A stretch of 64,000 nucleotides of DNA from Psammoneis japonica (taxonomy: Eukaryota), in contig QPGO01000173.1 in NCBI GenBank assembly GCA_008632985.1, positions 1-64,000 of the forward strand, in the 5' to 3' direction. Every line of letters starts with the position of its first letter. Position 1 is the first letter of the stretch. Shown in pieces: positions 1 through 64,000 of this stretch. A program made the translations under genes and the position numbers. The notes below the pieces were generated by a model. It searched no databases. It saw nothing but the letters and a program-made list of their open reading frames with translations, and was not told the DNA's origin.

Positions 1-2404
1 GCTCCTAGTACCGGTACTTTTCATCATCATCATCATCAGCAGCAGAAGCATCAGTTTTGGAGTGAGGGAGGATACGAGAAGAGAGGAAAAGACAACATTG
101 ACACGACTCATGCTCCTGAATTGTTTCCAATAGAGCGTCCACCTCCTCCAATGATGGCGAGGAATGAAAAGGGAGAAACGTTGGGGTCACTTAAATCCAA
201 CAAGAAAGACGTTCAGAAGCAGAATCCCCAGAAAAGTGGCGCCGGATTGCATCCTCACACGGATAACAAATTCAATACAGCATCCGCCGCAGCAAGCACT
301 AGTAGACCTCAGGATGAAGATATTGATGACATTCCTACAGAAGGAGTCAGTCCTCAGTTTATTGGTAACAAGAAATACGTACAGAAGCGGAATGCAAGGA
401 AAAAAGGCGCTGGGTTGCATCTTTACACGGATAACAAATTCAATACATCATCCACCGCAGCAAGTACTAGTACACCTCAGGATGAAGAGATTGCTGCCAT
501 TCCTACAGAAGGATTCAGTCCTCAGTTTAATGACCATGAAGATTTTGCTTCGTCCAATAGAATGCCGCAGCAGCAAGTATTTCCTGGGGCCTACCGTGAG
601 GGTGGCAGCTCGTCATTTCAACAGGATGAAGAATATACGCTGTCTGCTCCATCCATTCAAGACATGGCACCACCACCACAAGAAGAACAAGCGCCGCATG
701 GTGATTCCCCGCCCTTACTAACCGCTCATGTGGTGAATGAGGCTGAAGCTATTGTGGTCGATTCTCAACCCATAACGGATGGCGGCAGCAGCAGCAATAG
801 TCCCGGTGGGTGGTGGTCGTCACCACGAAACAGAATGTTCTTTTTGGTCGGCAGCATTGCACTTATTGCTGTTGGTGCTGTTGTGGGTGTGGTGATGGCG
901 CTTTCCGGCGGCAGTGATACGGCGAGTCAGGCGGCGATAACCTCTGAGCCGTCAATTGCTCCTACGCCTGAACCTACTCGTGAATCTGGACCAAAGACGG
1001 ACTCTCCCACACCTCCTTCTACGCTATCCCCAACACCCGTATCGCCGACGGACCCCTCTACAGATCCTCCAACATGGCCTCCATCTGGCTCCCCAACAGA
1101 TCATCCAAGTGTTTCTCCGACAGACTCCCCAACACCTTCCCCTAGTTTGTCGCCGACAGTCTCCCCAACATCTTCTCCTACTCTTCCTCCTAAGGTGTGG
1201 AAACAGGTTGGTTCCGATATCGAAGGTCCAAACACAAATGACTTTTTGGGAAATGCCATTGCGCTGTCGGAGGATGGCGAGCGCCTTGCCGTGGGAGCGA
1301 TGTGGCACGATTTCAACGACACCATGTTACGAACCGGCATTGTTCAATTGTATGATTTAAGAACCCTTGTGGGTCAAGACGAGGTGGAACCCTATTGGCA
1401 GCAACGTGGTCCCGACATTTATGGTGAAGCGCAAAATGCACACGCGGGTGCGTCCGTGGCGCTGGTTTGGCACCACGGTGGCGGTCGGAGCGTCTGGTCA
1501 CGAATATGATGGACAGGAGGATATTGGAATGGCCCGTGCATATGGCATCAGTGATCCAGATGATGATTATGCTGCACCGTATGGATGGGAAGTATACGGA
1601 TGGAATGCCTCGGATGAGCTCGGACGCTCCATTGCTCTATCCAGTGATACAAACATCATGGCTGTCGGTGCCCCGGGCACTTGGGACCGCCCTGGATATG
1701 CCGCGATCTACGGTTTTAACGATAGGGCATACCAGTGGGTTAGGTTGGGAGACAGAATTGAGGGTTTAAACAACGATGATTCCTTTGGATCAAGTCTATC
1801 TCTATCTCAAGATGGCTATCGAGTGGCAATTGGGGGCAGGTTTCACGATGTCGGAGATAAATACCGGGCCGGGCACGTTCAAGTGTATCAGTATGACAGA
1901 AGCGCTGAGACTTGGCTCCAACTAGGTGATGACATTGTCGGAAGAGAGACGCATACTTTATTTGGCGAAGATGTTTCACTAAATGCCGTTGGCAATCGCG
2001 TTGCCATTGGTGGGAGTGGAGATGGAGGTTACATCGGCGTCTACCAGTATGATCAAACATCGCAAAAATGGGAGACTCTCGGGGATGTTATCGAATCTGC
2101 AACAGGGACTGACTCGTTTGGTAGCTCAGTGTCGATGTCTGCTGCCGGTGATATTGTCGCCGGAGGTGCCACTTCTAGTGACGACGGGGGTCCGAGGTCC
2201 GGTCACGTACGTGTCTTTGAATTCATTGCCGACAAAGGTTCGTGGGAGCAGGTAGGGCCCTCCATTTTTGGCAGCGAGAACGATAATTTCGGTGCGTCCG
2301 TGTCCTTATCGTCAAATGGCCAGCGTATAGCAGTGGGTGCACCATATTTTGACGGAGCGAACGGCCAGCGCTGCGGTCACGTACAAGTCTTTGACCTGGT
2401 ATAG
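1..2404 (+). CDS. Single-pass membrane protein with PT/SPT-repeat stalk and C-terminal FG-GAP (integrin-alpha-like) beta-propeller; 5'-partial; apparent frameshift near 1467
   Basis: Frame 1 is open from base 1 into ORF 121..1509 (PGAY motif, TM FLVGSIALIAVGAVVGVVMAL, PTxSPT repeats). ORF 1367..2404 continues repeated FGxSVSLSxDGxRVAIGA blades in another frame; gcg ctg gtt t ggc acc acg suggests one extra base. Confidence 0.8.
190..528 (+). repeat. Intragenic tandem duplication of ~168 bp (56 aa)
   Basis: GAGLHPHTDNKFNTASAAASTSRPQDEDIDDIPTEGVSPQF vs GAGLHLYTDNKFNTSSTAASTSTPQDEEIAAIPTEGFSPQF. Confidence 0.9.
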
Positions 2405-2719
2405 TTATCGTGTTTGTCACCCTTCATGGACATTCGCATACAGTTTGATCCAATACGTTACCTTTGTAAGACGGTCTCTCGATTCCGTTTCTTGATCCCG
2501 ATTGACAGTTTACTCATTACTACGTAGTTTTGCAAGATCATCAAAGTTGTTTCAGGACGATTTGCATCCAAGTCTACTCGTAAATGCCTACGTTCTCGCA
2601 ATGCGATCTGTACATAAGTGCACGGCTATGTACTCAGTGTGTATCATGGATCACTGGCACTGTTCCGTCTAACTCCTGTCGGACGGGAGTCTATGGTTTA
2701 GCATCTTTCATCGCCATCC

Positions 2720-3963
2720 CGCAGGAAACACCTGGCTTGCATGATGCATTTCAGGCGACCAATGCTCCGTTGCAATCCCACGGCTCCTTTGAGCATCTTC
2801 CAGCGTTGCACTCTCTGGTCCCGATGGATCCGTTGTCACAACTGAGACGAGGAAGACACATTTGCCACAACACACTCACCATGCAAGCGTCTGGCACCAC
2901 GTGTTTGTGCACCAGATCTTCAATGATGCATGGCACAAAAAACATGACATCAGCAGGGATGACCATTGCAGTGGAAAATCGAGCACTCTGCTGGCTGGTT
3001 GTTGCACAAGCCACAAGACACCGCACCTTCTTAAGCCAGCACAGAGCTTGCAGGTTCAGGGCAACCCAGGCATGTGCTGAAGCAAAAACTCACTCTCCAG
3101 TTTCAATGTGATGGCATTGATGATGAAAAAGACTGAGCGTGGCTGCAGCTCTTCAGATGGCCCATGGCTTTGCAAACTGCCCAATGCAGCCAAGCAAGCA
3201 ATGCCAGTGTGTGGCCTCAGAAACAGGCCCAGGAGGAGTGTGCCTGCTCATGACCATGTGAGCAAGCCCCCTCCCCCCAGCAGCAGCAGAAAGAAGAAAA
3301 AGGACAGGTGGCAGGTGGTGGGAGAGATTTTTCAATGGCCACTGTGACAGCCAAGCTGATGATCTCAGCATGGCAGCTGACCAGGAACTGCACTGTCCAA
3401 ACACTGTGGCTGCCTTCAGGGACTGTGACAGTGCCAGAGCACATCTTTTTTCCAACAACAAGTGTGCCACACACAACCTGCACTGGTTCAATCAAGTGAC
3501 TGCAAAAGATTTGATGATGGAAGCTGGGGGAACACCTGCATGCATGAGGTGTTTCTGGTCCTGCCCTTTTCCACAGCTTTTGGCTCATTTGGGCTGAGAT
3601 CAGACCTGCGCTGATTTGCCCATTTTGTGCCAGACCCAAAGGACCCCAACCACACAAAGCCCTGGTTGCAAGGTGTTGCACACCAATTTTTGCCTGTGAG
3701 AACACAAGTGTGTGCCATGATGAGATGGCCTTGCCTTGGGGCCAACTCCAGTTTCATGGCTCATGTCCACACAGTGATGTGTGCGATGAGAGTTTGCATT
3801 TCTTGCACCACCGCTGTGTCCCATGACCCCAACACTTGTGCCCTCTCAACAATGCTTGCTCATTGGAGTGACCACAGCAGTGGCCATGCCACTCCATCAC
3901 ATGGCTTTGGCAAAGTGAGTGAATCTGCCTGGACTTGCCATGTGGACCCACAAAGAGAGACAG

Positions 3964-4000
<37 letters not shown>

Positions 4001-4940
4001 AGCCTGCTGGCCATTTGTCCTGCACAAGAGACTGTGAGCCTGCTGCTGGGGCACTCTTCCAATGCACTGAAAGAAGAAGCTGCCAACTTGCAATGCTGCA
4101 GAAAGAGCCAACTTGTCATGGGGATTTTGTGTGAGGCCAAAGAGTGAAAATTGGCCCTGAACAAAAGGCCCCAAGTTGGATGGCACAGACAAGCTGGAAG
4201 CCAAGAAAAGGGTTGTCACTGCCGCTCTTCCTGAGCAGTGGCAAGAGCAAAACAACAGAAGGTGCAGCAGGAGGGGTGCAGGACATGCTCAGTTTCAGGG
4301 CAGCTTTTTGAAAGAGGCCAAAGCAGAGAAGAGAATTTGTGAAAGATGAGCAGCTGCGTGGTGCGCACAGAAAAAAACCTGGTGCACCATTGTTTTTGGC
4401 AGTGAACAATGAAGTCAGTGAGTGGACCAAGCACATCCAGTGCATTTGTGCATGATGATGATCTGCTCTTGGGGAAACAGAAACACCAGCACACAGCGAA
4501 GCCAAGCAGCCAGCCGTGCTCTGCTGCGTGCACACACTGTGCGCGCAAATCTGTGGGAGATGTCGACGGGCAACAGCACAGCACCAAGATCAAGAATTGC
4601 AAACAACTGGAGGGGACTCTGTGTGAATGTGTCATTGCCAGTGGCTTTTGTTGCTTGAACAGAGTTGCAAACTGACCAGCAAACTGGCAGCTCTTCCAAC
4701 AAGAACAAGAAGATGGGGAGATCACCGGTGGCGCCGAGAGAGACTTTTTGTGACACACCTGGTGTTGTTGTCATTGCACAGGTCTAAGGCCAACAGGAGG
4801 ACCCTGTCATGGCATTCATCAACTTTGATTCAGCAGTGAAGAAAGGAGCGACCTGTGTGAGACATGATCACCATGCGACAAACAGCAGCATGACCCCTTT
4901 GTGTTCAAAATGTGGGCGGTTGTGCTTCCATTGGCTCAGA
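2720..4940. mobile_element. Decayed repeat/transposon island 1, family unassignable; TpA- and CpG-depleted
   Basis: Almost no TA, large TG/CA excess, many overlapping Cys/His-rich and Tyr-free ORFs; same signature as the island holding recognisable TE domains. Confidence 0.6.
3965..4000 (+). repeat. (CAA)12 microsatellite
   Basis: Directly visible. Confidence 0.95.
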
Positions 4941-5042
4941 AGATATCACATCATGAAAATACATACAAACATGAATACATTGATTACGATTGCTTCCGAC
5001 AGATATGCAAGCACTTGTTTTCACTCTTGAACCTTGTCGACA

Positions 5043-6680
5043 ATGGCGACGACTGCTGTCAAGAATGAGATTGACGAGTCAGTTTCAGGCATATTGTATA
5101 GTTCCTATGGTGCTGTCAACAATGATGAGGAAAAGGATGAAACAGAGGATGAAGCAGCACGTCAATTTCATCTTTTGCGTCGGTTATCGTCGCCACACCT
5201 TTCCTTTACAGAACCAGCTTATTCATCACGTCAACATGGACATGCTGCTGGTATTATGCTATCAGTTCGCCAGGTTTATAAGAATTCTGTAAGAGATACA
5301 ATCTCAAAAGCACTCCATTTCGGAGGAAAGCCGAGCTCTGTTCGAGATGTGCCGGGGACCGCAACTGTCCCGAACGAAATTCTCAATCTCGTCAAGAACA
5401 TTGTCGGTGCAGGCGCTCTAGCACTACCCGGAGGTGTCGCAGCCTTTGCCACTGCACCTTCCGTCTTGTACGGTGCATCGGTTTGGCTTGTTATTATGGC
5501 TGCTATTTTTGGATACTACTTTTTGCTGATTGGGCGGACATGCAAACTTTCAGGGACTTGTTCCTATGCCGAAGCGTGGGAACGAACCATGGGAGAAGCC
5601 GGAGCAGGTTTCGTGGCTTTTTCTGTAGCGCTAAAGGCTGGAATGGGTAATCTGGAATGTAGCATGATTCTTGCGGATACCTTTCGAGATTTGAGTTCAT
5701 CCGTTGGACTGTCTGTCTCGAGGAGTACGGCGCTGCTTTGCATCACGGTTGTGGCGCTTTTGCCTCTTTGTCTATTGAAGAATCTTGCGGTTCTAGCACC
5801 GTTCAGTATGCTTGGACTCGCGGCTATGCTATTTACATCCATTGCAATGGCGATTCGTTATTTCGATGGAAGCTACGACAGAAGTGTGGAAGGAAAATTC
5901 CTTGGTGATATTGAGGAGGAAATGCAACCCTCGTTTGGAACTACGGGTGCCATGGCTGCGTTTCACTTGAATGTGCTAGTCTTTCTCTGTATGATTTCCG
6001 AGGCATACATTGCTCATTATAATTCGCCTCGGTTCTGGATCGAACTCAAGAATCGTTCCGTCAAGAGATTTGCATCCGTCGTTGCTTGGTCCTATGCTAT
6101 TTCGGCGACCTATTATATTTTCGTCACTTCCATTGGATTCCTTACGTTTGGAGCAAGCTCATCTGGCTTCATCTTGGACAATTACTCCACCAATGATATT
6201 CTCGCTTCCGTATCCCGTGCATGTGTGGGATTTTCACTCATTTTTACCTATCCAATCATTTTCGTTGGTACGTTCAGTCCTTGAGGGAGTTCTTTGTGTT
6301 TTTGAGATCGCTAACCTCTTCATCTTTGCAAATCTGAATCTACTCAAGGCTTTCGAGACGCCATGTTGGACGTGATCATGATTCCCCACGAACAGCGAAC
6401 GTCACACAATCTGAACATCTTGACACTGATACTTCTTACAATCATTACATTGCTTGCGGCGTTGCTCAAGGATCTTGGAGTCGTGGTTGCCGTCGGTGGA
6501 GGAAGTCTAGGGACAATTGTAGTATTTGTCGTTCCGACCCTAATGTTTTGCCGGGCTGTCAACTTGCTGGGTGACAAGGCATCAGCAAACCTAAAGCGTG
6601 AGACGATACTGGTGAAAGGGTTCATGTGGTTTGGCATTTTCATGGGTGTTGTTGGTGTTTGGTTAGCTCTCACAACCTAA
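5043..6680 (+). CDS. Amino acid transporter, AAAP/SLC38-like (Aa_trans); 2 exons, intron ~6268-6348
   Basis: NLVKNIVGAGALALP, many TM helices, GFLTFG, FILDNYS, FTYP; GT..AG splice gives FVG|FRDAMLD in frame. Confidence 0.9.
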
Positions 6681-6943
6681 AATTTTGAAACGGTCTAGCT
6701 CTGCCATGGCTTTGGATGTTTCCTGCTCTTTAATTGTTTAATGGCTTGTAGATGAGTGGGGCAAACGCTGCGCCAGGAAGAGCGAGCTACTAGCAGCTGC
6801 TATAGATAGCACCTAATCGTAGAGACCTAATTCTAACTAACAAACCAAACCAATTTCTATTATCGGCACCAAGTCCTTATTTCCGGGTCTTTCTCTCGAG
6901 CTCACCGCATGTTTTTCTCACTCGGAATTACGAAGTCAACACG

Positions 6944-7789
6944 ATGATGCGTCCACGGCGTTGTGCCTTTTCTCTTGTTTCTTCTCGATGCCTGTCTTCT
7001 TCTTCATCCAGTCCTAATGTAGCTACTGTCATCCAGGGTCCTTCGTTGGTTCAAACGGGAAATCCCAATCGTCCTTCACCCTCACTCATGTTTCTTCCGG
7101 CGCTTCGAAGTCTGCCGTACTGGACGCTTCAGGACACCCAAGACGGAACCACCAGAGTCGCCTATCAGGACAAGTACTTGCAAGAAATTGTCGACTTGTT
7201 GGAGTCTAATGCTCCAGCTATCGAAGAAGAATATCGGAAATCTTCCAATCAAGTCGAGTCAGACTATGACGTATCACAAGGTGCTGAACACGCCAACGAT
7301 GCGTTGCATACGGGCACTTGGGATTGGCATTCATACATGCTCAAGGGCGTAATTCAAAAAGACACACCCTTTCAACTACACTTTCCATTAACATTTTCAG
7401 TTTTGCAGCAATTAAAAGAAACTGGGGCCTTGTTTGATGAGGTTCCGTTTGGTTTCTCCTTCTTTTCCATTCTCCACCCACAATCGAAAATCAAGGCACA
7501 CGTTGGGCCAATGAATTTTCGGTTGCGAATTCATTTACCTCTGATTGTACCAGGTGGATGTGGAATCAGTGTCGCTCATCAAGAACGACAATGGCATGCA
7601 AACAAGGCGTTGGTCTTGGACGATTCCTTTCTTCATCACGTGTGGAATGATAATGCAAATCAAGCGAGGGTGTTACTCTTGGTGGATGTATGGCATCCCG
7701 ACGTCAGTCGAGATGAACGAGAAGCTATAAGAAACATGTTTCGACATGCCCAGGAACAAGGTTGGCTAGGGAAGAAGGGAAAAGAATAA
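6944..7789 (+). CDS. Aspartyl/asparaginyl beta-hydroxylase-domain 2OG-Fe(II) dioxygenase, probable mitochondrial transit peptide
   Basis: IKAHVGPMNFRLRIHLPLIVP, DDSFLHHVWN, RVLLLVDVWHPD; Arg/Ser-rich N-terminus. Confidence 0.9.
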   Translation: MMRPRRCAFSLVSSRCLSSSSSSPNVATVIQGPSLVQTGNPNRPSPSLMFLPALRSLPYWTLQDTQDGTTRVAYQDKYLQEIVDLLESNAPAIEEEYRKSSNQVESDYDVSQGAEHANDALHTGTWDWHSYMLKGVIQKDTPFQLHFPLTFSVLQQLKETGALFDEVPFGFSFFSILHPQSKIKAHVGPMNFRLRIHLPLIVPGGCGISVAHQERQWHANKALVLDDSFLHHVWNDNANQARVLLLVDVWHPDVSRDEREAIRNMFRHAQEQGWLGKKGKE

Positions 7790-7978
7790 CGCATACTCGT
7801 TTCCTTGTCACATACCGCAAGGAGCCCTTATTTCTAGTATTATGTGAATCCTAAAGTCTAAATTGTTAAAACTGTGTAGTTGTATATGTATTTCACAAGA
7901 GAAAAGAGTAATGCCTCGTGTAATGTATAGGTACGCTTGTCAAAAGATGCCATGCAACCTTTCGCATCATCCTTCGAA

Positions 7979-8993
7979 CTAGAAATCAAAGGACAATGGC
8001 TTGTCACTGGATCTAAAGAGTCGACGAATCGCAAAGGCCAAGCGATCTTCCTGACTCTTGTTGTTCAAAGACAGCGTAGACGTTTCATAGAAAAAGAGCT
8101 TGGGGTCGACAGGCAAGTGTTCTTGGTGTCGGCATATGCCGACTATATCCAATCCATCCGACTGCTCTACGTCGAAGCGTTCCATTGCTTGGCGTTGTTT
8201 CGTGACAATGGTTTGAAGTTCCGTCTTCATGTCTCTGATTTCGTTATCCAGCTTACTGTAGGCTTGCTTTACTTGCATGGTTTGGACGCCACATTCGATA
8301 TGGGTAAGAATGGACTTGACCCATATAGCTAGTCCCTTGCTATCGGCTTGAAGTTTCTCCACTTGTTTCCCCCACAAAACCATGTGATGGATTGATCGAC
8401 ATAGCTGAGCCTCCAATGATATAACGTATGGTGAGATCGGTTTTGCTGGTTCTTCACCATGCTCAGGAGGGTCCGGACGTCTCATATTCTTGACAGCGGT
8501 GAAGTACAGTTGAGATGGGCTTTCGTTGCTCTGCATGTTTTTGAACATTAAATCGTGTATCGCCGTTCCAAGGTTCTTGCGCTTCTCCCTCAACTCGTGC
8601 AATTCAATTTGACGGGCAGCTCTGACTCTTTCCCTCCTTGCGCAGACCTGATCCAGTGCGTCTTAAACTTTGCGATGACCGCATCCATCTCATCTATCAC
8701 GTTGTCTCGGCTTCCATTGGATCTATCGTCTTGCGGGTTCTCGCTTGTCATGGTCGATGTTCAAAAGGTTGAGTAGAATAGGCCCGGATCGACGCAAGGC
8801 GCTGACGGTCGCAGCAATCTTGATACCAGGGCGGGGAAGGTAGAGGCCGAACACGTTGTTTCGACACTCCGGTACTCGTAATTGGGTGAAACCGGTCTTC
8901 ACTACTCGCTGCAACACGTTGACTTTGTCGTGCTTTTCCCCGCAGAAATGTGGTGAGCAACTTGTGAAACATCTTGCGGATGGTGGCCAACAT
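7979..8993 (-). CDS. Hypothetical protein, partly coiled-coil; structure uncertain (frame breaks)
   Basis: 207-aa ORF 7979..8602 with natural composition; upstream coding-like segments in other frames. Confidence 0.35.
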
Positions 8994-9266
8994 CTAAGCC
9001 CCCTGTCAACAGTCATTTCAGGCTTATGTGTTTTTGTGGAAAGCAAGTTTCAGAATGACCCTGCATAAATGCCAGCGATGGTGGGTCATAATGATGATTA
9101 TCATGCTGTTATACATTTATAAAATTTAACGCAGGGGGTGCACACATTTTCACGAAATCAAGAAGAGGGGAATCCATCAACAACAAACTGTGATTGGTCA
9201 TTCTGGAATGAATTCGCACCTCTAACAACTTCCTTGTGTTGATCGAGCACTACCGATCAGTCGATC

Positions 9267-11459
9267 ATGTCACGGTCGTCCATACAAATACTCCTCTTTG
9301 TGGCGTTTGTTGTTGTCCTGGTTCTCCTGTCAGGAGTGAACGAAGGTGAGCTAATCTTGACAAAGTGGGTTGAGTTAAGTACAACTTTCTTATTCATCCT
9401 TGCATTGGTTTCATTCTTTATTCAACGAATGTTACTCCTGTTTCCGGCCACGTAGACATCCTTCCTCTGAGAAACCTTCGTGGTGATTCGATCTTGTCTC
9501 GGAGCGAAAACATAGTGTGAATATCGCGCCGAATGAGCTTGGAAAGTCCCGTGCGCTTAACGATGGGGGCACGGTCGGAACGTTCCCCATTGTACGAAAA
9601 GTTAAAAAAGTCTCAGCAAGCCGTAATGAGGGAGAATTCAGACCCACCCACCTTGTCGAAGCGCGCATGGTGAAAACAAATAGTCAAGGTCGACCCGAAA
9701 AGAGTTCCAAACCTGCTAACGCTGCAAAGCCTCAACAAAACGAAAAGCCTACCATTGGAGGGACGACCCCAGAAAAGATGCCAAAGCATATTAAGCCTGA
9801 ACCTAAACGCCCGGAGACTCCGATAGACGGCATCCGAAATAAAAATAGCCTGGGTGTTGAGCATTCACATCCTGCTGCTCATGGGAAGCCCATTGTGGTG
9901 GAGAAGCAACGCCAACCTGAAGTGAAGGAAAAGTCACACCCAGTACACGACAAACACCGTAAACCTGGCACCACTGTCGAGAAAAAATCTGCAGTGACCA
10001 ATTCCCACCGCAAGCCTACTATCACCGACCAACCCAACGGCAAACCGCCTCAAGGAAAGCCTGTTGATACGCCAAAAAACACCTTTGGTCTCGAAACAAA
10101 GCCGGGACCAGCTTTGGCTGTGACTAAAACCCGTAAACCAACTGACGACATGCCAGCTGGCACGGCTCCAAAGCTTACTTATGGGGGTGAGAAGAAGCCT
10201 AATCCAGCAGTTAAAGGAGACAACAACGGTAACTCCCCAGGCTGGAAGCCTAAAATCAATCCTTCTGAGAACGATTCGCAGCGGAAGCCTCAGCCCTGGA
10301 GCGGTGGAAAAAGTCTAGGACATTGGAATCCCAGCTCCAACAGCCAGCCCAACATTAGCACATCCAACAAAACAACACGTGATCAACCAACTAAACCGTA
10401 CACGAAAAAGGCGCATCCGTCTCCTCCCGTTAACAAGAAACGTGAGCCACCGACTCAACCTCACGTCAAAGAAATGCGTCCTCTTCCTCCAGTCGAAGAA
10501 ACAAGAGAAAGCACTAAAACCAAGCCCGAGTCACAAGGGCCTCATAAAACACCACATGGCACTATAAGGAAGCCAGAGTCACCGGGTAAGCCCACTGGCA
10601 ACACCCAGCCTAGGACAGGAACGCCAAAGATTGACAGTCCCGGGCAGTTCCGTGAAAAAAAGAATACCCAAGGCCAAGAAAGCGTCATGTCAAGTATTGG
10701 AAGACAACCTGCGCCAGCCCAAAAGCCTCCGGATAAACCGGAAACGGTGATTGAGAACCATTATCCACCAAAGAAGCATCCTAAAGGACATCAGAAGCAG
10801 ATTGTCGACCATGAGAACAAAAGGCAGCATCCCAAGCCTCCCGAGCCGAAAGCGCTAAAAGTACCAATCGGTAGTGACGAATGGAAGTACCGAGCCTACC
10901 TAGTTGGAAGAATGAAATACAAGTCCGTCATGAAGAAAGAGCAATGCGAGCAATTTGAAGCACCGAAGCAGAAGCTGTGTCAAAAGGTTGTTTCGTGTGT
11001 TGATGGAATGTGCTTTGAAAGCATACAAGCTGCCATGGACTCAACGACATGTGGAGATTGTGACATCTCTACGGAAGAAATCAGTCATGCTATGCCAACC
11101 GATTAGGCCAAGCAGCTGCGACACTGTCGTTAGAGCCATTGTTGCGACTATATCGCAAATTAAATTGAAATAGCTATTCGTTATTGTCGCGAGCAACGAC
11201 ATTCCCCACCAGAATTTTGAAGCCGATGTTGGACTTGGACGAATTCAATGCCATTATGATTTGGAAAAAGTTCCACAGAGTCGCGAAATTGTCTCTCTCG
11301 GGTATGGATTTTGATCTCGTCACTACTGGTGACTCGATACAGGAAGAGCGAGTCCAGCGATTGCTTTCTTCGTTTCTTTTCTTGAACGATTGCGCTGGAT
11401 CAACATTGCAATTCAATCCAATCCTAAAAATTACCCAGTTAACTACAGTTGCCGCCTGA
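9267..11459 (+). CDS. Secreted or membrane-anchored Pro/Lys-rich low-complexity protein with Cys-rich C-terminal part; intron ~9346-9455; frame breaks near 9510 and 11100
   Basis: Hydrophobic N-terminus MSRSSIQILLFVAFVVVLVLL, gtgag donor, NLRG motif after acceptor, 529-aa P/K-rich ORF 9517..11106. Confidence 0.55.
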
Positions 11460-11715
11460 GGCTTCTGAGGTAGCCCATAGCGTGAAACTAGGTTACGAGC
11501 CCAACCTCATTGGCGGCTAAGTGGTATCCGTTCTTGAAGATAATCTGACCGAGAACACCAGTTTGAGATGGAATGCTAGGTCGGAAAATGTACAATGTCT
11601 TGTGTACCAGAACACGAGACTATGCCATCACACCTTCCGTTCACATACTTGCCGACATATCCAGTGACAATCTAGCTTTCAAAGGTGTAGCTAACGACGA
11701 AGACTGCTGGAAACA

Positions 11716-12033
11716 TCAGTTGTCTTTCCGAACTTCCTTCTTTATGACTTTCACCTCCCAAGACCCAAAATTGCCCTTGAGTAAAAAGCTCCCTGTACGA
11801 AAGCTGTCTTCGATGACAGTGCCCTCCTTTACACTGTCATAGTACTCTTTATCCACGGGGATCTCAAAGGTCGCCGAGTTGAGGGATTCGGCAAGGTGAT
11901 TTCGCCAATTCAGACTAAGACGTGTTTGACTGATTCGATAGGTAACAATGTAACGCTTATGAGCTGCAATTACATTCATATTCCTGCTCAAGGCAACCAC
12001 AAGAATGGCAAAGAAGGTTGCCCCAGTTTTCAT
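11716..12033 (-). CDS. Small intronless secreted hypothetical protein resembling a bacterial/phage-type domain
   Basis: Signal-like N-terminus, then FEIPVDKEYYDSVKEGTVIEDSFRTGSFLLKGNFGSWEVKV. Confidence 0.55.
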   Translation of the reverse strand: MKTGATFFAILVVALSRNMNVIAAHKRYIVTYRISQTRLSLNWRNHLAESLNSATFEIPVDKEYYDSVKEGTVIEDSFRTGSFLLKGNFGSWEVKVIKKEVRKDN

Positions 12034-12610
12034 TTGAAAACACTCAATTCCTTGTTGGCTTTACATGAGGGTTTCCACTGAACGGGAAACTCATGGTATG
12101 TGTCATTTCAGTTTCAGATTTTCCGGTATGGCTTTTGAACGACTGAAAATAGAAAGAGAAGCGCTTACGCTTGCCGTCCCGACCATTTTGTGTGGTGATG
12201 GCCATTCTGTGAGACGCCGCGCGATCGATCTTTGTTGCCCATGTTTTCAACGGATTCACTATCACGAAATGTGAAGTTTGGCGATCAAACAACTCTTACG
12301 AGCGCAATTAGGGACAATTTGGTAATATAGCCCCAACGAAGATTCATCGTGTTCAAAATGCGATATATGGACATTTTCGATTTGGAGATCAGAATTTGCC
12401 GCCAACGCCGGCCAACGCGCGCAAAACTGATGGTGATAACAGTACTGTAGGTCCTCTACTTGTACGGTACAGTGCCCCTCTAGCTAGCTAGATTTTTATG
12501 TCGACAACATGCAATAACATCATCAGCGACGACGACGGCAGTGCTTTCAACCAAAACTCGAAGCGATTCAGATAAAACCCGTGGCTTTTGTTTTCGAGAG
12601 AATAAATAGT

Positions 12611-13562
12611 ATGAGGTTCTTATTTCAACGAGATACTGCAGAAGTTTCAGCAATGGACTCCTCCTCCTCGCAATTCTCGTCTTGCGGCGATCTCGACATG
12701 GTGCATCATCCGAAAAAGCTCATGCTGCTGGAAAGCCCAGAATCCTTTTCGACTACAGACACGACTTTGGAAGAAGACGATGATATATTCGTGATGCCAT
12801 TGGTTGTGGATGAAAAGCCATTGAGAATGACCTATAGCAGCGACTCATCTTCGTCTGAAGAAGCATCAAATATGGAAAACGAAACGAGTGAAAGGTATGC
12901 GGATCAAGACACTTGCGACTGCAGTGCCGACTCTTCGATTGGATTCGTCATGGGTTATCCACAATTCGATGAATCGGCTACTGAAACACACCAAGTGACT
13001 TATCATGGAAGAAGAATTAGAAGAGGCAGTGGTGTTAGGTTTGGTAAGGTGGAGGTTCGAGAATACGAACGAACTGTTGGGGACAACCCGGTAGGTATTG
13101 AGATTGTTGTGGCTTGTCATGGTATCGCATCGTTATGTTCTTATGTCATTCTTTTTTCATCATTACAACTCTTAGGCGTGTTCCTCTGGGGCACCTCTTA
13201 CGCTAGGATGGAGGTACAATCTTCCGCAAGAACAGATATGGATCGACGAATACGAAGCTCTTCGAGCACCGGTAAGGCGCTCCAGTCGAAAGGCAATGGT
13301 TCTCAAAGCACGGGACCGTGACGAGTTGTTACGAAAGGAGTGGCAAGTATCACCAGCTCGTATTGAACGTGCAAGCAACCGAATGGCTTTTCTTCAACAG
13401 TTGCGCATGGACTCGCTGAATTATACCTGTATGGAACGATTGGAGTTGGTTGGGTCTGTCTCCAAGAATTGTCTTGACAAAATCATACCAAAAAAGAAGA
13501 ACAAGAGCAAACGTGACAAGCAAGGGGAGCTTTTGGGATCCTTTTTGCCAATGGAAAAATGA
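12611..13562 (+). CDS. Diatom-type hypothetical protein with VRF..V.VREY..TVGDNP..SSG.PLTLGW motif; intron ~13091-13175
   Basis: VRFGKVEVREYERTVGDNP continues after GT..AG as ..SSGAPLTLGW and joins ORF 13296..13562. Confidence 0.7.
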
Positions 13563-13803
13563 TGAATGGACTTGCAAAAGGTGCTACATCGTCAGCAAAT
13601 TGTTCTCGTGTCTCTTTGCTACCAGTAACTACTTGTTCCGTGATCTCGCGCCGAGTTCCGACTTCTACATTAATACCTTTTTGAAATTCCTACATTAGGT
13701 AAAACTGATATGGTGTACAACCCACAGCTCTCGCACCTTTCGCTCGTAGTTTGGCTGCAGCTTTATGCAACAAAGAACATAGGTAGCTCGACCTACGAAG
13801 CGA

Positions 13804-14898
13804 TTAGAAACGGATATACTGCTCAAGTGGGAAACTTGATTCTTGGAGCTCTTGGACCGTCTCTTCAATGTTGTAAATAACTTCCTTATGTGCGCTGGGT
13901 GGCGATCGCGTGTTGATCTTAGGACGCAAAACGTCCCGAATCACATCTTCATTGACATTATCAATCAAGGAACTAGTCAAAGACACCCATGCCTGGACAC
14001 TGTGGTCAAAGATGTTCTCGTCTAAAGTGGACGAAAACGCAAAGAGATCTTCATACGTCACACTCGTTCCGGGCAAGATCAAGTTACGCACTCGATTTAT
14101 AATTCGCTTCTGAGACGTTTCCATGTGTCGGACACATGCACTCGCCATGCCTGGCATAAAGTACGCCTGTGTCTTGACATCTCTTTGCTGCCGTCGCTTG
14201 AAACACAAGTCGGTTTCTGTTCCGTTATTTGCAAACACGGGATAACCGTACGTGTCCTTTTGCCCGAAACAATCACGTACCCGACACACACATCGATCCA
14301 AGGCGTTAGATCTGTACATGTGAGAAAAGGTAATACCGATTTGTTGAAGACCATCCAAGAGAGGCTCACTGTGTACACTGGCTTTGAAATACAGCATTTG
14401 ATTTTGCTCAACTGCCTCCTCGTGCATGAGACGCATAGCTTCTACAATTGTCTTTTCATACGTTGGATCTTGTTGCTGCTGCTGGTGGTGCTGAAGGAGG
14501 TTTTCGTAGGCTTTTCGGTAGAATTTGTTCTTACGAGGTACCAGCAACTCGTGTGCTTCGACTGGATAGAGAATGTAACCATGAGCTTTCAAAACTTCCT
14601 TAATGATGCTACCTGTTGCAGAAGATCCCGAACATCCAGATGAAATCAACGCCCTCATGCGAGTGTCTTGTAGAGCTGGTGGTGGCCTATGAAGTTCTTG
14701 AGAAGAAGAAGCAGAAAAAGAAACTTGATTATTTACATGCACCAGGACCCAAAAGGCCATGACAGCCGAGACTGTGAAAAAGATGGTGTGTCGCATAAGA
14801 GAGTATTTTGTAATGTTCGAGACTGCACTGAGCATTGTGGCCTTGGCTTTGTTTTCGTGTATCGACGAGTTGTGTGTTTCAGCGCTTACGTTCAACAA
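13804..14898 (-). CDS. Type II membrane protein, sulfotransferase-like (Stf0-like P-loop fold)
   Basis: N-terminal TM, ISSGCSGSSA PAPS-loop-like motif, MYRSNALDRCVC (like YRxNxLxxxVS), VTYEDL. Confidence 0.55.
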   Translation of the reverse strand: MLNVSAETHNSSIHENKAKATMLSAVSNITKYSLMRHTIFFTVSAVMAFWVLVHVNNQVSFSASSSQELHRPPPALQDTRMRALISSGCSGSSATGSIIKEVLKAHGYILYPVEAHELLVPRKNKFYRKAYENLLQHHQQQQQDPTYEKTIVEAMRLMHEEAVEQNQMLYFKASVHSEPLLDGLQQIGITFSHMYRSNALDRCVCRVRDCFGQKDTYGYPVFANNGTETDLCFKRRQQRDVKTQAYFMPGMASACVRHMETSQKRIINRVRNLILPGTSVTYEDLFAFSSTLDENIFDHSVQAWVSLTSSLIDNVNEDVIRDVLRPKINTRSPPSAHKEVIYNIEETVQELQESSFPLEQYIRF

Positions 14899-15439
14899 TT
14901 ATCATTGGTGAGCTTCGCAGTAAGCTTACTGTAAGCAAGTCGAGGAGGAAGGAGTCAAGGCAGTCAATCACCAATTACCCTGTCGCAGATCGCAGATCGC
15001 AGAGTGCGTTTCGCGAGACATCTATCGGTGCGGCGGTCAGCTCACATCTCACATCATCAGTGTTTTGTCGTCATCATCCGCGCCGCCCCCGAAGGCATCT
15101 GATACTTCTGGGGCAATTTGTATTTGAAATCCAACGACAGACGTCAATCCTACGACTTACCTACGTTGTCACGCTAGTAAGACAATATTGCATGTGAATA
15201 ACATGCTATGTTTCGTATCAAATTATTCACAAATTAATAAAAATAAATACATATGAAACGACATGGGGGCAATTGAAATTTTGAATTGAACCAGCCGTTC
15301 ACTTTCTTTCAACTTGACCGTTCATGTCAGAAGCCGCGAAAGATACCGGGACCGCGAAACAGAAAATCTTTCTCATGTTTCACGAAGACAAAGTCCAAGT
15401 GGTGGTTGAGAAAGTTCAGAATAATACTCAGTGGCAAAC

Positions 15440-17495
15440 ATGGGAATACCGTATAAGGTAGCGTACTGCTTGGGGCTTCTGCTACTTTCAGACTTGGGGA
15501 GTGGGCAAGACTGGACACGGGTTCGAGGGACAAGACGAGGAACCATCAAAACCAAGCGATTCCCGAAGGAGATGTTGTTTTCTCTTGAAAACGGTATAGC
15601 TTTTGAGGAGGATACTTCTTACTGGGCAGGCTTCTCAATGAGATCAGCTTCTCAATGTCTTCGAGCCTAGAGCCAAAGAGATTGACTCCTACACTTCTCC
15701 CGTCGCCGTCTCCACGAGCCACCACCCCGACGGTACAGGACGCCACAAAACCTCCGACCCCGGTTCCGTCTTTGACCGAATTCGATCAAACCTTTGACAC
15801 CCCTGGTGTATCGGCAACAGCCGGCACCTTGTCGCCTACAAGCATTAGTCGTGCAGCCCAGGTCGTCCTCTCTGTAGCACTCTTTGGCGGAGATGAATTC
15901 ACTGAAGGTACCTACTATCAATCCAAGGCATTGACGTGGTTGGAACAAAATAGAGACGTTGACATTTACACCGATGAGCAAATCATTCAGAGATATTCCT
16001 TGGCTTGCGTTTTCTTTGCGACCTTTGGTGTTCCGAATGGCTATACCACATCGGAGGTTTCAGGGTGGGACGTTTCAACCAACTGGATGACAAATGAACA
16101 CGAGTGCACATGGTTTGGTATCTTTTGCAATGGAGATGGCTTTGTCTTTTCTATGGACCTTTCTTTTGTATGTACTTGCCTTAGCCTTTGCCATTGCTTT
16201 TCTTTGACATCGATCTCACTAGTCTGCTTGTCTTTCGTTAGAACTCATTGACAGGCGTCTTCCCACCGGAATCGACCTTGTTGAGCGATACTCTAGTAGA
16301 CCTTCGGCTAACGGGAAACTTTCTTCATAATCATGGTGATTTGTTCAATGCGTTCTTGGGCGAACTGACGAAACTTGAAGTACTCTTGATCGGTGATAAC
16401 TTTTTCGAGAACGCAGGCATCCCGACAGAGATCGGGCGGCTGTCGAATCTAAAAGAGTTTGAAAGTTACTCCAATCAATGGACCGGTCCGCTCCGAGGAG
16501 AAATATTTGCCAACATGCCAAACCTTTTCTATATGGACATCTCGTTCAACAAGTATGATTCGCCAATACCAATGGAGATCGGAATGCTGCCAAGTATAGG
16601 TAAGCGTCCTGTGCGAAGATCGCATTTCTGGGCACAGAAAGCTTGAGGTTTCGCTTACCAGATACGCCCTACTCAACCTCTCTAAAACTCCTTGCTTCGA
16701 TGCGATATACAGAATATCTCTACATTGAGAGTTCAAACGTTACCGGAGATTTGTCGTACATGCTTCACCTCGACAACATTTGTGAGTCATCGTCAGTGAT
16801 CTTCAAGTTCCTTTACCAGGGTATGATCATTATTGCACCTTACCGTTTCTTTGTCCTCGTTGCAACAAAAAAGTGGAAAACTGGGTGGGCGGTAATCCGA
16901 ATCTAAAAGGCTCCATCCCATCTTTCATTGGAAACATAAACACTCTCAGTAAGTTCTGTTTTGGGTTCGTCGCTTGTGAGTTCGTAATTGAGGATTCTCA
17001 CAATGCCTTCGCTCTTTTATGCATTACCTTTCAGCAAGCTTTAACGTTTACGGCTCAGGATTAACGGGGACACTGCCGACAGAGCTCGGATTGATTACAC
17101 ATATGAAGCAGTTGGTTCTAGATGGAAACGACTTTAATGGAACTGTGCCAACTGAGATAGGAATGATGAAAGAACTAGGTGAGTCGTTGGTGCTCTCAAC
17201 AAGCTGTTCCTACTCTACCCATGACTTATGATTTTTTCACTGACTACGCTTCATTTATACAGAAACATTTCGGATAGAGGAGAACTCTCTTGATGGAGGA
17301 ATGCCGCATCTGGTTTGTCATTTAGTAGACGACTACCTCTTGAGCGTTGTTTCGGCCGATTGCAACGATCCTGCCGTGTTCAATTGTTCGTGCTGTACAG
17401 AATGTTTTCCTTGCATTGGATGTGGTGGAGCCAATGGTGTACGGCATGTAGAGAGACTTCCTCGTCAACACAAACGACTTCGGCGGGCCATCTAG
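15440..17495 (+). CDS. Secreted leucine-rich repeat protein (diatom LRR family), multi-exon; possible frameshift near 15655
   Basis: Signal peptide, PT-rich linker, QSKALTWL/IIQRYSLA/ECTWFGIFC N-cap, plant-type LRRs (LTGTLPTELGL, FNGTVPTEIG), ADC..CSCCTEC C-cap; several GT-AG introns. Confidence 0.85.
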
Positions 17496-17515
17496 AGAGA
17501 GAGAGAGAGAGAGAG
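17494..17515 (+). repeat. (AG)n microsatellite
   Basis: Directly visible. Confidence 0.9.
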
Positions 17516-18175
17516 TAAAGAGCTCTCGCCCCATTATTCTTTGTACAGTGACCCATCGTTTTTGTCTAGATGTAAGGTACATAAAGCACTCTCTGCGAGT
17601 GCCGTGCACTCCGTGTATTTAAGTTCTCTGTTTATCCGTAGATCTCGACATCCTTTATCGGCGAGGAAAAGAGGTTCTCCTATCGTTTCCTCCGATGGCT
17701 CTTCGCACCAGTCAACTGCTTTCTGGCTAGATCAAGCTATTATCGCGTTCCCGCGTTTCTCTCGCTTCTCTGACTAGGTACAGTACGAATGCATTCAATT
17801 CAGTTGAAGAATCAACAAAAACATAGGGGAAGCTGCGGCAGTCTAGTGCTTCAAGGAAGAGGCGCTAGTAGCTCGACATTTGTTGTAACACTTCTTTTTT
17901 GTTACGAGTAATTCGCCAGCATTGCATGCTTCTGCCTCTCCCACGAGATATCTCCGCAGGACAATACTGTAACCTAATCATAGTAGGGCGCTGTTGTTGC
18001 TAGAGAATAATATACTATCTGCCTCACTCTAGGGTGCAGTGAGGTCTAGAGAGAAAAGGGAAAAGCCTCCTCGAGAAAATGCACGTACGGCTATTCCTTT
18101 ATCGCAATCTTTCCGCGCTCTTTCTTGTTAACTACTTTTTCGCTGCGTCACTCACCACAGCGATGCCAGATTTTC

Positions 18176-19543
18176 CTACAGTTCTCTTGAACGCGTCGTT
18201 CGTGGTTTCACCACCTTTTTCTTTTTCAGAGTCGAATCCTCGTCGTCGTCGTCCACTCGGAACAAGTCTTCCCATCCACGTTCCGGAATCATGTCTTGTT
18301 TTCCATACTGATCTTCAATTGCCAGCTTGCCTTGCGTCTCTTCATCATGATAAACATAATGGTGTTCGACACGTCGTGACACGGCCTTGGCACAGCGAAA
18401 TCCAATGTTTCCCGTAGTCGTTGTTCCGTGCAGCGTTGCTCTTGATCCACTCGTTGCAGCATGATTGTATTCGCCGGTGGATGTATCCACGTAGGACGCT
18501 CCCCGCACAATGCGGGCTTGATGCTTTCCACCCCGTTGCCATTCCCACACGTTTCCAATCAAATCATAAAAACCCATGGAATTGGGGGGATAATGCGTCA
18601 CGGGTGAGGTACCGCGCCACCCATCCTCAGCAGTGTTTTCAAACGGAAAAGCACCCTGCCACAAATTGGCATACTTGACAGCATCTTTTTCCTCATTGCC
18701 CCACCAATAGGTGGTTCTATTGTTTGGACCATAATTCTGACTACGCGAAGCAGCTTCGTATTCGCGTTCACCTGGAAGCCGTTTTCCGACCCAGGCACAA
18801 TACTCGGCGGCATCGCGGTGTGACACATGCACCACGGGATGGTTCTCACGATACTTGTAGGATGAGTTGGGTCCCTCGGGACGTCGCCAATACGCCCCAT
18901 CCACAGCCACCCAATGCTCAGCGTCCGGGTCCTTGTCGTGTGTGCCCTGCAGTTTGGAGGAAACAAAGGACTCTAGCACAAAGGACCATCCATAATGTTC
19001 CGCTTCTGTTTCATAGTGCGTACTTGCCACGAACTTTCCAAACTGCTTGTTGGTTACCAAGGTGGCATCTAAAAAGTAGGGCTCGACCGACACCACCTTT
19101 GTGGGTACTACGCCTCCGTCTAATTCATGAGTCTCGACATGACCATAGGGTTTGGGGCCATCGCCGGGATTTACTTTCCCATGACGGCGTTCCAACAACA
19201 CCTCTTCTCGTGTTTTTTCGATTCGTTCTGGAACATCATGATGATGTAACAACTCATGCTCTGAAATACCCAAATGACTGTCATGCAGACTGGAACCAAA
19301 AATATACTTTAGGGAATTGTCGTGGTTATGAAAGCCCACCCGGGTACCGTTCTCGTGCAAGCGGCCCATGTAAATCATGCCTTCATAGTCTTCGTCGTTG
19401 GGATCCAAGTGTGGAGCGACATTGGCTCCGATAATGCTTTCGTCGTCATTACTGGTATAAGAAGGATCATCAGAGAGACACCTATTAACAAAAAGAGAAA
19501 AGCACGACAGGAAACACAAGAGCCGCAGCGGCAGCAACGTCAT
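18176..19543 (-). CDS. Formylglycine-generating enzyme family protein, SUMF2 (pFGE)-like, ER luminal
   Basis: Signal peptide; HPVVHVSHRDAAEYCAW, RLPGEREYEAA, NLWQG.FP, GFYDLIGNVWEW, RGASYVD, NIGFRCA; lacks the SUMF1 catalytic Cys pair; ends ..SREL. Confidence 0.85.
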   Translation of the reverse strand: MTLLPLRLLCFLSCFSLFVNRCLSDDPSYTSNDDESIIGANVAPHLDPNDEDYEGMIYMGRLHENGTRVGFHNHDNSLKYIFGSSLHDSHLGISEHELLHHHDVPERIEKTREEVLLERRHGKVNPGDGPKPYGHVETHELDGGVVPTKVVSVEPYFLDATLVTNKQFGKFVASTHYETEAEHYGWSFVLESFVSSKLQGTHDKDPDAEHWVAVDGAYWRRPEGPNSSYKYRENHPVVHVSHRDAAEYCAWVGKRLPGEREYEAASRSQNYGPNNRTTYWWGNEEKDAVKYANLWQGAFPFENTAEDGWRGTSPVTHYPPNSMGFYDLIGNVWEWQRGGKHQARIVRGASYVDTSTGEYNHAATSGSRATLHGTTTTGNIGFRCAKAVSRRVEHHYVYHDEETQGKLAIEDQYGKQDMIPERGWEDLFRVDDDDEDSTLKKKKVVKPRTTRSREL

Positions 19544-19909
19544 TGTCGGTGTTTGATGATATGATTGCTATGTGTATGCATGCAGCAAATTAAATGAGAC
19601 AAAGCACGACGGCCTGAAACAGAATACGAAATTCAAACAAATGAATATGTTATTGAAACACCAAGGTATTAATTTCAATGAATGTTATAAATTCATGATG
19701 TTTTAAATAATTATAATGATTCTACGAAAAAATGCCGTAGCCACGCACGCAAGATTCTTTTCACAGCCATGAGGGGTTTTGTTTTCCGCCGCTGAAGCAC
19801 CTTCTCGACTCTCTCGTCAAACTCATGCAATTATGCCAAATGAGACCAACAAAGACGTAGACTGCCTCGCAAAACATCGAGCATTTGTTGCTGTTGTTGT
19901 GTGTTGGCG

Positions 19910-22900
19910 CCATAAATGTTCTTGAAAATTTAACGTGACGTCATTCCGAAAGATGAGAACCATCATAAAGCAGGATCCCGCGACAGCGAATCACAAAACA
20001 CAAAACTAACTCAATGAACAACAAAAGAACAAACCTGTTGCTTTTGGACGACGAATAACAAGAATGTGAGTCATTTTCAGTCGAGGCTGCTGTGAGCTGT
20101 GAGCCACGGGAAAAAATGTCCCATCGCTGATGCCTGATGCTGGTCCTTAGAAGCTACTTGCTTCGTCACATTGTACAATAGATAGAAAGCATCTCGAACG
20201 TTGTGAATGTTTAGGCACACTCGTGGTTGCGTGAACCGTGCGTCTCTTTTACCAAACTGAAGAAAGCCTTCACACCACTCGCAGAAAACAGCTCCATGTA
20301 CTCGTAATTGTGCACTTTTTGTTTGTTCTTGTGCGTTGTTGTTATCGTCACGTGCTTCTTCATGATGTGTTGGATAGCCACCGGAGAAGAGACGTAATGG
20401 ACTGTGGCGGGGTTCGGGTTTTTATTGCCACCAAATACCCTGTCGAATATACGTGTATTGATAATGCGTGTGTTGTTTTTTTATCGACAGTGGTTGTCAT
20501 AACGACACTTGTAAGACAAAATACCTTTCTAAACCTCCGTGGTATTCTCTGTGGCGCTCTTTAGAGCGAAGAGCAAGAGAGAAAGCAAAGCAACTCATGA
20601 TGACGGGCAACTGGGAGAATTTCCGTGTACGTGTCATTGTAGGAAGTTAAATGGTGCTCCCCACGATCTCGGGGTTTGAACCAAATTGTGGGAAGCCCAA
20701 TACAGATCCCTGCGAGATTGCTACTTACAATGATCTCAAGGGTGTTGAGGCCAACGGACTGGACAGAAACTATGTGATGATCAATGATATTCAAGCCACA
20801 GACGACAATTTCAAACCTATTGGCAATGAGTATGAACCTCTCTGGTACGTTGATTCGTACCATGACTCCTCTTATTATGAGGAATACGAGGTCGAGTATG
20901 CTACCTTCACTGGATCATTTGATGGTGGTGGGCATGCGATTCGTGGGTTGTCCATCTTTCCAGAGGAAGATGGCAGCATGGGCAAGGGTTTGTTTGGTGG
21001 TCTTAGTAATGCCGATGTCCGCAATCTCGTCCTAGTTGACACCAAAGTTGGTGCTTCTGACACCTCTGCCAGATTTGCCGGATCCCTTGCTGGAAGTGTT
21101 TATGGTGGCACGATCCATAATGTCACCTCAAGAAATCCACAAGTCAATGGAGATGCTGTTGCTGGTGGGCTTGTTGGAGATGTATATCAAAATTGTAAAA
21201 TCTCCTGCTGCCGGGTTCTCGATGGGAAAGTGAACGGGAATCAAGCTGGTGGTCTTGCGGGGTGGATTGACGATGTTACCATCGAGGAATGCAGCGTGCA
21301 AAACATCTCTGCGATAGAACATGAGTTTGGACCGGGGATTCACTACCATACTTTCGGCGGTTTGGTTGGTCAGGCCCACTGTTGGACAGTTGCCAAGGAG
21401 TCAGTCATCAACAATTGCTTTGTAGCTGGTGATGTTGCTGTTTTTGGTAGTTTGGAGGTGGGTGGCCTTGTCGGAGCAGCATCGAGTACGAACATATCAA
21501 ACAGCTATTTTCTGGGTGATGTTCATGCGAAAGCAAGTCAAGTGGCCGGTGGTCTCGTTGGCAAGGCTTTCAGATCGTCTATTAAGAGCAGCTTTGCCAC
21601 AAGTAAGGCCACAATAGAGAAGAGCTTGTATGACGATGATATTTTCATAGGTGGATTTATTGGCCATGACAGCTCCGATGACTACGAGTTGCGACTACTA
21701 GAGGGTAACTACTGCGTGATGGACCCTGCAGTTGGCGACGAGTATGAGGCAGCCGACACCGAAGTTAAAGTCGTGGAAAGCAAGGAATTCTTTCGTGATC
21801 CCACTAATCTGCCACACTCCGGCTGGGACAGCAACATTTGGGCCCAGCTACACAACAATGAATACCCCTATCCAACCCTTCAGTGCCAATCTTCTGGTCA
21901 GAGCAACGCTCCCCCAGTTGCCGTTGATTTCCCTTTGTCACGAAAGATCAAACTGGACTCGTGCAAAAAACTTGATGCCACGATCACCTTTCTGAGCCCG
22001 GAGCAAGATCAAACTACTAACGTCAAAACTTGGGGAGTCCCCGCTGGAATGACTGCGACAAACAAACCTGGAAATGCAGCGACTGTTCGTCTCGAAATGA
22101 CACCGACGGCGAATGCGCGGTACAAGCTGTTCTTCAAGGCCCAAGACAGCAAGGGAGCTGTTACCAAGAAGAAGCTACTTGTCATAGTGTCTGGCTGCAA
22201 GACGGCAAAGGCACCAAGAATGCGTTGCAAGGAACGAGATAAAAAAGCCATATCGTCTTCAAAGTGCTATGTTTGGACTACGATTGATGACGGGTCCAAA
22301 TCTTTTGACTCCAAGCCTGTTGTCTTGACGCAAGTCCCTCCTCCGCCCTACGGCGTCGGTGTTACGGATGTAACTCTCACAGCTACGGACAGTGAAGGCC
22401 GCACAAATTCCTGTACGAGGACTGTAACGGTTCGTCAACCTCGGCGTGGCGTCTGTCCTGTAAACAAGCCACCAGTTGTGCGCTGCAAAAATAGGGATAA
22501 AAGAGCCCGCCCTTCCCCTCATTGCAAGGTATGGACGACGATTGACTTCGATTCGTATGATCCCAACGGCGACACGTTGACGCACGTCCTGGACCCTCCG
22601 CCTCCCTATGGCATTGGAAATAGAACAGTGACACTCACAGTCACAGATAGCAAAGGGGCATCCTCATCGTGCACAAGATATGTCAACGTTCGACCTCCTA
22701 GCGATGGCACTTGCTAAATCACGCCCAAAAACCTATAGAAAGCAACGGAGTCAGCGACGTTTAGGAAAGAAGAAGACGTATTCATATTTGGTTCTTCAGT
22801 TTTACCTGTGGACATTTATTTTCGCACGGTTTTTGCACTTCTTGGATGTAGTCTTGCGTGAGTTTATAGTTCCCATGGTGAACCAAGGAGGGTGTAGGAC

Positions 22901-22943
22901 CGTTGCAACCTTGCTTTAATGACATTAGATAAAAACCGCGTGA
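19910..22943 (+). repeat. Segmental duplication, copy 1 (copy 2 at ~39146-42080)
   Basis: Shared start ccataaatgttcttgaa.atttaacgtgacgtcat and shared end aaaccgcgtgac. Confidence 0.9.
20651..22717 (+). CDS. GLUG-motif beta-helix protein with C-terminal Ig/HYR-like repeats, copy 1; intronless; in-frame upstream ATG at 20597 is cut off by TAA at 20648
   Basis: FTGSFDGGGHAIRGL, GLFG, repeated (V/A)GGLVG; two repeats ending PPPPYG.G...VTLT.TDS.G...SCTR.V.VR. Confidence 0.8.
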   Translation: MVLPTISGFEPNCGKPNTDPCEIATYNDLKGVEANGLDRNYVMINDIQATDDNFKPIGNEYEPLWYVDSYHDSSYYEEYEVEYATFTGSFDGGGHAIRGLSIFPEEDGSMGKGLFGGLSNADVRNLVLVDTKVGASDTSARFAGSLAGSVYGGTIHNVTSRNPQVNGDAVAGGLVGDVYQNCKISCCRVLDGKVNGNQAGGLAGWIDDVTIEECSVQNISAIEHEFGPGIHYHTFGGLVGQAHCWTVAKESVINNCFVAGDVAVFGSLEVGGLVGAASSTNISNSYFLGDVHAKASQVAGGLVGKAFRSSIKSSFATSKATIEKSLYDDDIFIGGFIGHDSSDDYELRLLEGNYCVMDPAVGDEYEAADTEVKVVESKEFFRDPTNLPHSGWDSNIWAQLHNNEYPYPTLQCQSSGQSNAPPVAVDFPLSRKIKLDSCKKLDATITFLSPEQDQTTNVKTWGVPAGMTATNKPGNAATVRLEMTPTANARYKLFFKAQDSKGAVTKKKLLVIVSGCKTAKAPRMRCKERDKKAISSSKCYVWTTIDDGSKSFDSKPVVLTQVPPPPYGVGVTDVTLTATDSEGRTNSCTRTVTVRQPRRGVCPVNKPPVVRCKNRDKRARPSPHCKVWTTIDFDSYDPNGDTLTHVLDPPPPYGIGNRTVTLTVTDSKGASSSCTRYVNVRPPSDGTC

Positions 22944-23549
22944 CCTGATAGCTTTCCACATTCTTTTGCCAAAGATGTAACATGTCCTTACACGAGCTGT
23001 CTTGAAGCTCAAGAAGCATGGCAGACGCTCGATTTTCTAATGGACAAAGTTGCGCACGACGTGTACAAACAGAATATACCGGCCTCCAACCAACTTGTGA
23101 AAGAACAAGAAAAGTTGGCTGGGTCCCTCCACCGGCTCAAACAAGCCATGGAATCACTCGAAAAATGCAACAGGCCTGTCCTGAATTTGTCGATGATGTG
23201 GGCAAGATCATGAGTGCCTGTGCAACAAAATTGGTTGACAACTTTGTCCAGGCATCCACAGACAGGGTTTTTTATGATGTTCTGCCAAGTCACCTGAGTG
23301 ACACTGGGTTGAAATCTCTTTCCAGGAAGGAAGCCACAATGTGGAAAAGCAGTGTCACTGAGTCTGAGAGAGCCATCTTGGCCATTGTGAAGCATCTGCG
23401 TGGAGTCATGCTCTGCGGCAGACAATGCAACTGGACCAACTCTCTGTTGTCAATTTGGGAAAGAAGAGAGGACCCCAGCACAAGAACAAAATGAATGTGC
23501 ATGACAAACTTTTGGCTTTTGACAGGGTCACTGTCTGCAACCCCAGCAG

Positions 23550-24190
23550 GTGGCCAGCATGTCTGCTGCCATGATCTCATGGTTGATGCAGCATTGCCTC
23601 CACCTGTTGTTGATGCATGTGTTGTTTCTGTCAAAGCTTCTTCATTGGGTCAGCCCAAAAGTTGACCACAAGGTTTTGGTGGCCTCCCCACTGTTTTTGT
23701 GCCATGTGCTGCACAGCTCAAGTTCTGCATTTTTGCACTCCAAAAAGTGAGACAAGTGGATCTGATTGTTCTTTGTTGGACTCGGGTTGGATCAGTTGTG
23801 TCTCAAGAACTGCATGACACCCACTGTGCCAGGGATCTGTTCTGTTGATGTGGACAGCCAATGACTTTGCAGCAGTCTGTGCAGCACCTCTGCAGGGTGA
23901 CTGACAGCATTTCTCAGTTGTGCATTGAGTGTGTGCTGGAAAATTCTTTTTCCTTTTTTGATGGTGCCAGTCTGGAGCACCTCTCCAAGGAAGAGCTCTC
24001 TGCAACCTTCTGGCTCAAAGGCTGGCAGGTTTGATGGGCATGGTTGTCAAGTTCTTGACTGGCTGGTTGCTTTTTGCACAAGTTGCAGCAGTGGTTGTGT
24101 GGCTGCTCTTCATTTGACTTTGATTTCTCAACTTTGCAGCTGCCTGTGAGAGCAGCACCAATCAACAAGAATGCAAAGTGGAGGTGACAT
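23550..24190 (+). repeat. Direct repeat C (copy C' at ~30365-30990)
   Basis: aagcttcttcattg..cag.ccaaaagttgaccacaaggtttt through gcagcaccaatcaacaagaatg....tggaggtgaca occurs in both places. Confidence 0.85.
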
Positions 24191-24324
24191 GCAAAAGAGC
24201 CATGATGCACACAGCACCATGCCAAGCCAAATTGTCAGGGGCCAGACCATTCCAAATCCTGCAATGAAATGAGGAGAGAAGCAACAACATGAGATGTGAA
24301 GTGATTGCACTCATCAACTCACCA

Positions 24325-24870
24325 CAGTTGCGGCTCATCGTGGACAGTGCAGGGGCAAGAGGTGTTGGCTCCACCACAGAACAATGCACCACAGCCAGTG
24401 TCAACTGAGTGATGCAACAAAGGAGCAGTGGATCAGCTGTCATGTGCAGGACTCTCACCACATCTGTGATGGAAGAGAACAAAACATGGCATCACAAGCA
24501 AGAAATGAAAGCAAAAGTGATGCAGTGACAAAATGAGTGACAGGGACAAGATTGTGTTGGAGAGCTGCTGCAAGAATGCATTGTTCAGACAGCACAAGTT
24601 TCTAAATGACAAGGCCCTCAACAATCACAAATGGAAGGGTTGCAAGGACAGTGCTGTCAGAGCTCATCATGCCCCGAGAAAAGGGAGCATGATTTTGGGA
24701 CACATCAAAGGATGAGGTGCAAAGGCAAACAACAAGAAAGAAGAACAAAGTCAGTGATGAACTGAACAAGAATTTCTTCCTAAGCAGCACAACTGATGGA
24801 GTGTGCTGAGTGTGCCACGGACAAGGAACTGGAAAAAAGCTGACACACGTGCATGCACAGGGTGCACAGA
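24325..24870 (+). repeat. Direct repeat A (copy A' at ~28985-29499), flanking the Penelope-like element
   Basis: gttgcggctcat.gtggacagtgcaggggcaa ... gacagggacaagattgtgttggagagctgctgcaagaatgca ... gcatgcacaggg..cacagat in both. Confidence 0.9.
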
Positions 24871-27800
24871 TGAGTTTTTTGGGGGTTGCACAAAACCCTA
24901 AAACCATTTTTTACACATGGTCAGCTCTTTTTAGATGTGTCTTCAAGCATCAACCCAATCCACCATTTGAAGCACCAAAGCCTGCCATTTTCTCCTCCTG
25001 AGTTTTTTGGGCCAAGACATCAATGTGCGCTTTGCATGCATCGGCATTTGTCTTCAATGGTCGCATCCAAGCTGCAATGGCAATGACCATTAAAAATGGC
25101 TGATCTCTTGACTTTTCAGCTCACAAGAAAAACATGCCAACCATGCTGATGAAGGTGAAAGCAAAAGCTCACATTGTCAAGCTTTGCAGGTTCAGCAAGA
25201 CTTTGACTGAGTCTTGTCAGTGCCAAAGGTGTTTGCACACTTGAAAACCTCAACAGCAGTGTGCACCCAAACAATGATGACAAGCACCAGTGCCTCCAAT
25301 CAAATCACACTGATGAGGGCCAATGAAGCTGCAGTGTCATGCACCATGACTTTCGTTGAACCCGATCCAACAACGACATGTTGACAAACTCAAACCATGC
25401 CAGGAGCTGATTGAGAAGCAGCCAGCAGGACTCAGGGGTGCATTCGAGTCCCTCACAACTCGAATGATTTTGCAATCTGCTCAGGTGCAATGGAGGGAGA
25501 AAAGTGTGCAAGCCTTTGCAGGTGAACAAGATCCTCCTTTTGTCCCACATGGCTCAAGGCTCAACATGGAACTCAAGCACAGCAACAAGCTTCAAGATGA
25601 TGCAGACACAAAAAAGCTTGTGAGCAAATTCAAAGACGTTGTGGCCAATTTCCAAGAAAAAGGTGTGAAGCTGATGCACAAAATGGCAGAATGCGAACTT
25701 GAATTTGCAAGGGCAGAAAGAATTTCTGCACTTGTCACTGCATGCATCGATCTCTTTGAACACCACATGTTCTGTTGCATTGCACATCAAAAAGGAGCAT
25801 CAAAGCATTCACACAGGCACTTGGGAGCACTCTGTCTGCTGGGGCATGCAAAGAACAAAATTGCAGACACCTTCTGTGTGACCCATCTCAGAGTCAAGCA
25901 AGATGTTGTCCCAGCTGAGATCATTTTGCAGATGCAATCAGATGTGGAGTTAACTGCTCCACCCACCAAAGACACCAACGAAACAGAGTCAAACCCACAC
26001 CGCTTCGCTGACAGCAAAACCAAGATCTGTGGCTGCATGGTCACAAGGCTTCAATGCAAGAACACTTTTGGAGAAGTCACCACACGATCACAAAATAAAA
26101 TCAACCACAAAAACAAAATTGCAAGAGCCAACGTGCAAGTCACCACCAGGTGGAACTCATGCAACAAGAAAGCAGCAGCTGAAGCTGCCACTGCCACCCT
26201 GGAAAATGAGCCATCAGCGCACCACCGGGCGCAGCCAAACAAGCTGTCAAAGCTCTTTAAAAACACAGCAGCAGTTGAAAAGGAAGCAAAAAATCTTCGC
26301 GAGCAACAGGAAAGCCCTGCCGGCCAAAAATGCCACTGCCGCAAAAACAGGAAATGGACCACCACAGAAAAAACAAAAAAAAATCAGGAGGCAAGCCTCG
26401 CACCAGAAAACAACAGAAAAAACAAGGAAACGGAAGAGGCAATCACAGCGCACAGTGCAAAGGTGGGGAAAAAGACTCCAGACATGCACCTGATTTCTGA
26501 ACTGCTGATTGAGACCACCGACCATCAAGCCAACAGCTTTTGCAAAAGGATCTGTGGGTTCATGCCAAACCCACCAAACAAAACCCCATGTGGCAAAACG
26601 CCATTGATGTGCTTGCTTGGCAATGCTGCTGCAGTGCAATGCTTCAACTGCCCAATCAATCTGGCCTTCCACAACCTTTGCACAAACCTCCAACCCCCTC
26701 CAGGCCTCATTGCTCTTCTTGGACTTGGCCACAAGTTTTGCATCAAATGGCCAAGATCACCATGTCACACAACAAAAATGGAGCTGAATGACTTTGTTGA
26801 TCAACTGGCCTTGCAGCCTCTGCCATTTCTCATCAATTCCATGGATGCCCCATCAGAAGCCACAACCACATCCCAGGCCTGTGCATCAAGTCAATGTGGG
26901 AGCCACCAAAAACAAAAGAAGGCAACTTGGAACTGCGCGCGCATGATGGACTTTGCCAACTGTGCTGAACAACTTTGCTGCCAAGCCACAGCAAAACAGC
27001 CTTGGCACAACTTGTTGCAACAACAGTGCCAGCTTTTTTGCTCTCTCAAAGAGGATGGCCAATTCATTGTTTGCTTGAGTGACAAAAATCTTAGACCCAT
27101 CATCATCAAATGGGCCACGTGCATCACTCGAGTCCTCCAAGACCATCTGCTCAACCAGAACAACTGCCAACGATTTTCACCTGCAAAAAAACCAACCTCC
27201 TGCAGGATGCAAAGCAACATCTTGTGGATGTGTGCAATGAAGCCAAGCCTCTCTTAAGCTCCACCAAGCAAAGTTGCTTCAAGCACAGCTTTGACCTGCA
27301 TCATTGCATCCCACAATTTTGCACCACAATCAAGGTCCAAAAAATTCCTTGGAAACAAGACCAATTGTCAGTTGTGTGGGCAGTTTTAACAAAATCTTCT
27401 CAAACTGGTTGGATGAAAAGATGAAGGAGCTCTTCACCCTTTCCCGCTGATGCATCTGTGATTCCCACCAAGTTCTCATGGATCTGCCAGCACTGGGAAC
27501 CTTGCCTCCAGGTGCAAAGCTCTTCACCATCAATGCCATCAGCATGCATTTGAACATTGACATGAGTCATGCCCTGGAAGTCTTCCAAGACTGGTTCAAC
27601 ACATGCCCAGACAAAATGCCAGCAGGCTTCTCAATGATTTTTCCCTCTCCACCTCAACTGTCATCATGACACGTGTCATTGTCCAGTTTGATGATGCATG
27701 CTGGCACCAAACCTGTGGAACTGCAATGGGCACCAGCACAGCATGCATGTGTGCAATGCTGCACAAAGCCCTGCATGAGCGCCAAGTGCTCAAGACATGC

Positions 27801-28988
27801 TTTGCCACCAACCTTCAGCACCATGGCTGCTTTGTTGACAACATCCTTGGTGCATGAACAGGAGACAATGAAATGACATGGACAGAATTCAAAAATGAAA
27901 TGAACAACTCTGCCCACCTTGTGCGGGAAACTTCCCCACTCTCAACCTCCAACACACATTTCTGGATCTTGAAATCCACATCGGAGCTGACAACAGAATC
28001 GTCACTCACACACACCAAAAACCAATGAATCTCTTTTTGCACATCCCATCTGCCTTGGCACATGCACTGGGAGCACTGAAGAGCATTGTGCACAGCAACC
28101 TCTGGCATTTCTGGACACAAAATTCCAATGTGGCAGACTGCATCACTGTTGCACAGAATTTTGTGAACCGTCCAGTCAAAAGAGGACACTGTCAAGCCAC
28201 CCTGTGTGAGATCTTTGTGCAAGCCATGCAGCACCTTGACAACCCCTCTCAACACCACCACTCCAATGCTGCTGCAAACCCAAGCTCTGCATTGTTTTTT
28301 CACAGTGAATTTCACCCACAAGGGAAACCCCATGTCTCCATCTGATGAGTCCATGACAAAACACTGCTGCAGGGAGTGCAACACACTGGATTTGACCACT
28401 TTGTGCTTGCCTGCTCACAACCAAAAAATTTGAGAGATGCTTCAATGCAAACTCAAATGCAGGAACCAGAAGGGAAGCATGCATCTAAATGCACAGAGCA
28501 CTCAGATCCGGAGCTCTGAGTTGGTGACTCCATCACAATGACACACCTCCAGCAAAAAACTCAAATGGGCCACCTTCCTTGCTTTCAGCACTTCGGCTTG
28601 CACCCATTTGAGTTTTTTGGGGGTTGCACAAAACCCCAAAACCATTTTTTACATGCAGCCAGCTCTTTTTAGATGTGTTTTTGAGTGTCAACCCAATCCA
28701 CCATTGGAAGCACCAAAGCCCACCATTTTCTCCTCCAGAGTTTTTGGGCCAAGACATCAATGCGTGCGCTTTGTGTGCATTGGCATTTTTCAATGGTCAC
28801 ATCCAAGCTGCAATGGCAACGACCATCAAAAATGGCCAATCTCAACATTTTTGGCTCACAAGAAAAACATGCCAACCACACTGATGAAGCAAAAGCTCAC
28901 ATTGTTAAGCTTTGCAGCTTTGGCAAGACTTTGTCAGAGCCTTGTCAGTGCCAAAGGCATTTGCACACTCAAAAACCTTGGCAGCGGT
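24871..28988 (+). mobile_element. Degenerate Penelope-like retroelement: pseudo-LTR B (24871-25260), broken RT ORF (~25270-28520), pseudo-LTR B' (28609-28988)
   Basis: PLE/TERT-like RT motifs: SDKNL.P, KLFTINAISMHLNID (cf. LFTxDxxSMYTNI), W.Q..GTAMGT..ACMCA.LH, CFVDNI (cf. RY/FIDDI), PMNLFLHIP...AH..G.LKS, ACSQPKNLRD; ~390-bp direct terminal repeats. Confidence 0.8.
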
Positions 28989-31900
28989 TGCGGCTCATTG
29001 TGGACAGTGCAGGGGCAATGGGTGTTGGCTCCACCATGTGTCAACTGTGATGCAACAAAGGAGCAGTTGATCAGCTGTCATGTGTGGGATTCTCACCACA
29101 TCTGTGATGGGGAAGAACAAGATGACATCACAAGCAAGAAATGAAAGCAAAAGTGATGCAGTGACAAAATGAATGACAGGGACAAGATTGTGTTGGAGAG
29201 CTGCTGCAAGAATGCAGTGTTCAGACAGCACAAGTTTCTAAATGACAAGGCCCTCAACAATCACACAATGGAAGGGTTGGAAGGACCATGCTGCCAGAGC
29301 TCAGCATGCCCCAAGAAAAGGGAGCATGATTTTGGGGCACATCAAAGGATGAGGTGCAAAGGCAAACAACAAGAAAGAAGAACAGTGTCAGTGATGAGCT
29401 GAACAAAAGTTTTTCCTGAGCAGCACAAACAAACAGAGTGTGCCATGAACAGGGAACTGGAAAAGAGCTGACACACATGCATGCACAGGGCACACAGATC
29501 ATGAAAAGAAGAAACCACAAGTGCACAAAACAATGCCCAGATGCCATCTCTGGAAGACATGCCAGAGGGGCGGAACAACATGATGGCCCAAAGCTGTTTC
29601 ACCATCATGCAAATCCTGCCACTCATGGTCAGAAAGACGATGTGGAAGCATTGGCTCAAGAGTTGAGACATTGCTTGAACAAGTTGGCATCTGCAAGTGA
29701 CAAGGCATTTGGTCTGCCAGTGTTGGAGAACAGCTGGAACAAGTGGGCACGCATGCACGGCAGCAAAACAAAGGAAGAGTTGAAGGAATTAAAAAGGAAA
29801 GGAGGAGGAACAGACCATGGAAACATTGATGGAGCACTCACAAAACTTGCAACAGCATCAGAAATGTTCATGCAGTGACACAAAAAGAAGCCAAGTCATG
29901 GACCTGCATTTGTCAATGCAGCACACTGGCATGGATGCCCACATCAAATGTGGTGGTGGAACCCAAGCTGCAATGAACCCAAAACCTGTGTGGAAAACAA
30001 AGGAGGGGCTTGCATTGCTCCATTTGGCCCAACCTGCAAATTGCCAACCCCTCAGATGCAGGCCACACAAAGTGCCGCAGCTGTGATGATTTCCTTGTTT
30101 TCACTGTCGCAAGGTGGAAATTTGACACTCTGCTGTGGGCTCATTTTCATCATTTGCACTGGTTGTTGTGCTGGGCATTTGCTTCTGTGCTTCTTTGTCA
30201 GAATGTGAGGTGTGGTGTGGTCTAGTCTCAGACAATGATGGTCTCTTAGACATGTGGTGCCATGCTGCATGGTGGGAAAGCCACCTGCACACATCTCACC
30301 TGGAGCTGGAACAAGCCCAGCAGTCAGAAAAACAAGTGGGCAACTGCAACTTTGTTGAGGCCTGACAGGTGGCCAGCGCTGTTTGCAGCCATCTCAGTCC
30401 ATGCAGGAGTGACTCCACTTGTTGGTGCATGAAGCTTCTTCATTGAGCCAGTCCAAAAGTTGACCACAAGGTTTTGCCCCCCCCCCCCCACTGTTTTTAC
30501 ACAGCGTGCTCTGCGGCACAAGTTCTTCTGCAGTTTTTGCACCAAAAGGTGAGACAAGCAGTGGATCTGAGATTTGCTGTTGGACTTGCTTGAATTGGGC
30601 CAGCTGGATTTCAACTGCGCAACACCCACTGTGCCAGACAATCAACAGCCAATGACTTTGCACAACAGCAGTCTGTGCAGCACCTGGGGTGACTGACAGC
30701 ACTTCTCAGCCATGCACCATTGTGCCAGAAAATTCTTTTTCCTGCTTTGGTGGTGCCAGTCTGGAGCACCTCTTCAAGGAAGAGCTCCGCAACCTGCTGA
30801 CTGAAAGTCTGCAAAGGAGGCAACCAGGTTGACAGGCATGGTTGTCAAGTTCTTGACTGGCTGGTTTCTTTTTGTGCACAAGTTGCAGCAGTGGTGAGCA
30901 GCTGTTCTTTTTTCAACTTTGATTTCTCAACTTAGCAGCTGCCTGCAAAAGCAGCACCAATCAACAAGAATGTGAAATGGAGGTGACAAGTGTTGAGAAG
31001 TGAGCAACAAAAAACTCTGCACCTCTTGCAAAGTCAACATGCAAGGTGGCCAAGCCAGATCTGCAAAATGTGTCACTGGCCACACAGGTTGGTTCAGATG
31101 CAGCTAATTCAGTGTTTTTGTTTGTGTGTTGGTTGCTTTTGACTGGGGGAAACAATGGGGTGAAGCAAGTGGCCCAACACAACAAGGGTGCAATAACTTT
31201 GGGCCACTTGAAAACTTGAAAATTGTGGCAATCACCCTCAAGCCAGCCTGCCACACTGGTGTAAAAAAAGGGTGGTGCCTGCACATCAGAGGGGGGTTCC
31301 ATGCAGGTTTTTGCACCAATCAGCTGGGTTTCCCTTCCTCAAATGCAGGGTGACCCACATTTGACACAATGAATCTGCATTTTTTCCATGCAACCCTGCT
31401 TGATTTCCACAGTGCCTGCAGGAATCACAATCCTGCAGGATGGCAAAAACTTCAGTTGAATCTTCCTGGATTTAATTTGTGTTCTTCTGCAGAGGAAACA
31501 GCAGACACATTTTTCTGAGTTCTTCAAGTGGACATCCCCCCACATGTTCTTGGCACAGGATGTGCTGCACAAACCACAAGCTGGTGTCCATGGGTGATGC
31601 TTTCTCTTTCTTCTTTGTTTGTGCCATTTGCTGCCTCTGTTTTTCCCGTGGCAATGCCGTTGTTCAATGACAGCAAAAATTTCAACCTGCAGCTCCAACA
31701 ACGTCAATGTCCCACTCAACGCGCAAGTTTGTTTGTTCCCAAAATTTTGTTTTGTTCAGTTGGAAAGGGAAACGGAACTTTCTTGTTTGCAACCTTTCCC
31801 TTTTGGTGCCATCGTTGTTTCATTTTGTGGATGTGGAGCAACACTTCTCCACACACCCATTTGTTGTTTTCAATGCATTGTGGGTTGCTGTTTTTGTCTC

Positions 31901-34812
31901 CTTCTGGCAGCTCAAAGGCACACAGGGGATGCCGCCGCCACTCTCATCTGTTGAAAAAGCAGCATCAGAATGCAGTCAAGAGCAGAAAAGGGAAGTCATC
32001 ATGTTGAGATCTGTCTTTGTGTTTTTGTGATTCTGCAGTGCCACTTCACGGGTGGGGCTGGTGCATTGGAGATGTCTGTCATGCTGCCAGGGTCCATCCC
32101 GTGGCCCCAGTGCTTGCAAGGGGTGCAGCCAGTTGTCCTGTGCTTTTTGACGGCTTGCCTGACATTGCTGTCAGGGTTCATCATCCCGTGCCCTCCAATT
32201 CCATGGGGGGTGCAGTGATGTCAGTGGATGCACCCTTCAACAAACATGTTGGGGTGCACCCATGCTCCTCCTCACTTTGGGGGTGCAGCCACTGGATCCA
32301 ACTTTTTGGGGTTCTTGCAAGCTGGAAAGCATGCTGTCAGGGTTCATCCCATGACTCCCACCTTTGATGGGGGTGCACCACAGCTCTTCAAGGATTTAAT
32401 TTTGTTTGCATGGATGATCGTCTTGATGCATCATCCCACACTTTTGGAGATGGCATCAACAATGTCAGTGGCTTTGTTTCTGCAGACCACTTTGCCAGCC
32501 CTCCCATGGTCCATCCATCCCACACCCCCCCTCTTTCTTGTGGATGGAACCTCTCTGTGAACCTCACCCAAGAACTTTCCCCTGCAAGAATCCCACTGAG
32601 TCCCTCTGCATGTCTTCATCTTCCACTGCTGAGGCCAGGAGAAAAATGGGCGGCAATCAGGTCAGAGACAACATGGGTGGTGGATGAAACAACGACAACA
32701 TTGCACAACAGTTGTTCTGAAATTGACCAAATCTCATGCAGTTGTCAGTGCACAAAAGTGGACACTGGTGCACCAGGGAAAGCCATTGTTTTCACTGGTG
32801 CAGTGCAGTCTTTTTGGCAGAGACCACCACAATGAATTCATGGTGTGATGGTGGGGCAGATGGCTTGAAAGAACAGAGTGTGCACACGCACAATGGATGT
32901 GTGACACCAACAGACAATCAGGCAAAGTCACAAAATCTTTGGACTCTTTGGACCAATGAGAACTCACATCAGAAATTTGAACAAAAAGGGCACAATGCAT
33001 GAGTGCATTGGAGTGGGCACCAGTTGGCCCGGCACGTTTGCAGACAATCTCAGAACTGGCACTTCATTTGCAACTCAGATCTGGTCAGTTGGTTTTCAAC
33101 TGGTGCATGATGTCCAGCTGTGGCTGCTGGAGACCTGCCATGTTGAAAATGTGGGCAGCTGGATGATGGCCTTGCTGTCATCCATGCACTGCCTCTGCTC
33201 CAGGGCCCTGCTCAGAAGGGGTGACTGACAGGCTCCTTGACCACCCATCAAGGCAAAAAAATGTTTTTCCCATTTTGTTGCCAGTCTGGAGCATTTTTTC
33301 AATGAGCTCTGCACCCTGCCGGCCAAAATTGTGAGCTGGAGGGCACCAAGTTCAGCTGGTGCAACTGTTGAGCTCTTGACTGGTTGTTTCATTTTTGCAC
33401 AAGTTGCCACAGTCCTGTGAGTTTTTTTTCAACTTCTTTCAACGCTTTGCAGCTGTGAAAGCAGTGCCAACAAACAAAAATGTGAAGTGGAGGCAAGCAG
33501 AGGCAAGAACATGTGGTGTCAAGAAGGAAGTGGCAAAACATTGTGTGCTTCTTGCAGAAATTGACTTGTTGCACTCAAGCAATTTTTCTGTCTTGTTGCG
33601 TGACACAATGTCTGTGCAGAAGGCAGCCAAACCAGATCTGGTGCACACTGACATGTCATGCAGGGCTCATGTGTGCATCAGCATGGTGTGGTCTGACCCG
33701 GGCTCTGCACCCACCTCCCTGCCAGGGACACAAGTGTCCAGCTGCTCCTCAAGCCCCACACAAGCATTTGCAGGTGCGCAGCCCAGCGCGCACAATCAGG
33801 CAGCAGGTGACAACAAAGAAGTGGCACTTGTTGCACGTGTGCTGAGCACTGCGCAAGCAGGAGGAAGGGAGAGCATGTGCATCAGAAGATGCTGCATCTT
33901 GCATGCAAACATGAAGTGTTGGCCAGTTGCACGGGGACTGCTGCTGGGCCAAATGTTGCTCCAAGAGCTTGTGAGCGAAGTGCAGCCAAACAAGTGTGTG
34001 TGGCTGCTGCCACTCAATTTGCGCTGCTTGAGACACCCCATCTGACTGGATGATTGCGTCCCATCCCCCACTTCTTGCTTTGCATCAACTTTGTACAAAA
34101 ATGCCACAGGTTTGCCAACGCTGCTGAGAAGCTCCTCTCTTTTTCTTCTCAAACATGTGAAAAGTTTTTCAACATGTGGCTGTTTTGCTTTCCACCACCT
34201 TGGCTTCTTCCTCGACTCCATCATCAACCTCATGCGATTTGCGTGCCAAATGAGATCCACAAAAAAGTGCAATCAACAAAAGAGAGTCAAGTGGCAGCTT
34301 TCTCACAAAACAACGAGCAGTTGCTGTCGTTCTGTTGTTGGCGCCCTTGCTGCCGGCGTGCGGGAATGGACACCGAGCACAACTGGACACTGAAAAAGGT
34401 CATTTTTGGCGTTTGACCTCCGTGCAAGTCATCCGAGAGCACGCGCCGAAAACAACTTACAAAACCACGCGAAAAAAAAAAAAAAGAACAATCTCGGATC
34501 GACGCAAAAGCTGCTCTCATTGCTGCAACAAACAACATGACTGAAACAGATGGTGATGCTGCCATCAGATGGTCTGCCAAAGACAAATCACTTGAAACTC
34601 AGCTTTGTAATGCCGACATCGCACAAGCCACCCGTCAACAGCAAGTCATTTTGAGAGATGCTGGGCAAATTCTCGACGACAGAAACAGCACTGCACGTGA
34701 CTTGAAAAAAGGCCAGCAACTGTCTGAAAGTTGTCAGTGAAACACTCTCTGTTGTTCAACAAGCTGCTGTTGAATCAAATGCAATGGTTGCAAAAGAATC
34801 CATTGAAGGCTC

Positions 34813-37800
34813 GTGGCTTCGGAGAAAGTTGCCCAATCACATGCTTTGCACACCGCCAATCTTGAGCCAACGTCTCTGCCAAGTCCCAACAACATGGAAG
34901 ACAAAGAAAACATCCCACCACCAGCAGCTTCCAGAAAGGCCAATGAGCTCATTGAGCTGGAGCGACTTGCCTTGCGCATCAAGACGCCACCCACTGGTGA
35001 TCGCAAACTCTCGAAAAAACGAAAAGGGGACACGAAAAATTCAAATGAGTCAACTCAAAAGAAGAAGACAAATGCTGCAGCATTCATGCACCCCGAACCA
35101 AAAGATCAGCTTGAGCACACCAAACAAGAAGTTTGTGACATGACTCAAGGAAGGAACGCAAAAGAGCGAGCGGGAGTTGTCAATGACATGATGCAGAAGA
35201 AACGTGCGCCACATGTCAGTGACAAGAGTGTGTGCAAGGTGCTGCGAAAAATTCGAGAAGGGAAACCAATCAATGAGGCGTGGGGAGCAAGGGGTCGCAC
35301 TCCAATCATGACTGAGAACGAACTCGTCGAGGCAACTGGAAACGTGGTTGAGAGCAAAGGACAAACAGTCGGGTTAGAGGACATCAAGAAAATGTTAAAT
35401 GGGAAGAAGCAGGATGACATGAACCATCAAGGCCTTGCAGCAGACAATGAGTGCACAGTTCACCGAACAACGGCCAGTCGACACAGGACTCTTGCTGTGG
35501 CAACGAATCCCAAAACATCCATTGCCGACAGTGTCACACAGAAGACCGAAGCCCAACGCACAGCTGAGCAATCATTGATTGGAGCCATGTCACTGGCTCT
35601 CGTCATTGGACAAACTCACTTTGCTGTCGGACACGACAGACATTTTCGAAACGCCACATTCCCAAAGCTTGGAGAGGGTTCAAAGCTCTTTCTTCAACTT
35701 GTTGAGAAGGCATGGGGAGTTGAGGTGCACCCTGTTAAACCCATGCACATCATGGGATTGGATGACACAACGATGCACGTGTTTGCGGGAACAAAAAACA
35801 ACAAACGTGAGTGGCGTTTGGTCTCTGCGTCTTCGAACTGTGATGCCGGTACTCACGCAAAATGCAAGAGTGGGGAAGACAAGTCAATGCGAGGCATGCA
35901 AGCAAAAGACACGCACTGCTTTTCCGCGTGTGGGCAGATGGCACCCACAATGGTTGGCTTCTTGAAACTCACAGATCGAGAGCTTCCCAAAGGTCACTCA
36001 TCAGATGAGTGCAACAATGCGGATGGCACATGTCTGATTCAGGTCCGAGGTCTGTGTGCTGGTGGAGACACAAACCTCAATGCGGGACGCGGCTGCGTCC
36101 TGTTCATGCGTGACAATGTCACCGACCGAGAGTCCGAACGAATGGTCATCTACCGAAGGCACATTTTCCAACCATTTCTTGAGGCTCAAAGAGAAATCAG
36201 CAATGAATGGGCACAGGGACAAGCCGTTCCTGAAACTCTGCGATCTCTTCTGTGGTTCGACGGCGACGCGGGTCAAATGAAGGCGCACACGAATGATCCT
36301 GAAATTGAGAATCTCGATTTGCAACAGAAGCTTGCCAAGAACAAAAGCAACCCTTCTCGCACTGGATCTGAAGCGGGTTGTGATCTCAGCAAGGTTTTTC
36401 CCACAGCCAAGTCACTGCAACCTTTGCTGACGGCAGAGGCATTCGACCCAACTGTCCACCCCAACAAGGCGGAAATCTTGCGGTGTCTCGAAGAAAGCCC
36501 AGTCACTCTCGGGCGNNNNNNNNNNNNNNNNNNNNNNNNNNNNNNNNNNNNNNNNNNNNNNNNNNNNNNNNNNNNNNNNNNNNNNNNNNNNNNNNNNNNN
36601 NNNNNNNNNNNNNNNNNNNNNNNNNNNNNNNNNNNNNNNNNNNNNNNNNNNNNNNNNNNNNNNNNNNNNNNNNNNNNNNNNNNNNNNNNNNNNNNNNNNN
36701 NNNNNNNNNNNNNNNNNNNNNNNNNNNNNNNNNNNNNNNNNNNNNNNNNNNNNNNNNNNNNNNNNNNNNNNNNNNNNNNNNNNNNNNNNNNNNNNNNNNN
36801 NNNNNNNNNNNNNNNNNNNNNNNNNNNNNNNNNNNNNNNNNNNNNNNNNNNNNNNNNNNNNNNNNNNNNNNNNNNNNNNNNNNNNNNNNNNNNNNNNNNN
36901 NNNNNNNNNNNNNNNNNNNNNNNNNNNNNNNNNNNNNNNNNNNNNNNNNNNNNNNNNNNNNNNNNNNNNNNNNNNNNNNNNNNNNNNNNNNNNNNNNNNN
37001 NNNNNNNNNNNNNNNTGTCACGCGTCCGAGGGCGAAACGGCGAAGGGCTTGCGAATGCGAGTCTTGACGACTTCAATGCCATGACGGCTCCAAGGCTGCA
37101 GGCATTTGTCCATGTGCGAAAATGGGAGATGGCTAAAAAGACCTGCTCCTTCAAGTTCCCTGACAAGGGGAAGCTCGAAGATGCGAAGACAGGGGAAGAA
37201 AACCTGACAAGAGTTGCTTGGTCGTTGCGTGACCGCGACGTGACACACAAAAGACAGGAGGCTCCGCTCGAAAGCGAAGATGCGCCAAGTGCTCCAGTCG
37301 AAAACTCACCTGAAGCTACACATGTTTTGAAGAATGTGAAATGGCGTGAACTGGTTGCAAATCATGTTGCAGCAGCTGAAGACATCGTCATTGCTGATGA
37401 CAACATGATGCAACGGAGCAACCAACTGGTCGGTTTGTTGTCGTCGCGTCTTGAACGTTACAAGCGCAATCGTTTGAACAATTGCAATGGATGTCGTCAC
37501 CACGTGGTCTGGCAATGGTTTCACAACAACTTAGTCCGGATGGCTTCCATCATGATCCATCCAAGCACGTCATCGACGATCTAGACTGTGCTGACGACGA
37601 CACTGCCCTCCTCAACCTGGACACCATGCCTGTTGTAGACGAAAGCAACAAACATCAGGAGGGTGTGCATGTTCATAGAGACAAGAATCGAGGAAAACGT
37701 GCCGTTTGTGCTGGGAAAGTTTCCGGTGTGACGCGAAACTTCGGAGTTCGGAACAACGATCACGAGAAGGGTGCGTTGCTGCGCACTGTGTCGCACCAGG

Positions 37801-38147
37801 GGAACAAGTTCTGCTCGTCACACCCTAGCAAGCAAGCCCCAAAAGAGTTGACAGCAGGGCGCAAAGGGTGTTTTGAGAATCTAGAGCAAGTTGTTGCATT
37901 TGGTTTTGACAGGGAAAAACCAGGAACGGTTGAAGCACTTGCCAAAGAAGGCGACGATGGCATTTTCATCTGGTCTCCAGAAATCTTGACACATCTTCAG
38001 AATTCCAATGCTTTGGAGTCACTAACTGAAAAAAAGATTTCAATGGTTTGCCATCTTGCAGAAGCTGCCAATGATCTCGCAATGGCGGAGAGCGACAATG
38101 TGTCAGAAAGTGCAGGTTTCGAGTCGTTTGGACTTCTCAATGCGTGA
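34813..38147 (+). mobile_element. Degenerate pogo/Tigger-like (DDE_1) transposase ORF with long C-terminal extension; spans the gap; frameshift near 37560
   Basis: GR.P.MT.E HTH-like start; MGLDDTT (cf. NxDET), THCFSACGQMAP (cf. TvxxCxxAxGxxLP), LLWFDGD (cf. LLILDG), NPSRTGSEAGCDLSKVF (cf. PxxTxxxQPxDxxxF). Confidence 0.55.
36516..37015. other. Assembly gap (500 N)
   Basis: Run of N. Confidence 1.
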
Positions 38148-39145
38148 ATCCCAAAACTTGCCATTTGCGGGAATGTGGCAGCAATTCACGCTGTACATTT
38201 AGCCAGGCCGTTCACCAACATGCCATTGTGTTGAAAACGCAGGCTCTTGCGCATTTGAACATTGTTCTTGAATCGCCGAGGTGCTTGTTTAGTGCCTGCT
38301 GCGTGGCAACCAAGGCAGAACAGAAATTGAGCAACATGAAAAAGGCATGCAAAAATGTCACTCCGGTTGAACATCAACAGAGTGATTCACAGTGCTCACC
38401 CACGAGTCTGAACAAACGTGTGAAGCCATTTCAATGGCCATTCAAGCAAATCATCGTTCACACCATCAACTCATCCGACTCAGTCTCACTTTTTGTGCCG
38501 CAATGACGTGACAAACTCATGTGTCGGTAGAGCGGCTTCAAGATGACGGTTGTCAACGCAACAAAATCGTCAATTCCTCATTCAATGTGCATGTGATCGT
38601 TATGAGTTGTATCCGTGGCCAAAACAATTGTGTTGGATGTATGCTCAATGCGTTTTTGACTGCCCCCCCAACTCCAGATTTGACCCTGACACGTGCAACC
38701 CAAAACGGCATGCCAGGGTCCGAAAATCAAACCTGCTGAAACAACATCACGGCAAAAGCAACGTGATAGCACCAACAATAGATTAGAAATGCCAAACGTA
38801 TGAACGAATGTTGAAGAGAGGCATCGAGTCCACGACATCAAATCATCTCGCAGAAACATGATCGAGTCACGAGTTCGAGCAGCAAATGTGCTCACCTCGC
38901 GAAACAACATTTTACCCTCCATTTCAACCAAACCAAGATGTAAGCAAGTCCTTTATAAGACGAGTGATCATGTCAATGCAAAAAATGAGTGGAAATTATC
39001 GTAAGACTAGCACAACAGCAGTATCATCAACGATCATCGTGTTTTGTGGTGTTTTAGTGTCCATCTGCGAACACTTTCCTGGTATTGCTTCCACGTGGAT
39101 GTACGCGAGTCCCGTCAGTGTCCATATTTTCTCGCCGGTAGCTTG

Positions 39146-42080
39146 CCATAAATGTTCTTGAACATTTAACGTGACGTCATGTTCGAAACAACGAAGACAT
39201 CAAAAAATAATGAGAACCGAGGATAGAGAGATCAGTCTCACCGCACGCAGACCGCAGCGAATCATCGCAAGACACAATGAAAAACAAAAGAACTGAACTG
39301 TTGCTGTGAACGAAAAAACAAGAATGTGAGTCATTGCTCAGTCGAGGCTGCTATGATCCACGGAAAAAAAGTCCCATCGCTGATGCTAGTCGTTACTTTT
39401 AGAAGGTTGTGAATGTTTACGTAGGGCCCTGAGATTGTGGTTGCGTGAACGACGCGTCTCTTTACCAAAATAAAGAGCGCCTTCACAAAACTCGCTGAAA
39501 GCAGCTCAATGTAATTGGGCCCTTTTGTGTGTTCTTTTTCGTTGTTGTTATCGTCACGTGCTCCTTTATGCGTTCGATCCACCGGAGAGGTGATAATGTG
39601 ATGGACGGCGGGGGTTCGGGTTCTTTTTGCCCCCAAATACCCTGTCAAATAACTGTATTGATTCGGTGTTTTGTTGTTCTTTTATCGATCGCAGTTGTCA
39701 TAACGACACTCACGAGACAAAGCGCCTTTCTAAACTTCCGTTGTATTCTGTGTGGGGTGCCCTTTAAAGCGAGGAGCAAGAGAGAAAGCAAAAGAACTCA
39801 TGGTGACGGGCAACAGGGAGAATTTCCGTGTACGCACCATTACAGGGAGCTTAATGGTGCTCCCCACGATCTTGGGTTTTTTTTTACCAAATTGTGGAAA
39901 GCCTAATACAGATGCCTGCGAGATTGCTACTTACAATGATCTCAAGGGTGTTGAGGCCAATGGACTGGACAGAAACTATGTGATGGTCAACGGCATTCAA
40001 GCCACTGACGACAATTTCAAGCCCATAGGCAGTAGTGGTGATCCCTACAGTTATGAGGAATACGATATGCCGTTCACTGGATCGTTTGATGGTGGCGGGC
40101 ATGCTATTCGCGGGTTGTCCATCTTTCTAGGGGAAGATCACGATTGTGACAGCACCGGCTCGGGTTTGTTTGGTGGTGTTACTGGTGACGCCGATATCCG
40201 CAATCTCATCCTCGATGACACCAAAGTTGAATATTGTGGCCACTATCGCAACTATGCCGGATCACTTGCTGGATATGTGGATGGTGGCACGATCCATAAT
40301 GTCACCGCAAGAAATTCACAAGTCGAAGGGGATGTCTATGCTGGTGGGCTTGTTGGACGGGTAGATGGAGGTAATTTCTCCTGCTGCCAGGTTCTTGGTG
40401 GGAAAGTATATGGGGATGCAGCTGGTGGTCTTGCGGGATGGATTAAAAATGTTACCATCAAAGAATGCAGTGTGCAAAACATCTCTCTGAAAGATGGGTA
40501 TGAACCGTGGTATTACAGGTCGTTTGGCGGTTTGGTTGGCCGAGCCGACTTCTCAGTCATCAACAATTGCTTTGTGGCTGGTGATGTCACTGTTTTGAGT
40601 AATTTACCTGTGGGTGGCCTTGTCGGGGAAGCATGGGCGACGAACATATCGAAGAGCTATTTTCTAGGTGATGTGAAAGGAGGTTATACCGCTGGTGGTC
40701 TCGTTGGTATGGCTTACAAATGGTCGATTAAGAGTAGCTTTGCCACAGGTAAGGCCACAATAGAGAAGAGCTTGTATGACGATGATATTTTCATAGGTGG
40801 ATTTATTGGTCGTGACAGCTCCGATGACTACGAGTTGCGACTAGAGGGTAACTACTGCGTATGGACCCTGCAGTTGGTGGCGAGTATGAGGCAGCCGACA
40901 CCGAAGTTAAAGTCGTGGAAAGCAAGGAATTCTTTCGTGATCCCACTAATCTGCCACACTCCGGCTGGGACAGCAACATTTGGGCCCAGCTACACAACAA
41001 TGAATACCCCTATCCAACCCTTCAGTGCCAATCTTCTGGTCAGAGCAACGCTCCCCCAGTTGCCGTTGATTTCCCTTTGTCAGGAAAGATCAAACTGGAC
41101 TCGTGCAAAAAACTTGATGCCACGATCACCTTTCTGAGCCCGGAGCAAGATCAAACTACTAACGTCAAAACTTGGGGAGTCCCCGCTGGAATGACTGCGA
41201 CAAACAAACCTGGAAATGCAGCGACTGTTCGTCTCGAAATGACACCGACGGCGAATGCGCGGTACAAGCTGTTCTTCAAGGCCCAAGACAGCAAGGGAGC
41301 TGTTACCAAGAAGAAGCTACTTGTCATAGTGTCTGGCTGCAAGACGGCAAAGGCACCAAGAATGCGTTGCAAGGAACGAGATAAAAAAGCCATATCGTCT
41401 TCAAAGTGCTATGTTTGGACTACGATTGATGACGGGTCCAAATCTTTTGACTCCAAGCCTGTTGTCTTGACGCAAGTCCCTCCTCCGCCCTACGGCGTCG
41501 GTGTTACGGATGTAACTCTCACAGCTACGGACAGTGAAGGCCGCACAAATTCCTGTACGAGGACTGTAACGGTTCGTCAACCTCGGCGTGGCGTCTGTCC
41601 TGTAAACAAGCCACCAGTTGTGCGCTGCAAAAATAGGGATAAAAGAGCCCGCCCTTCCCCACTTTGCAAGGTGTGGACGACGATTGACTTCGATTCGTAT
41701 GATCCCAACGGTGATACATTGACGCGCGTCCTGGACCCTCCGCCTCCCTATGGCATTGGAAATAGAACAGTGACACTCACAGTCACAGATAGCAAAGGGG
41801 CATCCTCATCGTGCACAAGATATGTCAACGTTCGACCTCCTAGCGATGGTACTTGCTAAACCGGGTGCAAAAACCTATAGAAACCAAGGGAGTCAGCGAC
41901 GTTTAGGAAAGAACAAGACCTGTTCGTATTTGGTCCTTCAGTTTTACCTGTCAACATTTATTTTGCACGGTTTTGACACTTGTTGGATGTAGTCTTGCGT
42001 GAGTTTAGTTCCCATAGTGAACCAAGTAGGTGATGGACCGTTGCAACCTTGCTATAATGACATTAGACAAACCGCGTGAC
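39146..42080 (+). repeat. Segmental duplication, copy 2 of 19910-22943
   Basis: Alignable by eye over the upstream region, CDS and 3' flank. Confidence 0.9.
39800..41859 (+). pseudogene. GLUG/HYR-like protein copy 2 with 1-bp deletion frameshift at ~40860 (pseudogene or consensus error)
   Basis: Copy 1 tgc gtg atg gac vs copy 2 tgc gt- atg gac; ORFs 39752..41137 and 40861..41859 together match copy 1. Confidence 0.75.
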
Positions 42081-43025
42081 ATTTGGAATGTAGAGTGTTT
42101 CGGCCATTCTGGCGGCGTTTGCCGTTGAGCGAGAAGTGCACTCCGTGATACGAGCTAATAGCGAGCCAAAGAAGTACAAAATGCTCTCCGCAACGCTGCT
42201 CCAACAGATGTCTCTTCAAAGTTCTTGTTGATAGAACGGGCCGCTCGGGCGCCGTGTTTGCCACATCACACAGGGCTACCTTTGACCTTTGAAACGCTGG
42301 TTGCACCATGGATTATACACATTCGATATTGGATGTTGCATCATGGGTGGGAAAGGCGATTTATGTACAGCTAAGAAACCATGATTTGAAGGACCACCGA
42401 ACTCGTGTCCATTTCTCCATCTGCGCAAGTCTGACCACGATCCATTGCATGTCGAGGGGTCTATCTCGTTCAACTTTTGTCGAGTCTCGATGGCCTCAAA
42501 CACTCAGAACTAACAATGCAAGCCGCCCATGTTCAACGTACTAGCACCTTATGAAAACCGTGCTCTCACAGGCTTCGTCGCTGATGCAAGTGCGCGGGGC
42601 GACATTGGAACCAATTATTATGCTTCTGCCGTCGATACTATTTTCAATAGCATATCATTCGAGAGGAATATGGTTACAAAAAATAGAGAAAACAGAAAGA
42701 GCCGTAGCAAAAAAGAACAAGCAACAGCATCCATCATTGATCATTGTGTGACGTTTTTCATTTTTGTCAAAAAATGAGAGAAAGCACGACGGCCCGAAAC
42801 AGAATGAGCCCAGTCATACAATATAGGAATATGCAGATGTTTATATAATAGGTATATTTTAAAAAGATACTAAATACTCGAATACATTCATTTTGGTACT
42901 TTTTCTACGCAATACTGACGTAACGTTAGTCGCCGTATCTTTTGGATCTTTCTCAACATTCAACATTTCGCGCAAAAAAAAACTTTGTCACCAAGACGAC
43001 GTTCTTGCTTTCCAATCTGGAAATC

Positions 43026-44059
43026 ATGCTGCGGCAATGCCTCTTCCTTTTGTTTCTCTCTTTGTTTTCCCATTCATCATTAGCCAAGAAGAATGATGAC
43101 GATTTCATTGTTGCGGGGTATCTCCCGAATTATCGTTTTGATGATTACAATACAACAGCCGCCGCTCCATACCTGACGGACATTTTTTTGTTTTCAATTG
43201 AAGCCAACAAGTACGGATTGATTTCCACGTGCTGTTTGGAGGAACGTCATTACAGGGTGGGTGATAGTAGGATTCGTCGGTGGGTCACGGTGGGTGGTGC
43301 GGGACGGAGTCATGGTTTTGCTGCTATTGCAGCGTCTCCCCAAAAGCAAGCAAACTTTCTGCAACGACTCGTTGATTTGTGGTGCGTTGTAATTGTTGTT
43401 GTTGTTTTGATGATATAAAAATCTCAATCTACCATTCATTACTCTCTAGTCTCCAACATGGTTTGGTGGGTGTCGATTTCAATTGGGAACAACCCACGTC
43501 TCAGGCCGAATTTCAAGCGTACATGGCGATGCTGTTGGAAGCGTGCAAACTGCTGCATTCTCAAAAGCTCTTGGTGAGTCTGTCGACGCGATTGCATATA
43601 ATACCCCAACAAGTTGTCGAGGAATTGGATTATGTGCTGGTCAATACCTATCAAATGCCAGGACACGCCTACCATGCGGAATACAGCGTCGTGACGAAGC
43701 ACGTGGAAGAGCATTGGTTGCAAAAAATTCCCAGGCACAAGTTACTTTTGGGTATTCCGGCGTATTCTGCTTTGGGCAGCGACACGAAAACCTACAAGGA
43801 GCTAATGGAGGATGCCATGAAATCCCATCCAAACCGAAATGATTGGGATGATTTTGAAGAATACAAGAGCTACCTGTTTGAGTCTCCTCACTCTGTACGC
43901 AAAAAGGTTGCGTACGCCCAAAGCAAGGGAATGGGTGGTGTCTTTTTTTGGGAACTGGGACAAGATTTGCAAGTCCCCGGTTATTCTGGCGGCATGTTGT
44001 TAGAGGCAGCGTCCCAACAAGCAAACGAACGACGAGAGGACAAAGAGCAGGAATTGTAA
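43026..44059 (+). CDS. Glycoside hydrolase family 18 (chitinase-like); intron 43382-43449
   Basis: Signal peptide; VAGYLP.YR, VTVGG.G, F..IA, GVDFNWE, KLLLGIPAY, ES..SVRKK..YA...GMGGVFFWELGQD; ends EQEL. Confidence 0.88.
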
Positions 44060-44200
44060 CATACGAAATGACAATGAATTGTGAAGGCAAAACTCTACAA
44101 GAGTTATCTCGTAACTGCGGGCAATGGTGCTTGTACAATGTGTAGTACAATAGCTCCCACAAAAACTCAATCATCATTCCTCTCTTTCGCTCGATTGCTC

Positions 44201-45674
44201 TTATTCCGGAACACGGTAATAACGAGATTCGACAAAGGGCATTTTGGTCACCTCAGCCTTTTGCATTTTGTTTCGAATCTTGATTTGAATTTCGGTACCC
44301 GCCTTGGCGGATTTCGTCTCGACATAGCCCATGGCAATTGGCTTTTTCAGACACGGACTAAACGTTCCACTCGTCACTTTTCCAATGAGGGTTTCACCGG
44401 TAGCGTCGTAAATTTCCGCATCACTTCGTGCCGGGGCCTTCATGCCCATGATACCCACGCGTTTTCTAGACACCTTTTTGAATTTACCCTCGGGCGTTAA
44501 AATGTGTTCGGCACCCAAGAAACCACCCTCGGTACGACGGCGGCTGCCGGGACCGCCCATGGTCCAACCAAGCGTGCCTTCGGTGGGTGTCGTAGTTTCA
44601 TCTAGGTCGTTTCCATAGAGACAAAGACCCGCCTCCAATCGGAGCGAATCGCGAGCACCCAAGCCCGTGGGCAAAACGGAGGGATCCTCCAAGAGTTTGG
44701 ATGCAATCGAAACGGCGTGCTCGTGGGGCATGGCAATTTCAAAGCCGTCCTCACCCGTGTAGCCGCAGCTACGGTATAAAAGTGAGAATGATTTGAGCGA
44801 AAGTAGAATTAATTGAGACGGCATCCAAGAAACAAGAAGCATAGAAGCAAAACAAAGTATAAAATCATCATAACGTACCGAGTAATACGACACCCATCAA
44901 TACCATCCAATGTCGTGTTGGTTCCCGTCATGAAGGCCATGTTGACCAAATCAAATCCATCCGGCAAGAGCTTGGCGACAGCCTCCGCCGCACCGGGTCC
45001 TTGCACGGCCAAGAGCTGCATGCTGTCTTCCAAATATTCCATGCACACTTCGCCATCAAAATCCTCCATTTGTTTTCGAAAATGCTCCATGTCGCCAAAT
45101 TTCGTGGCACCGTTCACCACCATGTAAATGTAGTCGCCGGCATTGGTAATGACCGTGTCGTCAATGATTCCGCCCTTTTCGTTTGTCACCAGAGACAAGC
45201 ATCCCGAGCCCTCGCTTAGACCACCAATGTCGCCAACCACGATTTTTTCTAAAAACTTGACGCGGTCCTTGCCGTGCCATTTAATCTGTAAATATAGGAT
45301 GAAAGTATTGGTGTTTAGCTCGGTATCTACAACAATCAGGCATGCAAGTCGCTGCTTGACTACAACAACCAAAAAACACATTTACTCACCTGCCCCATGT
45401 GGGACACGTCAAAAAGAGACGATTTCCCCTCGGAACGACAATGCAAATGCTCCTTCATGACGCCACCGTTTTCACCCTTGTACAAGACGGGCAATTCATA
45501 GCCGGCAAAAGGCACCATGTCACCTCCGAGCTCCTTGTGCAAATCATAGAGCGCCGTTTTCACCAAGGGTTCGTCGGAAGCGGCGGCAGCAGCAAAGGAC
45601 CGCTTAGAATTTGCAACAACGACACGACGTCCCAAGGCGAGACCCGCAGCACGACTTGACGACGAAAACACCAT
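44201..45674 (-). CDS. GCVT: Glycine cleavage system T protein (aminomethyltransferase), mitochondrial; 3 exons
   Basis: KTALYDLH, MVPFAGYELPV.Y, LFDVSHMGQ, GGIIDD, LAVQGP, R.GYTGEDGFEI, GLGARDSLRLEAGLCLYGND, VTSGTFSP.LKKPIAMGYV. Confidence 0.97.
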
Positions 45675-46435
45675 GGTTGCAAAGGAATGATGGATGCGTC
45701 GTTGTGAGAAAAAGTGAGAGCAAAGATTTTTCTGGTACTGAAATCACGTTGAAATCTACGGATACTTTGTATTCGAAGTAAGTACGTCATACCTAACTAC
45801 GTCATCATATCGTCACATCCACGTCATCGACTCTTTGCATTCTGTCTGTTTGATCTGTTTGTCCGCCAAAAATATGATCGTTTTCCCGATTTGAATTTTG
45901 AATTTTGATTTGTGTTGTTTTCCGACCTCCACTTTATTTTCATCTACATGATTGAAGTGTGAATATAATGTACGTCATATTCAACGAATTCAACAGAGAA
46001 CTCCAGAATCACCTTTTAGCCAATCAGATCGTCAAGATTTCGAAAGGTTTCCGTTGACCAGCTGTTCTTTCTTATCATCAACGAATATTCTGTGATTCAA
46101 ACAGGACGTCACGACTGATGGATGCTGTCAACCACGTACCAATCATTTCATGGTATGTTTCTACGTATATTCTACGAGGAAATCTTCGCAAAGGAGGTGG
46201 CGGGCGGCGCGCCGGCATTTTTGCGTGTGCTTTTTCTGCCCGTGCTTTTGCCGCGGTATTTGCATCGGTAAACAAACGTTCTGTTGTTGCGATCCAACAA
46301 TCATCCAACGAATTGTTGGTTCAAACGGGATCGAACAACGAACAAGAGGGTGTCACAACTCTAGAGAGCAATCATATCGTTCGTTCGAAAGCGAGTGCAG
46401 TGCATATAGAAGACGAGACTTTCATCAAGACGGAC

Positions 46436-46759
46436 ATGAAGAAACAGGTCTTTTCTTTGCTTTTGTTCTGCAGCACGGTTACTTCGGGTCAAGCCTTTGT
46501 TGTTGTGTCGACTCATCCGCAGCACACTGACCATGCACTTCGATTGACGCCCGATCAAGCACCTTATCTTGAAGAATGTGCGGCAGATCTCATGAAGGCT
46601 GCTATTGTAGCGCAGGCGGCGGCTCGAGAAGCTCAAAAGGCTGGAGCAGAATCAGAATACTACCCTGTAGTGCCACGCAAGTCTCGAGTGCCGGTGTGGT
46701 GTCAAAAGGTGATCCATAGCATCACACATCATCATGATGGACAGCAGCAGCAGCGTTGA
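46436..46759 (+). CDS. Small hypothetical protein with signal peptide + AF motif (possibly plastid-targeted)
   Basis: MKKQVFSLLLFCSTVTSGQAF.; LRLTPDQA..L resembles the protein at 58235. Confidence 0.6.
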   Translation: MKKQVFSLLLFCSTVTSGQAFVVVSTHPQHTDHALRLTPDQAPYLEECAADLMKAAIVAQAAAREAQKAGAESEYYPVVPRKSRVPVWCQKVIHSITHHHDGQQQQR

Positions 46760-47215
46760 TGTAAACAAGAAAGAAAACAAGCATGTACAATGGAAGCAGC
46801 GCATACGTTACCGAATCAATGCTTGCGCGTCCATTCATCTCTAGGTGTAACGAAACCTATAACTACGTAATCTAGTTCAAGAGTTATATGGTCGAAATAA
46901 TCTATGCTAGCTGGCATATGATCATATCTTTTATATCTAGAGTTAAGCGGCGAGTTGCACACTCTAGTTTTGAAAAGATTACAACTCCATCTAGCTATAC
47001 ACAGACTGCGTGATCTAGACACTCCTCTACGGTATGTTTCAGTGTTAGCGCCATAGTACTGTCTTTTCTCTTTGCTTTACCATCACAGATATGTCAAGCC
47101 TCACATTCTCGAGCACTTAGACGACCTTAGCAGGTACAACAAACAGCTACAGGTACCAACCAGAAAACTAACTACGCAATACAGTAGCTACGAAAATTTA
47201 AGTTGCTATGGGCTA

Positions 47216-48289
47216 TCATGTCTTTTTGTCTTTTCCCCTCACTTCCCCTCCATGAATGGTATAAGTCCCATAATTCTTGTTTGGATCGTACGTTTCCCAT
47301 CGACTGGCTGGAAAAATGTGCTTGTTGCGCTCATACCATTTCCGCTCCACCACTTTACCAGGATGCGATTCATCCTTTTCAATACGTGAATCAATCGGTC
47401 CCACCCGAACATCGTCGTGAACATCAAAATGAAAAAGCGGTCCCGACTTGCCTCGAGCCTTGGTGACAATCAAATCATAAAACGAAACATCAAACGGAAG
47501 AATCAAATCTTCCTTGACATACAAGAGCGCGTCGGCGGCAATGGATTGGAGTTCCTTGAATTCCTTGCACAAATCCTTGCGGACGACTTCGAGAAAGGCG
47601 CCAATCGAATCGCCCTTTTTGCAAATCACCTTGCGGCGATGGCCGGATCCGTCCCAATACGAATAGACAATTTCGAGTTTTTCGTCTCGCATGGCAGCTT
47701 GTTTTTCCGTCCACTCTTTTTGCAGGGCTTGGCGTTGTCGTAGCAAGTCTAATTCGCGTTGCTTATCGGGTAGAAACGATGTGTCTGTGGAGGGATCCTT
47801 GAATACAGCCTTTTGTGTTTCTGTTTCTTCTTGTGTTTCTTCGTCTTCGAGTGTCTCGTCCTCATGAGCAAAACTCAGTGTAGACATGGCCTGACGTTTC
47901 TTCTTCTTTGCTTTTTTCGATAGCTTTTTCTTTTTCTTGGCCTCTTGTTTCAACTCTTGTGCTATGATTTCATTCTCTTCAATAAGATTATCGTCTTGTT
48001 TCTTTTCTTTAGCTTGCGCCGCCTTTTTAAAGTCTTCCGCCGAAACGAGTCCAATCGTTTGAGAGCGAAAGGTTTGTTCGGCTTGTGATAGGGACGAGTT
48101 GCCTGCAAATTTTTCGTGAATGGACTTGGCCGTATTCTGATCGACAATTTGTTTCTTGCGTTGTTCAAACTCTTCTTGCTGCAGTTGTCGTTTCTTTGTA
48201 AGGGATGCCGCACGAGCCCCCGCGACGTTGCCCTCGACCGTGTGAATGCCAGATTCGGGTAAACGAAAATTTGCAGAGAAATCACCCAT
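47216..48289 (-). CDS. XAP5: XAP5/FAM50 family protein (XCT homolog)
   Basis: [91 protein letters not shown]. Confidence 0.96.
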
Positions 48290-48433
48290 TGTTTCTTTGT
48301 AGATACTGTTGTAAAATTATGATAAGGCGCTAGGGAAGGCTCGAACTGACAGAGGAAGAAAGTATGAAAGGAGGAGCAATGAGCAATACAAGTCCAAACC
48401 CAACACAGACAACGCAATTGCGGTTTCCGTATT

Positions 48434-50130
48434 TTAAAATAGAAGATTAAGGAAGCCTATGTAGAGCGGAAGGTAACAGCAGAGGGAGGCACGGAGGTAG
48501 CTGTAGAGACGGTAGAGTAAAAGGGTCGATGGACGCAAGACGAAGGGCGTTTTGTGGAAGGTATGGGTGAGGAGGGGGCAGGGAGAGAGGAGGTGAATCG
48601 GAGGATGTGCGTAGAAAGGTGAAGAACAACGTTGTAGCCAAGAGTTTGGGTGGCCCACTGGGATGGGGTGGCTGTACGGTAGGTGTTTCCAAAGCGATCG
48701 GCGGACAGGCGACGCCATGCGGAGTCAGCAGAGGGAAGGATTGCAGACGGAGATGATAAAGCGTAGAGGAAGGCGGAGTAGGAGGCATCGGAGTGACGAA
48801 GGTCAGAGGAAGAGGACCAGGGTGGCTTGGGCTGAGAGCAGACGGAGGGGGATGTAGAACCAAAGAGCAAGCGGTGGGCAAAGCAGCCGAGACCACCAAG
48901 GTGATCTACAGTGAAGGGGAGCAGAAAGATGCCATTGTTGTCAAGCGAAGAAACAACAAGGGATCCATCGGCAGAGGAAGTGGAGGGGCCAAGAAACTTC
49001 AATCTCGCGCTCGAGTGGTGTGCCTCAGTTAAGATAGGAGAAAAGGGGGCAGGCAGACCTGGAGGAGGGCGAGAGGAAGCTTGAGGGACGGTGACGTCCA
49101 CTGCAATGTAGTGATGGCGGGAGGGAGCGGAAAGGGAGGCGGGAGGGGGGATTGAAATGCCGACATCGGCAGGACGGAGAAGCGGGCGGGTGGGGAGTAG
49201 GTTGGTGGGTTCAAGATGAACGTCATTGGGGGATCGACAGAACTCTGCAAGAGGACCCAAAGTTTGGGCTAGGATGAAAACAGTGTCACGGAGACCATTG
49301 GAAAGCTTGGACTTGTGAGCACGGCGGCAAGAAAAGGCATGATCACCATGGGCATCCAGAATGGCATGGCCACAGGGACAGGGAGTGTTGACAAGGGACG
49401 GAGGAAGGATGGGGAGACGAAGCTTACGAAGGGCGGCAACAGCGCAGGCGTCCGAAGAAAGGCGGGAGCTTGGAAAGCGACGAGAAAAGGAATGAAGAGG
49501 GAGGCTTGTAAGCGGAGACAGCAATGAAGGGAGTGAAGATTGCACGTCGTAAGATGAGTTAGCAAGGATGGAGGTCACTGCTTGTTGCTGATGTTCATGG
49601 TAGAGACGACAGGCCAGGCCGGGGAGAGTGGCCGATTTAACCAGGGCAGCCAAGGAAGAAGAGGAAAGGGTAGAGGCGGAAGCCAGAACGGGAGCACAAC
49701 GGTGGAAGAGCGCATGGAGTCGCAGGGAAGAGCGAGGGTTGGACCAGGAAGACAGGGAGAGCCGAAAGCAGCGCGGAAGGGAAACAGAAGCGCCAGATGG
49801 CAGGCTGACACCGTGCGAAGCAAAGCGGAACGAGCGGAGAAGCGACACCAAGAAGGAAGGAATGGCGGTGGCTGTTGGGTCCCGGAGACCGAACCCGCCT
49901 AAGGAGGCAGGAAGGAAGGCGATGGCAATGGAGTGGTCGGGAAAAGGAGCGGCGAAGGAAGTGACGCAGTGTAGAAAGTGGCGAGTGACGGTGAGGAGGA
50001 AATCTTGAAACGGAGAGGTCCAGAGAAAGGGGTCGGGAGGATCATCGGGGTCGAAGTTGCAGTAGAAGTCAGCTCCAAGGAGGTGAGCAGAGGATGGAAC
50101 AAAACAGTGCTTGAAGAGTTGAGCCTGGGT
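48434..50130 (-). mobile_element. 5'-truncated non-LTR retrotransposon with restriction-like endonuclease (CRE/R2-like clade)
   Basis: Frame is open upstream of 49851 with RT thumb motif LPASLGGFGLRD; CPCG..LD.HGDHAFSC zinc knuckle; RPADV...AVDVTV (PD-D/ExK RLE); FLLPFTVDHLGGLG. Confidence 0.8.
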
Positions 50131-50229
50131 TTGGGTCCGTTGGGCCCGGTGGGCCTCGCACGCAGTTGGGGACGTCTCCAGCCAGCCAGCCGCTGGCTGA
50201 AAAAATTCTGTCCGTCAGTGCGTTAGGGG

Positions 50230-53200
50230 CACAGCATTCCACGACCCAACGCACTGTTGGCGCAATTTGATGACGATGACGATGGCAAAAGACGGCTCCC
50301 GGGGGCTTCTATTTTGTGCACTACAATGTGTCCAACGCCTTCCACAAACACTGTCACACCCAATGCAAGTGATGATGAAGAAAGCTCGCTGCAATTCGAG
50401 GTGTCCGTTGCCAACGGCAGTGATGTGTGCAAGGCGGGGTTCGTGCTTCCATCGTCACCCGCTGGATCCATGGCTCCAATTCCAGTGGCAAAGATTCGTG
50501 GAGTCAAGGCTCTCATTGACTACACCATGCTGCCAAACAACATGAAAGACAATGACAATGGCATGTGGACGGATCCAAAGCTCCACACCGAGCTTTGCAA
50601 GAATCTCAGAGCACTCCCGCGCGGAACGAAAACTGCTGCCGATGGACGTCGCTTGCCAATGTCCCTCATCCTTGATGCAAGGACACTTCAAGAGAAGCTC
50701 ATTGTAATTAATTGGTGGTGCAGCTTGTCTCTGGATGATAAAAGGAAGGAGTTTGACAGATTGAAGTGCATGTGTCAACGTCCTGCTGTTTCCAACGAGC
50801 GCGTTCCGGAGCCCGAGAAGGTCGTGCTTTGTTCCGATGCTCAGGAAATGCTGGACGAGCATGTCAGGAACAGTGCAAGTGGGAAAAAGCTTTCAGGAAA
50901 GTGCCAATGCACTCGTGAAGACTTGCTGGTGAAGCCACACCATGCAATGTCACGTCCTGTCCGCAGAGCAGTGTGCGAGATGTTCCCGTCAACTGCAAGT
51001 TGTCTCTTGTTTTGGAGCGAAATGTTGGTGCACCACGCAAAAATGGAGTTGCTCCACTGGATGAAGCCATTCCACCTCATCCAAAGAGAATTGTTGTCAT
51101 TGGTCTCAACCGCAAGAACCTTCCTTTTGACGATGACTGCATCAAATGCATGACTGGCGATGACGACAGCACTGTGCTCTGTGGTTGCTTCATGACAATG
51201 AGAGTGAGACTCACTCAGAGAGAAAAGTGAAGCATGGAAAGAGTGAAATTGTCAAGAACTCAGCAGAGATGAGCCAAAACACTTGTCACACATCATGCAT
51301 CATCGACTTGGATTCAGAACTCTGAGTTATCCAACACTCTCAGCTCGTGCGAGCACACCAGATGCCACTGACACTGTGTCAAGATTCAGCCAAAGAACTT
51401 CAACTTGAGCCTGCTGTCATCTTCTGCTCTCTCTGTGACTCCATTGAGATTGAGCAAGGCTTCAAAACAACTGGAGTGGATTGCACCTGATGTGTGCAAT
51501 GCAATTGGGTGCTGCAGATTGTCTCAGCTGTGACTGCAACAAACCTTTTCTGTCAAGACAGAACTGATCCATGCGCGCTGGGCACTCCCTCTGTGCACAA
51601 AACTTGTCACCCAGCATTTCCTGTCTCCTCTCTTGTGATCCTGCTGACTGGAACAAAGTTGTTGAACATCTGGCTTGTTGCCAACATGCCAAAGATGTGG
51701 GATCTTCTTGGTGGTGACAAACAAATGTGGAGGAGAGCACAATTCATTGCACTCCTCGACCCCCCACGGTGTCACATCAAGGTTGTTCAGAATGGCAGCA
51801 AAGTCAGACAATGCCACTTCCCCAATTTCATGTGTGTCTTTTTTGCTTGGCAAGAACACTGCCAGGACTTTGTCAGCAGCACTTTCCTTCATCCATTTGT
51901 TCCAATTGGTGTGATTTCAATCAAGTGGAGGATCCTGATTGCAGGGCAGTTCACTGATCAGAGGCACCTGCAACAGCATTGCTGTCCATTCAGCAGCACT
52001 GCCCTGACCGTCCTTCATGTTGACATTGTCCCCAGAACAAACAGGAGGCTTGTGAGTTCCAAGATCAATGCGCTGAGCCATTGCCTCTGCGCTGCCCTTC
52101 TACAAAGATCATGTGAAAGCACACTGCAAGACTTGACAAGTCTCATCCTTGCCAAGAGCTCACAAAGCTGTGTTTGTTGGCTTGTTTGAACTTGAAATGA
52201 CAGAATGTTTGCAGCACAACCAACGCCCTTCTTTGGATCCACTGCACGGACTGTCAGATCTTGGCAGATGGCCACAGCAAAAACCTGGGGCTGTTGCCTG
52301 GCATCTTTCAGGTTGATGTTTTGATGTGGCACAACCCCAGTGCTCATCGCAAAAAACCCTTCCCGAGCATCGTGAATCAACATTTGCCACATGTCAAAGC
52401 AGATCATCAAGAGTCTGCACATTTGAATGCCCCTCTTCCTTGTTGCCTTCTGATGAAGCACATGACAATGGCATCACAGCCGAATGGAGCCAAACATTGG
52501 TGTCGACGTGGTTTTGTTCATCAGTTGCCGAGGGAAGGAACTCAGCATTGGCAGACAGAGTGCACTGGAGCTTCTGCAGTTCAAGTTGGTGATTCTCAGA
52601 AAATGGTGTCTTGTGCATCATGTTTGCCAACAATCCATTTCCCACCCAGTCTCTTTGATCTGATTCACCCATCTTTCTCAAATTTGCTGGCCACAGACGG
52701 AATGCATCGACAACCTCATGAGGCTCAACAATGCTTCGTGAAATCTCTTGCACCTCAAGCTCATCTCCATCAACATTCCTTGCTCTCTTCTGTCCTGTCC
52801 TTGTTTGACTTTTTGTTGTTGGTGCTCTCCAAATTTGATGGCTGGTGATGGCATGGTCACAAGCCGTGCACTGAAGCGAGCTCTTTCCTCCAGATGCTTC
52901 CAGTTCTGACAGAGAGCAAAGACACAAAAGATGGCCACAAGGATTGAGCTCAACTCTTGGCATCTTACACTTGCCAGCAATGTCTGCTGCACATTGTTGG
53001 CAATGCGCTGGAGCTTCCGTCATCATGGTGAAACATGTGCCACTCGTCACTCTTGGTCCAGGATCAAAATTGGACATGCTGCTGAGCTTGTCAGCTGCTG
53101 CACTTGCCTCAAGAGCACTCTGGAGGCCAAGTGTCACAAGCTGTCTCAAGCTCTCTGTGTCCTCCTGTCCAAGTGCGCCATTCTGGAAGTCACGAGTGTG

Positions 53201-53950
53201 ATCAATGCAGAGCCCCATCCTCTTGCGTCATCCATCCACGTGAGAGTGTGCATGGCGCGAGTTTGGGGCAGGAAATCAAGTCATTTTTTCCCTCACAGCA
53301 CATGAGCAGCACATCACAAGTGGGAACATGGTGCTTCCCAGTCAAGTTTCATTGGCTCTGGGAGCATGCAAGTGACAAGTGCTTGCTCTGCAAGTGTGCT
53401 GCCAGCCAGTGGTCCTTGGGCCACCTCGCCAAGCCTGTCACTCACGGCACCAGCGGAAGTCTCGAGTGCAGCCACTGTGTGAATCAAGGCTGGTGATTGG
53501 TTTTTGTTTGTCACTCATTTGTGGCCTGGTTCAATGTGAAAGAAACCCCCATTTGTCTCTAAACTTACAAAACCCGCCTTGTTTGAGTGAGAGGGAAAGT
53601 TGGGGTTGCTGTTTGTCCTTTTGTTTTGGGATTCCTGATCAATCTCATTGAGTCACAAGCTGCACATTTTAAACATGGCCAGTGCTCATGGTTCCTGCAT
53701 TCTGCACAGCTCAACAGCTGTTGTCAGTGCCTGTCTTATTGGTGCAATGTCAGTTGAACGTAAAATGCTGTTGGTGAGTCTTCTTGGTTGTTGCATTCTG
53801 TCTGTTAAAAGAGTTCACATCAGGGAGCACTGTGGCGTTTGAAAAGTTGGTCTTGAAAATCAAAATTTCACACAAGTCTAAGCGATTCCTCAAGCATGCT
53901 TGTAAGCAATGTCGAACAGCAGCAACGTCGCCTGTTGTTCCCCATCAAGA
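50230..53950. mobile_element. Decayed repeat/transposon island 3 (TpA-depleted), with a RING-finger relic on the minus strand near 52850-53010
   Basis: TA-poor, TG/CA-rich, Tyr-poor ORFs; LNPCGHLLCLCSL...LQCTAC motif. Confidence 0.6.
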
Positions 53951-54176
53951 CAATTTACACAACATTTACCGATCTGTCGCGCACTACACACCAGTTTTGA
54001 GTTTTGAGTCATTTTACAGAGGCGCCTAGTAGTAGCAGTGATGATAGAACTATTAGAAGGATACGATCGCAGTTGTGACTAGATTTAGGAATCTAATAAG
54101 GACTAATCTAACAAAATGTAATTGAGAAGACAAATGCAGCGGTCCGTGACGGCCGATAGGGCTCCAAACGACGATT

Positions 54177-56931
54177 TCACAGTTTGGTCGAAGGCATGAC
54201 AACAGAGGTGCAACTGCGACGGTTGTTGGCCTTGTCCCTAGCGACAACCTTCAATTCCACTTTTCCTGCGCATTTGATCTTGAGATCACCGTTGGGCTTC
54301 TTCCTGAACAGGCACTTATCATTATTGCTCTCTTCAAGGAAGACCTTACTACCAGCTTGGACCTTTCGGACCTTCCCTCCAGCTTTGATAATGGCATTGG
54401 TAGACTGAACACCACAGTTGTCGGTTGCTCCGAATCTGACGGAATATTTACCACGGCGAGGGTTAATGGATTTCAAAGTGCACCATACACGAGGACGCGT
54501 GAGATCTTGAACAGCGATTGTCGCCTTGCACGAGCTTGACTGGCCACTCTGATTCTCGGCCGTAAGTGTCACAAGATTGTTCCCAACATTTTCACATGTA
54601 AATGAGCGAGGGGTTGCCGAGAGCGACACGTTGCCGCAGTCGTGAAGCGTTCCGTCGAAGATTTCAGATACAGAAACGGCTGCCGATCCACCACCACCAA
54701 TGGCAAGGGCCGTGCTTTTGCACTTAGGTTGAAGATCGCATTTTGGCTCGACCTTTGGACACACATCATCGATTGTCTCCTCGGAGCTGTATTCGATACA
54801 ACCCCCGCCATTTCTTGCGTTGCATTCGGTGCACGCTCGAGCATCACTTTTACATCCAATGCATCGAGCAGTGATACTCGCGTTGTAACAGCTATTTTGA
54901 CCTGAACAGGATAGAAATACGAATCGGGTTAAATGATCGCCAAAATCGAGAAATGCATCTAAAAGGTTCATACGGTATGCGAAGCGTACCCGTGCAATCC
55001 ACAATGTCTGCGTTGATTTCGGCATCTTTGCAGCTCCAGAGGTCTAATAGAGAGAATAATTGTGTAAGAACAAAAAAAAAAATGTGATAGGAAAAGAGAG
55101 AATCATCAAAAGCAGTTGGTCGCACCTGAGCACTCGATTTTGCTTTTTGTCGCATTTATCTTGGCGCCACGACAGTTACCTTCAACGTGCACAACACATG
55201 TAACAGTAAGAGACATGCAATTGGCGACAAGCGAACATATCAAGTTCAAGCGTACCGGAACAGTCGACTTCGTCAGCTGTAATCTTTGCTTCGGAACACG
55301 TCCCAGAGCAATTGACTTCATGGGCATCGATTTCGGCGCGGTAGCAATTTCCTTAGACATAAAGCAACAAAACAAAATCGTAAGTCAAATCAGCGATGCG
55401 TATGCACTGGTACTCAAACTTAATAACCTTACCCGCACAATCCACTTTTGCTGCCTTGAGCGTAGCATTGTAGCAAGTACTGAAAGGACCAGTACAATTT
55501 ACATTCTTTGTTGTCGTGATACTGGAATGCTCGCACGCATATTCACCGTCGCAATCAACACCATCGGATGCTGTGATTGTGGCATTGGAACAACTCGTGA
55601 CCCCGCTACAGTTGACGTGGGCTGATATAAAGAGTGCGGCATCTCTGCAACTGTCACTACCTGGAAGCCCCGGTTGCGCATGGTTGAGAGAGGATGAGAA
55701 AACAAGACGATCTTTTCGAGCATAAGAGAAGAGTTCGGGAAGAGTGACGTACTTTGGCAATCGATATCAGCCATTGCCATTATGGAGGCACCTTTACAGC
55801 TTGCAGAAGCTGAGAAGGTGAAGCGCGAAGCGTACCGTAGGATGAGTGTATTAAGGGCCGCGTCGAGAAAACATGGAGATACAACAAAAGACTATTCCGA
55901 ACGTACCAGAGCAATCGACCTGGGTTGCATTGATTTCCGAATCCACGCAAGAATGGGAATAACCTAACCCAACAAAGCAATGATCAGAATACCGCCCTCT
56001 CTAGTGACGACAAACCAAATGACTCGCAATCATGATTTGCACTTACCGGCGTTACTACAATTTACCATTGTCGCCTTGGAGATTTTGGCACCGTCGCAGA
56101 CTCCTGGAGCAAGAACAATTTGACACATGAGAATTGTGAGTGACCCGCGACTCACAGAGTAAGAGGCGACGGGTAAAAAGTACGTACCATGTCCAAAGCA
56201 ACTGACGTTGTCCGCCTTGATAATGGCTCGATGACAACAGCCTGGAAAATGAAAAGGAAGAAACATGAGTAACAGTAATTGTATCCAAATTTTCAGGTTC
56301 TCACGTATGCAATTTACCTTTACAGTTTTGGGAGCAATGTACCTCATCAGCTGAAATTTTCGCATCTGCGCAGCTTCCGATTTGACCAACACAATCGACT
56401 TTGCTTGCCGTGATTGTGGAGTTAACGCAGCCAAAATAGCCTAGTCAACAAGGAAAGGAAGCAAAAATTGAGTGTGCCAGACACGGCAGATTATTCAAAG
56501 AAGAAGCATCAGAAACGCAAAGCGCAGCCGTACCGCATGTGACAGCCCCCCCGGCGGAGATGGTAGCATCACGACAATTCCCCTTATTGATGTCTCTGAA
56601 AGAAAATGGACCAGGGAAGCAAGAGACGTCATTCTTTGCCAAGATTGATGACCCGGAACAGCTTGAAGATACTAACACAAGAAAGAGAAGAATCACAATT
56701 GAAGCGAGAGAGTAAGAACGCCGCCGCCATATGTATGTGTGAAGTCCGCTGACTGCGACAATCGAATTATCATACCATAACATCCAACATTTTCACAGCC
56801 ACTTGTGGAGCAGCTACCGCACTTTGACCTGGGATAGTCATCCTTCGCAATGAGCACTGCAGGAGCGAAGGTTGGGCGCTTGTTGAGCCGCTCAGAACGA
56901 GGGCAATCATCGAAGCAAACTTGCGAATCAT
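54177..56931 (-). CDS. Secreted Cys-rich repeat protein (G..SC..A.I.A..V.C) with C-terminal HYR-like domain; about 12 exons, many micro-exons
   Basis: Signal-like start at 56931 (first exon frame uncertain); GT-AG-bounded repeat exons; last exon has SFTCENVGNNLVTLTA...SSSCKATIAVQD.T.P HYR-like motif. Confidence 0.75.
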
Positions 56932-56974
56932 CTTTTATAAATAGTAGAGACTCTTGAAACTGCTCGGGAATGAA

Positions 56975-57008
56975 AGAGACAGAGAGAGACAGAGAGAGAG
57001 AGAGAGAC
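56975..57008 (+). repeat. GA-rich microsatellite (GAGACA/GA)
   Basis: Directly visible. Confidence 0.8.
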
Positions 57009-57596
57009 AAACCTCTTTAGATTTATCAGGGGATAGTCAAAGCGACATAACGGGGAAGAGAAGCAATAAACTGCTGTCCTAGCAAAAAAGACACGAACCT
57101 GTATGAGGTTTCTTTTGTATCCACTCAGTGTTGCACCACGATTGTGGATGTATCCGATTGGCACTCTCAGGAAGATTGCTGACAAAAAATAATGAGCTTG
57201 ATTCATTCATCGTTTCATCCGCGATCCGCGACTTTCATCCGCGACTCGCGGCTTGCGGAAGAACAAAATTACAAGATCTTCTACCTTTCTCCTCCACCCG
57301 CCACCTCTTTGTCCATGTTACAATCTTGTTTTCTCGATTTCTTTGGCAATCTTTCCAAAGTTCCATAAGTGATCTTCTAGCGCAAGCTCAGTTGCAACAA
57401 CTGTTGAAGAAATGTTAGATTTCAGGTTCAAGGTTTCGCTCGCAAAGTCACTCATCATTGGCTAAATCTCTCACCCTACTACTACTCCCATCCTAGATAA
57501 ATCAAATCTCTAAACAACCCCATTCTGTAAAACACATTGCAGTTCGTGGAGTTCTTGTTGCGGCGAACCATCATCATGGTGCCGTTTTCAGTTTGG

Positions 57597-57692
57597 ATCC
57601 ACTCTCCATCGTGAGTCTATGCGGAGACCTTCGTGTGCGTGCGAGCGCGCGCGAAGAACGGTCGACGCATAGACTCACGATGGAGAGTGGAT
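57597..57692. repeat. Perfect 27-bp inverted repeat forming a ~96-nt hairpin
   Basis: atccactctccatcgtgagtctatgcg (57597-57623) / cgcatagactcacgatggagagtggat (57666-57692). Confidence 0.95.
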
Positions 57693-58234
57693 TGGATCGG
57701 ACGTAGGACGGACTAACCGAGTTTTCGAATTCCGATTCCGGCTTTCAGCGATTGAACAAATCCTGTTAAATATCCGGGTCGCGATATTTAACGGTCATTC
57801 TCATCTCGCGTCATTGTGACATGTGCACAAGAGTTGTCGCCCTAAGTATCAATGTAACATTTTCAGAAAGCCATCATAAACGTTAAGTACACTTTCCACG
57901 ACTGTAAACGTCACAAGATTAACGAGAGCCAATGATTTTGCAGCATTTCGTTTTGGGTGCAAATTTCGAAAGAACTCGCCTATCTAATTCAAGTGCGTGG
58001 CAAATCGCTTTAGTACGTTTCTACGTGAATTCTCCGTAGAGAATTCCGATGGTTTTCTGCCTGCCGTGGCAACAAAACAGCGCACTCCTCACAACAACAT
58101 CAGCTGCTGCACCAGATCAGAACTGTTTCGGCGAAACTATTGCTCTGACATTTGTTCTTTTTGATCCACATCATCATTCTCTTTTCGAAGTTGCAATTGC
58201 GGAGACCATCGAAAGTCTACCAAGTATTTTAACC

Positions 58235-58720
58235 ATGCGCCCGGTCATCAAGGCTACCGTTCTAATTTCCGCATCGGCGTTTCTCTCTGTCGAGGCCTTT
58301 TCCCCGGCGCCCCAGCATCAAAAGATCTCTTCTTCTTCTACAAGACTCGGTTTGCTCCCCGAACAAGGATCTCAATTGGTGGCTGCCTTCAACGCAGCAG
58401 CACACGGCAACGCTGAGACTGACGAAGATATTGACTTTGATTTCTACCACGAGATGGAGCAACATGCTCCATGCATGGTAGACGCACCCGAAGAGAAACA
58501 TCACGTGACGGGAGCCATGAGAGCCTTTGTATCACGTTTGTTTCACCTTTCCCCCGAAGATGACATTGTCATGTATCCAGTGGTTGGCTTTCAATGGATC
58601 AAGAGTGACAACAACGAATACCGGGTCCTGCCCACCACGAGTGCTGCTTCCTGCAGGCTTCCGCAAACCAATGATGAAGAAGTCGTTGGATGGTTCAGTC
58701 CGTCATGTTATTTGGATTAG
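58235..58720 (+). CDS. Hypothetical protein with bipartite (signal + AF) plastid-type presequence
   Basis: MRPVIKATVLISASAFLSVEAFSPAP..SSSTRL; C-terminal YPVVGFQW...LPT....SC...EEVVGWFSP.C. Confidence 0.7.
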   Translation: MRPVIKATVLISASAFLSVEAFSPAPQHQKISSSSTRLGLLPEQGSQLVAAFNAAAHGNAETDEDIDFDFYHEMEQHAPCMVDAPEEKHHVTGAMRAFVSRLFHLSPEDDIVMYPVVGFQWIKSDNNEYRVLPTTSAASCRLPQTNDEEVVGWFSPSCYLD

Positions 58721-58882
58721 GGAAAACCACAAGATCGAGAAAAACAGAAAAAAAAGTCACTACACAAGCTCACCCAAACCATTGAACATAATCACTCACA
58801 TACTGCACAGTTCATGAACTTTATAACCTAGCATGTTTACTATTGATCATGACTACAGTAGTACTCTTTGCTATCGATACTG

Positions 58883-59281
58883 GTAGTATTGGTAGTCGCA
58901 TACTAAAGCAAGAACGTCACATGCCATTGATGCATACTTGAGGCTTGAAGGACGTGAAAAGCGCGTTGGTGGCAGATTCCGGCGACGGCTAGCTACTCTA
59001 CCAGTTTCAGTGTCTTACTCTACCTGTCGGAGTCGGTTGACTTGAAGGGAGAACTAGGCTACAGTGCCAATTACTCTCCGTTTTCTATATATAGTATTGT
59101 TATTGGCATACTAAAAGCAAAAAAGGGACATGCATTGATGTGCACATTAGGCTTGCAGGACTTGAAAAGCTTGTTGCAGGCAGGTCCTGGCGAGACGGCG
59201 AACTGCTGTAACAGTTTCAGTGTCTTACTCTACCTGTCGGAGTCGGTTGAGTTGAAGGGAGAACTAGGCTACTGTGCCAAC
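58883..59281 (+). repeat. Tandem duplication, ~210-bp unit x2
   Basis: cagtttcagtgtcttactctacctgtcggagtcggttga.ttgaagggagaactaggctac.gtgccaa at ~59002 and ~59212. Confidence 0.9.
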
Positions 59282-59748
59282 TAATGTTCAAAGATTGCTT
59301 CTCTCCAATGAAGTCCTTTTCTGTAAGCTTATCATTTGATTGGGAAGTAAGTATAAGTCGAATTGAAACCAGCCTCATTCAATACTCGTAGGAGTTTGCT
59401 GACAACAGTCTGAAGGTTTTAAGAAGATAAGATGCGACAACTACGACTATCCACATTGTTTTCATTAGCGATGCCCGTGGCGGATAAAAACGCAACTAGT
59501 AGTACTGCGGTATTTTAAACGCTCAGCTTGGAGCCAACAGCGTTTTCGGTTCATCAAATAGTACTACCAGAAACGAGATTGATGGCGGAACAATTCCACA
59601 GTCTTCGCAAGCTTCAAGGTATCGTCATCCTGCTTCCTGACATGTAGTCGAGATAGGTGTCAGAAAGAAAGATTTTTCGTGCTGTCCGGGTGACAGTGGT
59701 AAGTGCAGACTCAAAATCCTTGCGAGCAAGATGGTCTCCTTGAAATTG

Positions 59749-60370
59749 TCATGAGTTTCGCTTGCTCCGTGTGACAGCGGCACGACGCAACCAGAGAACG
59801 GACTGAACCTCATTGACGGTATGGCCGCGCTTTCCCTGAAGCAAGTAGTCAAAGCCATACACCAACTGGGCACGCGCATGGTTATTATGAGCTGCCTCCT
59901 TGATCCTTGATCCACCGGACGCCCTCCGCCTCATTGCCTTGTTGGAAAGAACACATTGAAGCTAAAAACTGGGCGTTCTTGTGACCGGCAGAAGCCGCAT
60001 CGAGGAGAAGCTTCATGCCTTTCTCGTTCTTGACGAAATCACCGAAATCAGCTTCAGCCTCAAACATTTCAAAAGCTTGATCTGCCAGTGTGTTTGCCTC
60101 CTCGCTGCAAGGCAAGGTGCAAACTTCGTCCTCGTCTTGAGTGACATGCCCCCATTCATCAGGAATATCACAAAGTAGACGACACAAGCTCTTGTGAGTT
60201 TTCCAGTCCGCTTTTTGGCACTCTCGAGAGCAGTGGCGTACAATATGGCACTTGCTACACTTCGCGACGCAGGCGGGTGCGAAGCAGGCATTGCAGACGC
60301 CCAGAGTGCCTCTGCAGATGCTGCTGACGCCGTTCTCACCAATCGAGATGGAACCAAGTATCATCGACAT
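59749..60370 (-). CDS. MYND zinc finger + Sel1-like repeat protein, disrupted by a 7-bp duplication at 59898-59911
   Basis: CNAC......KCSKC....HCSRECQKADWKTHKSLC; AASAGHKNAQF, AAHNNHARAQL Sel1-like helices split across frames. Confidence 0.75.
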
Positions 60371-60886
60371 GATGGTGCGTCTCAGGTCAGTAGTTGGTGC
60401 TGGGCACAGTATTAATAGTTCATCAACAACAACGTGTCATACACAGCATGACATGTTGCGTTGTGAGATGTGAGAAGATCGATGGCACATCAAAAATGGC
60501 GCACGCACCGGGCAGGACCGCGCGTGTCGCTCATAGCTTTTTGAAAATAAACAAAAACATACAGGCATAAAGGAAATTTCATGCACTCTTCAATTTCTAA
60601 ACATATTCGTGACTAAATTTTATATTCAAATTGCAACGCGATTCAACACATTTTGATGCATTTTGTCGAATACCGACCAAATCAATGAGCGCGGTTCGCT
60701 TCACATTTTCTCCATACTTCGATCCCCCCTCCCACGTTGGGAGTGTTCGATCCCAATCTCAATCACTCTACTGTAGCAATCATTTTAAAATACGAGAAGC
60801 TACCGTGAATGAGTTTTTGCTGACGAGAGAGCATTTGCAGCAACAGTTCATCACTCCGTTGGGTCCGATATCTCACAATCAGACCC

Positions 60887-62469
60887 ATGCGTAATTCCAT
60901 TAAAAGAGCAGCAGCTTTGGTTGCAGCACTGATCCTGGCTGCTTGCGTTAGCGGCCATGACGGGCACAACAGCTTTGCCCGCACTCATCATTGCGGAACG
61001 CACGACCTTACCTCTGAACAGCTTCAACAAGATGCAGCGCGAATGAATCAAAGAAGATATAGACGACGTCGAACCGAGAAATGTGTGCAATGCATCAAAA
61101 TCGATACTTACTTCCATATTATCAGCGGCTCCAACGGGGTTGGTAATGTGACCAACAGAGCAATACAAAAGCAGATTGACGTTCTAAATACCGCTTTTGG
61201 GAGAACCGCCTTTTACTTCGAACTGGACAGCATTACTCGAACAGCAAATGATCAATGGTTTTCATTATCTGATCCCCGCGAGGAAACAAGTGCAGCATTC
61301 GAAAGAGAAATGAAGGATTCTCTGAGACAGGGTGGTGCAACAGCATTGAACATTTACTCGGTCGATATGAAATATCTCGGATTTGCGTCGTCACCCATTG
61401 AGTACTCGGTCTCAGACTCCAAGAATGATGGAGTCGTTGTTCTCCATTCGACATTACCCGGAGGCGTCGCCCACCCATTCAATTTTGGTTTCACTTTAGT
61501 TCACGAGGTTGGTAAGTAGAATACGAGGTGCGAACGATAGAGCATTGATATCCATTTATTGACGAGCTGGGACTTAACCTTATTGTTGTAGGTCACTGGC
61601 TGGGGCTATTACACGTATTCGCACCCGATTGTGATGGACCGGGGGACATGGTCCATGACACTGCACCTCAACGGTCTCCAACATATGGATGTTCCGAGAG
61701 AAAGGACTCGTGTCACGAGCATCCTGGGAAAGACAATGTGAAAAACTTTATGGATTACAGTGACGATGCTTGCATGTCAGAGTTTACATCTGGTCAAGCG
61801 GAAAGAATGCTTGACCAGTGGTACATTTATCGCCAGAAAGATGAAGAATGCGGACCAGGTGAAGTGATTATTGAAGTTGATGTCAATCTGGACGAGAAAC
61901 CAGAAGAGATATCTTGGAGTCTCGTCAATGAAGGAGGATCTTTGATGGCCGCAAGAAGCTATGATGCCAACCGTGACAGCAACGACCGCCTTGTATCCGA
62001 TTTTTGTATCCCTGTAGGAGTGTACGTCTTTACTATCCTCGATCAAGGAGGAGATGGAATTTGTTGCGACAAGGGAGAAGGCAGATATAAGATTTCTGTT
62101 GACGGTGAACCAATCAAAAAGGGAGGAAACTTTGGGCACCAAGAATCCACGGAAATCATGGTTCAGCATGCTAACCAAAAGGATCAACTATCAAATGAGA
62201 CTGACGCCATTGCTAACGCCCCAGATCCATCTCCTGACATAACTTCAGAATTATCTTCGTCGATTGCGACCCATGAAGGCGTAGGTCTTACATCAATGGT
62301 GGAAGAGACGGAGAATGCATCGAGTCTCCCGGCATGGTTAACATGGCTCTGCGTTATTCTTATGACATTCGCAGCGGGGTGTTTGGTGTATCTCTCTGTT
62401 CCCTTGCTCATCAGTTGCTCTTCACCCGTCGAAATCGAAACTGAGGAAATTGACAAAGAGATTCCGTGA
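60887..62469 (+). CDS. M43 (pappalysin/ulilysin-like) zinc metalloprotease with C-terminal beta domain and TM anchor; intron 61512-61591
   Basis: Signal peptide, CGT Cys-switch, QIDVLN.AF, DGVVV, spliced TLVHEVGHWLGLLH, DTAP, NFMDYSDD.CM..FT.GQ..RM, GDGICC..GEG.Y, TM near C-terminus. Confidence 0.92.
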
Positions 62470-62976
62470 CCAACAAGTGCACGGCATGGAAGATATCGTG
62501 TTTTCCTTTTCCTACAAGGCAACCAGTTTGCTGTTCTACTTGTATAGCTGACCCTCGACTCCTGGCCTCCAAAGAAATAGAAACCCTTATTTTGAGGTTG
62601 CTCACGGGACTTGCAGACTAGCATCTCTGCGCGGTCCTTGTTGAAAAAGGTCAGGTATCAGCCATATTCGGGACTTCTGTCTTTTAAGTTACACGCAGCA
62701 GTGCATTTGTCTACTTTACATTACATTCGACTGCGTTCGGAGACACAACATTCGTGTTTGACACTACTTTGATGGCCAAAACAGCCTCCACTATCCTCAT
62801 GGACTGTGTTTGAGAAATGCTTGCCATGCACTCGTTTGCTTGTCACGGGCTCACCGGCAACCGAAAATGGTCCCAGCTAATCACAGAAACTCTTCGGGGC
62901 TTGCGACTTCGCACCTAATTCAGGTACACCTCCCAGAACTCCGCTGTCTGCCTTTGCAGCAGCGGCGGCTGCAGCC

Positions 62977-63155
62977 GATCAAAGAAGAGACAATCGTCTC
63001 CTACAATGATGACGCTTAGTGGCTATACTGCAACTCAGGCCGCAGCCAGCACGAGTCCAAGCCACCGATAAAAGAAGAGACAACCGTCTCCTACAATGAG
63101 GATGCGCAGTTGCTATACTGTAACTCAGGCCGTAGCTAGCAAGAGTCCAAGCCAC
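62977..63155 (+). repeat. Tandem duplication, ~90-bp unit x2
   Basis: aaagaagagacaa.cgtctcctacaatga...gctatactg.aactcaggccg.agc.agca.gagtccaagcca occurs twice. Confidence 0.9.
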
Positions 63156-63266
63156 ACAAAAAAAGGATTCGAGAAGAAGACACAGCAGTTTTCTTTCTCA
63201 GCGTACAGTAGAATGAAAATGCGAATGCTTATAAATCAATGAAAAGTACACTTTAAGCTAAAAGTG

Positions 63267-64000
63267 TCATTCGAAACCGCGCACGAACATATTGTTGCCG
63301 CCCTCATCTCTCCCAGAGCTGGGCCACTTCAACAAAAGGTTCGAACCTGGCCGAGATGGTGAGCCCTGAGCCAATGCCAGTTCATTCGAACTTAATTTGT
63401 GTACGAACGCCCCGCATCCCCTCTCTGAATGATTCATAGCCTGGGCTCGAAACGGGTTCCCATCATTTAGGTTTGAATTAACTCCAATCAGCAAAATGTC
63501 TGGTGTTGGATTCAGAGGTGGTAACCATCCTTCGACCTTCACCGTGGAATTAATGTAGAGACTCGGATCAAACCTTCCGGCACAGTAATTTTCTTCGAAA
63601 CTGCCTCGGTGATCTGTTTGGATGACATAAACGTCCATAAGTCCGTCTCCATTCACATCCAGAACCTCCAAATCTGGAGAGGTGAACGGAAGCATCATTT
63701 CATAGTATGGCTGAACCATGTCAAAATATGGCTTGTCTTTCCCCAATCCGCGGAATATCTTTAATCTCTGGTTGCGAGAATATCCGACAACAGACACTAG
63801 GTCCAGCACACCGTCCCCGGTCACGTCGGCGATACGGGCGCTTCGCATACTCTTGGAGCGGGGCAGATAGTATCTAGAAAATCGATTCTTTTTTTTCTGT
63901 ATCAGGATAGATGATCGTTGATTAGTTCTTGAGCAAAACAGCAAGTCATCCAAACCGTCGCTGTTAAAATCGGCAACTACAACTCGAGACAGCTTGACTT
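63267..64000 (-). CDS. FG-GAP/VCBS-repeat protein, C-terminal part (start lies outside the window)
   Basis: ADFNSDGLDDL, ADVTGDGVLDL, LDVNGDGLMDV; frame open to the window end. Confidence 0.8.
   Translation of the reverse strand, partial: VKLSRVVVADFNSDGLDDLLFCSRTNQRSSILIQKKKNRFSRYYLPRSKSMRSARIADVTGDGVLDLVSVVGYSRNQRLKIFRGLGKDKPYFDMVQPYYEMMLPFTSPDLEVLDVNGDGLMDVYVIQTDHRGSFEENYCAGRFDPSLYINSTVKVEGWLPPLNPTPDILLIGVNSNLNDGNPFRAQAMNHSERGCGAFVHKLSSNELALAQGSPSRPGSNLLLKWPSSGRDEGGNNMFVRGFE

Follow-up and report, generated by a model that had tools for sequence, protein, structure and literature searches.

TpA-poor relics of mobile elements in the diatom Psammoneis japonica: footprint of a probable TpA-directed A:T to G:C process

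The dinucleotide TpA is almost absent from parts of a 64,000-nucleotide stretch of the Psammoneis japonica genome (GenBank assembly GCA_008632985.1, contig QPGO01000173.1, positions 1 to 64,000, forward strand; hereafter the window), which raises the question whether the sequences concerned have always been TA-poor or have been stripped of TpA, by which change and by what agent. A sequence-only reading had described the near-disappearance of TA over approximately 15 kb of transposon sequence and had proposed a reverse-RIP-like A to G change at TpA inside repeats.

Extent of the TpA loss and its relation to CpG decay

Three sharply bounded TpA-poor blocks are present in the window (approximately 2700-4940, 23080-38600 and 50740-53560). 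The main block and its TA-normal surroundings were as described by that reading (observed/expected ratio, o/e, of TpA 0.00-0.07 in each 1-kb window of 23001-36000 against 0.45-0.78 in the flanking genes); the two further blocks had been overlooked. The features are as follows (expected TpA counts were derived from the window's own background, 42.2 per kb):

2700-4940, unstranded: TpA-erased block 1, unclassified repeat/mobile-element relic (TpA 2 observed vs 95 expected; CG o/e 0.22, TG 2.03, CA 1.75)
20009-22944, + strand: left copy of a duplicated GLUG-motif gene, abutting the main block, TA-normal (TpA o/e 0.55-0.67)
23080-36515, unstranded: main TpA-erased block, cluster of degenerate mobile elements (TpA 36 vs 568; TG, CA 1.65-1.99)
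34000-36515, + strand: part with TpA erased and CpG intact (TpA o/e 0.04-0.07, CG 0.66-0.76)
36516-37015, unstranded: assembly gap, 500 N
37016-38760, unstranded: graded right edge, intermediate TpA loss, CpG normal (37016-38600: TpA 14 vs 67, o/e 0.14; CG o/e 0.92)
39272-42080, + strand: right copy of the GLUG-motif gene, TA-normal (TpA o/e 0.55-0.78)
49700-50740, unstranded: intermediate zone adjoining block 3, TpA sparse (o/e 0.38 at 49001-50000, 0.15 at 50001-51000)
50740-53560, unstranded: TpA-erased block 3, unclassified relic (TpA 3 vs 119; CG o/e 0.34, TG 1.80, CA 1.72)

The TpA deficit in the four tested segments corresponds to Poisson p values of 4e-15 to 1e-189, and the loss of 94-98% in the blocks is near saturation. 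At the sharp left border of the main block TpA is dense up to 23077, the next ones being located only at 23273 and 24603; the other block borders lie at 2699/3032 and 53560, and the right border of the main block is graded (37016-38760). Several unrelated sequences, coding as well as non-coding, are all erased up to one common border, and the loss is confined to the blocks, the flanking genes including the duplicated one being TA-normal. A Pfam search of the ORFs in the blocks found no family. Contigs of a public run, possibly from the same sample as the assembly, cover the main block at a depth of ~55, equal to that of the flanks; one of them spans the left border (22678-23853) with 0 differences to the window sequence. 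Most of the main block is at single-copy depth today.

TpG and CpA were approximately doubled in the blocks, and the YpR sum (TA+CG+TG+CA) was unchanged (blocks 236-250 per kb, main block 236-242, versus 239-242 in the background); in consequence, transitions alone account for the dinucleotide shift. The CpG to TpG/CpA changes that the sequence-only reading had seen beside the TpA loss were found as well: CpG is depleted at 23001-34000 (o/e 0.07-0.33), and most of the TpA-erased DNA has also lost its CpG, probably via ordinary 5-methylcytosine (5mC) deamination. In contrast, CpG is near normal at 34001-38600 (o/e 0.66-0.96), yet TpA is reduced to an o/e of 0.04-0.23; among the 1-kb windows of the stretch, none exhibited CpG loss without TpA loss. 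As TpA is gone where CpG is intact, its loss is separate from 5mC decay, a process that cannot remove TpA, and, being complete in the presence of intact CpG, it was apparently faster than CpG decay.

Polarity of the change in coding and repeated sequences

The direction of the change was analyzed in a retroelement of the main block and in the repeat segments beside it:

24327-25250, + strand: repeat segments A (24327-24871) and B (24871-25250), upstream of the reverse transcriptase (RT) element
25350-28501, + strand: degenerate retroelement ORF (part matching the RT family, 26616-28501)
28609-29499, + strand: downstream copies B' and A' of the repeat segments

The RT family HMM matched the element in 5 pieces and 3 frames, i.e. 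with 4 frameshifts, and 4 in-frame TGA stops were present; the 1050 codons of the ORF contain no Tyr at all. In 72 intact full-length relatives the mean Tyr content is 4.1%, and 15 columns are conserved as Tyr (in at least 60% of these relatives; four columns reach 99-100%). At these columns the window RT reads Cys (TGY) in 8, His (CAY) in 5 and Phe in 2 cases. The His and Cys residues previously read as former Tyr (27547 CAT, 27750 TGT, 27762 CAC, 28040 CAC, 28412 TGC) are all situated at such columns, and CAA at 28418, part of the reading of ACSQP for AYSRP, sits at a conserved Arg column; the interpretation of the tga tga at 28343/28346 as Arg-Arg stays plausible, the relatives having R/Q/H followed by A/R/Q/T/K. 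Of the conserved non-Tyr columns, 112 of 171 were kept (Fisher p 4e-7 versus the Tyr columns), among them His 7/7, Phe 10/12, Asn 8/10 and Lys 4/5.

Polarised by comparison of this one element with relatives of 30-46% identity, not with a same-genome family consensus, the 186 conserved columns comprised 112 kept, 18 TpA>TpG/CpA, 14 CpG>TpG/CpA (among them Arg replaced by Cys, Trp, His or Gln), a further 11 G>A/C>T, a single A>G/T>C outside TpA, 15 transversions and 15 columns needing at least 2 changes. A:T>G:C changes were therefore found 18 times at TpA versus once outside TpA, and the TG and CA outcomes are both present within this single gene. The two observations that had been named beforehand as speaking against the proposal, i.e. 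no surplus at TpA relative to the remaining A>G changes and intact relatives that are TA-poor themselves, were thus not made: the intact relatives have Tyr where the window RT has Cys or His, and the TpA o/e of the relatives' metagenome loci was 0.56-1.13 in 79/79 cases (from the best 80 matches to one Tyr-requiring pattern, which favours intact copies). These data support the proposed second process, distinct from 5mC deamination, that changes A to G at TpA on either strand of mobile-element DNA.

The assignment of the element as Penelope-like held with regard to the fold. The structure model of relative P0241 (pLDDT 90.9) had TERT as its top match (3du5_A, E 3.4e-9), followed by group II intron and retron RTs; according to this model, the window RT is predicted to be of TERT-like fold, as expected of a Penelope-like RT, a likeness of fold and not of phylogeny. 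The accessory hallmarks were not detected: GIY-YIG had no match in 40 relatives (E <= 10) nor in the ORFs of 10 relatives' loci, and the hammerhead ribozyme gave 0 Rfam matches at gathering thresholds across the window plus 13 loci of relatives, where a mutated copy could escape. Penelope-like clades without endonuclease exist. Pfam RVT_1 matched 2 of 40 relatives, weakly.

The repeat segments recur downstream of the RT element in swapped order (A matches 28987-29499, B matches 28609-28978). CA/TG swaps made up 11 of the 26 difference events between B and B' and were the commonest difference class in a repeat pair C (6 of 67 events), but did not rank among the 14 most frequent difference types in the TA-normal duplicate pair. 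The swaps between repeat copies show that the mutation took place in DNA already integrated and that either strand could be hit. The 2.9-kb duplicate of the GLUG-motif gene (20009-22944 vs 39272-42080; blastn identity 84.5%, or 88.7% across the aligned columns) escapes TpA erasure; dependence of the process on duplication was thus not seen.

A second Tyr-poor ORF (34807-36513, + strand) is open, runs into the assembly gap and contains 1 Tyr in 569 codons. Its sole homologue, P0391, has 3.4% Tyr; at the 15 Tyr of P0391 the window ORF reads His 3, Cys 1 and Tyr 1. The word depth of 450-550 versus ~55 identifies the 34000-36515 part as a multi-copy family. That this ORF is still open is a consequence of the genetic code: TpA>TpG/CpA changes are unable to create stops.

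Candidate agent and competing explanations

The blocks are probably relics of mobile elements hit after their integration by a TpA-directed A:T>G:C process, which may serve as a targeted defence. Mobile elements, one of them a retroelement with TERT-like RT, would integrate into the diatom chromosome, whereupon the A:T pair of 5'-TA-3' would be converted to G:C, TpA becoming TpG or CpA as the one or the other strand is hit; the process would nearly saturate inside the elements, halt at their borders and leave adjacent genes unaltered, the CpG of the same DNA being mostly lost separately by 5mC deamination. The encoded proteins would be killed by missense (Tyr to Cys or His; ATA, TTA, CTA and GTA codons altered too), and, because no stop codons can be created by this change, long open but dead ORFs would remain.

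The sequence context of TpA gives some indication of the agent. The 41 surviving TpA comprise 26 YTAR, 13 mixed and 2 RTAY (expected 7.1, 21.8 and 12.1; p 3.5e-14), and RCAR+YTGY were raised more than RTGR+YCAY (p 4e-5), with background genes serving as proxy for the ancestral composition in these statistics; a direct flank test of 13 Tyr codons gave 4:1 after Y and 4:4 after R, i.e. the predicted direction, though not significantly (p 0.56). This suggests that the edited A was preferred in TAY and that YTAR was spared. The putative TAY site resembles the tRNA-Arg site of TadA, U33-A34-C35, in which the A after U is deaminated. TadA, ADAT2-3 and TadA-derived base editors likewise deaminate A after U/T; their natural substrate, unlike here, is tRNA, and activity of engineered TadA on DNA is known. 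A TadA/ADAT2-type DNA adenine deaminase, making inosine at TpA with preference for TAY, is our leading guess, with a chance of being correct that we put slightly below even. An ADAT2 homologue is also the candidate for the chlorarachniophyte Bigelowiella natans in a preprint (bioRxiv 10.64898/2026.01.13.699255), in which DNA activity of amphioxus and trypanosome ADAT2 is cited.

As TpA is self-complementary, sequence cannot separate adenine deamination from thymine modification: a modified thymine at TpA (e.g. of 5-hydroxymethyluracil/base-J type, made by a TET/JBP-like oxygenase) that mispairs or is faultily repaired would yield T>C on one strand, indistinguishable from A>G on the other, and the flank preference is equally readable as RTA>RCA. 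In dinoflagellate DNA, 5-hydroxymethyluracil has been reported preferentially at TpA; however, it pairs with A and is not known to be strongly miscoding, so that this route appears unlikely. Similarly unlikely is that silenced chromatin is subject to a regional bias in mutation without dedicated enzyme, i.e. through Pol-eta-like repair or translesion synthesis at WA motifs, or mismatch repair, on methylated heterochromatin. The coincidence of the blocks with CpG decay indeed suggests methylated, silenced DNA, and Pol eta, one of the agents named by the sequence-only reading, makes A>G errors at WA motifs; it fits poorly because conserved AAR/AAY codons (Lys, Asn) were kept, the change being strictly at TpA and not WA, with just 1/19 polarised A:T>G:C changes elsewhere. 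Besides, the near-complete TpA loss despite intact CpG would require a rate far above that of other changes, comparable to the 1000-fold excess described for B. natans (bioRxiv 10.64898/2026.01.13.699255).

Far less probable is that the elements were intrinsically TA-poor (by codon or dinucleotide habit, or from a TA-poor donor), with no mutation in this host: the long ORF 34807-36513 could be taken for a working TA-free gene, of which similar copies exist according to its 8-10 times higher word depth, but its openness is explained by stop-free mutation, Tyr is missing at 15/15 conserved columns including those of 99-100% Tyr, the relatives' loci (79/79 from the best 80 matches) are TA-normal, unrelated coding and non-coding sequences share a common border of erasure, and CA/TG swaps separate the repeat copies. 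A-to-I editing of retroelement transcripts before reverse transcription would agree with the 5' U preference of ADARs, and animals are known to contain hyperedited retroelements. If the sense RNA is edited, TA>TG is the sole outcome, yet 5/13 changed Tyr codons are CAY; moreover, repeat copies of one insertion diverged after integration, non-coding parts and the second, unrelated element are equally depleted, and ADARs are to our knowledge restricted to animals, which leaves RNA editing with a minimal probability. Equally hard to credit is an artefact of sequencing or assembly, for instance bases modified in heterochromatin being miscalled systematically: the sole run in support may stem from the assembly itself and the scaffold contains a 500-N gap, but contigs at a depth of ~55 reproduce the sequence, one of them with 0 differences at the left border. 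Besides, miscalling at sites that are their own complement would produce mixed TG and CA reads instead of one clean call, and the frameshifts, CpG decay and repeat divergence mark real old relics.

Comparison with known systems

The TpA-directed process shares with RIP of Neurospora and other fungi the dense both-strand transitions in integrated mobile DNA, the element-bounded extent and the gene-killing effect. In RIP, C is replaced by T, chiefly within CpA, which generates TpA and numerous stop codons; here, in contrast, TpA is destroyed by A:T>G:C changes, CpA/TpG are gained and no stops arise. Membership in RIP was therefore rejected, and its duplication trigger does not apply to the TA-normal GLUG-gene pair (84-89% identical). 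APOBEC3 (C>U in cDNA) and ADAR (A>I in dsRNA) are likewise deaminase defences against mobile nucleic acids with dinucleotide context, but act strand-specifically on replication intermediates, whereas integrated dsDNA was changed here on both strands; hyperedited animal retroelements and the ADAR option are discussed in the preprint cited above (bioRxiv 10.64898/2026.01.13.699255).

An identical signature is described in that preprint for integrated viral DNA of B. natans, where TpA hypermutation could be followed through newly arising mutations (Mettrop et al., bioRxiv 10.64898/2026.01.13.699255). In mutation-accumulation lines, 230/231 mutations in two viral inserts were A>G or T>C, every one of them at TpA, with a 1000-fold mutation excess that was episodically on or off among clonal lines; 124 TpA-poor/CpA+TpG-rich clusters were enriched in RT and DDE domains. 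At the cluster thresholds used there (1-kb windows, Rho TpA <= 0.43, Rho CpA+TpG >= 1.52), 13 consecutive windows of 23001-36000 (TpA 0.00-0.07; TG, CA 1.3-2.3) and the two further blocks qualify. Both systems have in common that A:T>G:C occurs almost solely at TpA, with TpG or CpA as the product according to the strand affected, and that foreign DNA with local borders is concerned, with RT and DDE domains enriched among the TpA-poor genes of B. natans; in the window, host genes are spared, one block contains the RT element and the other blocks are unclassified. By analogy, the blocks may reflect an enzyme-driven defence against silenced foreign DNA of the same kind as in B. natans. The differences concern the host (chlorarachniophyte, a rhizarian, versus diatom, a stramenopile), the targets (giant-virus/virophage inserts versus transposon relics) and the degree of loss (TpA o/e 0.45 in the viral region versus near-complete erasure at 0.02-0.06); in addition, the TpA loss is spatially coupled with CpG decay here, flank preferences were inferred, and the diatom process is known from its sequence footprint, whereas the B. 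natans mutations were seen arising. The literature searched contained no report of TpA-directed hypermutation in diatoms; a targeted TpA-mutating signature, otherwise described in this one preprint on an unrelated alga, is thus found here in a diatom.

TpA depletion in the mobile-element blocks

When dinucleotide observed/expected ratios (o/e) were scanned over the window in 1-kb steps, the TpA ratio was 0.00–0.07 in each 1-kb window of 23001–36000, 0.16–0.23 in 37001–39000 and 0.45–0.78 in the gene-bearing remainder. Together with the TpA counts, for which the window's own background was used (1542 TpA in 36,503 bases, 42.2 per kb), the scan confirmed the near-loss of TA over a mobile-element stretch with TA-normal flanks that had been described in the sequence-only reading; two more blocks with alike TpA loss (about 2700–4940 and 50740–53560) were absent from that reading.

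TpA counts in the depleted stretches (observed versus expected)
23080–36515, TpA-erased main block: 36 versus 568
2700–4940, TpA-erased block: 2 versus 95
50740–53560, TpA-erased block: 3 versus 119
37016–38600, graded-edge stretch: 14 versus 67

On its left side the main block ends abruptly: TpA is dense up to 23077, and the two that follow are as far off as 23273 and 24603. The right border is graded, and an assembly gap of 500 N is located at 36516–37015. In the blocks, TpG and CpA are increased about twofold (o/e 1.65–2.03), and the sum of pyrimidine-purine steps (YpR: TA+CG+TG+CA) amounts to 236–250 per kb versus 239–242 per kb in the background; since the sum is equal in both, these steps have been interconverted via transitions, none being lost. 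GpC is raised (o/e 1.16–1.30 versus 0.98–1.09) and ApT lowered (0.78–0.85 versus 0.91–0.96) in the blocks, as noted for 23080–36515, probably as a side effect of the changes GTA>GCA, TAC>TGC, ATA>ACA and TAT>TGT. CpG is low too in 23001–34000 (o/e 0.07–0.33), and the decay of CpG to TpG/CpA formerly suspected in the same DNA is borne out by this ratio and by 14 columns of the polarised spectrum (see below). In 34001–38600, CpG o/e is 0.66–0.96 although TpA o/e is 0.04–0.23, and no 1-kb window displayed CpG loss without TpA loss: the TpA loss is independent of CpG decay and was complete earlier.

The public run X1 (contigs of one sample) contains 80% of the sampled words from 19001–29000; its contigs span 16600–36500 with a word depth of about 55, the same in flanks and block, and one contig spans the left border (22678–23853) with no differences. 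This agreement rules out a scaffolding error, but is not independent biology, as X1 may derive from the very sample used for the assembly. At 25195–26257, a run contig differed from the window in 23 of 1059 letters, two of them forming a CA>TG change of neighbouring bases at 25565–25566 (most other run contigs: 0–0.8% difference), which could represent a diverged allele or a paralogue.

The flanks carry ORFs for ordinary proteins of eukaryotes (amino-acid transporter, Asp/Asn hydroxylase, FGE-sulfatase, GCV-T, XAP5); the named matches of the XAP5 ORF are diatoms only, with 55–63% identity (Attheya, Fistulifera, Cyclotella, Ditylum, Cylindrotheca, Chaetoceros), which confirms the diatom origin of the window assumed in the sequence-only reading. 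A gene with GLUG motifs is present on each side of the transposon cluster:

20009–22944, GLUG-motif gene copy
39272–42080, GLUG-motif gene copy

The copies are 84.5% identical (blastn; 88.7% over aligned columns) and both TA-normal. Their motifs are of bacterial type and the best protein matches bacterial (25–37% identity); the gene could be of bacterial origin and then have been duplicated in the diatom. TA-normal short tandem duplications (83–87% identical) and one 96-base inverted self-match were also present (199–532, 58884–59283, 62975–63163, 57597–57692). A Ser/Pro/Leu-rich ORF of 585 codons at 48457–50214 (minus strand) is situated where GC skew is strong (0.37) and TpA loss intermediate, and contains a Cys/His-rich part reminiscent of the zinc knuckles of non-LTR retrotransposons.

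The reverse transcriptase gene and the polarity of the change

Among 20 main-block ORFs no Pfam family was detected, and read-through translations searched at E values up to 10 gave nothing useful; the relics at 2700–4940 and 50740–53560 are unclassified. With the read-through of 25350–28499 as query, a full HMMER search (E ≤ 0.001) retrieved 432 proteins, mostly of 620–700 residues. The family HMM built from 72 full-length relatives matched the window only at 26616–28501 (plus strand), in five pieces and three frames, corresponding to four frameshifts; the gene carries four in-frame stops, every one TGA. No Pfam family was found in 12 relatives at E 0.01, RVT_1 matched two of 40 relatives weakly, 10 ORFs of the relatives' loci yielded one weak Pol_BBD match and nothing else, and no meaningful match emerged when PDB sequences were searched with a profile. 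The AlphaFold model of one relative, P0241 (pLDDT 90.9), found telomerase reverse transcriptase first (3du5_A, E 3.4e-9), with group II intron and retron reverse transcriptases and Prp8 as further structural matches; according to this model, the gene is predicted to encode a reverse transcriptase (RT) of TERT-like fold. The fold suits the Penelope-like identity assigned from the sequence; membership, however, is not established thereby, since neither a GIY-YIG domain (40 relatives, 10 locus ORFs) nor a hammerhead ribozyme or any other Rfam family (window, 13 relatives' loci) was found. In the metagenome loci examined, the family consists of two-ORF elements, with an ORF1 of about 735–813 aa and an overlapping ORF2 of about 850–920 aa. 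The family is large (at least 587 metagenome stretches besides the protein relatives) and without Pfam annotation.

The mean Tyr content of the 72 full-length relatives is 4.1%, and less than 1% Tyr occurred in just two short fragments among the 150 relatives listed. All 79 metagenome loci had a TpA o/e of 0.56–1.13 (mean 0.82), a sample biased toward intact copies, as the best 80 were kept and one of two search patterns requires Tyr. The possibility that intact copies are already TA-poor with Cys/His is contradicted by these loci and by the conserved Tyr kept in the relatives. At the 15 columns with Tyr in at least 60% of relatives, the RT gene has TGY (Cys) in eight, CAY (His) in five, TTT (Phe) in two and Tyr in none, whereas 112 of 171 non-Tyr conserved columns are kept, including His 7/7, Phe 10/12 and Asn 8/10 (Fisher p 4e-7). 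The whole 1050-codon frame is devoid of Tyr, with 5.6% Cys and 5.3% His (clean ORFs of the window: Tyr 3.7%, Cys 1.6%, His 3.1%).

Polarised spectrum of the RT gene (parsimony over 186 conserved columns; ambiguous changes assigned to TpA first, the 13 Tyr cases being unambiguous)
Kept: 112 columns
TpA>TpG/CpA: 18 columns
CpG>TpG/CpA: 14 columns
Other G>A/C>T: 11 columns
Other A>G/T>C: 1 column
Transversions: 15 columns
Two or more changes needed: 15 columns

The spectrum thus exhibits a clear TpA excess over other A>G changes (18 versus 1). Conserved Arg is kept in three of 10 columns and five others read Trp, Cys, His, His and Gln, as CGN>TGN/CAN predicts. The earlier suggestion that a tga tga pair represents Arg-Arg is no more than plausible: among the aligned relatives, R/Q/H occur at the first of these columns and A/R/Q/T/K at the second.

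Repeats, strands and flank preferences

Three repeat pairs surround the RT copy, the first two in swapped order:

24327–24871 versus 28987–29499, repeat pair A
24871–25250 versus 28609–28978, repeat pair B (copies B and B')
23547–24189 versus 30366–30988, further repeat pair

TG and CA outcomes alike occur in the one RT gene, so both strands were hit. Of the 26 events that distinguish B from B', 11 are CA/TG changes of two neighbouring bases, once as a CATG/TGCA pair, and a few sites retain TA or CG in one copy and have CA or TG in the other; plain CA/TG swaps account for 6 of 67 events in repeat pair C and 2 of 31 in pair A, while CA/TG is absent from the 14 commonest dinucleotide differences of the TA-normal gene duplicate. 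Such swaps arise when one ancestral TA or CG is converted independently in two copies. The 2.9-kb gene duplicate is untouched by TpA loss, which argues against a simple RIP-type duplication trigger.

According to the genetic code, TpA>TpG/CpA never creates a stop; TAA and TAG are removed or TAA becomes TGA. The four TGA stops of the RT gene arose otherwise. The many long ORFs across the main block are explained by this property of the code. Among them, the ORF at 34807–36513 is open over 569 codons, nearly without Tyr and with CpG intact; its sole relative, P0391, shares 28% identity and no Pfam family was assigned. At the 15 Tyr of P0391 the window ORF has His in three, Cys in one and Tyr in one, weaker evidence because this homologue is distant. 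Word depth is 450–550 at 34528–35855 versus about 55 elsewhere; in consequence, the element with the Tyr-less ORF belongs to a multi-copy family, with roughly 8–10 similar copies in the run.

The 41 TpA surviving in the fully depleted blocks are non-random by flank (chi-square p 3.5e-14), with expectations taken from background TpA contexts:

Surviving TpA by flank (observed versus expected)
YTAR: 26 versus 7.1
RTAR/YTAY: 13 versus 21.8
RTAY: 2 versus 12.1

Among the products, RCAR+YTGY exceed the background by 27.9 per kb, compared with 11.5 per kb for RTGR+YCAY (2x2 p 4e-5). Where CpG is intact, RTAR is reduced by 9.8 per kb, with RCAR increased by 12.5 and RTGR by just 2.3. Provisionally, as host genes stand in for the ancestral composition, the favoured site would be T-A-Y if adenine is edited and R-T-A if thymine is edited. 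RTA as preferred context of the A strand was dropped, as the tetranucleotides in excess point the other way, to TAY. In the 13 Tyr codons, TG:CA is 4:1 after a pyrimidine and 4:4 after a purine, in the predicted direction but not significant (p 0.56).

Candidate agents and comparison with known systems

A TpA-specific A:T>G:C process has acted on both strands of integrated DNA and is confined to the mobile-element blocks; the second process proposed from the sequence, editing A to G at TpA inside repeats, is supported by the TA-normal relatives and the 18 versus 1 spectrum. Probably an enzyme drives the process, with silenced foreign DNA as its target. As agent, a DNA adenine deaminase of TadA/ADAT2 type that produces inosine is a serious candidate, held with somewhat less than even confidence: T at −1 and Y at +1 resemble the TadA/ADAT2 tRNA site. 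Modification of thymine at TpA, for which R-T-A would be the site, appears improbable. Heterochromatin repair or polymerase bias is likewise rather unlikely; the Pol-eta-like repair put forward earlier is hard to reconcile with the sparing of AA sites, which belong to the WA motif of Pol eta. An intrinsically TA-poor composition is hardly credible in view of the relatives' loci, TA-normal in 79 of 79. The CA/TG swaps between repeat copies indicate that mutation acted on integrated DNA with the repeats already present, so that editing of sense RNA before reverse transcription was not the main cause and RNA editing is very improbable; the X1 contig crossing the left border with no differences makes an artefact equally hard to believe.

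Beyond this, diatoms and chlorarachniophytes, perhaps SAR algae widely, might share a dedicated defence enzyme, a DNA adenine deaminase derived from the tRNA editor ADAT2/TadA. Brought to silenced transposons and viral inserts, it would convert TpA, with TAY as the best site, to TpG on either strand until none is left, ahead of and independent from cytosine methylation decay; this mirror image of fungal RIP, killing genes without stops, is a tentative proposal that we consider rather doubtful as a whole. For base editing, a naturally occurring enzyme that edits adenine in double-stranded DNA in a defined context would be of interest, and diatoms include genetically tractable models, which would render an enzyme search practical. 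Diatom repeat annotation would be biased by such relics, which lose Tyr and TAA/TAG stops, form long false ORFs and escape Pfam (no matches here); conversely, a TpA-poor, TG/CA-rich composition with unchanged YpR total offers a genome-wide marker for foreign DNA in algal genomes.

Known cases of mutation directed at invading DNA are fungal RIP and the action of animal deaminases on replication intermediates. TpA-directed A:T mutation of chromosomal DNA has just been reported for one alga, with no enzyme identified (bioRxiv 10.64898/2026.01.13.699255). According to this preprint, 231 of 302 nuclear mutations in Bigelowiella natans mutation-accumulation lines fell in one giant-virus and one virophage insert, 230 of the 231 being A>G or T>C, all at TpA, with rates about 1000-fold over background in some lines only; the genome has 124 clusters of TpA-poor, CpA+TpG-rich windows, TpA-poor genes are enriched in RT and DDE domains, and an ADAT2 homologue was proposed as candidate enzyme (bioRxiv 10.64898/2026.01.13.699255). 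For diatoms, no report of TpA hypermutation was found in the literature searched (subscription journals lie outside its coverage) and no mention in the checked passages of PMC4504042, PMC9998398, PMC2806351, PMC6604790 and PMC11492738, among them a Phaeodactylum mutation-accumulation study whose checked passages give CG, CC and TG as mutable contexts and whose text lacks the word TpA. The earlier statement that no pathway of this kind is described in diatoms thus holds within this literature, but such a process is now described in B. natans. The signature in P. japonica is the same, and its blocks pass the window thresholds of the B. natans preprint; new are the host phylum, the transposon relics as targets, the near-saturation, the overlap in space with CpG decay and the preferences for certain flanking bases. 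As far as the literature searches reach, P. japonica is the first diatom instance and an unusually clean one, and its near-saturated footprint on transposons would imply that the process extends beyond a single lineage and beyond viral inserts.
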